Part shown: positions 1 to 64,000 of the stretch, one piece after another | Numbering within the stretch: the stretch's first letter is position 1 | How the letters are laid out: each line of letters begins with the position of its first letter | Assembly: GCA_963702845.1 (NCBI GenBank) | Contig: OY969763.1 | Span: 1,888,001 to 1,952,000 of the forward strand | Source: an uncultured Verrucomicrobiae bacterium | GTDB lineage: Bacteria; Verrucomicrobiota; Verrucomicrobiia; Limisphaerales; Palsa-1400 | Reading direction: 5' to 3' | Length of the DNA: 64,000 nucleotides | Notes under the pieces: generated by a model | What the model saw: only the letters and a program-made list of their open reading frames with translations | Told to the model about the DNA's origin: nothing | The model's database searches: none | Position numbers and translations under genes: made by a program

Positions 1-378
1 AAAGAACGTCGAAGTTGCGTGCGCAAGATGATGGTTGAGAAATATCGCACGTTCACGGAAAGGGACAGCCTTGTGCAGAGAATTCCCAGCCACGATCGCA
101 ACATCTTCCAAAGTAATACCTGCGGCGTCTAAACAATACTGCATTGCAGGCGTGAGATTTTTTTCATTTTCTTGTGAATCCTTTGCTTCTAGATTCATTA
201 GCGAAAATTGCGCGGGATTGTATCGTGACTCACCGTAAAGATGCAAAGCGTGCTTCGCACGAGACAATCGTTCTTCTTCAATAGCCACAACGATATCAGC
301 GCCTTTGAACAGGCAAACAGACCGATCATGCAGCGAATCCGAAAATCCAATTATGAATTGCGAGGTGTGTTTGGACAT
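1..378 (-). CDS. Carbamoyltransferase, NodU/CmcH family (N-terminal part; runs off window edge)
   Basis: Manual translation from ATG at 378: MSKHTSQFIIGFSDSLHDRSVCLFKGADIVVAIEEERLSRAKH...YCLDAAGITLEDV...NHHLAHATSTFF. Contains the HD, EEERxxRxKH and HHLAHA signatures. Confidence 0.9.
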   Translation of the reverse strand, partial: MSKHTSQFIIGFSDSLHDRSVCLFKGADIVVAIEEERLSRAKHALHLYGESRYNPAQFSLMNLEAKDSQENEKNLTPAMQYCLDAAGITLEDVAIVAGNSLHKAVPFRERAIFLNHHLAHATSTFF

Positions 379-396
379 AAAAAATGGGTTTAGCTG

Positions 397-1398
397 TCAG
401 TCGCAGATAACGTTGGGTAAGATGGAATCCCATGCGTTTTTAGGAATCTCCCGGTTTATGACTTTGGAACGTTTTAGCCAGCGATCAGTTTTGTCGTAGC
501 GAGGATTATAGCCGCTTCTGGCGTGAACCGAGTTGCGATTATCGATTAGCAGAAGATCCCCTTTCTCGAGGGTCACTGATAAGGATCCCTCATTAAAATG
601 ATCTGTTAACGTCTTTAAAGCACCGGCAGCCTGAGTGTTATCACAGATGGTATACAAAGGATCGTATCTCAAGCTCGGTCGACTTGTTGTACCCGCGAAA
701 ATTGCCACTCGTGATGATGGAGAGGATCGAATCGAAAAAGATTCATCTGGGTCTATACGAAATAACGGCTCTTGAAGGGTCCTAATTACATCCTTATCAA
801 TTTGATTCGGTTCGAATCGGCTAACAAGTGTTTGGGCAGAATTATCGCCCTGTAAGCACAGCAGCGCAATAAAATCTGGATTATAATCAGTATGCGCGTC
901 TTCCGTATGCCATTTTAGTTCGACACTTCCGGTGCCTAATTGAAGCTGTGCATGTTCTTTGACAGGTCTGAAATCGTGAACTATCGCCCCTCCCAATTGC
1001 CCATGGTAGCCCACTGGCGTCCCACAAGTCGAAGCCAATGAAAGCAGAATCAATTCGGAAATGGACGAGTTTTCGCGCAAATCAAACACATTATCTACTG
1101 GTAAACCTTTGACCAAATACATTCCAGTGGGACTGGATTGATCCCGAAACGCCGTCAGGCTTTTAATTAAGTCGTCCGGAAGGTTTAAGTTGAAATTTGT
1201 TAGCTCTTCCGAAGTTCGGGCCTTTGAGGATATGTAAGAGTATCGAGGTTTGGCGGCCGATGTCTTCCCAATCAGCTCAGAAAGGAACGGAGGAATCATA
1301 TAGAAATCTGGTGATTCGTGAATCCGCAATTTTAGCGCCCTTTTACCAATCGCCACAAAGGGTATGGGCAACTCCGACTCCCGTCTTACCTTAATCAT
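397..1398 (-). CDS. Fe(II)/2-oxoglutarate dioxygenase, clavaminate synthase/VioC-like (TauD/TfdA)
   Basis: WHTEDAH (HxE), PDFIALLCL, GDLLLIDNRNSVHARS, DRWLKR. Start uncertain (1398 or 1299). Confidence 0.85.
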   Translation of the reverse strand: MIKVRRESELPIPFVAIGKRALKLRIHESPDFYMIPPFLSELIGKTSAAKPRYSYISSKARTSEELTNFNLNLPDDLIKSLTAFRDQSSPTGMYLVKGLPVDNVFDLRENSSISELILLSLASTCGTPVGYHGQLGGAIVHDFRPVKEHAQLQLGTGSVELKWHTEDAHTDYNPDFIALLCLQGDNSAQTLVSRFEPNQIDKDVIRTLQEPLFRIDPDESFSIRSSPSSRVAIFAGTTSRPSLRYDPLYTICDNTQAAGALKTLTDHFNEGSLSVTLEKGDLLLIDNRNSVHARSGYNPRYDKTDRWLKRSKVINREIPKNAWDSILPNVICD

Positions 1399-1598
1399 AG
1401 GCACCTCACTGGAGCGAAAAAAGAATACGCAAGTCGTTGAAAATTCAATGGGACGGGGGCACCCCAAATGCTGAAGAATTTGCAACTGGCATCCAACATG
1501 CGGCGAAGAGGTTCGAGGACTGAATTTAACACCTTCATGCTTGATATCTGTTATGTTCGGCCTCGTGGTTCGGGAGGCGGTGAGACGCCATTTCGACG

Positions 1599-1631
1599 AA
1601 GCCGACAATAATTTTCTGTGTCGGCTTTTTT
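1599..1631. promoter_or_regulatory. 9-bp inverted repeat plus T-run in divergent intergenic region (operator or terminator)
   Basis: AAGCCGACA-N11-TGTCGGCTT followed by TTTT. Confidence 0.4.
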
Positions 1632-1744
1632 ATCTCATATTTTGACCCTGAGTCAACTATTTCTTTCTTGTTGCGTAATTTCTTTCTTTAGGAAATTTCT
1701 TGCGTCCGCCTTCCATTTACTCGACGTTGCCCCGGTTTCATTTA

Positions 1745-2821
1745 ATGAACGTACGTCTTTCAACCCTTTTGGATCGTGAATTTAAGCGCCGTGCTACAGA
1801 AACCGGTTCTCAGTCCTCATTCAAAACTTTGGATGAACAGGCTTTCTTTCTTGGCGTTACAGCAAGTTGGTTAAGCCGGTTGCGCAATGGCCGGGCTCGA
1901 CTTTCTATTGAGCTTTCAAAACAATTTGCTGACCGCTTGCGCGGTGACAGAGAAGAAAGAAAAGATTTGTTGCATGAGCTACAAATTGCTGCCGAAATTC
2001 TTGAAGACAACAGTCCGTTGCGGTTCAAACGAGTCCATGAAGTGGAGGTCGATTCCGGTGGAGCATTACACAGCGTTCAATCATTTTTTGAATGGCTTTC
2101 GACAAAGAAAAGCGCGTTTGTGGCCTGTGAATATCGTGACCATCCGCGAACACATGCAGATGGCCGGTATAGTCCTGCTGCTGGAGATGCAGGTCGGGCA
2201 ATTTTCGAATCCGATATTACTTTTGCTTTTTTTCAGCCTTTTGGCCCTCCCGAACAGTATGAAAATTTAAATGAAAATTTTTACCATTGTCGGGAAGTGC
2301 GGAATTATTTGTTTCGTCTGACAAATTACGCAAGGAATGCCTTTCACAGAATCCTAGCTGCCGCGTTGGACGCTGCGACCGACGCGGGCGTCAAAAAGGA
2401 CGAAGACCTACTAAAAATATGTGAGCGTATAATTTTGTATGAACGAAACAGTAGGATTTACCCGACGAATTTTCTTTCCGGCCTTCAGTCCCGAATTTTC
2501 TTTTTAAAAATCCCAGAGCCCAAACTTGGTGAAGCTCCAAAACAAGTATTTGAGTGGGTTGCCTGTGCCGGTGGACGCGACTTTATTTTTGAACGTGACG
2601 CAACGTCCATGCCCCCCGAAGTTGTCGGCGATCAATTTTTCCCAATTGTTTCATTCTGGGAAAAGCATAATCGATTACCTAGTGCACCTGATGAATTGAA
2701 AAATGCTGTGAAAAATTCTCAGCAGGAATTTGGCGCGAAATTACCAGATGAATCATGGGAAATTTATCGTCAACCACAACCTGCTCTCGCTGAATGGAAG
2801 CAGAGTAAAATCAAACATTAA
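1745..2821 (+). CDS. XRE-type HTH protein with large unknown C-terminal domain
   Basis: EQAFFLGVTASWLSRLRNG helix-turn-helix pattern; TAATG overlap with next gene. Confidence 0.6.
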   Translation: MNVRLSTLLDREFKRRATETGSQSSFKTLDEQAFFLGVTASWLSRLRNGRARLSIELSKQFADRLRGDREERKDLLHELQIAAEILEDNSPLRFKRVHEVEVDSGGALHSVQSFFEWLSTKKSAFVACEYRDHPRTHADGRYSPAAGDAGRAIFESDITFAFFQPFGPPEQYENLNENFYHCREVRNYLFRLTNYARNAFHRILAAALDAATDAGVKKDEDLLKICERIILYERNSRIYPTNFLSGLQSRIFFLKIPEPKLGEAPKQVFEWVACAGGRDFIFERDATSMPPEVVGDQFFPIVSFWEKHNRLPSAPDELKNAVKNSQQEFGAKLPDESWEIYRQPQPALAEWKQSKIKH

Positions 2822-3906
2822 TGATTAACATTCCCGAAGAATTCAACCTGCCGGCGAGCCACGGTTTTACCATGGCTGGATGGAATTTCAGCTCGCAAGA
2901 AATTGCGTCCGCTATTAACGGCCAACGGATGCTCAATCCTGCTATGGAACTCGGAACAAACGAGTGCCCATGGAATTGCGATTTTTGTTTTACGGAAAGC
3001 TCGATAAATCCACAGGGGCGAAAACATCGGCTGACCAATGAACTTTCTCTGGAGAGACGTTTTCGGCTGATTGATGAGGCTGAAGCTCTAGGTACAAAAA
3101 GCATAAATTTTGCTGGTGCGGGAGAGCCAACCATTGAACCAAATTTCTGGATACTCTTGGAACGAATGCGAGAAAGAAGCATCACACCCATCATTTACAC
3201 GGAGGCTTCTCTAAAACTGCAAAACAAGGACTTTGTCTCACGCCTTTTTGATAGCGGCGCGACGGTCGTTGTGAAGATGAACTCTCTCTTCAATCCAGAA
3301 TACCAAGACAAGGTCTTGCGCGGGGTGCGCCCCAAGCCTGGAGTTCCAACACGCAGCTACAGTGAGGGCCGAAAAAAAGCTTTGGAATTGCTGTTGGAAG
3401 CTGGTTTTGCCAAATCTGTTCCCACTCGCCTAGCCTTCGACACAATTATCTGCCGTGAAAATGTTTCAGAAATAGAACAGATTCATCGCTACGCCCGCGC
3501 TCAAAATATTTTCGTAATCTTCGTTAATTATCTTCCATCAGGCCGAACATCTGACGGTCACACATCCGCGATTACTTGGGACGAGCAACATACTATTTTC
3601 AAGCGGTTGGCCGAAATTGACAGGAATGAATTCAAGATTGATCATGCGAGCCATTTTCCATATTCGGGTGGCGTTCCATGCACAATCCGCGGCTTGGGTT
3701 TATTCGTGAAAATCCAAGGACAAGTTTTTGATTGTCCCGGAGAAACCATCGCGCTTGGAAATCTTAAAGAGAAAAGTTTGAAGGAGATTTGGACGAAGGC
3801 TCGGGAGATTGCTCGTAATTTCAACGGAGAATGTTTACCTCGAAAATTATTTTGGCAACGAATGACGACGTCAAAATTACCGGAGGAAACTTTAGCCCGT
3901 GCCTGA
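2821..3906 (+). CDS. Radical SAM protein with SPASM/twitch-like C-terminus
   Basis: CPWNCDFC, GAGEP, C-terminal CTIRGLGLFVKIQGQVFDCPG...GNLKEKSLKEIW. Confidence 0.9.
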   Translation: MINIPEEFNLPASHGFTMAGWNFSSQEIASAINGQRMLNPAMELGTNECPWNCDFCFTESSINPQGRKHRLTNELSLERRFRLIDEAEALGTKSINFAGAGEPTIEPNFWILLERMRERSITPIIYTEASLKLQNKDFVSRLFDSGATVVVKMNSLFNPEYQDKVLRGVRPKPGVPTRSYSEGRKKALELLLEAGFAKSVPTRLAFDTIICRENVSEIEQIHRYARAQNIFVIFVNYLPSGRTSDGHTSAITWDEQHTIFKRLAEIDRNEFKIDHASHFPYSGGVPCTIRGLGLFVKIQGQVFDCPGETIALGNLKEKSLKEIWTKAREIARNFNGECLPRKLFWQRMTTSKLPEETLARA

Positions 3907-4230
3907 GGTTCATTTCATCTTGCACATTACCAACTAAAGCCCGAGCCCAGCGCCGAGGTCGTTGCGCAATTGACCGACACGCCTCCATTTGTCCGCCTCG
4001 GTTGCAGCGTATTCCACATGAAAATTGATTTCATCTGTTTGGCCCTTTACATCCCGCCCTTCCGCCGCAAATAACAACTGCCGAGTTATGATGCTTCAAA
4101 ATTGAAACGTGTTTGGCTATTTTGATTTGAAATTAGATATATGTTAGAATGGAAATTTCCACGAACCTAAGACTTAAGATTTACCGTTGAAGAGAGTGAA
4201 ACAACTACAGAGTATTTATAATTAAAAGCT

Positions 4231-6009
4231 ATGCCAATAATTGAAGGTCTGAGCGAAGCGCAGAATAATCCTCTCAAGCGGATAATCACATCCTCTGTCT
4301 GTGAGGTAATTCAATCTTGGGGGACTCCCATTCGCGCCGAAGATCTCTATCTTTTCATCGGAGAGCCTCCGTCCGAAGACCTAGGGGATTACACATTGTC
4401 TTGTTACCCGCTTGCCAAACAGCTGCGGAAATCCCCCGACATAATCGCGAAGCAGCTTGGTGAATGTTTATCCTCTTGTGCGAACTTTTCGTGCAAAGTG
4501 GTAGGACCCTATGTGAACTTTTCATTCCCAATTGGAGTTCTCGGTGAGCAGGTACTGACAAAGATATTAAATCGAACACTTGATCAACAATCAGTATTCG
4601 TAAACCCGCCGCGGGTTATGATTGAGTATTCACAGCCAAATACTCATAAGGAACTTCATGTGGGGCATATGCGGAATATGGCTCTTGGCTCGGCGCTAGT
4701 AAATTTATTTACAAACTGCGGAATCCCAACTCTTTCTTCAACATTTCCGGGTGATGTAGGGGCGCACGTAGCAAAGTGTCTTTGGTATTTGCAATATGTG
4801 AACAAGGAAGCCACCCCAGATGTTAAGCGCGGAGAGTGGTTAGGAAGCATATACTCAAAAGCAGTCAAAGCGTTGGAACTTATTGAGGAAGATTTGGAAA
4901 AGAAGCGTGCAGCAGATGAGCAAATCAGTGAGATACTTAGATGCATTGAGCAAAAACAAGGGGAAGCGTATGCGTTATGGCGAGAAACACGCAAATGGTC
5001 TATCGACCTGCTAGAGGAAATATACCATTGGGCAGGCGTCCGGTTTGATGTGTGGTATTGGGAATCTGAAGTTGATTCAGCCTCCGTTAGTTACGTCAAA
5101 CAGCTCCTGGCGGATGGCCAACTTATGCTATCCAACGGTGCCGTCGGCATGGACTTATCAGATGACGGACTGGGGTTCTGTTTGCTATTAAAATCAGATG
5201 GCAACGGTCTATATGCAACAAAGGATGTAGAACTTGCCCGCCGTAAGTTCGAGGACCACAAGATCGAACGGAGTATTTATATTGTTGATAGTGGGCAGTC
5301 TTTTCATTTGCAGCAGATATTCGCTGTTCTAAGACGCATCGGATTTCCGAATGCGGCGCAATGTGTTCATCTGAAATACGAGGTCGTGGAGTTGCCAGAG
5401 GGAAAGATGAGCTCCAGGCGCGGAAACATTGTACCAATTGCCGAACTGATAACACGAATGCAAGAAATTGTAATCAAGGATCACCTAGATAAGCATCGTG
5501 GCATTTGGTCTGATGTGGAGATCGAAGCGACGGCGAAACTGGTTGCGCGAGGAGCGATCAAATTCGGTATGTTGCGAGTAACGAATGAGCGGAAGATTGT
5601 GTTCGATATGGGTGAATGGCTTCGACTGGATGGTGATTCTGGTCCCTATTTGCAATATGCTTGCGTCAGATTAAACAGTCTTATTCGTAAAGCAAAAGAG
5701 GCCAATGGAAATTCCGATGCTGTATCGTGGCCTCTTTTGGACGTAGCCATAGAAAGAGAGATTGTAGTAATGATGAGCCGTTTTAATGATATCGTCGCCA
5801 CTGCATGTAAAGATTGTCAGCCTTCAATTATTTGCTCATACCTCATACGTCTCGCTCGTAAGTTCGCTAATTACTACGCTACTACTCAGATAATAATTCC
5901 CACTGATCCAGCGTTGACCCGAGCTAGAGTAGAACTTATGAGCGCTGTCAGATGTATTCTGGTAAGAGGCCTCGAACTACTTGGAATCGATGTCCCTGAA
6001 AGAATGTGA
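4231..6009 (+). CDS. argS: Arginine--tRNA ligase
   Basis: EYSQPNTHKELHVGHMRN (HIGH), KSDGNGLYATKD, GKMSSRRG (KMSKS), GDSGPYLQYA, C-terminal ELLGIDVPERM. Confidence 0.95.
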   Translation: MPIIEGLSEAQNNPLKRIITSSVCEVIQSWGTPIRAEDLYLFIGEPPSEDLGDYTLSCYPLAKQLRKSPDIIAKQLGECLSSCANFSCKVVGPYVNFSFPIGVLGEQVLTKILNRTLDQQSVFVNPPRVMIEYSQPNTHKELHVGHMRNMALGSALVNLFTNCGIPTLSSTFPGDVGAHVAKCLWYLQYVNKEATPDVKRGEWLGSIYSKAVKALELIEEDLEKKRAADEQISEILRCIEQKQGEAYALWRETRKWSIDLLEEIYHWAGVRFDVWYWESEVDSASVSYVKQLLADGQLMLSNGAVGMDLSDDGLGFCLLLKSDGNGLYATKDVELARRKFEDHKIERSIYIVDSGQSFHLQQIFAVLRRIGFPNAAQCVHLKYEVVELPEGKMSSRRGNIVPIAELITRMQEIVIKDHLDKHRGIWSDVEIEATAKLVARGAIKFGMLRVTNERKIVFDMGEWLRLDGDSGPYLQYACVRLNSLIRKAKEANGNSDAVSWPLLDVAIEREIVVMMSRFNDIVATACKDCQPSIICSYLIRLARKFANYYATTQIIIPTDPALTRARVELMSAVRCILVRGLELLGIDVPERM

Positions 6010-6615
6010 TGACGTTTATTGCTTGATAACTCTGGCGGACTACATTTACGTATGTTTAGTTTCTTAAACGTATTTGACACTGTCTTCGCCATCGGCCAAG
6101 GTGCGGCACATGACTGGCATTTGGCTGAATAGCAGTATTGTGCCTCCTATCGGAGCGACTTGTTTTGGAAATAGTCGCAGGCTGGCTGGTTAGGTTTTTT
6201 CATTTGGAGGTTCAATAAGTTTGGTCCCAAGGGATTTGGAGCCGTGTTTACCGTCCTATTCGGTGAGGCTGCTATCAAATTCATGGAGACTGAAAAGACA
6301 GTTCTGTGGTTCTATCCCATCGGGTTTGGCAAACCGTTCTGAGCAGCCCGCTTTCTCCCTGACCACTGGAGACCAGAGAAATTTTCCGAGTTTGTTTAGG
6401 TGTTTAGGCGGTGCAAGTGTTTTTAGCAAAACGCGATTAAATGACCTCGTCCCTCGGCGGCGCTTCGCAGGGAACACGACTTTAAATATTGATGACATCA
6501 GCTCGCGTCAGCCGTCCGTTCATCCCTGCCCTTTAACATCCGCTGCAGAAGGGCGAGATCCGACGGGGCTTTACTGGGCAAGAAAAAACCTCTCTCGGAA
6601 ACGAGAGAGGTGTGT

Positions 6616-7383
6616 TTAGAACTTCAGCGTGAACTCCTGCTGACCAAGCGATGCTTTGATCCGCTCCACTTCTGCTGGTTGAGGCGGCTGTCCTTGTTCC
6701 GTAGCTTCCGGTGCTCGATTTCTCAAAGCCAGAGGAAGCCATGGCGCAAGATAGTGGATGTTTGACCATGCGGACCAAAACTCCAGTGACAACGAGTTGC
6801 CGTGAATGACACGTGAAGGAATACCCCACAGAGTCGTATTAAGGAACGCCATATCACAGGCTGTGCGGCTGATGTCTATCGCTGTCACCCGCAACCTGCG
6901 CCGGACATCCGGCACACAAGCTCCGGCGAACGATAGTATCATCGCACCTGCGCCACAGGCCGGTTCGCAAACTGTGATCTCGCGGTCAGATGGTAGCGAA
7001 GTTGCATCACCAATCATCATGCGAGCCATGAGGTCGCAAACCGGCTTGGGCGTGTGGAACTCGCCGTTCCATTGCTGTCCTTTCTGCGACAGCGCGAATT
7101 CCATGTAGTAGCCGCCTAGGATGTCTTCGAACGGACAACATTCCATTTGAATGATAAGCGCGCCCAGAGCTTCCGCGAACAAATCCAATTCAGATTTCTC
7201 CCATTGTTTCGCTTCTTCAAGGTATTCGGCCTCGCGCGTCTGTGCGGCAAGCGTGCAGGCGGCGAGGCGGACGAACGCGTCGAATACCATGCGTGTATCA
7301 TGGCGATGAGAAATCTCCTGAAGGATTTTGCGGAAGTCGCGCGTGTGCGACTTCGGTTTCATCTCAGCTGTAGAAGTAGCCAA
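6616..7383 (-). CDS. N-6 DNA methylase family protein (plasmid/ICE type)
   Basis: GEFHTPKPVCDLMA, EPACGAGAMIL, AIDIS, IHGNSL; no obvious NPPY motif. Confidence 0.75.
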   Translation of the reverse strand: MATSTAEMKPKSHTRDFRKILQEISHRHDTRMVFDAFVRLAACTLAAQTREAEYLEEAKQWEKSELDLFAEALGALIIQMECCPFEDILGGYYMEFALSQKGQQWNGEFHTPKPVCDLMARMMIGDATSLPSDREITVCEPACGAGAMILSFAGACVPDVRRRLRVTAIDISRTACDMAFLNTTLWGIPSRVIHGNSLSLEFWSAWSNIHYLAPWLPLALRNRAPEATEQGQPPQPAEVERIKASLGQQEFTLKF

Positions 7384-7864
7384 GCTCGCGAAGCGAGATG
7401 TGTTTCGAACTACCGACGATCACGTGGTCAACCACATCGATTTTGAGCAGTTGTCCCGCCCGTATCAAATCCCTCGTGGTCTTTATGTCCGCTTCGGAAG
7501 GTGTTGGATCGCCAGATGGGTGATTGTGCATAAGCACAATCGCGCCAGCTGCAATCGCGATCGCCGCTCTGAACACTTCGCGCGGATGAACGAGAATCTG
7601 GTCCAGAATTCCGATGGAGATTAGGTGATGTCCTTTGATGCGTCGCCTTGTATTCAAGAGCAACACAACGAAGCATTCACAATCAGGGTTGAAGTATGAC
7701 GACGTCGCAATGTGCGCCTGCCAATACTCCACGGCTGATTTCGGCTCCTCGCATATCTGCTTCTCGTCCGGCGTGACGCATTCCCGCAATGTTATCACCT
7801 TGTATTCTTTGGGCTGCTGTATCTTTCGTTTTGGTGGTGGCTGCTGGTCCAATAATTGGTCCAC
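7364..7864 (-). CDS. radC: RadC-like JAB domain protein
   Basis: VHPREVFR, HNHPSGDPTPSEAD, DHVIVG. Confidence 0.9.
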   Translation of the reverse strand: MDQLLDQQPPPKRKIQQPKEYKVITLRECVTPDEKQICEEPKSAVEYWQAHIATSSYFNPDCECFVVLLLNTRRRIKGHHLISIGILDQILVHPREVFRAAIAIAAGAIVLMHNHPSGDPTPSEADIKTTRDLIRAGQLLKIDVVDHVIVGSSKHISLRELGYFYS

Positions 7865-7878
7865 AAGTCCTTTCTGAA

Positions 7879-7991
7879 GCCGTCCATCCCGCCGAAGCGG
7901 GATCGCTTCGGGGTTAGATATGCTCGCTGGAAGCAGGACGGCGGAAACAGCGAACGAAGATGAAGGCGGCCTTTCTCAGGGAGAAAGGCCG
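7879..7991. other. Structured intergenic element (nested and alternative hairpins)
   Basis: GCCGTCC(7879)/GGACGGC(7936) stem; ATCCCGC-CGAA-GCGGGAT; alternative CCGAAGCG-GGAT-CGCTTCGG; CGGCCTTTCTC-AGG-GAGAAAGGCCG. Confidence 0.55.
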
Positions 7992-7996
7992 TTTGA

Positions 7997-8284
7997 TTAG
8001 TAGTCTTCCGGCAACAACACCGTTGTTGCCGATCGATCTGCTTCGGTGATGAGCCAGAAGCGGATTCCCGCTGTGGATTGATACACCGACAGCAAACGAA
8101 GGCCCTGTCGAAGCGACTGTTCGTTTTCCTTGCGGTCGTAATCCGGAATGTCGCCCCAATCGCCGGCCTGGTGCCGGCGAATTCCCATGAGAATGTCATC
8201 GGAAGTCAGGTATCGCAGCGCATTCGGCGTCGCGACGATGCGGCCAAGTCGAAACATGGCGATGGGCAAGGCCTCGGCATTCAT
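7997..8284 (-). CDS. Small plasmid-associated conserved protein
   Basis: LGRIVATPNAL...RHQAGDWG...RLLSVY...ITEADRSATTVLLPEDY, a pattern typical of plasmid/ICE genes. Confidence 0.7.
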   Translation of the reverse strand: MNAEALPIAMFRLGRIVATPNALRYLTSDDILMGIRRHQAGDWGDIPDYDRKENEQSLRQGLRLLSVYQSTAGIRFWLITEADRSATTVLLPEDY

Positions 8285-8610
8285 AGTTTGTAATCCTCGA
8301 ATGCCACGGCCAAGCCGTCCTCGTCGTCGCCCAACAAATCCTCAAGAGCCGCTTTGGTGGCGACTCTCTCGGCGTTGGGCTTGGCGTCTTTGGGGCACGC
8401 CGGACAACGAATCACGTTGATGACGCCGCGCCCGAATTCCCAGCCTACCGCTTTGAACTCGTCGCGGTAACTCGGTGAGAGCTTATGATGCGTGGGCAAC
8501 TTGCACCATGCTTCGGCTTCGTCTGGACTCAAGCCGGTGTCGAAGATGGCATCGTGCCAGAGATGATGTACATCCCATGGCTCGCTGCACGTTGAGCAAT
8601 GAACGTCCAT
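8281..8610 (-). CDS. Hypothetical Zn-binding protein
   Basis: CxxC twice (CSTC, CPAC); ATGA coupling to the next gene. Confidence 0.6.
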   Translation of the reverse strand: MDVHCSTCSEPWDVHHLWHDAIFDTGLSPDEAEAWCKLPTHHKLSPSYRDEFKAVGWEFGRGVINVIRCPACPKDAKPNAERVATKAALEDLLGDDEDGLAVAFEDYKL

Positions 8611-8622
8611 GTATTCCTCCGT

Positions 8623-9657
8623 TCATGCGATCAACGCTTTCACTTCCTCATCGGTGAGATCCTCGGCCTGATAGTTCTCCTGCGCAAAGACGTGCGTCTT
8701 CACAAAAGCGAACTTGGACAAACGCACGGCAACATCTTCACGCCCCGTCCGTCCCGATTCGTCTTCGTCAAAGACGATGACGATGCGGCTATTTCGATCC
8801 GTGTGCTCTCGAATGAACTTCTCCTGCACGTCAGACATGCTGCTACCCATGAGCGCGATCACTTTTTTGTATCCGTCCTGGTGCATGAGCATGCAGCCAA
8901 AGAAGCCTTCAACGATCACAAGCGCCTGGTCCTTTGGTTCTCTGAAGGCGCGCTCGACGTTGAATATTTCGAGCGACTTCCTGAACCCTGGCGGGAGTTT
9001 GTATTTCTCGGTGTCTTTGTCGGGTTCTCCGGCAAAGCGACCTGCATACGCGACAACCGCACCATCAGCATTGCAGATGGGAATCGCAATGCGTCCGGTC
9101 ATCATGCCTTTGGCGCAATATCCGATGCCGAAGTCCTGGATGGTCTCCGGCAACAGGCCGCGCTCGACAAGATACGGATGTGCATGGTCGAGCTTGTCCA
9201 AACGGAATTTGAGTGGCTTGTTCGGTCCGCCCGTGTCTTCCGGCTTGGCCGCTGGTTTGCTTGCCGGCTTCGGCTTCTCATTGGCAGGCTTGTCATGCTT
9301 CTCGTCAGATGGTTCCGGCTGGTCCTCACTTTCTTTGCATCCGGTCACGGCTTCGGGATCGAGACTGAACCATTCGATGGCTTTGACGGCCGCCGCGTGA
9401 ATCGTTACCCGCTCCATTTCGGCAATGAAATCAAGGACGTTGCCGCCATGTTTGCACTCCGAAAAGCAATTCCAGATGTTCTTGCTGATACTCACCCGGA
9501 ATTGCGTCGGGTTGCTGCCTTTGTGAATCGGACACGGACCACTTAGACTGTCTCCGCTTCGTTTGAATTGGTTCAAGAGGCCGTATCGGTCGAGAACCTG
9601 TTCCATTTTCAAAGCCTCTCTGACGGCTTTGAAATCTACATACGGTGATTTGGGCAT
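8623..9657 (-). CDS. DNA primase-like protein (CHC2 zinc finger + Toprim)
   Basis: CPIH...WNCFSEC...GGNVLD; IVEGFFG, ALMGS, FDEDESG; RBS AGGAG before ATG 9657. Confidence 0.85.
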   Translation of the reverse strand: MPKSPYVDFKAVREALKMEQVLDRYGLLNQFKRSGDSLSGPCPIHKGSNPTQFRVSISKNIWNCFSECKHGGNVLDFIAEMERVTIHAAAVKAIEWFSLDPEAVTGCKESEDQPEPSDEKHDKPANEKPKPASKPAAKPEDTGGPNKPLKFRLDKLDHAHPYLVERGLLPETIQDFGIGYCAKGMMTGRIAIPICNADGAVVAYAGRFAGEPDKDTEKYKLPPGFRKSLEIFNVERAFREPKDQALVIVEGFFGCMLMHQDGYKKVIALMGSSMSDVQEKFIREHTDRNSRIVIVFDEDESGRTGREDVAVRLSKFAFVKTHVFAQENYQAEDLTDEEVKALIA

Positions 9658-9779
9658 ATAACTACTCCTGTGGTTTGATTGTGAAGAACGGGACAGTTCG
9701 GGAGTGAACTGTCTCTGCACTACATCGTACGGAGCATTTAAAATCTGCCCAGACACTGGCATATGCCGTTTCCGGCAAG

Positions 9780-10691
9780 TCAGTTGAGAAGCGTGGAAGT
9801 CTCGCCAGCACGCCCGGTCTGCCAAATGTGCGAGAAAATCTCGCTTGGTTTCTCCGAAATGCTTCTGTCAGTGAATAGAAATAGCCCGTGACCGTGCTTT
9901 AATTGGCTACATGCATCCACCAAGGATTTCACCCGTGCTGCACTGATTGTGACGGTGAGGACGCGGAAGCGATGAAAGCCGTATCGTTTCTCGTATATGC
10001 GCTGCAACCATGTCGCCTCGTATGCGAGCAGTTTTCGAAGGAATGACGTTTGCAAGAAACTCTTCCGAATGACTGGCATCGTGCCGCGATCTGCTTCCAA
10101 AAAGAAACATGCCCTCTCGACTTTGCCATTCTCCGTCATGTATTCCAGTGCGAACACACGGTCTGGCGTTGTGGTCAGCCGAACCTGCGGGGCGATATTA
10201 ACCCGCCACTGAAACGGCTTTTCCTTTCCTCGAACCTGTAGTTCTTCCTCGGTGAGCAAGCGAATGCCTCGTTTACGACATGCAAGTTCCAATGCGACCA
10301 TGAAGTCTGAAACCAACAGAGCGTGTTCCAAGTACATGCGCTCGAGCTTTTGATTCTTTTCGCTCCACCGCTCATAGTGGCCTCCCAACTTGGTCTCCCG
10401 CTGAAGCAGTTTAATGCTCTTGTCTGCCAGAGCGCAGATGATCTCGCGCGAACCGCCCTTGTGATAATACTCCAGTTGGGCGCGCGGGCGCTCCAGATAT
10501 CCGTGATGATAGAGCGATTGAAGTCGACGCACGATACCCTGATGACTACCGCCAATAAGCGAGACGATATGCGAAGAACGCAGAAAACGATGCCGATGGA
10601 TGAGCCGGAGGATTTCGCGGTCGCGAGGCGTGAGGTAAATGGGGGCAACCGATGTGGTGCGCGTGAAGCGGGGAAGACGATGAAACTCCAT
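9780..10691 (-). CDS. Replication-relaxation (Replic_Relax) family protein
   Basis: N-terminal wHTH LTPRDREIL...RRLQSLYHHGYL; HALLVSD, PDRVF, FLEADRGTM. Confidence 0.8.
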   Translation of the reverse strand: MEFHRLPRFTRTTSVAPIYLTPRDREILRLIHRHRFLRSSHIVSLIGGSHQGIVRRLQSLYHHGYLERPRAQLEYYHKGGSREIICALADKSIKLLQRETKLGGHYERWSEKNQKLERMYLEHALLVSDFMVALELACRKRGIRLLTEEELQVRGKEKPFQWRVNIAPQVRLTTTPDRVFALEYMTENGKVERACFFLEADRGTMPVIRKSFLQTSFLRKLLAYEATWLQRIYEKRYGFHRFRVLTVTISAARVKSLVDACSQLKHGHGLFLFTDRSISEKPSEIFSHIWQTGRAGETSTLLN

Positions 10692-10729
10692 CGTGCCACT
10701 CTATCGGACACAACGAAGTGGGGAAGACA

Positions 10730-10987
10730 CTACGGTTTGCTTTTGCCGGCAGATTTGTGCGCTCTCGTGATGATCTTTGCCAAATCAACGCCGATGCCAT
10801 CCGCAAGCCGCAAGGCGGTTTCCAACGACGGTTTTCGCAGGCCGCGTTCAACGTAGCCGACCATTTGCTGCGATAATCCGCAGCGCTGCTCGACGGCGTA
10901 TTTGGTCAATCCACGCTGCTTCCGTTCGGCAGCGAGCATTCGCACGATGCGCTCGCTTCGTTCGGCGTAGGACTTGTGAGCATTCAC
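10730..10987 (-). CDS. XRE family transcriptional regulator
   Basis: GLSQQMVGYVERGLRKPSLETALRLADGIGV. Confidence 0.85.
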   Translation of the reverse strand: MNAHKSYAERSERIVRMLAAERKQRGLTKYAVEQRCGLSQQMVGYVERGLRKPSLETALRLADGIGVDLAKIITRAHKSAGKSKP

Positions 10988-11047
10988 TCGGGCAGGCTAT
11001 GCGTGATTGCGTTTGACACGATACGACACAACTGTTACGTACTGGCC

Positions 11048-11290
11048 ATGATCTTCATGAAGCGCATTGGACCGGATCCTCACGAAGGCGGTGCGGCAAC
11101 CCCTGGCTGCCGCGGTTGTCCTGATATCTGGGAGCTCGACAACGGCGATTTCGCCGTTATCGGTGCGGACATTACTGAACTTTCCTCATCGCTTCCGGCC
11201 TCGGCAAATTGTGGGCCGGATGAGCGTATCGTGCGCATTCCTCGTAAAACCTTGGTTCGGGCAAAGAACGATATCCCCAATTCCCTCTGA
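11048..11290 (+). CDS. Small hypothetical protein, divergent from XRE
   Basis: GCPDIWELDNGDFAVIG...ERIVRIPR; protein-like composition. Confidence 0.6.
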   Translation: MIFMKRIGPDPHEGGAATPGCRGCPDIWELDNGDFAVIGADITELSSSLPASANCGPDERIVRIPRKTLVRAKNDIPNSL

Positions 11291-11325
11291 CGAGTACTTC
11301 TGCACTTCGTCCTCGCCGTGGTATC

Positions 11326-11796
11326 ATGGTCGGCATGACAGGTTTGCAATGGGTAATCGACAATTGGCCGGTTGAAATCAATGCCATTGGGGTGATTGGC
11401 GGCCTCGTTTTCGCCGCGATTGCATACCGTTCTGAGGCTAAGACTAGGCGCATCGCCAACCTGCTCACGATCACGGCCAATCGCGAGCACATATGGAAGA
11501 AGTTCTACTCGCGGCCGGAATTGACTCGTGTCGTCGATCCATCGGTCGACTTAGTGAAGAAGCCCATTACGCCTGCGGAAGAGGAGTTCGTCACATCCGT
11601 CATTCTTCACATCAACAGTGCCTATTACGCCATGAAGGACGATTTGGTTGTGAAACTCGAAGAACTGCGCTGGGACGTGGGCGCATTCATGTCGCTGCCG
11701 CTGCCCCGAGCAGTTTGGGAGAAGACCAAGAAATATCAGAACAGTGATTTCATCGCGTTCGTGGAGATGTGTAGGACGGGGGGGCGTTTGCTTTAA
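11326..11796 (+). CDS. Hypothetical membrane-anchored protein
   Basis: N-terminal TM segment; clean ORF. Confidence 0.55.
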   Translation: MVGMTGLQWVIDNWPVEINAIGVIGGLVFAAIAYRSEAKTRRIANLLTITANREHIWKKFYSRPELTRVVDPSVDLVKKPITPAEEEFVTSVILHINSAYYAMKDDLVVKLEELRWDVGAFMSLPLPRAVWEKTKKYQNSDFIAFVEMCRTGGRLL

Positions 11797-11969
11797 AGTT
11801 GGTGGCGATCGTCGCGCGAAGTGTGGAGCGAAGATGCACTTTCATTACCAGAGAAAGCGATATCGAGCGATGGTTTCGTCTTCTGCGCGCGCTGCCGGCG
11901 GTGTGAGGAAGAAACGCCAACCTCGGACAAGTTGCAGATGTATTTGTGTATGGTACAATTGCCGCTGCC

Positions 11970-12245
11970 ATGAAACGCCCAATGAGCATCCGCGAAGAAG
12001 CCAATGCGCTCACCTGCTGCGCCGTGCGCAACGGATATCTTGAGGAACTCCATGCCGGCAAGCATTCAGCGCTCTTGGAAACTCCCGGCCTTTCGCGCAT
12101 CACGGACGCCGAGATGAAGAAGCTAATGATCCAAATTTCATCGAAGGTCTCCGAGCTCCTTTCGCTCAGAGAGACTAATCCGGACGAATACTGGCGGCAA
12201 ATGACGTTATTCAACGACCGTTACTGCGGCCGGTGGGAGAAGTAG
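11970..12245 (+). CDS. Hypothetical protein
   Basis: RNGYLEELHAG...SRITDAEMKKLM; abuts the convergent ATPase gene. Confidence 0.55.
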   Translation: MKRPMSIREEANALTCCAVRNGYLEELHAGKHSALLETPGLSRITDAEMKKLMIQISSKVSELLSLRETNPDEYWRQMTLFNDRYCGRWEK

Positions 12246-13544
12246 CTAATTCGGAGGAGAGACCATGCCGGCTCGCGCCATCCAGCGGTTGAGTTTCTCG
12301 TCTATCTTCGAACGACGTACAGCATATCGCATCCGAGATTGGGCGATACGGACGTCTTTCCTATTCATTGGGCTTTCGAGAGGTGGATGTGTCTTCGCTC
12401 GGAACGGCTCCTTGTTGGTTCCGTGGTCGAGGAGTTTCAGCGCCACCTCGAAGCGGCCAAGATCGGCAAGCGCGCTTGGCGGGAAAGTTTTCCCGAATTC
12501 TTTTTCCATGATCTCTGCGTCGGCGTAGCCGATGCGGAATGTAATAACAGTTCCCACGTTTCCGAATACCGCCTGACGCACGGGTAAAGAGAGTTGATCT
12601 ATGTATTGGTGCGAGAGAATGAGACAGAGTCGGTACCTGCGCGCTTCGGCGAGAATTGAAGCGAATGCATCAGTTGAGAAATTCTGGAACTCGTCAATGA
12701 ACAGGTAAAAATCACGTCGTTGCGATTCTGGAACGTTGGAGCGGGCCATCGCCGCCAGCTGGAATTGTGTGACAAGCAACGAGCCAAGCAGGTTTGCTTT
12801 CTCGTGTCCCAAGTGGCCTTTGGACAGATTGGCAATGAACAAACGGCCGTTGTCCATGACGAACGGAATACTCACTTTGTTCTTCACTTGGCCGAGAATG
12901 TTGCGAATCACCGGGCTCATCAGAAACTGGCCAAGCTTGTTTTGGATCGGCGCGATTGCTTCGCGGCGGAATCGGTCGTCATATCCGGCGTATTCCTCGG
13001 CCCAAAACGCTTTGATGAACGGGTCCTTGATTTGCCGGATCACTTTTTCCCGGTATGCATCGTCCGTGAGCATTCGGCTCACGCCAAGCAGCGTCGCATT
13101 CCGACAATCCAGAAGCGCAGCAACGGCATTGTAGAGGATGTATTCAAGCCTCGGCCCCCAGGAATCTCGCCAGATGCCTTTGAACGCCGAAACAATGCCC
13201 GATGCAACAAGGTGCCGGTCGTCCGGAGCAACATTGGTGAGCACGTTGAAGCCGATGGGGAAGTCCAAATCCCCCGGATTGAAATACACAACGTGATCAG
13301 TGCGTTTGGGCGGGATGTAGTCCAGGATTTCTTCGGCCAAATCGCCGTGCGGATCGATCAAACCAACGCCATGGCCTAACGCGATGTGCTGAACGATCAT
13401 GTTTTTAAGGAGCGTCGTCTTGCCGGAACCCGTCTTGCCAATGATATAGATGTGGTGGCGTTGGTCCTTTTCAGAAATGCCAAAAGGCAGGGCCTGTCCC
13501 CAGCCCTCACGCTCTCCGATCGTGATGTAGTCTTCGGGATTCAT
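12246..13544 (-). CDS. VirD4/TraD-like coupling ATPase (HerA/FtsK superfamily)
   Basis: HIYIIGKTGSGKT (Walker A), IDPHGDL, LFIDEFQNF (Walker B), EARRY, SHQY, GNVGT. Confidence 0.9.
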   Translation of the reverse strand: MNPEDYITIGEREGWGQALPFGISEKDQRHHIYIIGKTGSGKTTLLKNMIVQHIALGHGVGLIDPHGDLAEEILDYIPPKRTDHVVYFNPGDLDFPIGFNVLTNVAPDDRHLVASGIVSAFKGIWRDSWGPRLEYILYNAVAALLDCRNATLLGVSRMLTDDAYREKVIRQIKDPFIKAFWAEEYAGYDDRFRREAIAPIQNKLGQFLMSPVIRNILGQVKNKVSIPFVMDNGRLFIANLSKGHLGHEKANLLGSLLVTQFQLAAMARSNVPESQRRDFYLFIDEFQNFSTDAFASILAEARRYRLCLILSHQYIDQLSLPVRQAVFGNVGTVITFRIGYADAEIMEKEFGKTFPPSALADLGRFEVALKLLDHGTNKEPFRAKTHPPLESPMNRKDVRIAQSRMRYAVRRSKIDEKLNRWMARAGMVSPPN

Positions 13545-13959
13545 GGTTCCGGCACCAGCCGCAACACTCCACCGCACAGTGAAAACCCGCCTTCCTGTTT
13601 AGGCTTTCAGGTGCGACTTCCTTGGGAATCGTCGGCAGAATGCTTTTGGAGCAGCCGACGCGGTAATGGCGGCTGGTGTCGAAACCCGAACCCTTTCGGT
13701 GCCGTATCGTAGCACGGCACGTTTGGGCGGACGCGCCCTGCGGCGCGACTGATTTTGTAAAACGCCCATACTGGGCGGCGCTTTTTCCTCACTGCCAGCA
13801 AATGGCAGTGTCTTGACCGAATAGTCGTTCCGCCAGTCCTCCGCGCTCTACGCGAACGCTTCGCGCTAGCGAGCGCGTGTATCCTCCACGTTTTACGCGT
13901 GAACGGTCGTGATAACGAAGACGTGATTTGTGCGATAGCACCTTCTCTCAAAACCCGTC

Positions 13960-14107
13960 CCCCAACGTGTCGGCGTCTAAGGGAGGATACGACCGTGCGG
14001 CCGACATAAACGGTTTTTGGTTAAAGGACAGCGGATAGATGTCCTTTATACCCGATAGCCGGAGGAAAAAGCGTTTATGTCGGGCGGTAGCCGACGACAC
14101 GTTGGGG
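13960..14107. repeat. Large nested inverted repeat (~150-nt hairpin)
   Basis: CCCCAACGTGTCG 13960-72 / 14095-107; CCGACATAAACG 14001-12 / 14072-83; TAAAGGACA 14022-30 / 14040-48. Confidence 0.85.
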
Positions 14108-14293
14108 AACTCGTTGTGCGCGGTTAAGCCGTATACGTAAGGTCGTGACGGGCGTCTGCCCCTACATACCATGTATGTAGCTCGTGGCGCGCGCGTCGGA
14201 GATAATGCTTTCGCATTCGCACGTGAAGAGCGTCCATCGCTTTGCGCCGTGATCTTCATTCAAAATTGACAGAGTCGATCGGTCACGTTTCAG

Positions 14294-14650
14294 TTGCTGA
14301 GTGATTACCCAGTATTTAGCCGAAGCCCTCTTGGGGATGACGCATTTAAAAGGTGGGCTGCGGACAATCTCGAGCCAGCGCCCTTCAAGCCTTCGTTTGA
14401 GGCCAGAGATTTGGCACCTGACACAAGCCTCCGCCGTTTCATGGACTTGCCAAAATTGTTCGATATTTTGACGAGGTAACGCTTTGTCCTACCACAACTT
14501 GGTCGATTGATGGAGAGAGACCCATTCGAGTGCAACGCTCGGAGATTATTTACTGAGATGGGCCGTGAAGAACTGGAAAAGTTTGTTGTGCTGCGTAAAT
14601 CGTATGCACCGAACCTGGAAATTGGTTATCGCTCCAAGAACCCCGGATAA
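14294..14650 (+). pseudogene. DUF2971-like N-terminal remnant
   Basis: LRRFMDLPKLFDIL, in-frame TAA at 14477, then RFVLPQLGRLMERDPFE. Confidence 0.45.
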
Positions 14651-14767
14651 AATCGCTCAGCATAAACTTGCCAGGTTGTATTTTGAAATTGCGCGCATAT
14701 TTGAAAGGCAATCTCATTAACTGCGTTCACTCTCTACTGGACCGACCAGATACTCAACTGGCAGTTA

Positions 14768-15346
14768 CTAATTACACAATCGGCCTGCGGATAAGATGGT
14801 TCTGATTACTTTTGATTCAGTGTCAGTCGTCCCGTCTAACACCAAGACTTGTGGGATTGTCTCCGCAAGTTGATGGAGATGTCGGTCGACGGTTGATCTG
14901 AAACCTTCATCAGTGTCGCGCGGCTTTTCGGGATCGATTGTAACCGGTGCTGTGGCTTTCGAGTATATTAGACAGCCGTAGGTCAAACAGTGGTGGGCAA
15001 CTAACTCGCGGAGGTATGCTTGGCGCCGCGTATCGAGCTTTTCATTCCGGAATTCAAACGCCGCCAGCTGATAGCCAAGCGCGTCGACCGGAGGCCGGTC
15101 GACAAGCAGAATATCTTGCGTTTTGTGTTCGAGTTCCAAGCTAATTCCTCGTGCCATCATCCACAATGTGCTCTCAAATGTATGATTCGCTAGGATTGGA
15201 AATCCGCGATCCCGGGCCTCCACAGCCAAACCACCGAGAGTTTTTACTGACAATCCTCGGTTTACGAGTTCCGCCTCAAGCTTTTTCAAAAAGCTCGACT
15301 TGCCCGTAGAATGGGTGCCGAAAATTCCGATTTTAAATTGAGCCAT
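14768..15346 (-). CDS. P-loop nucleotide-kinase-like protein (AAA_28/NadR/thymidylate kinase-like)
   Basis: KIGIFGTHSTGKS, LLVDRPPVDALGY, RDTDEGFR; start overlaps the upstream radical SAM stop. Confidence 0.8.
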   Translation of the reverse strand: MAQFKIGIFGTHSTGKSSFLKKLEAELVNRGLSVKTLGGLAVEARDRGFPILANHTFESTLWMMARGISLELEHKTQDILLVDRPPVDALGYQLAAFEFRNEKLDTRRQAYLRELVAHHCLTYGCLIYSKATAPVTIDPEKPRDTDEGFRSTVDRHLHQLAETIPQVLVLDGTTDTESKVIRTILSAGRLCN

Positions 15347-16475
15347 TATCGTTCCATCCAATGTCAGCACGTCCGTGTCGCCCAATTTTATGTGGGTGTT
15401 TTCGATCGTGCACCTGAAAACGAAGATTATGCTGCAAAAAATACCGATATTGTTCGTCCAAATCATCGAATTCGATGGCCCGGTCAGTTATCGAGAAAGA
15501 TTTATCGGTTCTGCCGATTGCCTTTAATAAGAGTGAGACGGCGGAGTCGTCGGGTCGTCGATGGCGATGCGAGCACAAATCTACTTGGCCTCTTGGGCAA
15601 ATATCGCAAAGCTCGGTGATTCCGAAATGCCCGTTATAATCTGCGTCGCCGTGTGCAAAACAAACGCCGCACGAAGTCTTTCTGAAAAGTTTGTGCCTTT
15701 CGCCGGCGGTAGTAAATGTGGCGATGATTTGGCGTTCAAGATCTTCAGGCAAGATTTTTCGACGGGCTGTGGCCCCGTACGGTTCCGGCAAACCAGCCTG
15801 TTGATAGAATGCTTTTATCTCGTCTCTATAGAATAGCCCCGTGAAGACCGTCGCGTGCGAATGTCGGCTTAAATCAACCGCCTTCGTGATGTCCTCATCT
15901 CGGTCGTTAAGTCCAGGGACGATTGGCCGCCAATATTGCACGACTCGAAACCGCTCGGCCTGCGAGTAAGCTAACTTCAGCGAGTGCTCGGCAATCGAAC
16001 TGTCGATAGGTTCGATGCGACCGTCCTGAATTCCAGAATGTGTGATCAATAACGTAATCCGCAAGGAGCGCAGAGCATTCAACCTCATGCAATCTTCTGC
16101 GAGCACTTTGTACCGGCTGATCACGAGAACGTGGTTCTTCAGTTGCATTGCATCCATCGCATTTAAGACAGCAAACAGGTGCGGTTTAACCGTTGGTAGA
16201 AATGGATCGGTCGCACGGTTGAAAATCTGGATCGGCGTGATGTCTCTACGGAAAAATTTGTGCCCGATTAGCAGGCCAACCGCCTCGTTATCGGACATGA
16301 GGAGCGCGGGTTCCTTCATCTCGAAATTATTGAACAGATGCCGAACGCAATAGGCACAATCAAGTGGACATCCGATGACGTGATTTAAGCTTAACCCTGA
16401 CTTCCGGTACTCAATCGGGTCCTGTAGGCTGGAATTCAAGCCCACCCATTGAGATTGCGAAATGTGTCTCAACAT
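15333..16475 (-). CDS. Radical SAM protein, SplB-like
   Basis: SLNHVIGCPLDCAYC, ATDPF, RIEP, RPIVPGLND. Confidence 0.85.
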   Translation of the reverse strand: MLRHISQSQWVGLNSSLQDPIEYRKSGLSLNHVIGCPLDCAYCVRHLFNNFEMKEPALLMSDNEAVGLLIGHKFFRRDITPIQIFNRATDPFLPTVKPHLFAVLNAMDAMQLKNHVLVISRYKVLAEDCMRLNALRSLRITLLITHSGIQDGRIEPIDSSIAEHSLKLAYSQAERFRVVQYWRPIVPGLNDRDEDITKAVDLSRHSHATVFTGLFYRDEIKAFYQQAGLPEPYGATARRKILPEDLERQIIATFTTAGERHKLFRKTSCGVCFAHGDADYNGHFGITELCDICPRGQVDLCSHRHRRPDDSAVSLLLKAIGRTDKSFSITDRAIEFDDLDEQYRYFLQHNLRFQVHDRKHPHKIGRHGRADIGWNDNGSI

Positions 16476-16887
16476 AAAAAATTACCGTAATTCGGTTTGC
16501 GGCCTGGTCAATCATTCTTCGGTTTCAATACGGAATAGTGTTGAGTTAGTACCGCTGTCTATAAAACATGGGCACTGCTGCGTTTCAACGCAACGAGCAC
16601 GCCTTAGTGCTGAAACACTGGTTCTGCAACGAAGCTGAATCGAAACGCCTTAAGTTAGCAAATGCTTTTTCTTTTTAGCCGCTCTGTTTCTCGCTCGCGT
16701 GTTACGGCTTCGACCGGCCTGCAATAGGCCTTCATGTCTTCGATTTCGCCGTGATCGATCGGGTCAGGGAGAGAAATGTTCAGCTGTATGAGAAGGCCGT
16801 ATTCAATAAGTTTTCTAACCGCGTCGAGTCAGGACCCCGGCACTGAGGGTACCCCCATCACCGGCGGTAGTTGCCAATTCTCACCGG

Positions 16888-17175
16888 TTACGTCGGTTGC
16901 AAGTTATACCACGTGCTGCCGTTAGATTCCGTGACGAGGACAGAATAGTCTTTCACGACGGCAGCTGCCCCCTGCTTAGCTGCGTCGAGCACCTGTTGGC
17001 TAGTCCAATTAGCGTCTAGAAAATATTCGGCCGGGGGAAGCTTGTACGTTTTCGGCTCCGACGACCTTATCGTCCGGGAAAAGCCTCGTTTTTCCATTTC
17101 CGCATGGAGTTTCGTATATTCGGCAGCGTCATGCCGGATTCCATGCAACTCGACTCGTGTTATGAACCGTGCCAT
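16888..17175 (-). CDS. DUF2622/GhoS-like protein
   Basis: MARFITRVELH...YTKLHAEMEKRGFSRTI...YKLPPAEY. Confidence 0.65.
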   Translation of the reverse strand: MARFITRVELHGIRHDAAEYTKLHAEMEKRGFSRTIRSSEPKTYKLPPAEYFLDANWTSQQVLDAAKQGAAAVVKDYSVLVTESNGSTWYNLQPT

Positions 17176-17185
17176 ACGTACGTGA

Positions 17186-17575
17186 TTAATCCGAAATGAT
17201 GTACAGCCCTAGAACGATCGCCGCCAAAGCAAAAGCCGCGGACAACTGAGGGCTCGTCGCCTTACCAGTCTGGGAGTAGTTCGCGTAATGCTCACAATTG
17301 AATTTCCACAGATCGTATTTCGTTCCCAAGAGAGATAGAGCGCGTTGGACGACCTGCGTTCGAGCGAAACTGTCTGCTGGTGCGGGAATTTCGATCGAAA
17401 CTGCGGAACCGCCCAAGAATTTTTCGAAGGTCGAGAGGATCACGACGCCCGTTTTCTTGTCGTTATGAGCCACGCAGCGCCCGTCTAACCGCGGGCCCAA
17501 ATAGATGCCGACGTGGCGATATAAAAACCTCTGCACTTGAATCTTGTCTCCCGCCGCTAGTGTGTGCGATTGCAT
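17186..17575 (-). CDS. LRAT-family (permuted NlpC/P60) acyltransferase/phospholipase
   Basis: YRHVGIYLG, VAHN, YDLWKFNCEHY; C-terminal TM. Confidence 0.8.
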   Translation of the reverse strand: MQSHTLAAGDKIQVQRFLYRHVGIYLGPRLDGRCVAHNDKKTGVVILSTFEKFLGGSAVSIEIPAPADSFARTQVVQRALSLLGTKYDLWKFNCEHYANYSQTGKATSPQLSAAFALAAIVLGLYIISD

Positions 17576-17746
17576 GGCACCCCATATGTTGTACAGGGCG
17601 GGCTCAAGTGTCAAGCGAATGTCTAAATCCCTTCCGCGGTTGCAAAATTTACGCGCGACTAGCGGTGTTGAATTTGGCCAGCAGACGGTTCGGTGAATCA
17701 AGATTTGGCCTATTTTCTGAAAACATTTTGTCATGATTCCGCGGTA

Positions 17747-18361
17747 TCAGCGCAACGGGACCACTGTCCAGCCAAATGGTTGGCGATACGCTTCCGCCAT
17801 CACTTGGCCCATTATCACAGAATAGTGCGCGACGGTGTAATCTTCATCGTCATTATGTTCGCGGACCAGACGGGCCGCCCATTCGGCGTCAGGAACAACA
17901 ATCTTTGCATCCACGGAACTGAGTTCCAATCGTTCGCAAGGTATTCTCCATTCGCGTTCCCAAGTGAAGTCCGAGAACTCGAAACCTTCGCGTATCTCAT
18001 ATAGCATGTGCCGCCAGCGATGGCTTTTTGGCAGTGCGTCATACTCGGCGTTTGTCTGGTATATGACTGGACGGCCTCCTTGAGCGAACAGCCATTTCTT
18101 GGCCACCATGATACCGAATGGGGAATAACGGGAATAGTAGTCTTCATTGAGCAAGCCCTCGCCGAGACTGGAAAGGGGCGCCTCGGAGAAGCATACGCAC
18201 GGGAAACTTCCCTTAATGAGTCGGCCACTGCCCAAAAGGGTCTTTTCGTAGATAATCTTTTGAAGCCGCTGATATGCGGCTTCGTCTGAAACATCACTCG
18301 TAAAATGAATCAGATTCGGAGAAATATCCAACCTGCCCATAGGGCAAATAATCGTATCCAT
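17747..18361 (-). CDS. AbiGi-like protein
   Basis: LIHFT, CVCFSEAPL, YSPFGI, GGRPVIY, WEREWR. Confidence 0.7.
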   Translation of the reverse strand: MDTIICPMGRLDISPNLIHFTSDVSDEAAYQRLQKIIYEKTLLGSGRLIKGSFPCVCFSEAPLSSLGEGLLNEDYYSRYSPFGIMVAKKWLFAQGGRPVIYQTNAEYDALPKSHRWRHMLYEIREGFEFSDFTWEREWRIPCERLELSSVDAKIVVPDAEWAARLVREHNDDEDYTVAHYSVIMGQVMAEAYRQPFGWTVVPLR

Positions 18362-19043
18362 GTCTTCAAAAAGCTAAAGCAAATATCGTCCGCAACTTAC
18401 CACACAGGAGCAATGCGCTTTGAAGTTTATCCCGAATTCGCCTGTGCTGTCGTCGATTCGAGAGATTACTGGTGCCATAGGACTGTCGTCTTCAGGATCT
18501 GGATATCGTGTCGTTCAAAGCTTAATGCGAAAGCGGCTTATTTCTCGTGATGCTGAAGGAAAGCCCCGTGTTGCTTAATAGCTTCTCGTTGTGCTGATGG
18601 CCCTCTAAATGAACCTCCCATTGCGTCCACGTTTTCGTTTGGAACCATCGGCGCGTTCTTATCAAACGGATAACGCCGAAAAACAGGGGACTGCGGATCG
18701 ATCTCTTTCCATATCTTTTCCAAGGCAACCTTGCCTTTGGTTCATCTTCCTTCACGCCCTGCACCATTGGGAGTAGATAGAACCAAATTTTTGTGGTCAA
18801 AAAAGCTAAGCAAATGCTGGGCCATTTTGATTTCGATTTTTTCGTCAAAAATCCAAAATCAGGCACCCATTTATCAAGATCGAACCGGCATCGATTCTAC
18901 GGCTTAAAATCGTGAGTACGGGTCGATGAAGAAACGCACGTCACCGAAGGAAATTTCGCTCTCGATATTGGCAGAACACGTCGATCACGCGACTGCTAGT
19001 ACCGCACTGGGCTGAGCAAGCGTATAACTAGGAGGAGGTTCTT

Positions 19044-19259
19044 ATGAAACGTGCATCAACCGTTTTCCGCGCCCTTAAGCTGTCTTTGTGGACTGCGTTT
19101 TGGGTATTTGCCGGGCTCACGGCACCGTTCGCATTCTCACCAATCCAAACGGAGCAAAAGGTAGCTCGAATCTATCAGTTCGCGGGTCAAATGGCGGCAA
19201 TAAGCGCATCAATTGTCTTCGTAGGGGCTCTGATACATTCGAGCAGGCGTAACCGATGA
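19044..19259 (+). CDS. Small two-TM protein
   Basis: Strong RBS AGGAGG; two hydrophobic segments; terminator follows. Confidence 0.6.
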   Translation: MKRASTVFRALKLSLWTAFWVFAGLTAPFAFSPIQTEQKVARIYQFAGQMAAISASIVFVGALIHSSRRNR

Positions 19260-19265
19260 AGACCG

Positions 19266-19294
19266 GCCTGGGGCAGAATAACCCAGGCTTTTTT
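19266..19294 (+). terminator. Intrinsic terminator
   Basis: GCCTGGG-N9-CCCAGGC-TTTTTT. Confidence 0.6.
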
Positions 19295-19295
19295 A

Positions 19296-19778
19296 TCAAT
19301 GATATCCGATCCAAATGGCGATATCGATTATCGGGAACGCCCAAAAAAACACCACTGGGAGCGCAGCGTATTTCGTTTTGACTTTTGAATCATCGATAGC
19401 TGAATACTGGCTTGCTGCCTGTTGAAGTTGGAACCGGTACGAATAGTAGCGCTTCAACAGGTTGAGCGTTAGCATCGAAAATAAAAGTGCAATTGTGATT
19501 TGAATAAATGTCCCGTAGAACCATCGTGAAAAAGGGAATACGGCCGCTGGCACAACGAACTGGTTGTGGGCGATCCCTTGCGCGATATCTCGCCTAATGA
19601 AGTATAAGGCAGATTCGACACCGGCCAATAACGCCATCCCCCACTGAATCAGAGAAAACAGCACGGCTCGATGATTCCTTATCTCCTCACGCAACCACTG
19701 CTCATGATTCTTCATCAATTCGACTTCCTCGTTCCGGCATTGAGGCTTCATATTGCAATATGCGTTTGTGGGGAACAC
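19296..19778 (-). CDS. Hypothetical three-TM membrane protein
   Basis: Hydrophobic segments; start uncertain. Confidence 0.5.
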   Translation of the reverse strand: MFPTNAYCNMKPQCRNEEVELMKNHEQWLREEIRNHRAVLFSLIQWGMALLAGVESALYFIRRDIAQGIAHNQFVVPAAVFPFSRWFYGTFIQITIALLFSMLTLNLLKRYYSYRFQLQQAASQYSAIDDSKVKTKYAALPVVFFWAFPIIDIAIWIGYH

Positions 19779-20660
19779 ATTTTCAAGTTCTGGTTCATAT
19801 TAATCCGGCTCCTTGCGCTTCATTATGAAATTTGCCGTCGTGAAGTTGCGGGACGGGCTCTGTGACAAAGCCTCATTGATATGGATTGCGGCATGGCTGT
19901 AATCCGTGTGTTACTGAAAAACGAAGAACACTCATGGTCAAACACTTGGGAGGACAGACGAGGTGACTGTCAGCAAAAACGTCAGCATCTATGCTGACAT
20001 TATCAGTGCACCGGCACTACACCGGACTGACACGCTGATAGCACCGTATCGCATCCTCGGCGAAAGAACTTGGGGAGGCACTGAAAGTTCAAACCGCGTT
20101 GGCGGCCAAGATCGAATCCCACGAAGAAGAGTCATTTTGATTCGTTTCTAGTGTTGGCGATTGCCAGATCGCCACTGGTCAGCAGTGACGGCTATCCACC
20201 CAGAGCTCGTGATCCACAAAGTCTAGAACGTCTCGTTCCGATTGATAATAGATAGTCACCGTTCCGTCGTATGCGGGCCTGACCACGATGCTCACCTCTC
20301 GGCCTTCCTTCTTAATTCCCGCGAGGACAGTGACCGCGGTCTCGTCGAGATCGGTAACTGTCAGCAGAGGTGCTGAGAAAGTGTTGGGTTGGGTTAGCGA
20401 GTGTTAGTTTGATTCATCAGCGAAATAGAGCATTTTAGAGACGAATTTGATGCTTAAGGCGACCGATTCCACCCTCGCCTTCAAATCTAACCGTTAGTGC
20501 GGCAATGATTTGTGAAGCTTCCACATACGAGTAACAGCGGAAGTGCCAGCAGGATTTAACCTGCTCTGTCGAAAACATTTTTTCGCGAGAGTGTCCGCTA
20601 ACGGCGAAGGACAGACGACGCAAGCGCGGCGGGCCGGAGCCACGAAGAAAACTCTCAAAT

Positions 20661-21098
20661 TTACAATGCCCGTTGAATGCGCTGCAAACAATTTAACGGG
20701 CGTTTTGCCAATGCACATTCCCAAATTCTAACAACCGTCCATCCTGCCGCGCGCAGCTTGCGCGTGACACGACGATCACGATTCTTGTTTCCAACGATCT
20801 TGCCGCGCCATAATGCCGCGTTTCGCTTGGGTTTTAGATTGCGACCACATTCATGGCCATGCCAAAAACAGCCGTCAACGAATACCGCCAGTTTTCCTCT
20901 TGGAAAAACGAAATCGGGTTTGCCGGGCAGGAGAAAATCACGGCGCCATCCATGCAATCGCGCGGAGCGTAAGAGCAAGAGCAGTTTCAATTCCGTAGAG
21001 GCATTTCGCTTGCTGCGAATCCGCGACATAAGCACCGAACGAGATAGTCCTCCAAATGTCGTTTTCGTATGTTTGCTACTACCGGGCCAGCGACTCAT
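20661..21098 (-). CDS. vsr: Very short patch repair endonuclease
   Basis: RSVLMSRIRS, LPGKPDFVF, FVDGCFWHGH, NKNRD, IWEC. Confidence 0.9.
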   Translation of the reverse strand: MSRWPGSSKHTKTTFGGLSRSVLMSRIRSKRNASTELKLLLLLRSARLHGWRRDFLLPGKPDFVFPRGKLAVFVDGCFWHGHECGRNLKPKRNAALWRGKIVGNKNRDRRVTRKLRAAGWTVVRIWECALAKRPLNCLQRIQRAL

Positions 21099-22174
21099 GG
21101 CGCTTCTTCAACTCCTCTCGGATGCGCTTGCCAGCCACACGCGCGAACTTCGGTGGCACGGCGTTTCCAATCATATCGCATACCACTTCCATGTGATCCG
21201 TTTCAAACTTGTAGCCGCGTGGAAAAGTTTGAATCAGCGCCGCCTCACGCACCGAAATTGTCGTGCGACTTTTTTTGTTGGGATGGCCGAAGCGCCCCTT
21301 GCAAGCCGTAGTACCAGCCGCCAGTCATCGTGATGGGAGTTTGATTCCATGACATCCGACCATAAGTGTTTGTGAATCCTTCGTAGCCGCTACGATGACA
21401 CTCGGGGCGAATGGATTCCTCCAACCCCAGCCACGTCTTTCCAGGAATTGCGGCGTCGAGTCGCGCGGCAACTTGCGGTTGAAGGTCGCGGACAACGTGC
21501 CAATTGAATTTTCTTGGCCCGCCCTTCTTGCGTGCCTTACTCATCACAATCGGAATTGGTTGTTTCGCAACCACGTCTCGGAGCGTGAGCCATTTTTTTT
21601 GTTTTGAATTTGGCTGTGGATTCTTGGCGTGAGTGGTTTCAGGAAATGGAATGGCGAAACCGCGTCCAGCAAAAAGCACGAGCCGCCTGCGCGATTGCGG
21701 CACGCCATAATCTGCCATTTGAATGACTTGCCATCGAGGCCAATAACCCGCCGCGCGCAAACGCGCCAAGAACTTCTTGAAGATTCGCTTGCCCCTTTTC
21801 TGCAAACCCGGAACGTTCTCCATCATAACTACGGTGGGTTTGAGTTCTCTAATGAGCGTCGCCATTTGCAACACCAATTTGTTGCGTGGGTCTTTTCGTT
21901 TGTTTTTAACGGTGAGCGAACAAAATCCCTGACACGGGGCGCACCCGGCCAGCAGGGATATTTTTTTTCCGCCGCACAATTTTTGCAACTCGCTCGCGGT
22001 AACTTTGCAAATATCGCGTTCAATTAGATTTGTCTGCGGATGATTCTTGCGGTAGGACTTCGCAGCCGCTGCGTCGATCTCAACGGCAGCACGAACATCA
22101 AAGCCCGCTTTCTGCAGGCCTTCTGACAGGCCGCCACACCCGGCGAACAAATCAATTGCAATGAGCGGTTTCAT
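21079..22174 (-). CDS. dcm: DNA (cytosine-5) methyltransferase, apparent one-base insertion near 21314
   Basis: [22 protein letters not shown]. Removing one base restores [11 protein letters not shown]...[12 protein letters not shown]...IGNAVPP, ending at TAG 21079. Confidence 0.9.
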
Positions 22175-24300
22175 CAAGATTTTCCACCTGACAACTTTCT
22201 CTGCCTTTTTGCCTCGTTTAGGAATTCCTTATGTGCTTGCCCAGTCCGGAGCAAAAATGTTTTCCAATTTATGTGTGTGAGTGCCTGCGTGGACTTGTAG
22301 CCGTCAAATGCCGCCCGAGTGGCTCCTGTGAGTCCGATTTGATCGCAAATCAATGTGATGTGGAATTTTGGAAATTTGTCGGCAAAGTCTTTATTTCCTT
22401 CTTCTTTCAAGAAATCCCGCATTAAATCGTGGTAGCGCACAATTCTCTCCATTTCCTCATTGGCCAACTTGTGTTTTGGACGCTTAATTTCAATGATCTG
22501 AACAGTATCGTCCTGACTTGAAAGAACGAAATCAGCACGTTTAGTGGAATCGGAGAAATCATGCAACACAATATCCTTTTTCGTCCGGTCCTTGTAAAAT
22601 TTTACGAACTCTGTTCTCAATGATTCAAAAGACTGGTTGGCGGTAATTGGCGACCATGCTGGGTTAATTAACCAAGGGGCTTCCGTGAGCAGTTTTTGCA
22701 GTTCCGCTTCCTGGGTGGTTTTGTCGTCTTTGAGTTTTTCTATGGTTTCTATAACTCGCACGCGATCATCTACAATCCGACCAAACGAGGCCAATTCTGC
22801 GATGCGCGCGGTCTTCAATACTTCCGACACCACGGACATCGGTCTGTCTTTTGAGCCCGCAGCTTGCTTAAGTTTTCGATCCAAGGTTATGTGTGGCCCG
22901 AGCAGGAGGCTGAGTTGCACGAAACACTCGATTGTTTCCGGGTCTTCTAGTTCGTCTTTGCGCGCAGCTTTAGCTATTGTCTCCGCCATTTCCATGGTCT
23001 GCTCACGAATTTCTTTGTTGTCTTTACCAGGATATGCCGCTTCAACTTTTTGTTCGATTTTGGATTCTTCTTGGAATTTTTCCCACGCCGACACCCTCAT
23101 GGGTTCACGAGTAATTTTGCCGAGCAATTTCACCAGTGACTGCCCCCACTTCTCAAAGCTTTGCCCCAAATCGTGTGACCAAAGAATATCTTGACGGTCT
23201 GTGCGGATGAGATCTTCCGCCTCATCGAGCCAGGGGGTGTGCAACTCCCCGATCAGATAGGAACGCACATCGTGTTCTCCAGTAAATCCTGCCGTTAGGT
23301 CAAAAAGTTTTGTCTGTGCAGCAATTTTGCCGCGGCAATAGATACGAATACCGGCCATCAATTCATCTTTGTATGGCTTCGGCGCGTAACCGACCCATCC
23401 GGTGACAGGGTAAAAGCGGCCTTCATGTTCAAAGCCGGGAAGCAAATCGCCCAGGTCAATATTCGGAGGGCCGGTTACAGTGTAGTCGGTTGATTTAGAG
23501 GAGTCCTCTTTGGCTTTTGCTTCGCGTGAAAATGTTATTTTCGTGGCGCTGTTTGCTTCAATTTGAAACTCGCCGACCGAACACTCGTAACCTTCTTGGT
23601 TGGATTTTTTGTTTATATCCCGGAGCGCAATGCTCCATTTTGCCGACTGCAATCCGAACCGCTGTGCCATCTGACGCTCAAAGTCTACGATGGTAGGAAC
23701 GTGACGGTAATCGAAAATCGTCATCCGAATAATCGTTCCGGCCTTGGGACGATAAGTGCCATCGAGTGAGCCTATAGGCGGAAAATATGGTTCGTCTGTT
23801 TCACTCAGAATCGCACGACGCTCAAGGATAAGATGGCACGTCAAATAGCCCGTTTTTTCTACCCCTTTAGCGTCGGTGTATTTACATGCGTTGCCACCCG
23901 CCGTGATAACCTCAATCTTTTCGCATACACCAAAAGGAGCTAGTTTGCCGACGCCCTTTCGCCCCATCACCCGACGTTTGTAAATCTTGGATAAATCGCC
24001 GCGCTTGGGATCACTACGACGTTCTTTTCCGACTTTAAGATAAAATTCATTTACCTGCTCCGCAGTCATTCCAACGCCGTCATCTTCAACCTCAATGACA
24101 TAACCGCGATCCGTTATGACACCTTTGCTCTTCGTTGATAGCAATTCACCCATCGGCGCGCGCACAGTCACTTCAGTTGCGTCAGCGTCGTAGCTGTTTG
24201 CAATGATTTCAGCGATGACAGCCGAAACCCGGTCATAAAGTTTGACGCCCAGCTTGTCAACCGTAAGCCGGGAAATCGTCATTATGTATTTCTCATTCAT
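22174..24300 (-). CDS. GHKL (MORC/HATPase_c_3) ATPase fused to C-terminal PD-(D/E)xK nuclease
   Basis: [30 protein letters not shown]...IIEIKRP; TGATG coupling to dcm. Confidence 0.85.
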
Positions 24301-24990
24301 GATGAACAATGGCCCGAATCTAATTTTTCATGCAAACGCATGTGGACATGCTGTGTTGAGTGTGGGCGGGAAATTTATCAGCGTCAATACTAGGGCGCTG
24401 GTCAGTCCGCGACTCCGGCCTTCAACCCTCCGGTGCTCGCGCCGCCAATGTCCTCGGCCTCTCCGATCAGGTGCCAATGGGTTTCTGGCATTTCGCAGCA
24501 TGCCTAATAGACCTCGATAGTGATCATCGAGAACGGGCCGTTTTGAGGTTGTCGCAACAAGCGGAAGTAGAGTATCCAGCTGGAAACTGTAGGTTGCAGC
24601 TGATTCTAAAAATTGAACCACTTTTTTCTTACCGCCACGGCGGCAAAAACCGTCTCAAGGAAACGAAACAGCTTGGCTTCAACGGCCACGTTTCCGTGTT
24701 GAGAAAAATCTTCGTTTGGAAAACTGTGGTTTTTGCTCCCAAGGCATTGAATGCGGTCCACATGAAATCTTCTTGCACCAGTCTAAATGCAATATCCCAC
24801 GGAGTGTGTTGCTGAGAACATTTCGCGCATGCGATCATCCTTTTTTGGAACTGCAGATCGACAAAGGATTCCGGCAAAAGTTCGGAGCGCTGCACGCATT
24901 ACATGAAAAGTGGGGGCCAGATTACGTAATGTAGCGGTTAAGCCTGGCGTCTGAGGAGGTCTCATTGATGCGAGTTTAGTGCACTTAAAT

Positions 24991-25362
24991 TCAGTTGGAA
25001 CTCAACAAATTGAAAATCTCAACGGCCTTGGATGGCGCCTCGCTTTTGTCTGAAATACTGACTGTATTCACGCCGTACGACGCTTTGACCAGGGCATCGT
25101 GAATGAGCTTAAATTTCGAGTCGGGTTCAGTTTCGGGCCGCGCAGCGAATACCAATAAATCGTACCTGAAATATCGAGCACTATGGTCGAGGAAATCGCG
25201 CACCGATTCTTCAAAACTCTGAGACAAAATATAACCGTTTTTGCCGTTGAGGATAAATTTGCGATCGTCATTGCCGATACCGAGTTTTGGTTTGAGATGG
25301 ACATTTATAGTCAGGCTTTTGCCGGTATGATGACTTCCCACGATGATCACTGCCTTTTTCAT
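24991..25362 (-). CDS. Small P-loop protein
   Basis: IIVGSHHTGKS. Confidence 0.55.
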   Translation of the reverse strand: MKKAVIIVGSHHTGKSLTINVHLKPKLGIGNDDRKFILNGKNGYILSQSFEESVRDFLDHSARYFRYDLLVFAARPETEPDSKFKLIHDALVKASYGVNTVSISDKSEAPSKAVEIFNLLSSN

Positions 25363-25479
25363 ATGTAGTTTTGGTCTATGCTGATCGTTGACTTGCTACT
25401 CTTTATTGCGCCGGAGTAAAGGCGTTTCTGGACTGTTTGCGCGTCGTATGTAGTTTTGCTATCGTTGCTCGCATCGAAA

Positions 25480-27068
25480 ATGAGCGCGGCGAACGAAGCT
25501 GAATGCGATGACTCAAGCGGCACCATAAATCCCTCATTTGGGGTCGGAAAGCTGGCGGAAAACCTATTTGAACAATGGACTTACCGAATGGGATGGATTC
25601 CTCGAAGGCAAGAGCCCGATTTTTTCGTTGATTACTTGGTAGAGCCGAGTTCAGGTAAAACATTGGTGGGATGGAGTTTTGGTGTCCAAGTGAAAGGTGT
25701 ATCCATTTCCAAGAACACCGGTATCCGAAAAGGTATGTCGCGAAAGGTAAACACGTCAGGCACTGGACGGAAAAGTGCCGGTATCCCGTTTTTCTCTTTT
25801 TAGTTGATGTAACGAGCAGTCGCGGCACGTGGCTGTTCGTCCAAAAGTACGTTAAGGAGAATATCAGCGAGCGAGCGCTTAAGACTCAACGGAGCTTCAC
25901 GCTCCATCTTCATCCCAAAAATAATTTGGATAACGTCACTGGGTTTATCTCGGCAGTCGAAGCAGCCGCTACATACGTTAACGATATGTATCCTGGTTCT
26001 CCTAAAGCAGCTGTAGAAAAAAGGCAGCGTGAACTGAAGGAACTCGACCCCAGATTATCGATCAAGGTAACAGCCACACAAGACGTTGAGACACTGCACG
26101 TATCCGCCGACCCACCGGTTCCGTTTAAAATGCGCATTCGTGATCCGTCCGCTCGGCTGGCGTTCAAACGAGCAATCGAAAGCGGGACTAAATGCACGTT
26201 GATGCTCGATGCATTGGAGTTTTCCGAGTCGCCATTTTTTGAAAAATACAACAAATCCAAGGGAAGTTTGTTGATGCAATTTGCGCAGAAAACGTCTGGT
26301 CATATCTGTCTTGGCTTCAAAACATCTGCGGGATCGCGAATTCTACAGGTAAACGGCGAATATAGCGCCGGAACAAAACGAGCAACATTCCGCGGCACCA
26401 CCCCGAATGCGCCGCTCGAAATCAAGTGCGGCATAGGGATACCTTGTCTCGATGCAAACAAGGATATTTCCATCGGATTATTCCAGCACTTGGAACGGTG
26501 GGAAGGTCAGCAGGTTCTGCTGCTGTCGCATTTTGATGAGATATTTGGAATATACGAGTCGTTGTTTTCCGGCGAGGGTGTCGAAATCGAGCATTACATT
26601 GCTGGTAATCGTTTTGCCCATGGGAATTTGCAAGGTATAGCAAATGAATCAAGCAAGGGGCTTCTCAAAACACTTCGATGGCTTTCACGCTGTCGCCTTG
26701 TTACAAAACGGTACCAAATTAACCCGAAACTGCCGAGATTGGATTCTATCACTGCGGTTCAACTGGAAGCCGTTGATGATCTCGCGGCCTTGATTTGTTC
26801 AGCAAAGCGCGTAATGCCATATCCACATTTCCATAAACGCGGACGGCCTTCTCGTGTCGCCGAACTGACGAGTCAGGGCCCGATGATTGTAAGGATCGAT
26901 ACCGAGGGTGCGAAATTCGACGTACTTGGGCATCACGTGATTGTCGGAAATATTCGATCCATTTTCACCGGTGTCACTATCACCGTGCTAGAAAATACGC
27001 GTTCCGGAAAACCCGTTCTGGACCTCCGCGGTTCAGCTTCGACGATGAGAATGCTGGAGAAGTTTTAG
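25480..27068 (+). CDS. DUF4365-like PD-(D/E)xK nuclease domain protein, frameshift near 25720
   Basis: PDFFVDYLVE...FGVQVKG in ORF 25456-25803; continues as YPVFLFLVDV in ORF 25671-27068. Confidence 0.7.
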
Positions 27069-27098
27069 CTGGAGTTGGAGTCATATATTCCGAATCGA

Positions 27099-27371
27099 AT
27101 GAGCACATCACACACGTTTGTTCTTGGCCAACGAGTTTCTCTTGAAGAGGACGAAACGTACGAATTCAAAAGTGTAACGTCAGGTCGGCCTGCTGACGCC
27201 ATAGCGAATACCGACGATGAATACGTTGTCGGTTTTTTGAATGGTCAAGGTGGAATAGTTTTGTGGGGAATTTCCGATGAAGGCTTGGTGATTGGTGTCT
27301 CGTTGCAACGCGCCGATCTCGAATATGCACATTTTAGAACGTTTGGAAGAGTTGGTGGCGAGTCTATTTGA
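27099..27371 (+). pseudogene. Truncated Schlafen/AlbA_2 domain
   Basis: EDETYEFKS...VVGFLNGQGGIVLWGISDEG.VIGV, then early stop. Confidence 0.65.
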
Positions 27372-27486
27372 AGAAAGGCAGCCCACAACTTCCTGATAGT
27401 TATTTTCCTTCGTTTAAAGGAGGTTGGCAGCACGCCAAATTCGGCCTGCGTGTGTAAAAATATTTGGCCCGATATGCTTGGGCCAT

Positions 27487-27710
27487 ATGAAAAACAATAA
27501 TCCAAAACCAAATAGCAAGGGTGAGAAGGGCTTGGGATACGGTGGACTGAAGTTATTGATCGATTTTTGGCGGATTTGATCACCAAACTGCGAATTGATC
27601 TGCTCGTGCAGGGGAATGAAATCCTGGGAAAGATTCGGGAAGTGAACGATTCGGTCGATATTATTGCGCGTGAAGTTGAGCGACAGGCGGAAAGGAGCAA
27701 GAAGTCTTAG
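27487..27710 (+). CDS. Small coiled-coil protein (copy 1; one T missing in homopolymer near 27565)
   Basis: Homologous to 63109-63330 (LKLLI..LADLI.K.RIDLL.QG.EIL.K.REVNDSV). Confidence 0.6.
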
Positions 27711-27719
27711 TGAATTTCG

Positions 27720-28347
27720 ATGGTCCAGCCAATCGTTGTGAGTCTGTTCGACTATACCTGCAATATGGTGAAGCCGTGGGCGGAAGCTGGGTTCCTTTGC
27801 TACTGTGTGGATATAAAACATCCTGCTGGCGAGCATCGCGACGGCAACATTGTTCGGGTCGGCGCTGATGTGCGCGAGTGGCTGCCGCCATTCGCACCAA
27901 TAAAAATTCTATTCGCATTTCCTCCGTGCACGCACGTTGCCGCAAGCGGCGCGCGGTGGTTCAAAGACAAAGGTCTCGGTAGTCTCATTGATTCGCTCCA
28001 CATGTTTGACGCATCAGTGCGTTTGGCGAAGTGGACGAAAGCACCATACATAATCGAAAATCCGGTAAGCACGGTTTCAACCTACTGGCGCAAACCGAGA
28101 TCACACATTCAATCCGTGCGACTTCGGCGGCTATCTCACGCCTTCCAGTGATCCCTACACCAAGAAAACGTGTTTGTGGATCGGAAACGGGTTCGTCATT
28201 CCCAAAATGAAACGTGTGCGACCGATTGATGGAAGCAAGATGCATCGTTTGCCTCCGTCGGCTGGTCGCGCCGCGTTGCGCTCGGAGACTCCGCGTGGAT
28301 TTGCGAATGCTGTGTCCGGGGCGAACTCGAAATCACACCGGTCATAG
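27720..28347 (+). CDS. Short phage/MGE-type cytosine methyltransferase (copy 1; extra base near 28097)
   Basis: SLFDYT, FPPCT, ENPV, then YTKKTCLW, RSETPRGFA after frame correction. Confidence 0.75.
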
Positions 28348-28363
28348 CGTCATTAGTTCGAAT

Positions 28364-28780
28364 TCAGCGTACGGTTTTCTCGGGTTCGGTGATCGTTCCC
28401 TTAGAGTTCCACCACTTTTCGACTTCCGCTTCGGACATCTGGGGCATTTTACCGATGAGTAGCCTCACTTTGTTACGCCGGAGGATAAAATGGCTGCAGC
28501 AGCCAGTGGTTAGCCAAACTGAAGGCCACAAGGACAAACCGTACTTTGGTTCCAAAGCCATTCGCCAAGCTAATCCCGTTTCCGGCATGAGATTCACTGA
28601 TATTATCTCACCACAGCCGCACGGGCAGAAGAATTTGAGGCTTTTTGCGCGTTTGTTCGGAATGACGATTACAAGCACTCCAGGTTTGATGAGTGATGAA
28701 GCCTGAGTTTGATCATGCGCCCTGACAACCTTGGAGTATTTAACGTCCCTATACGAAAATTTCACTTCGAGACCACTCAT
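28364..28780 (-). CDS. DUF6527-like metal-binding protein
   Basis: FFCPCGCG...LSLWPSVW...GCCSHFIL. Confidence 0.75.
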   Translation of the reverse strand: MSGLEVKFSYRDVKYSKVVRAHDQTQASSLIKPGVLVIVIPNKRAKSLKFFCPCGCGEIISVNLMPETGLAWRMALEPKYGLSLWPSVWLTTGCCSHFILRRNKVRLLIGKMPQMSEAEVEKWWNSKGTITEPEKTVR

Positions 28781-30318
28781 AGTTTCAGATTCTTAAGGAG
28801 GTCGCAGGCGAGAGAGTAACATAAGGCCCGGCGTTTGGCCATGTGCGGTTTGTCTTCCGCCAGATCTTGCGGTTGGCTAGCAAATCTCAACAGGTGGCAA
28901 ATAGTCAGCACTTCATACTCATATGTGGGGATGCCTTCGCCGCCTGCCAGCCTACGAATTTGATAAATGGCGTCTGTGCGACCATCTGTAACGGTAAAGT
29001 CGCGGGGAGGAAGCAAATGGCCATGATACATCCGGCGCAACGCAGTTTCCGAAAGCTGTTGGTCGGTTTTATCGGTTACCGTCAATGCAATACTCGTTTC
29101 AAGTTTCGCGGGATCACGGGCCAGCGATTCCCGAATTCCGGAATGAGAAAAATCTATTAGAATTGTGTCGATCGAGTTCCACCTAACAAAAACATTCCGG
29201 ACGTTCAGATCACCGTGTACACGACAAATGTAATAGTCGATTTTCGGTTGGTTCTCTAGCTGTTGCCACAATTGAGACGGGCTTGGAAGTGAGGGCGTCT
29301 TTTTTCGCGCGTCGGCAAAGCTACCAGAAAGTCGTGTGGGGTCAGGAAGCAGCGATTTCGCGAGCGCTTCTTTCGGGTCGAGCTTCATCGCTTCCTTCTG
29401 CTGATTAACGTAAAAATAGCCGAGGGATGCATGTATTAGATCAATTGCACGCCGCCACTTTCGCAACGCTCCTTCAAACAGGGATACCATCACAAGCTCA
29501 GGGTTTGAACTGGTGGCGAGATATTCGTCGAGACGTTGTGATCGGCCGACAAACGCAGAGACGATAAGTGCACGTGTGGCACCTTTGATGAATTTAGCTT
29601 CGAGAATAGGCGCACGAAACGGAAATGGAACGTAATCGCGGACAAAATCTTGGTATGTATCAAATTCGGTTTGCAAATCGAGAAGCCGCCCCGCTTTCGC
29701 TACGAATGGTTGACATGGCTGGCTGTCCCGGCTTGCTTCGATTTTCCACACGTTGCAGTCTGTTGAACGTCCTCCTTGCTGTGACGTGAGATTCACGTGG
29801 CTGAAATCGTTAAATGCTCGCTTAAGCAAGATCATGTCAGTCTCATAATCCTCGATGCGAGTTGCCTTGTAATCGTCCTTACTGTGGCCGGGAAGCAAGA
29901 GTGTTGCTTTAGCGACAGCAGGTTGTTTTGCCAAGTGAGAGGTGATCACTCGTGCGAAATCGTTGGGCTCGTTTCTCCTCGGCTCACTGTTGATCACAAC
30001 GATCTGCGCTGATACTTTCTGCTTAACCGCGCTTTGCAGTTTGTACGCAGCAGTTAAATCAGAAGCTGCTACGCCAAGTAACACGCCGTAATCCTGCAGG
30101 TGCGTCGTCAATAACCGTAGCATCCTGCCGTGAGCCTTTTGGGCATCCTCACCATCGGCAGATACCAGCACCGCCAACAAGTCCTCGGCTCCAGCATTGA
30201 ATTCGCTTATATCGCTGGCTGCTTCAACCGAAAGACTCAGCATGGTAGCAATTTCGCGCAAGTTCTCAGGAACCTGACGACCGACCCATACAACTCGGCT
30301 CCGTTGCCCGGCAGTCAA
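28777..30318 (-). CDS. Protein-kinase-like/APH phosphotransferase with N-terminal alpha/beta domain
   Basis: GGRS loop, FVAK, LQTE, HGDLNVRN, LIDFS, RDPAKLE. Confidence 0.8.
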   Translation of the reverse strand: MTAGQRSRVVWVGRQVPENLREIATMLSLSVEAASDISEFNAGAEDLLAVLVSADGEDAQKAHGRMLRLLTTHLQDYGVLLGVAASDLTAAYKLQSAVKQKVSAQIVVINSEPRRNEPNDFARVITSHLAKQPAVAKATLLLPGHSKDDYKATRIEDYETDMILLKRAFNDFSHVNLTSQQGGRSTDCNVWKIEASRDSQPCQPFVAKAGRLLDLQTEFDTYQDFVRDYVPFPFRAPILEAKFIKGATRALIVSAFVGRSQRLDEYLATSSNPELVMVSLFEGALRKWRRAIDLIHASLGYFYVNQQKEAMKLDPKEALAKSLLPDPTRLSGSFADARKKTPSLPSPSQLWQQLENQPKIDYYICRVHGDLNVRNVFVRWNSIDTILIDFSHSGIRESLARDPAKLETSIALTVTDKTDQQLSETALRRMYHGHLLPPRDFTVTDGRTDAIYQIRRLAGGEGIPTYEYEVLTICHLLRFASQPQDLAEDKPHMAKRRALCYSLACDLLKNLKL

Positions 30319-31664
30319 CTTGGCCTCCCAGGCATAGGTAAAGTGTCTCCCCTCGCGAACACCCCATTAAGCGAACAAACCACGCAATGCGGCAACGGTT
30401 CGGATGATGCCGCACGAACTACGCCGCGATTGAACAGAACCAACTGATGTCGCACCGGAAGGGGCAAACCCGCGACAGCGGAGAGCATCATAGTTACACC
30501 AAGTGAAGCAACTGTGCCGTTTAACGAGATTACAGCTGGTTGAGGTTCCACCGCCCCAACTATATACGGGTCACGCACCCTTGCTTCGTCTGTCAGAAGG
30601 TCCTGGCGCACTTCTTCCGGGTCGAGAAGATTATGGCATAGCAGACAAGGAAGACCTGGAGCGAGCATTTGAATTCTCCCGGTCACGCTTTGGACTTTAC
30701 CAGCACGCACCTGAATTCGAACGCCGAGGTCAACAGTGGGGATGACATATTGATAGGCGAGTTGGTTTATGACTGCACGGCTGCCGTGGGAGTCGGTGCA
30801 ACAAAAAATAAAATCGCACGAGAGCAGTTTTTGGGCATCGCCGGATACCATTACATTTCCGGCATGTCCAGCAGGGTCGGATTCGGGATTAATGTGACGA
30901 ATTAAATTCGCCGCCACGTCCACCTTTGGTCTGTCAATATCGCTTCGCGTCGCACCGACAACACGATTCAGATTCGTTTCCTCAACGCGATCCGGATCGA
31001 GCAACACAAAGTCTTTCACGCCCAAATGGGCGAGTTGTTCTGCAACGATCGAGCCCAAGCCACCAAGTCCAACGATACCGACACACAATTCAGCAAGCGC
31101 TGCTTGCCCTTCAACTCCAAACGCTCGTACGCTCCTATCAAAGCGATGTGGGACCTTTGGGGTCGAACTGTTGCCGCGATTATGAAACGTGACATCTCGT
31201 CCAACCTCAGTGACAGGGGACGCATTGGTCGGAACAGCATTCGGCGCATTCCAAATTCGAGCGTTACAATCACGTGCCGTGAGCAAGAGGGCTCCTTGGG
31301 GAGCTCCGTTTGTCCGTGAAAAGAGAGTCGGCATTAAAATCCGTTCACCTTCATCATCCACGATCGAAAATTGTGCCTTGTCAGCGAAAGGGTGTGTATG
31401 GGTTAAGACCAGCGAGAACCCATCTTTGCGAGCTTTTTTCAGAATGGGCATTATGAACGACGGGTCGATCACGGCACGGAGATTGTCTTGAGCTTGGTAG
31501 GACTCGGAGGGCACAACGAAATGCTCGCGAACTAAAAGCCGTACGCGCTCACCTTCACCAGCGTGGCCCGCAATGAGAAGAGCAGCGGCTTCCTTTGGTG
31601 CTGATGAAAATAGTGCTTTTCGTAGGTGAGGCAGCCCATCGTCTCCGAATACAATGCCTTTCAT
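30315..31664 (-). CDS. JAB peptidase + ThiF/E1 fusion
   Basis: KEAAA...HTHPF...FSIVD; GLGGLGS, DRVEETNLNR, CTDS, CLLC, CVVC. Confidence 0.9.
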   Translation of the reverse strand: MKGIVFGDDGLPHLRKALFSSAPKEAAALLIAGHAGEGERVRLLVREHFVVPSESYQAQDNLRAVIDPSFIMPILKKARKDGFSLVLTHTHPFADKAQFSIVDDEGERILMPTLFSRTNGAPQGALLLTARDCNARIWNAPNAVPTNASPVTEVGRDVTFHNRGNSSTPKVPHRFDRSVRAFGVEGQAALAELCVGIVGLGGLGSIVAEQLAHLGVKDFVLLDPDRVEETNLNRVVGATRSDIDRPKVDVAANLIRHINPESDPAGHAGNVMVSGDAQKLLSCDFIFCCTDSHGSRAVINQLAYQYVIPTVDLGVRIQVRAGKVQSVTGRIQMLAPGLPCLLCHNLLDPEEVRQDLLTDEARVRDPYIVGAVEPQPAVISLNGTVASLGVTMMLSAVAGLPLPVRHQLVLFNRGVVRAASSEPLPHCVVCSLNGVFARGDTLPMPGRPS

Positions 31665-32053
31665 CGCTTTTCCTCGAACCGGCGACGTATCATGGAAACA
31701 TAGTTAACCAAGCTGTCCCGGTTAGGGTTCCAGGCGGCTGGATGCCACGAAAACCAGAGTAAATTAGGTGGCACGCCTGGAGGCTGGTTTTGACCTGTGC
31801 TGACCGGCGGCCCTCCGGAAGCCAATTTCAATCCCGGATCAGTCCAAAACGTGTCAGGTCGGGCGACGGGATATCCGACTGGCACTAGGAAATAAACATT
31901 AGTGGTGGCGGGGGTCCATCCTTCCGGCAGCACGAAATCGTAAAGCTTTATCAAGGTGGTGCCGTTCGAAATTTGCGCTTGCTCCAGCCTAGAAAACCGC
32001 CGGCCCTTGCCAGCTTCCGCCAATTGCGCGATATGGTCGTCAAGAATGGCCAT
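31661..32053 (-). CDS. Prokaryotic E2 (family E-like), cysteine-free
   Basis: LPEGW...VPVGYPVARPDTFW...WFSWH...WNPNRDSL; the protein contains no Cys. Confidence 0.8.
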   Translation of the reverse strand: MAILDDHIAQLAEAGKGRRFSRLEQAQISNGTTLIKLYDFVLPEGWTPATTNVYFLVPVGYPVARPDTFWTDPGLKLASGGPPVSTGQNQPPGVPPNLLWFSWHPAAWNPNRDSLVNYVSMIRRRFEEKR

Positions 32054-32065
32054 GGATCAGTTTTT

Positions 32066-32338
32066 TTAAACGTAACGGCCCATGGTAGCCGGCGGAATTG
32101 CATAAAAATGTATGTGTTCCTTAATCGCCAGTGCTTCTGTGTCTCCAATGAGCTTGTCCGGGTGATCGCCCTGTTCTTCGAGGTACAGTTGATAACCGGC
32201 GTCAATATGAGCTAACGCTTTGATTTCTGATCCCGTCATACTCGTCTTATCCACCTCGTACTTGACCGCATCGATGAAGATCGTGAATCTGTGCTTTTTT
32301 TCTGCGGGATTTCCGCCATGTTCCTGTTCTGTTGGCAT
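32066..32338 (-). CDS. Ubiquitin-like (Multi_ubiq) protein
   Basis: FTIFID...MTGSEIKALA...YQLY...HFYAIPPATMG plus RYV tail. Confidence 0.8.
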   Translation of the reverse strand: MPTEQEHGGNPAEKKHRFTIFIDAVKYEVDKTSMTGSEIKALAHIDAGYQLYLEEQGDHPDKLIGDTEALAIKEHIHFYAIPPATMGRYV

Positions 32339-33106
32339 ATAGTTTCCATGAATTTAGGTTTCACGGATGCATTGTCTGCTCTCCGCTCCAGTGTTGCGAA
32401 TGAACCGCGGCACGTTACAGCCAAAAACGAGACAAGTAAACCGTTTTGGATATCGGACAAATCCAAACAGTCGCGTAGAAGTTCAATAGATTTGCCACAG
32501 CACCAAATACCGGGTTCTTAAGTTCTTTCGTGGATTACTCATAGCGGAAGCATAATTTCAAAGATCGGACGGCGTGATTTCGCGGCCGTCTTCTGTTCCT
32601 CGAACCATGCCGGATCTGGATGTCGTTCTCCCTGCGTATCTGGTAATCACGTTTCGCTGCGCGACGAGCGAAACGCCTTCCGCGCCTTCATGCACGGAAA
32701 GACGCGGATGTAGCGAATTGATGCGCGATTAACGAATAATCGAACGCATTCATTGTGAACCATCGTTCCTGAATCTCGCTTGTACGGCTGTGAGGCTTCT
32801 GCTAACTTGGTCCCTGTGGTTTACGGGGAATGCCAACGAACTTCCCATTGCGGGCGCGTTTGGGTTTCGGGACTGTTGGTTTGTTCGGATCGAACGGAAA
32901 GCGCGCGAAGATAGGTGAGTGCGGGTCGAGGTTTTTCCAGACGTTTTTTTAATGCTGATTTCAGTCGTTTAGTTCGATCTTCGTCCATTCCCCGCTTTCC
33001 CAGAATAGTTATACAGCATCCATACAATTTGATACGATTCCCACAATACAGCATCGTCTCAAAACGGCCTTGCATTTACCGTTCCAAGCAGCACAGTCAG
33101 AAAACT

Positions 33107-33568
33107 ATGATTCCCCTAGGACTTCCCGTACGAACGTTTATTCATTGCTCACTCGTCTTATGCATCTGTTGGATATTGAGTGGTTGTGCTGGCCATCATA
33201 AAATTGACGCGGCAGACCAAAGGATCGTGTCGGTCGACTTTGTCGTCAGAGTGAATAATGAAAATTTCGTGGTACGGCTGGTAAAACCAGATCAGATCGC
33301 CGTTGCTCGTGCCCGCCTGAATGGAACCAAGCCGCAGGGAATAATTAGTGGACATTTGGTAAACGGCGACGGCGGATTCAATCGTGATCCTGATTCGAAT
33401 ACACACTGGTCGTGGCACATCGATCCTAACACTGTCTCATTTCCGCAAATCGCCATGGAAGTGTGCGACGGCAGACCGTCAGACGTCGAAAGCAACAAAT
33501 CGCATTGGATTACCAGTGTAAAAATGTTTTGTCCGTGGTCGGCGAAAGTGATTCGTGAGCTGAAATAG
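33107..33568 (+). CDS. BP74-related lipoprotein
   Basis: Lipobox LSGC; WSWHIDP, EVCDGRP, FCPWSAKV. Confidence 0.65.
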   Translation: MIPLGLPVRTFIHCSLVLCICWILSGCAGHHKIDAADQRIVSVDFVVRVNNENFVVRLVKPDQIAVARARLNGTKPQGIISGHLVNGDGGFNRDPDSNTHWSWHIDPNTVSFPQIAMEVCDGRPSDVESNKSHWITSVKMFCPWSAKVIRELK

Positions 33569-33600
33569 GCATTAAACTTGATGCTCTGACTCCTCGGTTA

Positions 33601-34521
33601 TTACGCGTCGGAGGCTTGCGACAACTTGGATAAATACGATAACAGGTTTGCCACAATTGTTAGAATGCTCTGCGCTTCCAGTTGATCGAGCACAGCCGAA
33701 GAAGTGTGGTGGGCCTGGTTGGTTGGTCCTCGCACAACAGTAAGCGAGTTGTTGAGCCAGTCATAAGTCGGTTTCCCTAACCTAGTTTGCCACGAGGTCT
33801 TCAGTTGCATCACTTTGCTTTTGTCGGTCCCATTCACCACTTCCATCAGGGGATCGAGCACGATACGACATTGCGCCACGGCCTCTCTGTATAATCCCTG
33901 GTTGTGCAAGGTGATTGCATGGCGCAAAGCGCCGTGCGATTCCTTCAATTCCGCACAGTTGTCGACGGCGATTCCAGGAAGCTCGATGACATACACCGAC
34001 TCTATCTTTAGCTGGTCCAAGAACATGATCCAGCGGTCCCTCGGAATGACGAACGACAGGGAAGTGCTTAACAAGTGTGCTTCCACGAATCCCCAAACGC
34101 GTTGGGCGAACTGTCCGGTCGTCGAACCAACGGAGTGCAAACGTTCGGTCTTGAGTTTGCAATCCAACCGCATACGGACTTCTCCGCCATTGCGCTTGCG
34201 ATTGAGTGCTCGCAGGTCGGATGCGGCGATAGGAATTTCTATAAACAGTTGTTCCTTTGATCGCGTTTCACCTGCGCCCAACGTCGTATTAGTCTCGGCA
34301 ACAGTCGTGTAGGCAATATAGGTCGAATCGAACGCTGATAGGCGACCCTGGAAGTGTCGGAAACAGATAGACCCGCCGGGCCAATTGGGACAACGGAAAG
34401 CGCTCACAGCCGGAATTACTATAATCGGGTGTTCCGCCGAGCCCGTGCAATAGATGGTGTTAGGATCAACAGATAATTCGGCGACTATTTCGCCGTTAGG
34501 AAGCGCAAAGGAATCAGCCAT
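33601..34521 (-). CDS. Hypothetical protein with HEPN-like C-terminus
   Basis: YREAVAQCRIVLD...VRGPTNQAHH...EAQSIL. Confidence 0.5.
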   Translation of the reverse strand: MADSFALPNGEIVAELSVDPNTIYCTGSAEHPIIVIPAVSAFRCPNWPGGSICFRHFQGRLSAFDSTYIAYTTVAETNTTLGAGETRSKEQLFIEIPIAASDLRALNRKRNGGEVRMRLDCKLKTERLHSVGSTTGQFAQRVWGFVEAHLLSTSLSFVIPRDRWIMFLDQLKIESVYVIELPGIAVDNCAELKESHGALRHAITLHNQGLYREAVAQCRIVLDPLMEVVNGTDKSKVMQLKTSWQTRLGKPTYDWLNNSLTVVRGPTNQAHHTSSAVLDQLEAQSILTIVANLLSYLSKLSQASDA

Positions 34522-34647
34522 AATAAGCGGTTAGCGTTTCACTGTCTCATACGCAAAGTTGGCATGCAGTTCCAACATTGTGCTTGGGGCTTTTGACGCT
34601 TTCAATCGAATCCTATTGCAGGTTTGCAGACCGAGACTGTCTTGCTT

Positions 34648-35589
34648 TTATCCAAGGGAACGGCTGCCTTCAGATCTCACCTCTCGAATGAACGTCTCGC
34701 AGGTCCAAACAACTTGGCTCTTGGGCGTTTTTCGGCTGTAAAAATTCTCGGCGATCAGCGCATTCGCCATGTGCGACGGGGAGTCCCATAGCTCGGGATG
34801 ATCGCGGACGAAGGATATTTTTTCCTGTGTTTTTAATGTGCGCTCGGCGGGAATCTGGTTAAACGAATTAAATACGGCCTGTTTGCCAGCTTCTGAAAGC
34901 AACTCCGTCAAATCGGTGCCGGCAAAATCTAAAAATCGCTTGGCGATGGGTCTAGAAAGATCGTTGTAATTTGGTGAGACAACTTCCGGAGTTGATATTT
35001 CGATCTGTGGGGCCAGATACCGAATCGAAATTGCGTGGATGTATTTGTTAATCGGTTTTGTGGTTCGGTGTTTTGGAAATACCCAAGCTATTCTCACCGT
35101 TACCCATTTCGCGTGGCGTTTGAAGGCTGTGACAGTAAATCCGCGTTGAGCCAAATCGGGGCGAAGGAAGGAAAATGAACTACTTTTTATCTTAGCCAGT
35201 CCCACATGTCGCGGCGGGAGTAGAGGTTCTAAATCGATTAGTAAATCAATAATGTCACAGGGTACTTCCACTTGCGTGTAAATCTCGTTCAACACGGGGA
35301 CAAGGCGGACAAGATGTTGTGAATCTATGACGGATGGTGAATCAGTTTTTGCATAAAAACTGAACGGGACCTGATCTGGTAGCAGGTAAAGATTATACAG
35401 AGGAAACCAGAAGTCCCGGGATCTAATGAGAATATCGGCGCTGAATTTCGTTTCACTGGTCGCCCCTTCAATCTTCAGGCCGGAAAAACAAAGTGATTGT
35501 GAAAACCGACCGGTTCTCGGACTTGGAGAAATATATGGCCCCGCAAAAAAACGGTTGCCGAGCTCATGTTGTAGGGCGTCCCAAGACAT
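34648..35589 (-). CDS. Hypothetical protein
   Basis: 313-aa ORF, no recognised motif. Confidence 0.5.
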   Translation of the reverse strand: MSWDALQHELGNRFFAGPYISPSPRTGRFSQSLCFSGLKIEGATSETKFSADILIRSRDFWFPLYNLYLLPDQVPFSFYAKTDSPSVIDSQHLVRLVPVLNEIYTQVEVPCDIIDLLIDLEPLLPPRHVGLAKIKSSSFSFLRPDLAQRGFTVTAFKRHAKWVTVRIAWVFPKHRTTKPINKYIHAISIRYLAPQIEISTPEVVSPNYNDLSRPIAKRFLDFAGTDLTELLSEAGKQAVFNSFNQIPAERTLKTQEKISFVRDHPELWDSPSHMANALIAENFYSRKTPKSQVVWTCETFIREVRSEGSRSLG

Positions 35590-35803
35590 CAGAGCGCTAC
35601 GGTAATGAAAATGAACCGCACTGATAAAGCATAAGTTATCGCTGAAACTCGAACTTTTGACCTCATGTGCTGTGACACGGCCGCATTTGGCGAACGGGAA
35701 TTGAACTCTGGCAAGAGGAATAGGATGTTGCTATAAAATGCTTCTCACAAATCTAACAACAGGATAGCACTTCGAAGACAATAACACAGGCCAACGCGCA
35801 GAA

Positions 35804-37036
35804 ATGCTTCGACGTCTGAGCGGAGCATCTAATAACAATGACGTAATTGAATGGTGGGGCCGGTATCGTCCGAAACTTCGGGGTGCCAGCCTTATATTCA
35901 GTGTTCCTAGAGCGTCTCCGTTTGGCAATAGAGTCAAAAGCCGTTTTGGAACCGGGGCCGAAGTAATTTCGGCTTTCGCATATGACGGGTATTTCTTTTT
36001 GAACGATCGGATCTTTGAGGACATCCGCCGGGGTAAAAAAAGCGATATCAAGGTTTCGTACCTAATGTCCTTCGATTGCAATGCTGCCAGTCATGTGCGC
36101 GCGTTGCTCCGTGGAATTCAAGGTAGTTCTGCCTTACATGACATGCGGGAACTCATGCTCCATTTCGGAGGTAACCATTTTAATTGGCAGATATTGCCGT
36201 ACTTGCTTGAAACTTCGGTGCAGTCTGAAGACCAGCTAACGTCGCAAGCTGTTTTCGAGACAGTCCTCGCAGCCACGAGACTTGAGGACATCGACACCGA
36301 ACACTTTCTAAAAAGCGGCAGGCTCCGACAACGGACTTCCGATGCAGCGATTTACGACAAAGCTCGTAACGATCTGCGACGGTTTCAATCGAATCTCGCT
36401 CTTTGCCAGCCACTGAAAGATTTGTGGCAGTCGATTTATGTATGCGTATTGAAGTGTGCAGTTCTTGAGTTGAGCTTTCCGGGACCGCGCTATTGCGCCA
36501 AAAAGATGATCAAGTTTGTAGAGTTCATGCACGAGCACCTCAGAAGCATGATGACCACGCTTTTGAAGTTGGCCTATCTGTGGTTCCACAGCGCACCAGA
36601 AGCTGGGTTATTTTCACCGCTTAGCGGAACGAACCCGAATTTAGTCAAAAAAGCGAAAAATATCGCCTGGGACATTTACCATCTCATGCGACTACCGCAG
36701 GAGTGTATACAACCAAACGACGCTGATTTCCTCATCCCCTATTTTTTAACCTTCGACCAAAAACTCGCGCGGCTCATGAAAGTGTGTGGTTTGAAGCTTT
36801 GCCTGATCCAGCCTGATCGCAACATGCCTTTTTCAGTCCAAGACGTCGACATCGGCCCGGTTCTAAATTTTTTGAGCAGCGTAGATTTGACGTTCAGCGG
36901 CAAGTATTTCACTGTCGATGCGCACCGGTCCAGAGCTGAAACTCTTGCTTCGGGCTGGCAAGCGGATTTGGACGGACTGATGGAGAAATACGAAATGGAA
37001 CTCGCCGGTTACGAGCAAAACGTTAGTTCCGGTTAG
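35804..37036 (+). CDS. Hypothetical protein, possibly PIN-like
   Basis: FDCNAAS, PYLLE, NIAWD, FLTFDQKL acidic-residue pattern. Confidence 0.5.
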   Translation: MLRRLSGASNNNDVIEWWGRYRPKLRGASLIFSVPRASPFGNRVKSRFGTGAEVISAFAYDGYFFLNDRIFEDIRRGKKSDIKVSYLMSFDCNAASHVRALLRGIQGSSALHDMRELMLHFGGNHFNWQILPYLLETSVQSEDQLTSQAVFETVLAATRLEDIDTEHFLKSGRLRQRTSDAAIYDKARNDLRRFQSNLALCQPLKDLWQSIYVCVLKCAVLELSFPGPRYCAKKMIKFVEFMHEHLRSMMTTLLKLAYLWFHSAPEAGLFSPLSGTNPNLVKKAKNIAWDIYHLMRLPQECIQPNDADFLIPYFLTFDQKLARLMKVCGLKLCLIQPDRNMPFSVQDVDIGPVLNFLSSVDLTFSGKYFTVDAHRSRAETLASGWQADLDGLMEKYEMELAGYEQNVSSG

Positions 37037-37140
37037 TTCGACCTACCGAAATCTTCTAAATTGCAGCGCCTCGGTCTGGATAAGACGGATCTCGCGAATT
37101 CAATTACTCGGCGGAACGGTATTTATATTGACTGAAGACA

Positions 37141-38985
37141 TTGGTTCAGGACAACTTCGCTCGGTCAGCCGCATTATTTCCGATGAATACAGTCGCCAGG
37201 GGTATCAACCTCGTCATGAGAATTCTTTCTGGTCGCTTGAGGATTTTTGTGATCGGTTTTTCGGTCATTCTGTTTGGTGCGATGGCGTTCATGGGCTGGG
37301 CCAGTCGCGAAAATGAGCATGTGAATAGTGTCGTTCGTGCCGTCGGATCGATCGGGCACATCTATGGAGGACCGCAACCTGATTCCCTTGGGTCACATGT
37401 GTTATACATGCAGGCCACAGACAGCGGTATGGGGGTGGTATCATACGTAACCGCCAGCGGGAAAGCGGAGCTTCTGTGCGAGGAACAATTAACGAACAAG
37501 TTTGAGTTGCATAGCGCTGCCATCTACGTGTCGCCTAGTGATCAAAATTTTGCATTTGTTTTTAACAAGGGCGCGTCAGGTTGGATTTCGATTCGGCACT
37601 TTCAATCTGGACAAGAGGACAGTCGTTTAGAGATTCCAGAGAGAGAGATTCAGCAGATTGTATGGCTTACCAGTAAGCGGTTCGTGTGTGTCAGTAAAAC
37701 ACTGCGTGGTAGCGACGACGCTGATAGCAAGAGTTACTTGCAATTGATCGAGAAATTAGGAGATCAGGGATGGGGTAGCAGGAACTTGAATGTTACCTTG
37801 GTAAACGCGTCCGGTTTTGTTGCCTTATCCGATAACACAGTCGCTTGGGTTACAAATGATGGAATTCAGTCAATGACCATTGAGACCAATCAACCCACGG
37901 TTCTCTTCGCTCCCAACGATTGGCATATCAAACACTTTTCCTATTCTCGAAACAACCAAAGCTTATTAATTACTTGCACAACTAATATTTCTACAACAGC
38001 ACCCAATACGCGTGACTCGGCTGGTGGTGAAAAAGAATCCAATCCTAACCTATTTCGGGCCAGCTTGGAATCAGGCAAAGTGACTCAAGTAAAACACTTG
38101 TCCAGGGACACTGAAATTCGAAACGCTCAGTGGATCTATCCCACGGAAGGTTATGTTTATCAAAAGGGCGATTTTTTACATATCAGGGAGAGTGCTGAAT
38201 CAAAAGTTACGATATTAGGGAACAAGAAGGTGCTGCGGTTTGCTGTATGTTCGCGAAATCCCTTCTTAGTTGCTCGCGATTTAGGAGGGGACGACCATTT
38301 GTGGAATTACGACTTCCGATCGCAAAAATGGACAAAAAACGCGTCATCTCTGAAAGAAGCCAGCATTCATACGAAAACAGTCAAACCTGTAGTATGTGTT
38401 TCGGCAAAATACGATTACCAAGTTTACAGGCCACTCGAAGGCCTCCACCTCAGAAGACATCCTTTAGTTATTTGCGACACGCTGCGGCTTTTTCGTTTCA
38501 AGGAGAACGCACCGCCTTGGGCGAACGCATTGGCGAACTGTGGCGCGTACGTTGTAATCGTCAATCATAAGACGGGGGTTCCCTTGCAAAAATGGGCTGA
38601 AAACCTTACCAACATCTATAATGGCATCTTACTCGCGCATCACGACATTGATCCGAAACAGGTATATCTGTTCGGGCAGGCTTCGGATTTTATGTGTTCC
38701 ATTTTAGAAAAAAGGCCGGAACCTTGGAGAGGGGCCGTGTTTATTTCCCCAAAGAATTTGCCGAAAGTAGCGATTCTTGGAAATGTCGGTCAACGATTGC
38801 CCAGAATACTTGTCAATACTAGCGGCGAAGAGCCGCTTCTTACACGTGACTGGATTGAACATTATCGCGATGTAGCGTTTGCCCATGGAATGGCTGTAGA
38901 ACTTCATGTGCGCAGTAAAGAGGTTTCTACGACGTCGCTGCGCGATGACATTCACAGTCTAATAGGATTTATATTCAACGAGTAA
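37141..38985 (+). CDS. Beta-propeller + degenerate alpha/beta hydrolase (S9-like)
   Basis: N-terminal TM; HPLVI, IDPKQVYLFGQAS (no GxSxG); start uncertain. Confidence 0.6.
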   Translation: MVQDNFARSAALFPMNTVARGINLVMRILSGRLRIFVIGFSVILFGAMAFMGWASRENEHVNSVVRAVGSIGHIYGGPQPDSLGSHVLYMQATDSGMGVVSYVTASGKAELLCEEQLTNKFELHSAAIYVSPSDQNFAFVFNKGASGWISIRHFQSGQEDSRLEIPEREIQQIVWLTSKRFVCVSKTLRGSDDADSKSYLQLIEKLGDQGWGSRNLNVTLVNASGFVALSDNTVAWVTNDGIQSMTIETNQPTVLFAPNDWHIKHFSYSRNNQSLLITCTTNISTTAPNTRDSAGGEKESNPNLFRASLESGKVTQVKHLSRDTEIRNAQWIYPTEGYVYQKGDFLHIRESAESKVTILGNKKVLRFAVCSRNPFLVARDLGGDDHLWNYDFRSQKWTKNASSLKEASIHTKTVKPVVCVSAKYDYQVYRPLEGLHLRRHPLVICDTLRLFRFKENAPPWANALANCGAYVVIVNHKTGVPLQKWAENLTNIYNGILLAHHDIDPKQVYLFGQASDFMCSILEKRPEPWRGAVFISPKNLPKVAILGNVGQRLPRILVNTSGEEPLLTRDWIEHYRDVAFAHGMAVELHVRSKEVSTTSLRDDIHSLIGFIFNE

Positions 38986-38989
38986 TCAC

Positions 38990-39649
38990 TTGATGAAATC
39001 GCCCGATGATTCTCCGATAATAAAAAAAATGGTAAGGGAAAAGGCCCGAGAGCGTTGCCGCAGATTTCTGCCCGTTTTCTTGGTGTGCGTTGGAATGATC
39101 CTTATCTGTGGCGCGGCCACCGATATTGCTCACCCATTCAGCAAACTGCAGGTCTGGGATTTGAAAGATCCGTTATTAAGCATTCGTTGGCGGTACCTCG
39201 TGTTCGGTTACGACTTACTGAAACTGATAGTCGCATGTTTATGTCTCGCCGCAGTCACATCGCGCGTAGCCTCGTCCAGTTCGCGGCTTCCCCTCTTGTG
39301 CCTGTCATGTGTAAGCTGGTTTTGCGGTGCCGTTCTCGCATATCGCGGCGGGTTGTGGGCGATGGGACAGTGTCACCCATGGGCATTCGTTGCCTCTGTT
39401 TCCGAGCGTTTCAACTTATCGCCGCCGGAAGCAGATTTAGTAACGGTAGGCACATTAAGCATTTTGTTTGTTTGTAGCTCAACGCTTCTAGTTTTTGCGC
39501 CAGTATCGAAGCCGCAGCCCCAGTCAGCTTATGTCAAGATTTCATGCGAGTATTGCAGTGGCCATATCGAAGTCCCAGCAGACGCATTAGGCAAGCAAAA
39601 TCCCTGTCCGCATTGCAAACGTGACATCATCCTTGCTGAACCCGCATAG
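38990..39649 (+). CDS. Four-TM membrane protein with C-terminal Zn ribbon
   Basis: CEYCSGHIE...CPHC. Confidence 0.6.
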   Translation: MMKSPDDSPIIKKMVREKARERCRRFLPVFLVCVGMILICGAATDIAHPFSKLQVWDLKDPLLSIRWRYLVFGYDLLKLIVACLCLAAVTSRVASSSSRLPLLCLSCVSWFCGAVLAYRGGLWAMGQCHPWAFVASVSERFNLSPPEADLVTVGTLSILFVCSSTLLVFAPVSKPQPQSAYVKISCEYCSGHIEVPADALGKQNPCPHCKRDIILAEPA

Positions 39650-39653
39650 TCAT

Positions 39654-41405
39654 ATGTCTTTGAGTTCACGACTATCACAGCCTCGGATTAAGATTGCCAG
39701 TGCCATCACCATTGCAGCATTAGCCAGCTGCCTTTTTTGGCATTACTCGGATAATTCGATTGCGAAGCCATCGCAGGATTATATTGAAGCAGTTGCTAAG
39801 GACGTCACGTCAGAAGGCGAATTCGTTAAGGCACCGGTCATAAACCATGCAGGCACAGAAATCGCTTTCGCACGATGCACTCTCAACGGGCGTAGCGTTG
39901 AACTGTTGGACTTGGGGAGCGGAAAAACCAGGACCGTACGCACGCAAAGTGTAGTAAACTACCCACTTGGATACTCACCTGATGATAAGCAGCTGTTATT
40001 TAGTGCTTTCGGCTCAAAAAGAATTAATCTTGTCGAGCGTCCTGGCACTCAAATTCGCCATCTCGCGGGCGAAATGCCGACCGCAGCCGTTTGGCTAAAC
40101 ACTAATTCGTTTGTTATGCATTCCGAGACAGGACTCCGGCGTGTTGTAATTCATCCGTCCAGCTTTGAAAGCAAATCACTCAATCTCGGTGAGAAGATAT
40201 TGGGAATAGCGGCTATGTCTGATGGTAAGATTGCAATATTGGGTGAATCAATGCTGTTCACGGTAGAGTTGGAGACCGGCGCGCGCCACACGTTGTTTTC
40301 GTTTTCGAACCAATTATCTGAGTCGCAATGGTTGCAATACTCGTTAGAGAAGAACGAATTTCTCTTTTGCGCTTGGGATGATGGCAACTGGCGACATTTG
40401 TATCGTTTGCAGTGGAGCGGCCAAGATTGGAGGTTAAACCAGGTGACATTTGACTCCGAGCACACGTACAATGCGAGGTGGATACAAAAAGGTAAGGGCA
40501 TCGCTTATATTTGCAACCACACAAACAGCTTCTCCCTAATCGTCCAGCCCGACGATCCAACTGCTAGAACGAATCTTTTTGTTAAAGGCCATATCTACGG
40601 CTACACGGTATCGAACGACGGCGAAAAGTTATACGCAATCGCTTCGGTTGATGTCGAACCGCTCGGCGTGTGGGAGTATAACATCAGAAAAAAGAACCTT
40701 CGTCGGGTAACTCCAGCAACAAAATTCAGCGCCACCGAGTTTATTCCGCGCTCCAAACATTGGGCTAAATCGCGCGATGGGATTGACATCGAATACTACA
40801 CAGTTCCACCCCGCAATCTTCAAAAGAACAAAAAATACCCTGTAATCATCTACATTCCGGTTTACGGAAATCAGGCATGTAAAGTCTGGGACGCCTTTTC
40901 CCAATTCTTCGGTAATATTGGAGTATACCATGTCGCCGTGAATTACCGCAGTTCTGATGGCTATGGCCGCAAATTTTCAAATCAAGATGATAGGCTTGCG
41001 TTTAATGACATCATCGCAGTGTACGACGAAATTACAAGAGATCCCACCGTGGACAAAAGCCGAGTATTTTTGATGGGCTTTTGCGGCGCACCGAAAATCG
41101 CAAACGATAGCATTGTGCAATATCCCGATCATTGGGCCGGCACTATTAGTATTCGCGGCATTCCTCCCGAACAGAACCCAATTGTGAGCCAACACATGCG
41201 TGTATTTTATTTCATTCCTGATATAGAAGGCTTCGTTAGTAAATCAAGCATTGACGAATTCGAAAATTGGATGAATGAGAGGCAAGTCTCAGGCACAGTT
41301 ATTGATTCGTCTCAACTTGTAGGAGCCAAAAATGCACGGGCGCTTGGAAATACCGAGATTGATCGGAAGACATTAGTCCTGTTATCTCAATTCATCTTTA
41401 ATTAA
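39654..41405 (+). CDS. S9/prolyl-oligopeptidase-like protein (propeller + hydrolase)
   Basis: SRDGIDIE, KKYPVII, VNYRSSDGYG, VDKSRVFLMGFCGA. Confidence 0.75.
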   Translation: MSLSSRLSQPRIKIASAITIAALASCLFWHYSDNSIAKPSQDYIEAVAKDVTSEGEFVKAPVINHAGTEIAFARCTLNGRSVELLDLGSGKTRTVRTQSVVNYPLGYSPDDKQLLFSAFGSKRINLVERPGTQIRHLAGEMPTAAVWLNTNSFVMHSETGLRRVVIHPSSFESKSLNLGEKILGIAAMSDGKIAILGESMLFTVELETGARHTLFSFSNQLSESQWLQYSLEKNEFLFCAWDDGNWRHLYRLQWSGQDWRLNQVTFDSEHTYNARWIQKGKGIAYICNHTNSFSLIVQPDDPTARTNLFVKGHIYGYTVSNDGEKLYAIASVDVEPLGVWEYNIRKKNLRRVTPATKFSATEFIPRSKHWAKSRDGIDIEYYTVPPRNLQKNKKYPVIIYIPVYGNQACKVWDAFSQFFGNIGVYHVAVNYRSSDGYGRKFSNQDDRLAFNDIIAVYDEITRDPTVDKSRVFLMGFCGAPKIANDSIVQYPDHWAGTISIRGIPPEQNPIVSQHMRVFYFIPDIEGFVSKSSIDEFENWMNERQVSGTVIDSSQLVGAKNARALGNTEIDRKTLVLLSQFIFN

Positions 41406-42834
41406 AGCGTATTTTGGCGGCTTTTGCCGCGATGGAGCGGCCACGGATGCACGTCAATTTTGTTCCCAGCGCTACCTTTGTGGTTTTCGATTCCTTGCAA
41501 CTCAAGCAATGTCCAAAACAAAATCGCCAAGGAGAATTGGAATAACGCTCCATCAAACCAAAAACCAAGAATAAAAACGATGGCGCAAGCAGCAGCCACA
41601 TTCCTACATCGCATGTTGTGCTTTGCGGATGAGACAATGTTAAGACGATTGACGATGTGATTGATTAATAAAATCAAGGCGGGTAGTCCGATAGAACCAG
41701 CCAACCAAAGATAGTCGTTGGTTTGGACGGTTGCCGCCGAGTCCACTCTGAAATCAGCATATGAACTGGCATAAAGGTCTGCATATTTGTTCCAACCACA
41801 GCCGAAAAATGGATGGTCCGCTATTAACTGAAGATATCGCGCCAAGCAAAAAGGCGATTGGCTGTCGAAAAATCGTTCCTGGTAAAGAACGACATTAATC
41901 GCGCAACCGGTGCAAAACTGCGACCGCAACCGATTAGGAGAGCCAGGATGATCGCCGATACAGCCAACCAAAAGATTATGTACAAAATGCGCCATCGAAT
42001 GCCACAGTTATGTCTCGAGTGCGACTGCGTCGAAGTGTTGATGTAAAAGGCTATGGCAACGCTTGCGCCAATCCAAGCACCACGCGATAAGCTCCTGACT
42101 AACGCGATTGCCAAGGTAAAGAAGGCACAAATTAAAATCAGAGTTCGTAAGGTATCGCACAACCTGCTTCGCCGACTTTCACTGGGCGTTCCTTCGTGTC
42201 GTGAACCAAACAGTGATTCGCGCATTGGTTTTGAATTGGCGAACAACCCGAAAGCTAGGATACATCCTACAGCAATGACAATCCCATACGAGTTGGGGTG
42301 GCCCCATAAACCAACGAGACGAATTTGTCCACGATACAGATACTTCGGAGCCCAAGGAGGTTGCCACAGCGAAAGGGCTAGGATGCCCGCTAAAAGGAAG
42401 TAAAAAAAGCTGCCGATTCGCTGTCGAAATACCGTCGACACTAGTACAGCAATTGTTCTCCCAATGCTAATTGCTGCTACAAATGATAGTGGGGCCACCG
42501 AGCGCGCAGAATTTTCGTAATCTATAAAATAGCCACCGGCGCAGATTGCCAGCATAGCTATAAGTCCATAATCGGATCGATTATATACCGAGCATGACAG
42601 CAAACTGACGGACAGCAATCTAACAGCGATGAAAAGGAAAAGGCAGAACAAAAACACTAGCCATTGCGTTTGTGTATCGCGGCAAGCAGCGGAAATGCTC
42701 ACCAAGGTTGGAAAACTCAAAAATCCGCCGCTTGCGACCGATTCTTCTGCCAGCATGCACAAAAACAAAGCAGCCACCACTAAAAGTGCAGCGCCGTGTT
42801 TGATAAGTGACGTGGCTAGTCGGGTTTGAAACAT
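41402..42834 (-). CDS. O-antigen ligase-like (Wzy_C) membrane protein, frameshift near 41832
   Basis: GLWGHPNSYG, SLSRGAW, NRLFAW, then other frame IADHPFFGCGW...NDYLWL...GLP. Confidence 0.8.
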
Positions 42835-42879
42835 ATTGCGGCGAACCTTCGCACCAAACGTTACGCAGCGGATTAAAGG

Positions 42880-43938
42880 TTAATTACGACGCATATTGTA
42901 CCCTCCAAAAAGACTTATCACAGCGCCGATAACCAACAAAATTGTTTTATAGAATTTCCATGATTCTGGTTTAATCGGACAAAGCCGATTCACCAACTTG
43001 ATGTTTTCATCGAGCAGTTCTTGGCCGCCCGGAGTAATCTGCGAAAAATTATTTGCATTGTCATATTTAATCGATCCGGGTTTGTGGACAGGTACAAAAT
43101 AACTGGCGGTCACGTTTGAATTAACGAGAACTCTCAAGATGTTTATGGTGGTTACTTGAACGTCCGATTGATCTTTAATGGCTGGATTAGGAAAGATATA
43201 CCGCGTTAGCTTGTTCGGAAGCCAGATGTCGGGGGCAATTTCAGCAACACTGTCCGTGGTCAGTCTTTGGGTCAAAAGCCGCTTTCCTGTAGAGTGCCAT
43301 TCTCGCTGCATAACGCACATCCCCTTGTTCGTTGCCACCCAGATTGTATCGGTTCCATTTTGATCCAATAAGATGCACGTTTCGTTACTGATTTTTTCCG
43401 TTCGCGACAAGAGGTTATAATTTGTCGAAACGAGGGCAGATTCCAGCAGTAAGAATGAACCTGGAACGTCAGCTCGGATGACGTACTGTTTTGCTGGCCA
43501 TTTCGGAACAAACAGTAGGAGCACATCGTTTGGCAATGAGCCGGGAATGTCATCGCTTATGTGTATCTGCCCCTCGTCATACGCTCGGCCAAAGGTCCAG
43601 CGGTGACATGTCTGCCCTCTTGAAAGAAAAAACTCTTGGGCGAATGGATCTTGCTGCCAGCTGTAATCGTCAGTGAAGTGAGCACCTAAATGGTAGACAC
43701 AACCTGATTCAGTTGCCGCCATGATTCTATGGACGGGCAACATCGTAGTCGAATGACTAATTGGTGTCGCCTCATATTCGACTAGCCAGCGGCTTATCGG
43801 CTGCCACGATCGGATTAGTTGCGCCGCGACCGTCGTGCGGCCAACGCTAGTTGTTTGGTTATCTTCTCTCGCGGCGGCCGTGATGCCGAAGCACAAGATC
43901 AACGTGCTGGCTAATACACATAGAAGAGTTGATTTCAC
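42880..43938 (-). CDS. Exported protein with C-terminal TM anchor
   Basis: Signal peptide; IWVATNKG, IWLPNK (LolA-like strands); C-terminal TM + RRN. Confidence 0.65.
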   Translation of the reverse strand: MKSTLLCVLASTLILCFGITAAAREDNQTTSVGRTTVAAQLIRSWQPISRWLVEYEATPISHSTTMLPVHRIMAATESGCVYHLGAHFTDDYSWQQDPFAQEFFLSRGQTCHRWTFGRAYDEGQIHISDDIPGSLPNDVLLLFVPKWPAKQYVIRADVPGSFLLLESALVSTNYNLLSRTEKISNETCILLDQNGTDTIWVATNKGMCVMQREWHSTGKRLLTQRLTTDSVAEIAPDIWLPNKLTRYIFPNPAIKDQSDVQVTTINILRVLVNSNVTASYFVPVHKPGSIKYDNANNFSQITPGGQELLDENIKLVNRLCPIKPESWKFYKTILLVIGAVISLFGGYNMRRN

Positions 43939-43945
43939 GGCGCAG

Positions 43946-45199
43946 CTATTTTCTGTGGCTGGCGTGACGACGGATGTAAACTATCACGATAATGGCAGTT
44001 ACAATGATAATATTGAGCCAAAACCATTTCGAAGCACGATTCGATCCAAGATCATGCATCACACCTTTCGCTGCATTCTTCAAAGTGATCGATCCCGCAG
44101 GAATCTCGTACGTGACTGGCTTTTCTGGATCCGTTCGGTCATCAATCAGCGTTCCAGGTTGTTTGTAGTCGAGAGCAAACCCAGATGGTGCAATGTTTGA
44201 GAAGCTTACCGATGTTAGTTCCGTTGTAACTGTCTGCAATGGTTGGTCACTAAATTCGAACAATGTGTTTTCTCCGGTATAATACTGCAATTCACAAACG
44301 GTCGGTAGCCAAAGATTTTTTTCGGTATAAAGTTTCCAACCACTGCACTCCAACAAAGATATTCGATCTCCTTTTAGCGTACGCTCTTCGCGACGGACCG
44401 TGCCATATTGTCGCGACGGATCCAGCGTAAATTTGACAAGCCGCTTTGGAGGCGCGGATCGCATCGCCTCCAATCTGCGCAGGCGGCGTTCGATCGTATC
44501 GCGGTCCAAGTGTTGATCTTCGAGATCCGATCGTTCACGATCCATATCCAAGTGCCTTGCCCCCTCTAACACTCGATCCGGAATAACTATGGATATGTAA
44601 AGAAGATCCCCTGTCGGCTTAACTTCCTGAATGTCGCCAATCATGACATCGTGAAGAACTTCCGAATCGAGAAATTTACTATTTAAATCAGCGATCCGTT
44701 GAGGAACGAAAAGTCCCGCCATTTGCAAGTAGGGGAACCCAAATAGATCAGTCCTGTAGTAATCAGGATCAAATTTATTCGTTGCCATATATTTTGTTAC
44801 GAATGCCGGATTGCGGCTTCCGGCAGGTCGCTCGGGATCTCCAAAATAGAACAGTTCTCCATCATATGCCTCTTCGTGGACAGCCGACTCTCCGTTATCC
44901 AACTTACAACTAATCCGCTGAAAGAATCGATTTCCGCCGAATCGTGCATCGTAGGAGTTTGTGGCGGTGGCTGGTCGGTTTTTGAACGAACGAGTAACCG
45001 AATACTCGAACTGCACTATGCCCATCGCATCTGCCACTCTGCGTAACGATTGTTCAACAGAGCTTGGAAGCGTGTTGGTTTGCCACTTATCTGCGGCTAA
45101 TCCTGTGTAAAATGGAGTAATCAGGACGGCCCAAACTACAAAGACAATGCCCGTGCGTCTCAAATTGGATTTCGAAAGCCCTTCAAAAATATTGTTCAT
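43946..45199 (-). CDS. Exported protein with C-terminal TM anchor
   Basis: Signal/TM; LDPSRQY, LWLPTVC; C-terminal TM + RRHASHRK. Confidence 0.65.
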   Translation of the reverse strand: MNNIFEGLSKSNLRRTGIVFVVWAVLITPFYTGLAADKWQTNTLPSSVEQSLRRVADAMGIVQFEYSVTRSFKNRPATATNSYDARFGGNRFFQRISCKLDNGESAVHEEAYDGELFYFGDPERPAGSRNPAFVTKYMATNKFDPDYYRTDLFGFPYLQMAGLFVPQRIADLNSKFLDSEVLHDVMIGDIQEVKPTGDLLYISIVIPDRVLEGARHLDMDRERSDLEDQHLDRDTIERRLRRLEAMRSAPPKRLVKFTLDPSRQYGTVRREERTLKGDRISLLECSGWKLYTEKNLWLPTVCELQYYTGENTLFEFSDQPLQTVTTELTSVSFSNIAPSGFALDYKQPGTLIDDRTDPEKPVTYEIPAGSITLKNAAKGVMHDLGSNRASKWFWLNIIIVTAIIVIVYIRRHASHRK

Positions 45200-45795
45200 T
45201 TTGCAAAATTTTTTGTTTCCTTCGTACCGCGGCGAACCAACAAACCAGTAAGAATGCAGACTGCTATTATCACAGCGGCCAGCGTGACGCTATTTGCGGA
45301 CCAAAATGTTGGAGACAATGCGTAACCATCCCAGATTCGCCGAAAGTCCTCAAGGTCGATGGATTGAAAAGTTGCAGATGGTCCGTTCATAAAGTAAACA
45401 AGGCCGTTGTTCACAGATAGCAGCAATAGGAAAGCTCCGGCATCTGGAGTGTCCCCATCAACATGGACGATCACTGGCATTGACACGGAATCGAGATCTT
45501 TTATAGACAGTCGAACCGTCCGCAACTGAACTCCGTGTTTGGCTGCCATAAGGCAAAGCATCTTTGCATCGTGGGAGTGCGTCCTCGTGATTTGGTTTTG
45601 TTCAGCAACCAATTGCTCGTAGGAGCAGGATTTACCAATAACGCCAAGATAACAATACAAAACGTTAATCCCGCCGTTTTGTACGCATCGCCATGGAGCG
45701 GGCGAAGGCGCAGCAGTAGCATTGTCTAATAGGCCGTTTGCCGCTGCGATTCCAACTAATAAACAAAGCAGAAGTCTAAACAAACATTTCAACAT
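45196..45795 (-). CDS. C39 peptidase-like protein, catalytically degenerate
   Basis: QNGGINVLY (Cys absent), PVIVHV, GAFLLL (His absent), FMNG (Asp absent), FRRIWDGYAL; signal + C-terminal TM. Confidence 0.7.
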   Translation of the reverse strand: MLKCLFRLLLCLLVGIAAANGLLDNATAAPSPAPWRCVQNGGINVLYCYLGVIGKSCSYEQLVAEQNQITRTHSHDAKMLCLMAAKHGVQLRTVRLSIKDLDSVSMPVIVHVDGDTPDAGAFLLLLSVNNGLVYFMNGPSATFQSIDLEDFRRIWDGYALSPTFWSANSVTLAAVIIAVCILTGLLVRRGTKETKNFAK

Positions 45796-46388
45796 AACGC
45801 GTCGACGCGGGTTTTTGTCAGATAGGACAAAATCAAGACAGCAGTAATGTTGAATAGGCTCAAAAATATGGCTTCCAAGTGAAGTTGAGACAGGCGAGTG
45901 GTGCCGTCGTTACTAGTAAGGGCGTAGCCAGTCCAAAAGTTTGGCAAACGAGATTTTAGACCGGAAATTACAGCTCCCGTCGTGCCATCAAGAACATAAA
46001 ACCTCTTATTGTCTACCCGATACAGAACATCAAAATGATATTGCGTAAGCCACGTTCCGGAATTCTTGACCTGGAGGATCGCGGGCAATGGGACAGTATC
46101 TACATCATTCACATCAAATTTTCGAACTGAAGATTGCACCCCAAATCGCCTAGTTGTTTTACATAAATCCCCCAATGACGCGCCTTCGCCAGTTACTGGG
46201 ATGGTCTCGATTTGCGAATAATCAACGTCCTGCCCTTGCAACGTTAACAGCAAGTAGAGCGCGCTATGGCCACACTTTAAGAATTCATAATACCTAGAAG
46301 TTGCATCGTGCTGAGCCGCCTTCACAGGGAAGACAAGTCCCAACAACACAACTAATCCTACCATTGCTCTTAAAATAGAGGATCGCAC
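45789..46388 (-). CDS. Stand-alone C39 cysteine peptidase
   Basis: KCGHSALY, GASLGDL, LPAIL, YHFDVL, VLDG, FWTGYAL; signal + C-terminal TM. Confidence 0.85.
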   Translation of the reverse strand: MRSSILRAMVGLVVLLGLVFPVKAAQHDATSRYYEFLKCGHSALYLLLTLQGQDVDYSQIETIPVTGEGASLGDLCKTTRRFGVQSSVRKFDVNDVDTVPLPAILQVKNSGTWLTQYHFDVLYRVDNKRFYVLDGTTGAVISGLKSRLPNFWTGYALTSNDGTTRLSQLHLEAIFLSLFNITAVLILSYLTKTRVDALC

Positions 46389-46450
46389 CGAGATGCATTA
46401 TCGTGCAGTGCCGCAGGAATTGCGGCAACTGCGCTACTTTAACATCGCTA

Positions 46451-46789
46451 TTAATTATGGCAGATCGAGATGTTGAAGTTGCAACTGGTACAATTATCAG
46501 AAGAACCACACGATGCGGTGGTACCAGTTACATTGTGAGCCATGTCACCACTTTCTTTTCTGTTAGCGCTATATCCCGAGAGATAGACCTGGCTCGCTGC
46601 CCGTCCTGAACACCCGCCATTCATTGTGCAATTCTTCGAATGGTAGCCCGTACACCCACCTCGTAACGTTGCAGCATCTGCCTCCGATACTAAGGTGCCA
46701 GCCTGTTTTGGCAACACCCATGTTATGAGTGCCAAGGCCACCGCTATCGCACAACTAGATTTCACCGCTTTTGTCTTTAGGCTTATCAT
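46451..46789 (-). CDS. Putative precursor: signal peptide + double-glycine leader + Cys-rich core
   Basis: Hydrophobic residues 13-26; VSEADAATLRGG|C; 67-aa core with 7 Cys. Confidence 0.7.
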   Translation of the reverse strand: MISLKTKAVKSSCAIAVALALITWVLPKQAGTLVSEADAATLRGGCTGYHSKNCTMNGGCSGRAASQVYLSGYSANRKESGDMAHNVTGTTASCGSSDNCTSCNFNISICHN

Positions 46790-46798
46790 AGCATTTAT

Positions 46799-47980
46799 CT
46801 ATTTACCTGCATTTCCTGTTTGTTCTCTTCCGGTACGACCAATACGTAACGGAAGTTCATTGGTCTGCTTCGTACAATTTCGCAATTCCGGCCACAATGT
46901 TTGAACTCGCGCAGCATGTGTTAGCGGACATATCCAAGAGGCCTCACGGACCACATTGGTCTCAGTCAACGCTCGCGCCAGCCAAAGTGCCGCCTTGCGC
47001 AGGGCGCTTACACAGGTCTGTTGTTTTTCGGTCGGCAAAAGAGCCATCGTTTCCAAAAGGTGACCGGTAATTAATACCTTTACTTGTAATGTCTCATCCG
47101 AAGTGTTGTCAACTGTATTTAATGCCGACCAATGTGCCCCCCAACTCCCGTCATTGTTTTGCGTCTCAATGATGTCGTTTATCCGCGAGTCTATATACTG
47201 TTCGAGGTGCTGACGAGACGTCTTATTCAGCAAATGATAGTTGGCGTCTGAGCGCGCAATCCGAAGGATTGCTTGAAACATGTGTGTGCCGGCGCAACTT
47301 TCTGAGTTAAGGTCTTTCGTAATCAGTCTGTCAACTAATTGGTCAAACGAAGTTGTTTCTGAAAATCGATTCTTCCACTCTTTTGCTGGTGGTACATACG
47401 TCGCGAATGCCATGGCCGTCCATGCGAGCTCCTTTTGATCTAACGTAAACGTTGCAATCGACTCATTCAGTAAATCGCGTACAGCCAATGTTTCTCGGTT
47501 TACATGAATCGGCGTCGACAAGGGCAAGTTGATCGTCGCGAATGTGGACAGACATTGATCGCGGTGGGATTCGCCGACCGACGTACCGAATAACGGGTCG
47601 TTAACAAGGAAATATCGAACGCCATTTCGCGTGCGAATGAATGGCACCGTTCCGAAAGTTGCTCTTGCAGAGCTCTCATCCGTGAGCGCTTTTATCGCAG
47701 TATCGCCATTTGGCAGGCCGGATAGGTCAGTTTTGCTATGACCGTAAAGGAGCAATACATGACATAGACCCGACACGGAAACGCGATTTGTTTGCCAGAC
47801 CCACGCCAAGGTGGGACAATAATTGGTGGAATTCTCAGCCAGCGCCGGAAGGAAAAAAACAAATACTAACATACAAATAACAACGCGAGTCAGGAGCCTT
47901 CCGCCTGCTCGCAATTTGTGAAATAAACGCCCTCGATGGAAACATGAAATGTTTGTTTCTCGATCGGGGTGGTTGTTCAA
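46799..47980 (-). CDS. Exported protein with prenyltransferase/terpene-cyclase-like repeat
   Basis: Signal-like ...FFLPALAEN; ESHRDQ, SCAGTH, QNNDGSW, ITGHLLE, THAAR. Confidence 0.6.
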   Translation of the reverse strand: MNNHPDRETNISCFHRGRLFHKLRAGGRLLTRVVICMLVFVFFLPALAENSTNYCPTLAWVWQTNRVSVSGLCHVLLLYGHSKTDLSGLPNGDTAIKALTDESSARATFGTVPFIRTRNGVRYFLVNDPLFGTSVGESHRDQCLSTFATINLPLSTPIHVNRETLAVRDLLNESIATFTLDQKELAWTAMAFATYVPPAKEWKNRFSETTSFDQLVDRLITKDLNSESCAGTHMFQAILRIARSDANYHLLNKTSRQHLEQYIDSRINDIIETQNNDGSWGAHWSALNTVDNTSDETLQVKVLITGHLLETMALLPTEKQQTCVSALRKAALWLARALTETNVVREASWICPLTHAARVQTLWPELRNCTKQTNELPLRIGRTGREQTGNAGK

Positions 47981-48370
47981 GCTGTTATTCGATGGATCGC
48001 CCAGTCAAAGGATCCTTATAGCTCGACCGCAAACAGTCAATAAAATTCAACCCACAGGATTCGTACCCGTATCTTCCCGGCTATTCAGAAACGCACAACG
48101 TTGAGACAAATCTCACTGTAAATACTTGCAACATGACGTCGCCGTACTCTTAATATTTTCGATGTCTGTAATAAAAAATGGTGCCCTTCTGAATCGGTCT
48201 GTTTCGCGATTACGGACTCCTCGACAAATATGAGATCGACTTATATACGTATTGGGTGCAAGGCTGCTGAGTTCGACAGCAGACCTGATACGAATTAGTT
48301 ATAACAAATCAGATACGTTTGTTTAATCGAGACGGCTAGTGGATATTCTAACAGAGCCAACCCTGTTCAA

Positions 48371-49981
48371 ATGCGCATCGGATTTTTTACAGGCTTCTTT
48401 TTTTCGCTTCTTTTGGGAGGCTTGGTGTGGGCTAAATCAAACGACAGATTCGTTCGCCACTGCTTTACGTGTCGAACGCACGGAGTTGATATTTCGGGCC
48501 TCGCAATTACCCCAAAAGGCTGTCAACGCGCGCCAGTGATATTCTATCTGCATGGAAGTGGAGGTAGCGCGCTCGACAGCGGATCGACGCTACGGCAGTT
48601 TGCTGAAGTCGGATTGACCGCGGTTGATTTCGATTACACCAAATCAGCCAATGCCGAGGCGTTCGCATTGGAACTGACCAGCGTTTGGGACCTGATCCAA
48701 CGACAGGAATGGGCAAACACCAATCATTTCGCATGGATTGGATCGAGTTTAGGAGCGCAGAATTTATTGATTCACTGGCTCAGCACGAATTCTCCTAAAC
48801 CAGATCTTTTTGTCAGGATGAGCGGGGGAATTGTTGACGAAATCAAGGCCGGAGCGCTTGCGCAGCATGGTGAATGTCGCATAAAAACGCAGGTTTTGCT
48901 TGTGCATGGCACGAGTGACTCGGTTTTTTCGATCCACGAAGCTGAGCTAGTCGCCATGTTCTTGCAAAGCAATGGCGTACCTGTGGATTTAAAATCTTTA
49001 CCTTCCCTCCCACACTCCTTTGGGGATGACAGGCGCGTCGTTATTCGTGCAATCGCCGAATGGTGCAAGGCTAAACTCACGCCAGAGCAACCGCTGCCAG
49101 AATTTCCAAGGCTAAGGCCGTATCGTCCTTGGATCTGCATATTGCCTGCGCTTGCGTGGGTCGTAGGTTGGAATTGGGGGAGGGTAACAAAGAGGCAAAT
49201 ATCAGCAACTACCAACGTCAATTTTTGGAATGCGCCAATACACGATTCGTCGACGGCGATCGCCGATGAAAAGTTAACGAAATGGGAACTTGGTTTACGC
49301 ATCGTAGCTGTTGCGATCGCATTTTGGGTCGTTGTTTTAATAGCGCTCCACCTGATTACACCGAAGCTGGAAATTTCTCCTCGAACGGTGAATATCGCAC
49401 GCAAGCATTTGATAAGGCCTGAATGGACGGAAGATTTCGACACGCTTGCCACAAGGCCTATCTGGCGCGGACAACAACTTAATGCGTTGCTCACCAACAT
49501 CGAGTTAGCACATTACACCGTAAGTGAACTTGTGAATTGGAAAGTAGATACGAATACGAGAACTTATCGTGATTACGTGCTGTCGCCCGTTATCGACGAG
49601 CCCCCAAAACCGGAAGCGCATAGCTCACAACCGCGTGCCACGAACTCAACGCCCGCGGAATTAACGTGGCGAAGAGACCTCTGGGAGAACTTCTGGCCCC
49701 GCGTGCGGCACGAAAACAGCGCAGAAACTGCTGCCCAGAGTGTCGCCCGATTTCTTCGGGAGCGTGTCACAATTGCACCGAACTTTCCGAAACAAGCGGG
49801 CGTTGAATCAATTTGGCGCAGTCAGATTGCGAACCTAGACGATTTCGACCTTGTCTATGTCGCTGCGCTGCGTTCAGTCGGCGTCCCTGCTCGGCTAGCT
49901 GATAATCATCATGCCGAATTCTGTTCCGGCACGGAATGGCATGAGGCACCGCGCCCATTAATCACAACGTGGACTGAATAG
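48371..49981 (+). CDS. Alpha/beta hydrolase + TM + transglutaminase-like domain
   Basis: LHGSG, GSSLG, HGTSD, PHSF; VAALRSVGVPARL...HAEF (no catalytic Cys visible). Confidence 0.75.
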   Translation: MRIGFFTGFFFSLLLGGLVWAKSNDRFVRHCFTCRTHGVDISGLAITPKGCQRAPVIFYLHGSGGSALDSGSTLRQFAEVGLTAVDFDYTKSANAEAFALELTSVWDLIQRQEWANTNHFAWIGSSLGAQNLLIHWLSTNSPKPDLFVRMSGGIVDEIKAGALAQHGECRIKTQVLLVHGTSDSVFSIHEAELVAMFLQSNGVPVDLKSLPSLPHSFGDDRRVVIRAIAEWCKAKLTPEQPLPEFPRLRPYRPWICILPALAWVVGWNWGRVTKRQISATTNVNFWNAPIHDSSTAIADEKLTKWELGLRIVAVAIAFWVVVLIALHLITPKLEISPRTVNIARKHLIRPEWTEDFDTLATRPIWRGQQLNALLTNIELAHYTVSELVNWKVDTNTRTYRDYVLSPVIDEPPKPEAHSSQPRATNSTPAELTWRRDLWENFWPRVRHENSAETAAQSVARFLRERVTIAPNFPKQAGVESIWRSQIANLDDFDLVYVAALRSVGVPARLADNHHAEFCSGTEWHEAPRPLITTWTE

Positions 49982-49986
49982 ACTAA

Positions 49987-51069
49987 TCAATATTGATTTT
50001 GGAATCTGCAAATGATTTGAGTCACGTTCACAACGCCATTTTGAACGCGTAAACCACTTAATTTCATGTTAAGAATTGCGGCGGAGCAAAGAGTTCTTCG
50101 AATAGTTGTCGCTAATACATCGCCCTGCAAATCTCGTTCCTCGATCATCACAACAACGCCTTCGCTCTCGTAGTATCGGGCATTTTCAACCTGATCGCCA
50201 CGAGTAGCTGACCGTGATAAAGGTATAAGAATGCATATTTTCTTTAGAGCAAGAAGTTCCATAAGGGTCGTCGCCCCTGCGCGGCTTACAACGATATCCG
50301 CCATTGCATATAAGTGTCCAATCTGATCCGTGAAATCGAATTGTGTGTAACCTGGTCTATGGACCCCGATAGTCTTTCCTAGCCCTGTCACATGCACGAC
50401 TTGAAAATCTCGCAGCAAATCATCTAAAGAATCTGCAACAGCTTTGTTAAGGTTCTCTGCCCCGGCGGTTCCGCCGATCACTAGCACGACCGGTTTTCCA
50501 CGAGCCAAACCACAAAGTCTGAACCCTTCCTCCGCACACCCGTCAAACACGTTGTCACGTAAGGGAATTCCTGTGACGTTGATTCTCTTGTGATGGAAAA
50601 ACATTTTTGTAATTGCGTGGGCAACGCAAATTTCGGAGGCGAAGAGGGAGCACAAGCGATTGGCTAGGCCCGGTGTCACGTCAGATTCGTGGATAATGAC
50701 AGGTACACGCAAACACCACGCTACTACAACAACCGGAACTGACATGTAAGCGCCCTTCGAAAAGACGATGTTGGGTCGGATTTTAGCCAACAACAAGAGC
50801 GACTGGATCAATCCATATAATGTGTATGTCCACTCAAAAAGATTTTGCACGGTCCAGTGCCGTCTATATTTGCCAGCTTTGATCGCATAGAAGGGGATTC
50901 CATACTTGTCAGCTAATTGTCGATCGAGACGATTTGTTGATCCGAAGTAAAACACGTCGAAACCGGCGGCAACCAGATGGGGTTTTAACGCCAAATTCGG
51001 TATTATGTGGCCAGCGGTGCCGCCGCCGACCAAAACAACACGAGGTCGACGAGATATGTGTTTATTCAT
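49987..51069 (-). CDS. murG: MurG glycosyltransferase
   Basis: GGGTAGH, KGAYMS, HESD, TGIPLR, GGTAGA, SRAGATT, GDQVENA. Confidence 0.9.
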   Translation of the reverse strand: MNKHISRRPRVVLVGGGTAGHIIPNLALKPHLVAAGFDVFYFGSTNRLDRQLADKYGIPFYAIKAGKYRRHWTVQNLFEWTYTLYGLIQSLLLLAKIRPNIVFSKGAYMSVPVVVVAWCLRVPVIIHESDVTPGLANRLCSLFASEICVAHAITKMFFHHKRINVTGIPLRDNVFDGCAEEGFRLCGLARGKPVVLVIGGTAGAENLNKAVADSLDDLLRDFQVVHVTGLGKTIGVHRPGYTQFDFTDQIGHLYAMADIVVSRAGATTLMELLALKKICILIPLSRSATRGDQVENARYYESEGVVVMIEERDLQGDVLATTIRRTLCSAAILNMKLSGLRVQNGVVNVTQIICRFQNQY

Positions 51070-51254
51070 TCGGAAGCCACGCTGCATGAAATGATCGTAT
51101 TCTGTGATCAGTGACTCGGCACGGCTTCGATTGACGATAACAAGTGTTGCCCGGCGCGGACAAGTGTGCATCGTTTGGACAGTGTAAAAAGGCTTGTCAC
51201 ATAGCATGGATAGAGATACGAAGGACGCAATTAATTGGCTTGCGAAATCGCAAA

Positions 51255-52055
51255 ATGAACTTGGACCTTTCTCAACTCGCTCCCTGGGCACAGTTCCGAC
51301 GAACTAGCGCCCCATTCGTTCTGCTTTTCGTCGCGTCGATATCTTTATTTGCCGATGGTGTCCCTCTTAAAACTCAGGCTGAGGTCGGCGACGTGCGTGC
51401 TCAGTTTTTAATCGGCAAGAGTCAATTATCTTCTCATTCTTCCCAAGATTGGGTGGACGCTTTCAAATGGTTAACGCTTGCTGCGAATAACAAACATCAA
51501 ACAGCGCAATATTTAATCGCGACGATGCACCTGGAGGGCAAGGGCACAGTAACGAATACAGTAGAAGGCTTTCGTTACGCAAAATCGTCCGCAGAGCAAG
51601 GATATGCACCAGGACAGAGCTTGTTAGGCGAATGTTATATGAATGGCTGGGGAACGTCGCGCGATTCAAAGGCCGCAGCGGAATGGTTCGACAAGGCAGC
51701 GAACCAAGGTCTCGCAGATGCGCAATTCCACCTGGGCAAGATGTACAACAAGGGAAACGGCGTGCCCCAAGATTTTAGCAAAAGCGTCAAGTGGTTGCGC
51801 CGAGCCGCAAACCAAGGACATCAAAAAGCTCAGTCAACATTGCTACAATCGATTCTCGCTGGCGAAGCCGCCGTAGAAAGTGGTGAGATTGATTACGTAG
51901 AAGCTTATCAGTGGGCGACGTTAATCGATAATGATAAATGCCGGAAACAAACTGCGAACAAATTGACCGTGGCGCAACTGACAGCTGCAGCAGAACGTGC
52001 CGCGGATTTTAAGCCGAAGCCGGAATTGGATGTGCATGATGTATCTTCGGACTAG
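51255..52055 (+). CDS. Sel1-repeat protein
   Basis: Repeats such as [18 protein letters not shown]...WLRRAANQG. Confidence 0.9.
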
Positions 52056-52830
52056 CGAAAAAAATGACGGTGAAATCCCAAAGACCGGGGAAGGTTTTAC
52101 ATTAATTGAGCTATTGGTGGTGATCGCAATCCTGGGGATTCTAGCTTCACTGTTACTTCCCGCGTTGGCGAAGAGCAAATCGCGAGCATTGCAAGTGCAA
52201 TGCTTGGGACAAACCAAGCAGCTGGCGCTTGCGCTGCAGATGTACACCCATGACAATAAGGATTGGATGCCTTGGCCTAACTGGGGAAATAAGCTGCAAG
52301 GCTGGTTGTACACGCCCGTTAACGATGATCCACCGAAACTAATCGGACGCCCAGAGGAAGTTTATGCCGGCGGAATGCTTTGGCCTTATGTTAAGGCAGT
52401 TAAAGTTTATTGGTGTCCTTTGGATTATACGAACACTCAATATTTCGCCAAACGTAAGGAGAAGCTGTCCAGCTATATAATGAACGGTGGTATTATGGGT
52501 TATCATAGACGACCGTCGTATGCGAGGACGCATAGGCTTACCGATATGAAACCATCGGCTTATGTAACCTGGGAGCCAAGTGACAATCCTCCTTATGATG
52601 CTGCTCGCGTGTTCAATGACGGTGCGAGTTATCCTACATTCGATGAAGGGCCCAGTCGTCGACATACGTCCGGATGCAATGTCAGTTCATTCGATGGTCA
52701 CGCGGAATACTTAAAGTTTGTTACATTCGTGCAGGAGGGCTCGCAAAAGCCGGGACTGCTATGGTGTGATCCGGATACCGAAGACGGCATGGGAGACAGC
52801 CACGAGCGGAGATGCTCGTTGTGGAAGTAG
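52036..52830 (+). CDS. Prepilin-type N-terminal methylation protein with H-X9-DG motif
   Basis: [39 protein letters not shown]. Confidence 0.9.
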
Positions 52831-53007
52831 CTGATCCCCAACGTCTAGATTGAAGTCGAAGGCCGGCAGTGCTGCTTCGACAAAGCAAAGTATCCTAAGG
52901 CAAAGCAGATCGGGGTCCAACGTTGCCCCATGGGTTTTATAGACCAAATTAAGTTCGGAATGAGTGACAAAAAACCAACAATGATTCCGGTGTAAATCGA
53001 ACTGTTC

Positions 53008-53214
53008 TTAAGTCGCCAATTTGCATCCCAAGGTTTTCAATTTGGCTCTGTACTCGGCGGATGGCCCTAAGATGCCCGCTTCCCATGCTCTAAAGGTCGT
53101 CGTCAAAACACCCACTTTGATAGCCATTTCGCTCGGTCTGAGCCGTAGGGATAAACGATGGCTTCTAATTTGGTGTCCCAAACTCCCTGGCTGCGGTTTT
53201 GCGGTTTCTGGCAT
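53008..53214 (-). CDS. Small XRE HTH protein
   Basis: LGHQIRSHR...EMAIKVGV...FRAWEAG...P. Confidence 0.55.
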   Translation of the reverse strand: MPETAKPQPGSLGHQIRSHRLSLRLRPSEMAIKVGVLTTTFRAWEAGILGPSAEYRAKLKTLGCKLAT

Positions 53215-53279
53215 GATATTGGCGGATCGGAACATCCTCGCGAGGTAGGCGAATAGTGCGGTGTGCAATACCCAACAAC

Positions 53280-53870
53280 GCTGCCGAGCGGATGGCACTG
53301 GATGGCAGATGAACGAACCCGATGAGTTCATCGCTATTGAGCAGCATCCCCGTGCGGCGCGACTGTCGACGCAATACATCTTCGATGTGGTCATGGAAGG
53401 GGTAATCGTCATTGGCGAGCGGAATGAGTTCGTTGCCGTGCGGATTTGCAAATACGCGGAGTGAGCCTGCTAAGTCGCGTGCAACATTCAAAGAATCTTC
53501 AAATCGCTCGGCTTTAACGGCGATACGAACAACTGCGGCATACAGCGGTCGTGAAACTTTGTTTTCAGCTGCATGGGTGAGTTCTGGCTTGTTTACGAAA
53601 TACGGTTTGCCATCGGCGTGTGACACGGACGCCATAATGCTGTCGGGCCAGTTCTCTTGAATGGACTGAAACAAAACCTGAAAAATCGCGACCTCATTGG
53701 GCTTCAATTCTGCGAGCGCTCCGACTATTCCAACAAACGGATCAAACTTGCCATTCTGAAGCGAAAACATGAATTCCCGCGCTAGACCAAATTCGACAAC
53801 GAGTGCTTCGTCGCCCTCGCATTCATTCCATGTTTCTTCCAGTTTGCTTTCGCGGTGTCGGAATGACGCC
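53280..53870 (-). pseudogene. Fragment of the N-terminal region of a VirD4-like coupling protein
   Basis: EFGLAREFM...DPF...FQVLFQ...PLYAAVVR...GMLLNSDEL..FVHLPS; no Walker motifs. Confidence 0.5.
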
Positions 53871-53944
53871 TCGGATAGGCCAGGTGATATTTGCGTTGAC
53901 TACTGCTGAACCGGATGCCGAATATCATCGTCAATACCTTCAAC

Positions 53945-56587
53945 ATGAGCGCATCGTGGGAAACAAGAATAGGCGTGCAAACGATTGTTTGGGGACGTTC
54001 CCTTAGGGATCAGTTCGCCGATATCGTAAGAACTATTCGCTCGCTTGGGATACACGGAATCGAAGTTTTTCAACAGCCTGGATTTTTGCCAACTCCAGAA
54101 GAATTCGAAAAGCTATTGGGCAACGATATCACTTTGCTAGGGCTCGCGGGCGGCAATATCGAAGACCGCGTCAATTTTGCAAAGAATTTAAAACAGAAAC
54201 CCTTGTTCATTTATTCGCAATCCGTTCAACAACAAGAATTGGATGTCATGGCGAATGGATTCACGATTGGACTGCACCCGCATCAATACTCGTCCGTCTC
54301 CACCTTTGCAGCCGCTCGGAGGGTTGCAACGCAACACCTGGGTAAACCAATTGAGATCATTTATGATACAGCTCACTCTTTCCTGGCTGGTGAGAATGTC
54401 CTAAAAGTACTGCAAGATCATGGAGATTGCATTCGTTATGTGCATCTGAAAGATTGGACTCCTCATTATGGGTCGTCGTTTTTTTCATATGCTAGAGGCT
54501 TTTGCGCAGCCGGCGAAGGGATAGCGCTACAGGACCCAAATTTGCGGCGCGAACTTATAAAATGGCTCTCTCAACGAGAGGACCGCTGGTTAATTATCGA
54601 GCAGGATTGGGTTGAACAATCGATCGAACGTCATCTTCGCAAATCATTGGATTGGATATTCGGGAAGGTTGCGTCGCTTCCTTCGGTGATATCAAAGCCT
54701 CAGAAAACCACTTCTCGTGCAAATGATTTGAGGTCTCTGGACAACGCGCAACAGGTGATGTTGTTGGAATTCAAAGCGCAAATGCTATCGTCTGTCCAAA
54801 GGCCGACCCTCTCCATTTACAAATTGGCATTGGATCATCTCGGAGAATTTGCACGCTGCAAGTACGCAACTGTTTGGGAAGTCAATTCGGCGTCTGAGCA
54901 TGCCGTCCTCAGAGCCACGTATGTACCAGTTGGGAGCATCCTTGCGAATCCGGAAGTTCAACAACTAGCTATTCGTCAATCACTGTCGTGGATAGCTGTT
55001 GAAAACGGGGCACCTCTGATTTGTTCCGATGTGCGAACGACTAAGGATGGAGGTCGAACATTTCAAGATCAGGGGATTGCAGAACAATTAAAACTCAAGG
55101 GAATGATTGTCCTTCCTATTTTTAACAGTTACAATCAGAACCAACCTGAATTAATAATTTGCCTGTTCCCACAGGTTCTTCATGTTTCCCTGTCGTTACT
55201 TGGGTTGGGTGAAGTTACGAAAGAGTTGCACACTGCGGTGAGCACGTCTCATCTGATCGACTGCGTAACATCTTCTCTTTCAGTTGCAATTGAGTCCTCT
55301 TGGCACTATACGACAACATCGCTTGCAAATGCAATCGACTGGCATGCAGCTCAGTCCAAGAGTTCCGATGAGTTTTTAAGCAGAGTCGCTGAGGTTACTG
55401 TAAACGCATTGGCTTGCGGTTCGGTGGAAATTTTTTGGCTAAACACAAGCGGTACCCTAAGCGTGCTGTATCCAAAGCCGAAAAAGCCACAAACAATCAC
55501 GTCAACGACGCCGACATGGCATTGGAGCGTAGTCAGCCGCGGTCAAAACGAGGAAGAAACGATCGACGGCCGTGGGCCGCTGATAGGGGGCCGAGTCCTC
55601 GCCTCTCCATTATATGCTCAAAGCATACCAATTAGCTCCGTAGTAGGGATGATTGCGTGTTTCGACAAGAAGACACCGGAGGGTGAATTACCAATCGGCC
55701 TGTTTTCGATGACGGACCTCGCGTTATTGGATTCGATACAGAGTGCTATAGCATTGCATCTGGTAAGGATGATGGAAGATGAAGCGTACGTTCGACAGAT
55801 GCGGAGAATCGTTCACGAATTACGCGAACCGCTGACGATTTTTCGAGGTGCTTCAAGCGCGGCAATAGCAGAGATGAAAAAACAAAACTGGGTCTTCCCT
55901 GGAAAAGACCATCTCCAGGTGTTTCGACGATATCTGGGAACGATGGAACAAACAGCGGCCATGATCGGATTTGCACAGAGTGATTTTCAGGTAACTTTGC
56001 AGCGCAGCAGATGTCTTTTGTTTGAACAAGTTATTCAGCCGGCCCTCGACGATTTGGAGGTGCTGCTGAGTAATCACAAACTGACCCGAGATCAAATCGA
56101 CATATCGAGAGCTCTCGGTGGCGACGCGTTGTATTTGGACGCTTTTCGGATGAGACAAGTCGTATTCAATCTTCTTGTTAACGCTGTGAAATACACCAAG
56201 CGTAAAAACAATGGAGAAGTCGACCCTGAACTCTTCCGAGTTGAAATCGAGGGAAGATCAAGTGGGGCTAAAAGTCTTCTTATAGTGAGAGATTTTGGAA
56301 TTGGAATTCCGCGAGACTATGAAGAAGCTATTTTCAACGAAGGGGTCCGTGCACCAAACGCGGTAGGTACAGGAGTTGTAGGAGACGGCTTAGGCCTGCA
56401 CATCGTTAAACAAATTCTTTTAGCTCATGAAGCAACTATTCGCGTCACGCACGAGGCTGATTATGCGGGATTGCACACTCCTGCAACTGTGATGGTCATC
56501 GAATTCCCCGCCAAATTAAAAGAACCCGCCTACAAACAACCCTTGCAAGCAGACATATCACAGACGAGCAACAAACTATCATTATGA
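53945..56587 (+). CDS. Sensor histidine kinase with N-terminal sugar-phosphate isomerase (AP_endonuc_2) TIM barrel and GAF-like domains
   Basis: GIEVF, LHPH, YDTAH, VHLKD, IIEQD; HELREPL, NLLVNAVKY, DFGIGI, GDGLGL. Confidence 0.85.
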   Translation: MSASWETRIGVQTIVWGRSLRDQFADIVRTIRSLGIHGIEVFQQPGFLPTPEEFEKLLGNDITLLGLAGGNIEDRVNFAKNLKQKPLFIYSQSVQQQELDVMANGFTIGLHPHQYSSVSTFAAARRVATQHLGKPIEIIYDTAHSFLAGENVLKVLQDHGDCIRYVHLKDWTPHYGSSFFSYARGFCAAGEGIALQDPNLRRELIKWLSQREDRWLIIEQDWVEQSIERHLRKSLDWIFGKVASLPSVISKPQKTTSRANDLRSLDNAQQVMLLEFKAQMLSSVQRPTLSIYKLALDHLGEFARCKYATVWEVNSASEHAVLRATYVPVGSILANPEVQQLAIRQSLSWIAVENGAPLICSDVRTTKDGGRTFQDQGIAEQLKLKGMIVLPIFNSYNQNQPELIICLFPQVLHVSLSLLGLGEVTKELHTAVSTSHLIDCVTSSLSVAIESSWHYTTTSLANAIDWHAAQSKSSDEFLSRVAEVTVNALACGSVEIFWLNTSGTLSVLYPKPKKPQTITSTTPTWHWSVVSRGQNEEETIDGRGPLIGGRVLASPLYAQSIPISSVVGMIACFDKKTPEGELPIGLFSMTDLALLDSIQSAIALHLVRMMEDEAYVRQMRRIVHELREPLTIFRGASSAAIAEMKKQNWVFPGKDHLQVFRRYLGTMEQTAAMIGFAQSDFQVTLQRSRCLLFEQVIQPALDDLEVLLSNHKLTRDQIDISRALGGDALYLDAFRMRQVVFNLLVNAVKYTKRKNNGEVDPELFRVEIEGRSSGAKSLLIVRDFGIGIPRDYEEAIFNEGVRAPNAVGTGVVGDGLGLHIVKQILLAHEATIRVTHEADYAGLHTPATVMVIEFPAKLKEPAYKQPLQADISQTSNKLSL

Positions 56588-57093
56588 AAGAGACACCTGT
56601 CGTAATCTTTATCGACGATGAACCGGACCAGATTCAATATTTCATGGATCAAATAAACGGGATGATTTTGCCCGGGGAAAGCGAGGCGGCGACGGTTTTG
56701 CATCATAAGGTTGATGGAGCGGTAGAGTTCCTTCAAGCTTTCAGACCGGAAATTAAGGCGGTAATTATAGATATAAAGATGCCACCTGGATTAACTTTTC
56801 AGGAAGACGATCATGACCAGAATCTGCGCACGGGGCTGCTCCTTTTTGAGCATCTAGATGGGATTCAAAAGAAATACGACGTAAATCGCGGTCACCCATT
56901 GCCCTTGGCCTTTTTAACTCAATTAAATGACAAAAAAATTCATTCGGATATGACGGAATTATTTCATCGACTTCGACCGCTTGAATTGCCCCGGATTGGT
57001 ATCTGGATAAAAGTAGGTCTTGAACCACGTGACTTTGCTGTTCAATTCGACGAATGGCTTGCTGCAATTCACGAACTGTATGGGATTAAATGA
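56584..57093 (+). CDS. Stand-alone receiver-domain protein
   Basis: FIDDE, IIDIKMP, FLT, WIK; ATGA coupling to the kinase. Confidence 0.8.
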   Translation: MKETPVVIFIDDEPDQIQYFMDQINGMILPGESEAATVLHHKVDGAVEFLQAFRPEIKAVIIDIKMPPGLTFQEDDHDQNLRTGLLLFEHLDGIQKKYDVNRGHPLPLAFLTQLNDKKIHSDMTELFHRLRPLELPRIGIWIKVGLEPRDFAVQFDEWLAAIHELYGIK

Positions 57094-57387
57094 CACAAAA
57101 CCAAATTACCGGAGCCTCCTAGCGTATAAAATATTCCGGCATTGGACTGTCACATACAGGTGCTCAAATTAATTTTGACGATATGCTTCGAGCGCGCTAT
57201 CAATTAGCGCTCCCTTTAAGAACCGCTCAGTTGGACGCCATGGGTGGAACCGTCTCTGGTCGTTAGCAGAACCAAAGTAGCCAGTTCGTAGGTCGAAATA
57301 TATTGCAAGTGAAGTTGCGTTCGTTGTGAAACAACCAAATCTCTACTCGTAAGTTGAATCAACGTCTTACGAGAGAAAATAAATACT

Positions 57388-57545
57388 ATGGGTGAACAAA
57401 AATTGTCGCAAGTTACGGATTTCATTTACCATGCGATCCCAATTTCAGAGTTGGAAAAGCAAGTATTATCCACAACGATATTTAATCGACTTCACAATGT
57501 CCTTCAAAACTCCACTGTCTATTTTACATACCCATGTAATAGAAC
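57388..57545 (+). pseudogene. HD-domain dNTPase-like gene, 5' fragment
   Basis: MGEQKLSQVTDFIYHAIPISELEKQVLSTTIFNRLHNVLQNSTVYFTYPCNR, cut by the IS. Confidence 0.75.
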
Positions 57546-57605
57546 TGGGCTTGCCTCGATTTGGTAGACAGGGAGTGTCTGAGTGCGCATGAGACATTGG
57601 GATTA

Positions 57606-58445
57606 TTAGTTAAGGTTTGATTCGAAGTCCACAGGTGATTGGTAACCGAGAGCGCTGTGGAACCGCTTGCGGTTATAAAAGACTTCGATCCATTCAAAGA
57701 TGGCGGCACGAGCTTCAGCTCGAGTCGCGAAGTGGCTGCGGTGGACCAAACCGCATTTGAGCGTGCTCCAAAAACTTTCCATCAGCGCATTGTCATAGCA
57801 GTTGCCGCGACGGCTCATGCTCGGGATCACGCCCGCCTGGCAGAGGCGTTGACGATAGGCCGAGCTGGCATACTGCACGCCGCGATCGGAATGATGCACC
57901 AATCCGCTGGGCGGTTGGCGTTGCTTGAGTGCCATCTCCAGAGCGGCCAAAGGCAATGTTGTTGCCAACGTCTCGTCGAAAGCCCAACCGATGCAGCGAC
58001 GTGTGCAGCGATCGACCACGCCAGCGACATAAAGCCAGCCTTCATCGGTGGGCACGTAGGTGATGTCGGCAACCCACACGGTGTTCGGCTGCTGCGTGGG
58101 TTGACGATGGGCCAGCAAATTAGGCGCGACTGGAAAGTCGTGATTGCTGTCGGTCAAACTCAGGGGGCGAAAGCGTCGGCGCCGACGAGCTGATAAACCG
58201 ATACGTCGCATCAATCGGCTCACACGCATGCGACCGCATCGATGGCCGCGCTCGCGTAGCCAGCGCATGACGCAAGGACTGCCATAGCTTTGGCGGCCTT
58301 CCTGGTGGGCCGCTTCGATCAGCGGCAGCAACAGCGCGTCGGCTTGAGCGCGAGGTCCCGGCTGGCGACATGCCCAATCGTGATAGCCGCTGCGCGTGAC
58401 CTCCAGGGCCTCACAGAGTTGGCTGATGGAATATTCGTGCTGCAT
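57606..58445 (-). CDS. IS3 transposase OrfB (DDE)
   Basis: WVADITY, HHSDRGVQY, GNCYDNALMESFW. Confidence 0.95.
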   Translation of the reverse strand: MQHEYSISQLCEALEVTRSGYHDWACRQPGPRAQADALLLPLIEAAHQEGRQSYGSPCVMRWLRERGHRCGRMRVSRLMRRIGLSARRRRRFRPLSLTDSNHDFPVAPNLLAHRQPTQQPNTVWVADITYVPTDEGWLYVAGVVDRCTRRCIGWAFDETLATTLPLAALEMALKQRQPPSGLVHHSDRGVQYASSAYRQRLCQAGVIPSMSRRGNCYDNALMESFWSTLKCGLVHRSHFATRAEARAAIFEWIEVFYNRKRFHSALGYQSPVDFESNLN

Positions 58446-58764
58446 GGCGTTTATCCGTTGGAACCGTTCTCGGGCGCTTCGGAGAGGATGCCCAACGTTT
58501 TTTTAATATGTCGCGTTGGATACTGATACGGCGCAGCTCCCGTTGCAGCCGGCGGTTCTCCGCTTGCATCGCTTCCATCGTTCCGGCGACTTGACCGGCC
58601 GGCAGTTGGTTGAACTGCTTGCGCCAGTAATGGAGGCTGTTGACGTTGACGCCCAGTTCGGTGGCGATCTGCCGAACCGACTTGCCGCTGAGCATCAGAT
58701 GCTCAACGGCAGAGCGCTTAAAGTTCTCATCATAATGTTTTCGGGTAGTGGTTTCGTTACTCAT
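58411..58764 (-). CDS. IS3 transposase OrfA (HTH)
   Basis: YDENFKRSAV...IATELGV...W...ILKK. Confidence 0.9.
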   Translation of the reverse strand: MSNETTTRKHYDENFKRSAVEHLMLSGKSVRQIATELGVNVNSLHYWRKQFNQLPAGQVAGTMEAMQAENRRLQRELRRISIQRDILKKRWASSPKRPRTVPTDKRHAARIFHQPTL

Positions 58765-58826
58765 GTGTGCTGGTCCCTAGCTCACACGTTCAGACACTCC
58801 CTGTCCACCAAATCGAGGCAAGCCCA

Positions 58827-59871
58827 CAAGTCCGGAAAAAGCACGTTTGAATTTGCGCCCTCCATTAGAGCTATAAGCACTATTGAGGAGTTCTACTCCC
58901 AAAGAATGTTTCTTTATAAATACGTAATATACCACCACCGGGTCGTCAAATTTGACGCATTACTTCGAGAAACGATTGTAGGGTTAGCAAAGGCGTGGCT
59001 TGATCAAAAGGATCGCTACTACCAATTAGATCCAGATAAAGACAACAACTTACTGCCTACCGACATCTCCGGTTTATGGAAAATTCTCGATCCTAAAATG
59101 GCAATACTCCCTAGAACGGTTGTTAATTACTACACCCAGTGGGATGACTTTTGGCTGTTGACAGTTCTTCGCACCCATTTTTTTAAGGAATCGGCAAACT
59201 CAAAGAAAAAGCTGCTTCACATTCAGCTCGAGGAGATTCTGTCAAATCACAAGTTTTACTACTCGCTCTTCAAAAGAGTCGACTCGTTCTTAGAAATCGA
59301 TAAAACTTTCATTGAGGAGGCAATGGGCGAAGCCATTAACGGCATCCTAGAACCTGAGCTGATTGCTTTAATACCGAAGGAGGCTGAAGTTACCGAAAAG
59401 ACGAGTTTGAAGACAGCTATCAGAGAGCTTGTACTTTTTCTGAAAAAGTATAAAATTGCATCAGATAGCAATGATGAATTTCGCGTGGCGCGGTTGTTTC
59501 AGCGCAAGGGGTTCTTTTTGACGCAGTTGGTTAATCTATTGACGAGTTTAGGTGTTTCAATGGAGTGGGTGTCGACCTCGGCCAAGAGCCTTCAAGCGAC
59601 ATTTAAATTGGATGATGTCTTTGTGATTCACAAACGGTTGCGACCTGGAATTAAGAGTGAAATGCACTTAGCGCACGAGGAAGGGTTCGTCAAGATGGCC
59701 AATGTGTCGGGGATCGCCGAAAAATTAAGACGGGATGCGAATCTGTTCCCCCCGTTCTTTGTTTACTACTACAAGGAAGACGAAATGGCTGTAGACGTGT
59801 CGCTAATGAAAAAGGCGCTGGGAAAAGAGCTATTTGAACAATTCAGAAAAAAACGAAAGGAGATTCAATGA
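58827..59871 (+). pseudogene. HD-domain dNTPase-like gene, 3' fragment
   Basis: AISTIEEFYSQRMFLYKYVIYHHRVVKFD, typical HD-associated region; WDDFWL. Confidence 0.7.
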
Positions 59872-60083
59872 GTGGAAAATCGATGATTCGAAGACGAGAC
59901 CTCATCAAGTTGATCTATCGCCTCGACACGTTTAGCGAAGAAGAACTCAGGGAAAAATTCAGGGATGAAACCCGAGGGGACATGTCAATTGGGGGATGTC
60001 AGACGATTAAAGATTATATCAATGACCTAACCCAGATAGGCAGCCTTCGTTACGAAGACGGACGATATTCGGTTGCTCCGTAA
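59868..60083 (+). CDS. Small wHTH-like protein
   Basis: RBS AAGGAG; ATGA coupling; terminator follows. Confidence 0.6.
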   Translation: MSGKSMIRRRDLIKLIYRLDTFSEEELREKFRDETRGDMSIGGCQTIKDYINDLTQIGSLRYEDGRYSVAP

Positions 60084-60086
60084 CGC

Positions 60087-60118
60087 AAACACCCAAAGCT
60101 GAACTTTGGGTGTTTTTT
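60087..60118 (+). terminator. Intrinsic terminator
   Basis: AAACACCCAAAG-CTGAA-CTTTGGGTGTTT-TTT. Confidence 0.8.
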
Positions 60119-60669
60119 ATGCTCTTTGTGAGACAACATCAGTTTGCCCGTGATTCGTTTGCCCCTGGGGAGGTCGCCGATGGCAGGCGGAATACAGGGG
60201 ATTCGGGAAGCTCGCCCCTCGGAATCCACACAACTTGCACGGAAAAAATCCCTCTTGCGACGGGGACCTACTCCTCAGCGACTAGAACGTTTCGTCTGGG
60301 TCGTCGCGCGCTTCGGGCCTATCCTAATCCGCAAGGCGGCTGTATAACCGCGACTCGACGGCATCAACGCACTCCTCTATGCGCTCGAACGAGCGGGCAA
60401 TGGAGATAGTGATGTCGCCGCCGCTTTTGTAAACGATACGCTCGAGTATTTTGAGGTCGTGTTTCTTGCCAGAAACTCCTCGCATTCCATGATGAAATTC
60501 GCCGACGTGTCTCAGCGAGCCAGGTTCCGGGGCAGAAGCCCTCATTGGTTTGTATCTACGATTTACACCTCAATGATTTGCTGATTCGAAGTGTCGGAGT
60601 AAAGACCTAGTCCCCGATGCTGTTCAAACAGCGATTGTGCGAGAAGTGACAATATTGTATGAGAACATC

Positions 60670-61563
60670 ATGGATCTGAAGCAACTCATTCGTATCACCG
60701 AAGGTGGGGATCAGGCAAATAATAGGCTTTTGGAGATTGCCAACCATGTCGAAAGGCAACGACGCTTCGTTGAAAACATCTTACGAAATCCGATCGCCGA
60801 CATGGCTGATAAGTTAGTTCAAGCGACCACGATAATGCAGCAGCTTAACGGCCCCATGGCAAATATTGCGCTCCAGATGGAACGCGACTGGCTCGCAATC
60901 CAAAACTGTACAGTTTCTGCTTGGGAAATCATTCAAAGATCTGTCGAACAGCAAAACCGCCTGGCCGCGTTATTCAAATTCCATTTGCACGAATACCTTG
61001 AACCGTTGATGCAATTCGACGGCGGAGGGGAAAATAGTACGTCCTTGTACCTTCTGCAGTTGCCCGAGAGTTCTCCAGAAGACCCGGAAGGAATTATTCA
61101 GGTGACGGGCGCTCTATCCAAAGATCTTGTCCAGCGGTTTTCGGATAGACCGTCAGAGCTTAGAAATCTCGGCCACAGGCAGTTTGAAGAATTGATCGCT
61201 GAACTATTCTCTGGATTTGGATACGAAGTTGAATTGACGTTAAAAACGCGCGACGGTGGTCGCGATGTCATCGCAATACGAAAACGTGAGGTCGTCGTGA
61301 AATATCTTATTGAATGCAAACGCCCACGCGACGGCACCCCGGTTCGCATACAACCTGTTCGAGAACTTCTTGGCGTTAAAGCTCATGAAAGAGCTACCAA
61401 AGCGATTCTAGCTACGACCACGTTCTTCACGCCGGACGCCATACGTTTTTCGAAGGAGCACGAGTGGGAATTAGAGTTAAGGGATTTTGAAGGTCTCCAA
61501 TGTTGGTTTGTGGATTATTTGCAAATAAAAACTAGCCAGAAACCTGAATGGGCAAGTTCCTAA
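60670..61563 (+). CDS. Mrr-like restriction endonuclease
   Basis: QFEELIAELF..GY...DGGRDVIA...LIECKR, ATTTFFTPDA. Confidence 0.85.
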   Translation: MDLKQLIRITEGGDQANNRLLEIANHVERQRRFVENILRNPIADMADKLVQATTIMQQLNGPMANIALQMERDWLAIQNCTVSAWEIIQRSVEQQNRLAALFKFHLHEYLEPLMQFDGGGENSTSLYLLQLPESSPEDPEGIIQVTGALSKDLVQRFSDRPSELRNLGHRQFEELIAELFSGFGYEVELTLKTRDGGRDVIAIRKREVVVKYLIECKRPRDGTPVRIQPVRELLGVKAHERATKAILATTTFFTPDAIRFSKEHEWELELRDFEGLQCWFVDYLQIKTSQKPEWASS

Positions 61564-61604
61564 CGATGGCTCGACGAATTGGATAGCCGCGTTGTGTTAA
61601 TAAA

Positions 61605-61868
61605 TTACGGACGTTTAGGCAGACGCGATTTAATAGTATTTGCAAAGTCGCGTAGCGCTTGGTCTCCTCGGATGGAGGTTTGTTCTACGGCTTTCGCCTC
61701 AAGCTCACGAATCAAACTGTTTCGTTCATCTTCGAGAATATCCTGAACCCAGCCTATAAATGAATTTTGCAAATCTTCGATCTTTGGCTGGCGGCCTGGT
61801 CGCCGGAATTGGCTGGTAATATTATCCGCCATAAATTTGGCCCATTGATCGACATTCATCGCTGGCAT
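61605..61868 (-). CDS. Hypothetical protein
   Basis: Short helical ORF. Confidence 0.4.
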   Translation of the reverse strand: MPAMNVDQWAKFMADNITSQFRRPGRQPKIEDLQNSFIGWVQDILEDERNSLIRELEAKAVEQTSIRGDQALRDFANTIKSRLPKRP

Positions 61869-63108
61869 GCTTCTGAATCTATTCCGCCGGATGTTATTTA
61901 CAACTTCAATAGAAGGTAGGCGTATTTGACAGCGGTTTCACGTGAACTACGTTTATCAATTAGTCACTGCTTCGCGGCAGTTGTGTTCGTGCGCAACCCC
62001 AATTCGGGCGCAGATTGTGCGAGAGGTAAAAGATGCCAGGGATCTCGACAGTGAACTACAAAGGAACGCAATTCACAGGCGACGTGTTTGTCGTTCAGAT
62101 CGCTGTTTGGAATGCGGGGCGGGAACCGATGCGGACGGATGATGTAATAAAATCTATTGTTCTGCGGTTTCCTACGAATTGTGTCGTTCTACAAGCTAAG
62201 ACGATCAAAACGCAACGTGAGGTGATCGGATGGAACCTAGATACTCCGACAAATGCTTTCCTGACGGGAATTTCGCTCAAGTGGAAAGTTTTGGAACATA
62301 ATGACGGGGCGTTAATTCTAGTTATTTATAGTGACCCGTTGAATGCGCCAATTGGTTGCGAGGGGGGTTGTAGTTGGCCAAGAGTATCCAGAATGGTTAA
62401 CGTCGCAAAGTCGGTCTGCTGAAACATATACGTCAGCGTTGGTTCTGTTCGTCGCTTGGTGCTATGTAACTATGCCAAACATAGAGAAGAAACTAAGCAG
62501 GCGATGGAGTTTGGTTTCTTTGCTCTTTGGCGGCGTATTCGCACTTTTCATGTTTTACTTATACTTTCACGCAATTTTTTCACGTCAGAACGACGCCGTT
62601 TGGATTCTAAAAGAACTGCATTAGGCAAGCACGGCCACCTGCGATGACGAGCGGCATTCTTTTCTTCATGTTTGCGTTCGCGAATTGATAGAAAACATCA
62701 AAGGTCTTGTCGCTAAAAATACCTGCGAAATTGCGAAACCCTGGGTCATCCACCCCGACGTTGTAGTATTGCGAATCCTCAAGGTCTTTGTACGCGCGGT
62801 GTCAAAATTGCACAGACCTCCCGTGAAAAAACACAAAAATTAAATTACGGTTGCGGATCAATCGTGAACTCGGCATTTCCAAATGCGATTATTCCCGACG
62901 GCTTCGATATAATCTCACGAGTTTTTGAAACATCTCCCACTTCTATCGCCGTCGAATCTGTCGCTTTTCCCATCGTCACCATCCGCCCAGCGATCGTTCG
63001 TTTGATGAGTTCTTCTCGAAAGCCGGAGCGAAGGCATTCGTGACTTGCCGAACGAGGCAAGGCGCAGTGTCTGTTCAAAATGTTTCAAGAGAAATACTCT
63101 GGTCACAT

Positions 63109-63330
63109 ATGAAAAATATTAATGCAAAACCAAATAGCGGTCGAGAGGAGGGTCTGGGGCAAGATGCATTGAAGTTGTTAATCGAATCCTTAGCAGATTT
63201 GATTGCGAAGGTGCGAATTGACCTGTTGCAGCAAGGTGGTGAAATCCTCGCCAAAGTTCGGGAAGTGAACGATTCGGTCGGTAATGTTCGCCGTGAAATT
63301 CAACGGCATGTCCAAAGAGGTGATTCGTAA
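63109..63330 (+). CDS. Small coiled-coil protein (copy 2)
   Basis: Homolog of 27487-27710. Confidence 0.65.
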   Translation: MKNINAKPNSGREEGLGQDALKLLIESLADLIAKVRIDLLQQGGEILAKVREVNDSVGNVRREIQRHVQRGDS

Positions 63331-63339
63331 TGAACGCTG

Positions 63340-63964
63340 ATGGCACAAGCTATCGTAGTGAGTCTTTTCGACTACACCTGCAACATGGTGCAACCTTGGG
63401 CAGAAGCGGGGTTCCTCTGTTACTGCGTGGATATAAAACATCCTGCCGGCGAACACCGCGATGGGAACATTGTTTGTGTCGGTGCTGACGTACACGAATG
63501 GTTACCTCCCTATGGCCCCGTAAAGATTTTATTCGCATTTCCGCCATGCACGCATGTGGCAGCAAGCGGCGCACGTTGGTTTAAAGATAAAGGTCTCGGT
63601 GGTCTAATTGATTCGCTTCAACTGTTCGACGCGGCCGTGCGTTTGGCGGAGTGGACAAAAGCACCGTATATGATCGAAAATCCCGTCATGTACCATTTCA
63701 ACCTACTGGCGCAAACCAAATCACACATTCAATCCATGTGATTTTGGCGGATATATCAATCCCTCCTACGATGCATATACCAAGAAAACATGTCTGTGGA
63801 CCGGAAACGGGTTCGTGATGCCAAAAGCGAAACGCGTGCGACCGGTGCTCGGCAGTAAAATGCATCGTCTGCCTCCGTCGCCGTCGCGCTCGGCATTGCG
63901 GTCGGAGACGCCGCGTGGATTTGCGCAGGCTGTGTTTAGCGCGAACCGTGGACGGACCTCTTAA
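63340..63964 (+). CDS. Short cytosine methyltransferase (copy 2; extra base near 63689)
   Basis: FPPCT, ENPV, then YTKKTCLW, RSETPRGFA after frame correction. Confidence 0.75.
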
Positions 63965-64000
63965 CGCCGGGAATGACGTGTGAAGTTCTTAGTCCCCCTC

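Follow-up and report, generated by a model that had tools for sequence, protein, structure and literature searches.

A four-gene run of putative basic-amino-acid enzymes lies beside a second, foreign arginyl-tRNA synthetase (ArgRS) at the left end of the window, the 64,000-nt stretch of DNA analyzed here. Because of this arrangement, we propose an arginine-mimicking toxin with self-protection: the four genes would make a hydroxylated, carbamoylated antimetabolite of the arginine, ornithine or lysine type, and the foreign ArgRS would confer immunity. We put this forward tentatively, as a serious possibility and the best explanation of the locus. The features concerned are as follows (window positions, or C1 coordinates where indicated):

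C1:1885141-1885629, same strand as the carbamoyltransferase: ElaA-like GNAT, 162 aa, single domain
C1:1885633-1886619, same strand as the carbamoyltransferase: M20/ArgE-like deacylase, 328 aa
C1:1886717-1888378 (5' part in the window at 1..378), minus strand: NodU/CmcH/TobZ-type O-carbamoyltransferase, 553 aa
397..1398, minus strand: clavaminate-synthase-like Fe(II)/2OG dioxygenase, 333 aa, first of the four-gene run, starting at an ATG (1398) that a GAGG site precedes
1745..2821, plus strand: XRE/cro-type HTH (about residues 1-90) joined in one protein to a domain with weak PLD/TrmB likeness (about 98-345)
2821..3906, plus strand: radical SAM enzyme with a CPWNCDFC motif and three invariant C-terminal Cys (C287, C305, C338), twitch/SPASM-like
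3934..4095, minus strand: start-less open frame of 53 codons between the radical SAM gene and argS, a possible gene remnant
4122..4150, plus strand: promoter-like site TTGATT-17-TAGAAT with an extended -10, 80 nt upstream of argS
4231..6009, plus strand: second, xenologous ArgRS, 592 aa, Bdellovibrionota/Oligoflexia-type, with HVGH and KMSSR motifs
6616..13577, minus strand: integrative-element backbone (N6-methylase, RadC/JAB, primase, Replic_Relax, T4CP-like ATPase), context outside the pathway

The seven genes form a low-GC block of about 9-10 kb within a serine-recombinase island; their GC content is 44-47% (GC3 0.37-0.45), against 52-54% in the measured flanking backbone genes and 54% in the whole genome. 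All five cassette ORFs of the window are intact and lie where the initial annotation had placed them, with the carbamoyltransferase and dioxygenase sharing the minus strand and the HTH, radical SAM and ArgRS genes running divergently on the plus strand, as it had described. Its expectation that the cluster continues leftwards was borne out by the deacylase and GNAT genes; it was also right that a mobile element is present, but "adjacent" was too weak a word, as the cassette sits inside the element, with a serine recombinase and a T4CP-like gene on its left side. The cassette is cargo of an integrative element, and the island is rich in further cargo of low GC, among it restriction-modification and E1-like defence genes. 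Within the four-gene run the spacings are 18 nt (dioxygenase to carbamoyltransferase), 97 nt (carbamoyltransferase/deacylase) and 3 nt (deacylase/GNAT), and the stop codon of the HTH gene runs into the start codon of the radical SAM gene (TAATG). Promoter-like sites occur across the region about as often as in shuffles (14 versus 14.6), terminator counts are likewise at chance level, and Rfam gave no match to a riboswitch or other RNA at E<=0.5 across 16 kb. In the gaps between cassette genes, no precursor peptide or homologue appeared among the matches listed, no short frame among those listed was conspicuous as a tiarin-type precursor, and no relatives of the 53-codon frame were found. By family assignment, the seven genes include no exporter, ligase or scaffold enzyme; the GNAT and M20 proteins were scanned against NCBIfam only.

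The cassette ArgRS scores 343 bits against TIGR00456 (cut-off 262) and has the three-domain architecture of PF03485, PF00750 and PF05746. A check for a second, housekeeping argS located one elsewhere in the genome, at C1:4755888-4757618, 2.9 Mb from the cassette and 26% identical to the cassette copy. In 30 of 30 relatives' genomes the cassette ArgRS finds just 25-30% matches; this result and the housekeeping copy rule out a sole or vertically inherited argS. Among 400 genomes of the order none has a match at E<=1e-70, and 6 of 300 genomes of the phylum match at E<=1e-80, with 32-35% identity. In an ArgRS tree (a quick search, with SH-aLRT support alone), the cassette copy groups among Bdellovibrionota-type enzymes, in a three-row clade (SH-aLRT 100) on long branches (tip 0.88 versus a median of 0.25); the row V_L140, a long, compositionally odd ORF that is probably in the wrong frame, was disregarded. 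Viral contigs yielded a single ArgRS match, at 36%, with none of the cassette genes near it. On these sequence comparisons, the cassette argS is horizontally acquired.

The enzyme is likely active, judging from its alignment, since the arginine-binding residues are kept: the equivalents of E. coli D118, N123, H132, Y313, D317 and Q341 are E132, N137, H146, Y328, D332 and Q356. Relative to the host type it carries D118>E and R324>K. Of 198 conserved columns, 19 deviate in the cassette enzyme, 10 of these deviations being present also in its nearest ArgRS, P0127. Resistance-type active-site mutations were considered and proved non-diagnostic; R355G, the most striking substitution of the cassette clade, is no resistance marker because human cytosolic ArgRS has it too, and yeast ArgRS carries Gly at the D154 position.

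The dioxygenase shares with VioC, OrfP, CmnC, KDO1, AsnO and GntD, as the accessible text of PMC6224419 describes them, the HxE...H triad (H164-x-E166...H292), Gln at P2, Asp at P12 and P15, Ser at P14 and two conserved Arg (R294 and R306). Its substrate pocket, with positions taken from the same source, consists of Q134, D218, S220 and D246, and the acidic P12/P15 motif is tied there to positively charged side chains. Across the aligned dioxygenase rows, window protein included, P12 is Asp in 25/25 and P15 is Asp or Glu in 25/25. Since this acidic pocket is of the VioC/KDO1 type, the substrate is predicted to be a basic amino acid, which supports the earlier reading, built on VioC/CAS-family enzymes that act on arginine or guanidino substrates. 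Arginine itself is not singled out, because the third, guanidinium-binding Asp of VioC is replaced by Leu248 (P16) and the closest solved structure is the asparagine oxygenase AsnO. The protein fails membership of the VioC arginine beta-hydroxylases both on score (146 versus 419 for TIGR03946) and on the P16 Asp, also lies far under the cut-offs for GntD (177 versus 345) and CS1 (119 versus 450), and has its nearest sequence relative at 45-46% identity.

The carbamoyltransferase matches GdmN, NovN and TobZ at E 3e-60 to 1e-53, with full-length, two-domain homology (coverage 97-100%, identity 32-35%), and falls short of the NodU equivalog cut-off; the motifs that we take to define the family are all intact. 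No viral relatives were found, none of 400 order genomes has a match at the strict E<=1e-95, and the best plasmid match is at 35%. The best solved match of the M20 deacylase is N-acetylcitrulline deacetylase (E 8e-13). The initial annotation had suggested an arginine-derived metabolite, perhaps an ArgRS inhibitor; this is partly supported, the acidic pocket and the acetylase/deacetylase pair being among the points in its favor.

We envision the following sequence of events. The second argS, of another sequence class, shares a compositional block with the enzymes; the dioxygenase, from its pocket, would hydroxylate arginine, ornithine, lysine or a close derivative; the carbamoyltransferase, by the chemistry of its family, would O-carbamoylate a hydroxyl group, in the simplest case the one just added; the GNAT would hide the toxic amine by N-acetylation, and the M20 enzyme would expose it again. 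By analogy with tiarin clusters, the E. coli-type ArgRS of the host would be sensitive and the cassette ArgRS insensitive. The HTH-radical SAM pair, which also travels alone, need not participate.

ArgRS was recently shown to be the target of natural antibiotics, the RiPPs trifolitoxin and tiarins, and the additional ArgRS of tiarin clusters, whose pocket differs, was shown to protect against the ArgRS inhibitor (accessible text of bioRxiv 10.64898/2025.12.02.691738). The earlier remark that extra synthetase genes can give self-resistance thus has an experimental precedent for a cluster ArgRS, and by this analogy the foreign ArgRS is likely an insensitive target copy. An ArgRS inhibitor or mischarged arginine mimic made by a small-molecule, amino-acid-level route would add another class to these RiPPs, chemically distinct from them. 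Common to both settings, as far as that text goes, are a cluster ArgRS with a housekeeping copy elsewhere, differing pockets and a nearby GNAT. In contrast, tiarins are RiPPs whose defining features there are a precursor peptide and the FMN dehydrogenases TfxB/TfxC, whereas the cassette has amino-acid-level tailoring enzymes, all seven genes being assigned to families other than the TfxB/TfxC FMN-dependent dehydrogenase pair; and the resistant ArgRS is there described as E. coli-type, whereas here it is the host copy that is of the E. coli-like type. The carbamoylpolyoxamic acid branch of polyoxin (PolL, PolN, PolO), in the parts of PMC4029187 and PMC11611013 available, similarly brings together acetylating, deacylating, NodU-type carbamoylating and Fe/2OG hydroxylating activities, with a five-carbon amino acid as the substrate, but the cassette lacks the PolP kinase, the PolM reductase, nucleoside genes and a ligase, and PolL is reported there to be without detectable homologues, whereas the cassette dioxygenase belongs to the CSL family.

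The main rival reading is that the locus is patchwork cargo, in which three modules without relation to one another would have accumulated in one cargo slot (a captured argS, the HTH-radical SAM pair, and either a tailoring operon or a piece of some larger cluster), the ArgRS being functionally unrelated to the enzymes; we consider this possible, on balance rather doubtful. It draws on the recurrence of the HTH-radical SAM pair among unrelated neighbors, on the start-less or decayed frames that border the modules, on the richness of the island in other low-GC cargo and on the missing exporter and ligase. Codon usage speaks on both sides. The dioxygenase and carbamoyltransferase are the second and third closest to argS of 2264 other ORFs and are indistinguishable from it by permutation (p 0.76), while cassette and host argS are far apart (z 30); yet this likeness is unspecific, because two other cargo genes of the island likewise cannot be told apart from the dioxygenase and carbamoyltransferase (p 0.41, 0.44). 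The argS differs from the deacylase and GNAT genes (p 0.004). The ranks relative to argS (46 and 70 for the HTH-radical SAM genes versus 3 and 4 for the enzymes, self being 1) suggested a later insertion of the pair between an older argS and dioxygenase, but permutation gave this no support (carbamoyltransferase and dioxygenase versus HTH and radical SAM p 0.41; ArgRS versus HTH and radical SAM p 0.07).

Linkage in other genomes, the lack of which the initial annotation had named as refuting its idea, was absent at every locus examined, all of them short contigs or loci with distant relatives: no ArgRS lies beside cassette enzymes in 17 radical SAM loci, 80 viral dioxygenase loci or 2 order-level dioxygenase loci. 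This comparison is weak, since close enzyme relatives were not found (dioxygenase 46% at best). L056, the only locus to represent the ArgRS clade of the cassette, spans 1.3 kb with its upstream side missing and runs into a non-biosynthetic DUF1294 gene, a neighborhood in keeping with patchwork cargo; L057, one of two metagenome motif-scan matches, has no ArgRS match and was taken as chance. The co-occurrence of dioxygenase and carbamoyltransferase is no proof of a common substrate, because a Streptomyces plasmid cluster also joins them, together with sugar and NRPS genes. This plasmid region, from Streptomyces BB1-1-1, presumably resembles a streptothricin-type cluster; VioC/OrfP-like dioxygenase and carbamoyltransferase stand together in both, but the cassette is without a PLP enzyme, NRPS domains or a glycosyltransferase.

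Against a mere pile-up stand the 1.8-kb foreign argS, kept intact despite a housekeeping copy, its codon usage nearest to that of the two enzymes, and three pointers to basic amino acids: the dioxygenase pocket, the best match of the deacylase and a radical SAM sister clade linked to ureohydrolases. Should patchwork be correct, the locus would be an ordinary accumulation of cargo, and the radical SAM family alone would stay of interest.

A more ambitious reading, which we find unlikely, has all seven genes cooperate in a single pathway that makes a new arginine-mimic ArgRS inhibitor of non-ribosomal origin: an unnamed radical SAM family would carry out novel radical chemistry on a guanidino amino acid (proposed because the sister clade pairs with ureohydrolases), the product would be hydroxylated and carbamoylated, the fast-evolving Bdellovibrionota-type ArgRS would give immunity, and a Verrucomicrobiota integrative element would spread the whole. 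The HTH-radical SAM pair argues otherwise: it turns up at 7 of 17 further loci with unrelated neighbors and at none with other cassette genes, so it is an independent module, and the earlier notion of five genes in one pathway is not supported.

Quite unlikely, too, is a pure protection cassette, in which GNAT and dioxygenase would inactivate an outside arginine mimic and the foreign ArgRS would discriminate against it, no toxin being made. Tiarin clusters do use a GNAT and a second synthetase gene as their two means of immunity, and an exporter is missing; however, an O-carbamoyltransferase consumes ATP and carbamoyl phosphate, the characterized matches of this one are biosynthetic tailoring enzymes, and a deacylase next to the GNAT would reverse detoxification. 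That the ArgRS donates Arg-tRNA to an amide-forming step, an option raised by the initial annotation, is very unlikely: the enzyme seems catalytically intact by sequence and synthetase genes are known in clusters with tRNA-dependent steps, such as that of valanimycin, but no Fem-, ATE/Bpt-, CDPS- or LanB-type protein or other transferase using Arg-tRNA is recognized among the seven genes (GNAT and M20 scanned against NCBIfam only), the GNAT being a 162-aa single-domain ElaA-like protein.

As for the pair itself, the HTH protein is likely the regulator of an independently mobile two-gene module; its fold search gave middling scores (Z 7.0-7.9), and Foldseek returned no match at E<=0.001, TrmBL2 topping the list at 8.5e-3. 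The radical SAM enzyme belongs to a conserved family (best 120 matches at 55-78% identity) that ranges over Verrucomicrobiota, Acidobacteriota, Proteobacteria, Patescibacteria and DPANN archaea. It is found in 0 of 30 genomes of the host's family and in no phage record, with one weak, partial virus match, and it reaches no curated family cut-off. Its predicted structure (pLDDT 86.9) resembles SPASM/twitch enzymes at TM about 0.5-0.6; SkfB, anSME, PqqE, MoaA, BlsE and prokaryotic viperins share its fold and cluster motifs, but identity is 13-19%, and the cassette family itself is unnamed. Prokaryotic viperins are not known to have a C-terminal auxiliary cluster, and a viperin identity is contradicted by a profile score of 32 bits, with generic matches, by the SPASM match and by the three invariant C-terminal Cys. 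Literature searches, with subscription journals mostly outside their reach, found nothing on radical SAM with agmatinase/amidinohydrolase, VioC with carbamoyltransferase, or an ArgRS-canavanine structure. A tblastn search did not find the partners of the sister clade (ureohydrolase, ATP-grasp, DMT) in the 17 loci or the host genome. The sister clade itself, at 29-31% identity, adjoins an agmatinase-family gene in both of the two annotated regions opened.

In a host genome that consists of a single contig (C1; 6.03 Mb, 54% GC), a foreign, intact second ArgRS lies in the same cargo block as a run of four enzymes for amino-acid tailoring; the window covers C1:1888001-1952000. All five genes that the initial annotation had read as a possible arginine-analogue cluster, with ArgRS as resistance or donor enzyme, were found, each intact. 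The cluster indeed runs past the left window edge, where the carbamoyltransferase is completed (553 aa) and two further genes join it:

Left of the window (-): ElaA-like GNAT, then M20/ArgE-like deacylase
Window 378 leftwards (-): carbamoyltransferase
Window 397-1398 (-): dioxygenase, followed by a 346-nt gap
Window 1745-2821 (+): HTH protein, its stop overlapping the next start
Window 2821-3906 (+): radical SAM protein, followed by a 324-nt gap
Window 4231-6009 (+): argS, the second ArgRS

The four leftward genes are spaced, from the dioxygenase to the GNAT, by 18, 97 and 3 nt. All seven have a GC content of 44–47% and form a sharp-edged block of ~10 kb, bounded on the left by a serine recombinase and a T4CP-like gene and on the right by methylase, RadC, primase, relaxase and T4CP genes. 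The enclosing low-GC island spans roughly 120–130 kb, with restriction–modification and E1-like defence genes also aboard. The final codons of the left serine recombinase contain an 18-base site of which inverted copies occur at two distal positions of the island, giving three candidate attachment sites:

C1:1878245-1878262
C1:1940963-1940980 (window 52963-52980)
C1:2008847-2008864

A housekeeping argS, which the initial annotation proposed to look for, lies among core genes at C1:4755888-4757618 and is 26% identical to the cassette copy. Close relatives hold only matches of 25–30% identity (30/30 genomes); the cassette copy had no match in 400 order genomes at E≤1e-70 and matches in six of 300 phylum genomes at E≤1e-80, all at 32–35% identity. 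A database search, with scoring over the 7999 best candidates, returned best 120 matches of 46–54% identity (the query itself excepted), the few taxon-named ones including Bdellovibrio and Oligoflexia. When 55 rows were placed in a quick maximum-likelihood tree, the window ArgRS, its nearest protein P0127 and the metagenome fragment L056 formed one clade (SH-aLRT 100) nested among these best-hit enzymes, on long branches (tip 0.88 vs median 0.25). The cassette ArgRS deviates at 19 of 198 columns conserved at ≥90% in 118 relatives (relatives' median 3, maximum 14), and P0127 also differs at 10 of those 19.

Since equivalents of the arginine-contacting residues of E. coli ArgRS, as given in the accessible part of PMC3956977, are all present, the cassette ArgRS is likely active. 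Two pocket positions set it apart from the E. coli-like enzyme of the host (Asp to Glu132, Arg to Lys339). R355G, a change of this clade, was ruled out as a resistance signature, as human ArgRS has it too. In tiarin (trifolitoxin-type RiPP) clusters, according to the available portion of a preprint (bioRxiv 10.64898/2025.12.02.691738), an additional ArgRS whose pocket differs gave resistance to an ArgRS inhibitor, and GNATs are frequent; ArgRS duplication for self-resistance is thus a principle already known there. Our literature search, whose reach ended short of the tiarin supplements, returned no report of the present enzyme set with an ArgRS.

The dioxygenase is clavaminate-synthase-like (CSL), and the solved structures that match it best are AsnO, 6DAW (which we take to be NapI), CmnC, OrfP and VioC; it falls below every curated family cut-off, and its closest relatives among 1.84 billion representatives are 44–46% identical. 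Its pocket carries P2 Gln, P12 Asp, P14 Ser and P15 Asp, a pattern linked to positively charged side chains in the part of PMC6224419 that defines these positions. At P16 it has Leu, whereas VioC has a guanidinium-gripping Asp, which 6DAW likewise lacks. We therefore predict a basic amino acid as substrate, with arginine not singled out. The carbamoyltransferase matches GdmN, NovN and TobZ with motifs intact; the best solved match of the M20 enzyme is N-acetylcitrulline deacetylase, at only E 8e-13. In polyoxin biosynthesis, as described in the accessible parts of PMC4029187 and PMC11611013, the carbamoylpolyoxamic acid arm is made by these four activities too, an analogy rather than homology. 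None of the seven genes was recognisable as an exporter, a ligase or a tRNA-using transferase. Another dioxygenase and aaRS-like arrangement occurs on Pantoea plasmids (L054:9014-11002), where a CSL dioxygenase is paired with an archaeal-type asparagine synthetase A/AsnRS-like gene.

We envision that the four-enzyme run would yield an arginine mimic, that an acetyl group would mask the product until its later unmasking, and that the foreign ArgRS would confer immunity; as a joint reading we hold this tentatively, at a little under an even chance. The main rival, patchwork cargo, is possible but on the improbable side. Among 2264 other ORFs of ≥300 codons, dioxygenase and carbamoyltransferase rank second and third nearest to argS in codon usage, and by permutation argS is homogeneous with them (p 0.76) and far from host argS (z 30). 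The same homogeneity with the enzymes is seen for two further genes of the island, and M20 plus GNAT depart from argS (p 0.004); the similarity therefore reflects a common cargo pool, not common function.

The searched loci of other genomes hold no second instance of the linkage. Viral dioxygenase relatives occur on at least 149 contigs, all distant CSL; the best 80 of 149 (L058-L137, 28–38% identity) have no ArgRS, M20, GNAT, HTH or radical SAM gene nearby, and one of the 80 has a carbamoyltransferase 8 kb from the dioxygenase. At viral locus L089:386-8967, the dioxygenase gene lies near genes that are presumably of QueE/QueD/FolE type. A distant dioxygenase is present in two of 400 order genomes, with none of the other cassette genes near it, and in none of 300 phylum genomes. 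The sole other ArgRS-clade locus found, L056 (1.3 kb, 67% GC), runs into a DUF1294 gene. The cassette is a singleton within searchable data; as close relatives of the four enzymes were out of reach, this does not confirm a functional link, nor does it argue strongly against one.

The family of the radical SAM protein is conserved but unnamed (264 matches, the best 120 at 55–78% identity, self excepted) and has three invariant C-terminal cysteines; its model (pLDDT 86.9) resembles SkfB, anSME, PqqE and MoaA at 14–18% identity. Scanning genomes for it yielded 36 loci; 19 were short, weak matches and were set aside, leaving 17 full-length at 51–67% identity. The nearest named ones are Verrucomicrobiota, from which the host likely belongs to that phylum as well. 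The HTH partner, in which an XRE domain is joined to one that is weakly PLD/TrmB-like, stands immediately upstream in 7/17, by a profile built from these same seven loci (two others have <1.2 kb upstream). Neighbours vary, and dioxygenase, carbamoyltransferase, M20, GNAT and ArgRS are absent from all 17, 11 of which have ≥9 kb on each side; the HTH–radical SAM pair is thus a module with its own history. In two distant phyla (L006:10223-13118, L021:11303-14059) the pair precedes a TrpX-like amino-acid ABC importer. Defence-type genes occur in 9/16 loci, a count from 45 hand-picked ORFs with no control. Ten loci (L009-L012, L014, L015, L017-L020), mostly Patescibacteria and DPANN records, hold the family at variable sites without the HTH partner; at L011 it adjoins a retron-type reverse transcriptase, and at L014 it lies one gene from a serine recombinase. 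A defence role is possible for these HTH-less loci.

A sister clade (29–31% identity, family motifs kept) resides on Sinorhizobium and Azospirillum plasmids; of 11 records holding it, two were opened, and in both an agmatinase-family gene follows, with an ATP-grasp ligase or DMT exporter near:

L150:6917-11950, Sinorhizobium: radical SAM, agmatinase-family, 534 aa protein, ATP-grasp
L151:5893-9046, Azospirillum: DMT exporter, radical SAM, agmatinase-family

These loci look like an undescribed guanidino amino-acid pathway, and the clade offers a modest, independent hint of such chemistry, although substrates often differ at 29–31% identity.

Other island cargo includes a JAB/ThiF (E1-like) gene next to a kinase-like one (window 28777-31664, -; PADLOC E1–E2 matches weak) and a two-gene unit at window 14768-16475 (-), in which a second radical SAM-like ORF (CPLDCAYC), with no match in Pfam or NCBIfam, overlaps an AAA_28 NTPase gene. 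Immediately left of the GNAT, a decayed frame (L002:4630-4960) reads, we presume, like the start of an HD-domain gene; a gene resembling it at the right window end (57606-59871) is interrupted by an IS-like transposase. Left of the island (L001:4077-7209), alaS is split by a frameshift and a ribBA-like ORF starts mid-protein, both probably assembly indels.

Follow-up and report, generated by a model that had tools for sequence, protein, structure and literature searches.

Type I Bub operons (6E.1 / DUF6527; PMC11601596, PMC11601603) combine a ubiquitin-like protein (Ubl), a Cys-less E2 with Asp, Ser and His residues, a JAB-E1 fusion with a loop Tyr and a DUF6527 Ser-His protease, and are found in mobile defence islands. 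Bil (Type I/II) and Type II CBASS resemble them in using Ubl/E1/E2/JAB protein conjugation in defence settings, but rely on Cys thioester chemistry and have no DUF6527, whereas Bub uses Tyr/Ser oxyesters. Antiphage activity has been demonstrated for the Bil and Type II CBASS conjugation systems but not for Bub, and none of the Bub operons tested in E. coli gave protection (PMC11601596). What Bub operons tag, and to what end, is the main question about them: they have as yet no known target, effector or phenotype (PMC11601596, PMC13373217). A kinase linked to Bub operons has been described in CapK-CapS, where CapK, an HTH-STAS-GHKL kinase encoded upstream, phosphorylates a repressor (PMC13373217). 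TCAD9 (PF19974) conflict-system kinases, for their part, partner with VMAP, TIR, STAS and histidine kinases.

The locus studied here has the Type I components and a fifth gene, a kinase carrying a TCAD9 domain, whose partners are the Bub genes. In contrast to CapK, this kinase has an APH fold and an internal position, between bubCD and bubE, with no CapS-like partner noted. In the window (the whole stretch of 64,000 nucleotides that was analysed) the operon reads bubA-bubB-bubCD-kinase-bubE:

32066-32338, minus strand: bubA, 90 aa, ubiquitin-like protein, single beta-grasp
31661-32053, minus strand: bubB, 130 aa, E2, Prok-E2_E
30315-31664, minus strand: bubCD, 449 aa, JAB peptidase fused to E1 adenylation domain
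30324-30329, minus strand: Shine-Dalgarno-like GGGAGG within the bubCD 3' end, 5 bases 5' of the kinase TTG
28777-30318, minus strand: kinase gene, 513 aa, TTG start, predicted pseudo-receiver plus APH/choline-kinase-fold TCAD9 kinase
29926-30306, minus strand: receiver-fold domain of the kinase, residues 5-131, by fold comparison
28780-29853, minus strand: kinase domain, residues ~156-513, with GG-x-S loop, K208, E218, HGDLNxxN (368-375) and D389
28364-28780, minus strand: bubE, 138 aa, DUF6527 Ser-His protease with C4 zinc site

An earlier note on this DNA had described the same gene order, joined by three 4-bp overlaps, and a kinase with intact motifs translationally coupled inside it. All three start/stop overlaps were found where it had placed them: ATGA for bubB/bubCD (31661-4), TTGA for bubCD/kinase (30315-8) and ATGA for kinase/bubE (28777-80). 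The NTGA overlap was found again in many relatives, and the GGGAGG site ahead of the kinase TTG is also present in close ones. The genes bubA and bubB do not overlap; they lie in the same frame, separated by a 12-base gap and two stops. A bubA-bubB fusion by frameshift or readthrough at an A-run (32060-67) was rejected, because the genes already share a frame and the A-run is not conserved. Scans of the operon gave 0 sigma-70-like promoter sites and terminator predictions at chance level.

The assignment to Bub, also made in the earlier note, was borne out by Pfam matches and by alignments to Citrobacter BubCD and BubB. BubA matches Multi_ubiq (6e-9) and ends in PPATMG followed by a three-residue tail, RYV. 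Its Gly87 is nearly invariant among relatives and the length of the tail beyond it varies; the JAB domain would have to trim RYV to expose Gly87. BubB matches Prok-E2_E (2e-11) and Citrobacter BubB (9eae, E 6e-6), contains no Cys, and aligns with the latter at Asp67, Ser102 and His104, all three invariant in 27/27 sequences, with Ser102 and His104 lying in the motif WFSWH. BubCD matches ThiF (1e-36). Its JAB domain has no Pfam match and was aligned residue by residue to the solved Citrobacter BubCD (9ea4, E 6e-44), where the site is intact (E25, H89, H91, S100, D103). The E1 domain has R234 and a Cys-free crossover loop carrying Tyr367, which is present in all 59 rows compared (37/37 kinase-linked and 22/22 other BubCD). 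BubE matches DUF6527 (1e-16), with a C4 zinc site (C52, C54, C56, C94) and a Ser-His dyad (S87, H97) invariant in 32/32; many relatives are extended at the C-terminus.

Judged from these residues, the core belongs to Type I Bub, with every published catalytic residue present. The exposable-Gly Ubl, Cys-less E2, JAB-E1 fusion, loop Tyr and DUF6527 protease were all found. The Ubl-E2 fusion (BubAB) is absent: in this operon, as in every kinase locus listed, bubA and bubB are individual ORFs. This fusion is not strictly defining for Type I, as Table S1 gives separate genes in 31 of 139 rows (PMC11601596). The Type II architecture is an E2-E1 fusion without JAB; here the E2 is separate and JAB is fused to E1. 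Bil has a catalytic Cys in both E1 and E2 and a separate JAB, where this locus has Tyr/Ser residues and a fused JAB. The proposed kinship with Bil thus holds for the type of pathway but not for its chemistry, and PADLOC, suggested in the same note, returned generic E1-E2 matches for BubCD and nothing for the remaining four proteins. Besides the kinase, the operon differs from Type I Bub in that bubA stands alone and its product ends in PPA(T/S)(F/M)G plus a short tail, and in the WFSWH of BubB. In the literature searched we found no description of a kinase-bearing five-gene Bub variant: the word 'kinase' occurs zero times in the main texts of PMC11601596 and PMC11601603 and in two supplements of the former, and in Table S1 (PMC11601596) the gene numbers skip between E1 and DUF6527 in 2 of the 139 Type I rows, one of them that of B. 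tropiciagri (gap at IMG gene 2641677678).

The kinase matches TCAD9 above the cut-off (5e-13), over residues 343-417 only, and APH below it (0.003); NCBIfam holds no model for it. It has the Lys, Glu, HxDxxxxN and D(F) signature of the PKL fold: K208, H368, N375 and D389 are invariant in 142 homologues, D370 is kept in 141/142 and E218 in 138/142. The enzyme is therefore likely to be catalytically active. Foldseek and VIA-align searches with the predicted model (pLDDT 90) rank maltokinase, choline kinase, methylthioribose kinase and APH highest, the last three at Z 15-17 for the kinase domain in VIA-align. The APH-fold peptide/protein kinases LxmK (complex, Z 15.2), TvaE (14.3) and YihE (12.7) score near the top. 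These matches, all at 8-16% identity, span small-molecule, peptide and protein kinases, and an identity as an antibiotic-resistance APH was rejected on these values and on a score far below the APH(3') cut-off. Apart from K208, no lysine is conserved in the 142 homologues (next best position 214, 64/142), which leaves no obvious conserved conjugation site on the kinase.

The N-domain has a five-stranded CheY-like fold in VIA-align (2b4a, Z 10.9, rmsd 2.5, 109 aligned; 2qxy, Z 10.6); an atlas match to the OKR_DC_1_N domain (score 0.85) is a lead only. With receiver-site positions judged from the strand ends of the predicted model, it lacks the acidic pair past strand 1 and the Asp at the end of strand 3. 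Position 53 is Asp in 6/142 homologues, position 13 is Gly in 122/142, and no conserved Lys occurs near position 110 in the set. The domain, so modelled, is a receiver fold without phospho-acceptor, i.e. a pseudo-receiver. The kinase also matches receiver-TCAD9 proteins by profile (probability 99.7, a comparison limited to the kinase domain), from which it differs in having a pseudo-receiver.

A five-gene synteny search showed the order to be conserved, so that kinase homologues do occur in such operons. Among 72 loci fetched with a kinase alignment, 53 had a strong profile match, and in 50 of these bubCD and/or bubE adjoins the kinase, down to ~20% identity: 37 have bubCD-kinase-bubE and 13 have one neighbour. 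One further locus is cut on both sides and two are truncated fragments without Bub genes. None of the 19 weak TCAD9 matches adjoins Bub genes. Since the five-gene order recurs in dozens of loci, a chance arrangement can be dismissed. Kinase-bearing operons span several phyla; six of seven plasmid records fetched have the five-gene order, the seventh being a kinase-bubE remnant, and cultured, non-pathogenic hosts with the operon on plasmids include Mesorhizobium sp. 131-2-5, Bradyrhizobium and Deinococcus (among them Deinococcus sp. AB2017081). In one genome (G377) the order is A-B-CD-E-A2-kinase, a second Ubl gene overlapping the kinase start. An apparent kinase-BubE fusion (L022) was rejected, as comparison with the near-identical L021 shows a frameshift, and there were no Ubl-kinase fusions among the proteins fetched. 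At E below 1e-30, 490 library clusters match the kinase; two candidates at E ~1e-30 (G1151, G1183) carry a different N-domain on a TCAD9 kinase, have no Bub genes as neighbours and were set aside. Phylum samples around G304 and G302 yielded no further full-length member, and viral contigs (kinase and BubCD queries) and GenBank phages gave no match at single-protein sensitivity.

In a quick BubCD tree, the 37 kinase-linked BubCD and one from a kinase-less, IS-broken operon formed one branch (SH-aLRT 97), and 23 of 31 splits were common to the kinase and BubCD trees. On these trees, the presence of the kinase characterises a single BubCD branch, and kinase and BubCD have been inherited together. 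We consider it almost certain that the kinase is a dedicated, fixed component of the operon. It is thus a named candidate for the target or output of Bub, long retained with the core. Co-inheritance leaves an upstream and a downstream role undistinguished.

We tentatively propose, as something a little short of probable, that the kinase is the output of the pathway, switched by BubA conjugation instead of a phosphorelay. As the catalytic residues are intact, known Bub chemistry can be transferred to this operon: JAB would trim BubA to its Gly, the E1 domain would adenylate it, and BubA would pass via Tyr367 of BubCD to Ser102 of BubB, which would attach it to a target lysine, from which BubE would take it off. 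Upon stress or infection, BubA might be conjugated either to the kinase itself or to some protein that the kinase reads, and act on the pseudo-receiver to turn the kinase on, with BubE keeping it off; the substrate would, at a guess, be a protein or metabolite of the host, and its phosphorylation would stop growth. For an output role we count that some related TCAD9 kinases carry a fused TIR, STAS or Ser/Thr kinase domain, that others have receiver domains with acidic motifs and directly follow HATPase genes, whereas the Bub-linked kinase has no phospho-acceptor and no HATPase gene among its scanned neighbours, and that active APH-like kinases are listed as conflict-system effectors (PMC7159879). 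The faster divergence of the kinase (~20% identity vs 41% for BubCD) and the overlapping second Ubl gene in G377 argue in the same direction. Against this mechanism stand the lack of a conserved conjugation Lys, the small-molecule kinases among the closest solved folds, the absence of demonstrated phage protection by Bub, and the rarity of the kinase, which occurs in 3 of 34 DUF6527-positive genomes (401 genomes of one order searched) and in 12 of 118 plasmid records with a BubCD-like match; conjugation can therefore do without the kinase, which is missing from most Bub operons. A predicted complex of kinase, BubB, BubA and BubE together scored 0.01 against a mark of 0.32, with controls not folded, and weighs neither for nor against the mechanism. 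The more specific version, in which an immune kinase once gated by its receiver has lost the phospho-acceptor and now has Ubl conjugation as its on-switch and BubE as its off-switch, we regard as rather doubtful. If true, it would make this kinase the first dedicated target and effector to be identified for any Bub pathway, as well as a bacterial counterpart of the ubiquitin-activated kinases of animal innate immunity.

The kinase could instead act upstream, its pseudo-receiver sensing a signal and the enzyme phosphorylating a Bub component or priming a BubB target, which would do the job of the missing E3 or provide an on/off switch. Bub has no E3 and its conjugation in E. coli is apparently nonspecific; the pathway nucleophiles are Tyr and Ser, and the catalytic Tyr367, Ser102 and Ser87 are phosphorylatable in principle; peptide/protein kinases score near the top folds; and the invariant WFSWH of BubB is peculiar to the kinase branch. 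However, the same residues suffice in kinase-less Bub operons, the BubA tail has no Ser/Thr specific to the kinase branch (Thr/Ser at -2 is common in kinase-less BubA), and several kinase operons already own CapW-like or CapH/CapP-like regulators. We hold this role to be possible, if on the unlikely side. Should the kinase and the tagging prove to be linked physically or enzymatically, ubiquitin-like and phosphate signalling would be wired together in a way seldom seen in bacteria.

Alternatively, the kinase could be a biochemically independent, co-transcribed defence or stress gene that entered a Bub lineage once and was kept via the shared promoter. One gain accounts for the distribution, one branch member (L129) lacks the kinase, L018 and L020 have it without an adjacent bubE, and TCAD9 kinases are mobile modules with many partner domains. 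Yet its internal, start/stop-overlapping position is kept down to 20% identity and in several phyla, which is unusual for passenger genes, and none of the loci examined has a full-length member away from Bub genes; we therefore think this unlikely. That the kinase phosphorylates a small molecule (a nucleotide, sugar or antibiotic-like compound), with Bub acting in parallel or controlling its level, agrees with its best fold matches and with the low-molecular-weight substrates suggested for APH-like effectors (PMC7159879), and would be partly compatible with the output reading if the enzyme were still BubA-gated, but seems quite improbable given the low identities, the peptide/protein kinases in the same Z range and the absence of a conserved biosynthetic or transporter neighbour among the scanned neighbours.

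The surroundings agree with the defence-island setting that had been suggested for the operon: it lies in a lower-GC island of ~120 kb with restriction-modification and conjugation-type genes, and WYL or HTH+IrrE regulators adjoin several of its relatives.

The operon lies on the minus strand of the window:

28364-32338, minus strand: the whole operon, in the order bubA (Ubl), bubB (E2), bubCD (JAB-E1), kinase gene and bubE (DUF6527)
28777-30318, minus strand: the kinase gene, encoding 513 aa

The five ORFs read by the earlier note agree with the ORF coordinates, and the three 4-bp overlaps it had placed at 31661-4, 30315-8 and 28777-80 are all present; between bubA and bubB there is a 12-base gap. 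Pfam assigned Multi_ubiq, Prok-E2_E, ThiF and DUF6527 to four of the five products and TCAD9, above the family cut-off, to the 513-aa protein. The kinase starts with TTG at 30318, 5 bases downstream of GGGAGG, and the corresponding junction in relatives reads TTGA, GTGA or ATGA. Database entry P0006 holds a 488-aa form of the kinase, which probably reflects a later start codon.

The core genes identify the operon as Type I Bub. The closest solved relatives of its BubCD and BubB are the Citrobacter proteins (E 6e-44 and 6e-6, respectively), and all catalytic residues listed in PMC11601596 have counterparts:

BubCD: JAB site E25/H89/H91/D103
BubCD: adenylation residue R234 and loop Tyr367
BubB: D67/S102/H104
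BubE: zinc cysteines and S87/H97

The text of that paper describes BubAB as fused in every Type I operon; because its Table S1 has separate Ubl and E2 genes in 31 of 139 Type I rows (counted by eye), the split is no bar to membership. At its C-terminus BubA has PPATMG and a short tail; in relatives, zero to tens of residues follow the glycine, which would fit trimming by the JAB domain. Many BubE proteins of the kinase branch (L032, L033, L035, L037, L039, L044-L047, L051, L062 and L093) carry a C-terminal extension of 70-80 residues with a winged-helix look by eye and, in two proteins tested, no Pfam match; in the window's sub-branch a short helix ending in WW replaces it.

The kinase alignment retrieved 72 loci (58 metagenome, 14 genome), 53 of them strong matches (profile E < 1e-30). 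The five-gene synteny proposed for searching by the earlier note was recovered, with bubCD-kinase-bubE kept in 37/53 strong loci. The remainder had bubE (10) or bubCD (1) beside the kinase with the other side cut, bubCD without adjacent bubE (2; L018 and L020, near copies of each other), both sides cut (1) or a truncated kinase fragment without Bub genes (2; L029 and L030). These counts are not independent, since several loci are near copies. Bub neighbours were found at 0/19 weak matches. Named hosts include Acidobacteriota, Planctomycetota, Alphaproteobacteria and Deinococcus, and the family forms 490 metagenome clusters at 50% identity (E < 1e-30). Kinase matches occurred on 13 plasmid records; among seven examined, six had the five-gene order and one a kinase-bubE remnant. 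Full-length kinase was present in 3 of 401 genomes of one alphaproteobacterial order, each time in a Bub operon (DUF6527 in 34), and in 2/301 sampled genomes of the window's own phylum (G000, the window's genome, and G282).

A reverse test starting from BubCD, which avoids kinase-first sampling, matched 118 plasmid records. Among the 60 matches listed, 13 had at least 40% identity, the next having 34.8%, and 12 of these 13 were kinase records, seven of them near-identical Bradyrhizobium plasmids. The thirteenth was an operon truncated by IS21, with bubE and without kinase. The kinase was found in 0/11 lower-identity plasmid Bub operons examined.

In a quick, unrooted tree of BubCD (61 rows, after exclusion of 16 duplicate loci and short fragments), one branch united 37 kinase-linked rows and the IS-broken operon (SH-aLRT 97), a purity inflated by most kinase rows having come from the kinase search. 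The opposite branch held 21 kinase-less rows, and two long-branch rows fell outside both. FastTree trees of kinase and BubCD from 34 operons had 23/31 splits in common, while identity to the window dropped to ~20% for the kinase versus 41% for BubCD. This agreement shows co-inheritance of the two, not interaction. We conclude that within one Bub branch the kinase belongs to the fixed gene set, and that Type I Bub has a real and conserved five-gene subtype, which includes a dedicated kinase with a pseudo-receiver.

This subtype is apparently undescribed so far. No account of a kinase within Bub operons turned up in the literature searched, although one may be mentioned in Millman 2022, in the CapK datasets or in the Bub paper as published in its journal. 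CapK, as described in PMC13373217, is a different kinase, of the GHKL type and encoded upstream.

The kinase was modelled confidently (pLDDT 90.3, pTM 0.85). In the model, residues 156-513 resemble the APH/choline-kinase group (best Z 16.6, 256-286 residues aligned, rmsd 3.6-4.7, 10-13% identity), with which Foldseek concurs. Since peptide and protein kinases of the same fold score near the top (LxmKY Z 15.2, TvaE Z 14.3, YihE Z 12.7), the matches single out no one substrate class. K208, H368, N375 and D389 are invariant across 142 diverse homologues. Modelled residues 5-131 resemble receiver domains (Z 10.9 and 10.6); at positions taken from strand ends of the model, the acidic pair, phospho-acceptor and lysine of that fold are not conserved.

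Distant TCAD9 kinases with acidic-motif receiver domains lie directly 3' of HATPase genes (L096, L058), and others are fusions with TIR, STAS, Ser/Thr kinase or further domains. No HATPase_c match was found among 90 neighbour ORFs scanned which, together with the degenerate receiver, makes it likely that the input of the Bub-linked kinase has changed. We tentatively propose that the kinase may be a pathway output switched by BubA conjugation, for which ubiquitin-activated animal kinases provide a comparison. Two arrangements speak for a link of the kinase to BubA and for a role as output: the order A-B-CD-E-A2-kinase in G377, where a second Ubl gene overlaps the kinase start, and L018, where the kinase is retained and bubE lies elsewhere. 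Active APH-like kinases are also among the conflict-system effectors listed in PMC7159879. Against the proposal, no acceptor lysine was found conserved among kinase homologues, no profile link joins the pseudo-receiver and true-receiver N-domains (the comparison covered the kinase domain only), and the kinase is absent from most Bub operons. An upstream regulator or priming kinase is somewhat less likely than this output model. A passenger is improbable, and a small-molecule kinase is slightly more doubtful still.

Receiver-TCAD9 proteins in L096, L058 and L063 lie behind long STAS/PRTase/HATPase proteins, and L155/L156 (G1151, G1183) fuse an isochorismatase-like N-domain, identified by eye, to a TCAD9 kinase. 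In G377 (L094:4570-9100), A2 encodes a Ubl of one domain and is coupled to the start of the kinase gene; HTH + IrrE lie upstream of the operon, which neighbours SMODS and type III restriction genes.

The operon sits in a ~120-kb stretch of GC 0.48-0.50 (genome 0.54) that also holds a Vsr/Dcm/HATPase-nuclease restriction locus, Mrr, RadC, primase, Replic_Relax and a coupling protein. Related operons neighbour integrases, restriction-modification, CBASS and Pycsar-type genes, with WYL regulators (L039, L041, L045, L047) or HTH/IrrE genes (L035, L061, L095, L083, L087) upstream. Neither regulator type was recognised directly upstream of the window operon, where short ORFs fell outside the family scan. 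This gene context suggests a defence or stress role.

The type II restriction-modification locus (20661-24309: Vsr, Dcm-type methylase, HATPase-nuclease fusion) includes a methylase ORF that seems to stop early (310 aa, possible frameshift). A DUF4365 protein split across two frames (25456-27068) and a short Schlafen/AlbA fragment (27075-27371) are signs of decay close to the operon. At 14768-16475, an AAA_28 kinase-like ORF adjoins a radical-SAM-like ORF, the latter without Pfam match at 1e-5. The region upstream of bubA at 32777-32996 recurs at three further sites in the island (69-77% identity).

A further ubiquitin-like operon, either canonical Bub or E2-E1 + JAB, often adjoins Bub operons of the kinase type (L005, L007, L018/L020, L045). 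Just beyond the window's right end lies a second Ubl-E2-JAB/E1 operon (L073:6990-12873, G000:C1 ~1951990-1957870), preceded by a divergent HTH + IrrE pair and followed by an SMODS-AGS_C + SLATT_6 pair. No DUF6527 was detected in it, its Ubl ends in PTPVS without Gly, and in the BubCD tree its JAB/E1 belongs to neither main branch. Each of the two operons adjoins a copy of an 847-bp segment (27484-28326 and 63106-63946, 77% identity; third partial copy at genome 1959904), which holds a short ORF resembling a cytosine-methylase fragment, without Pfam match.
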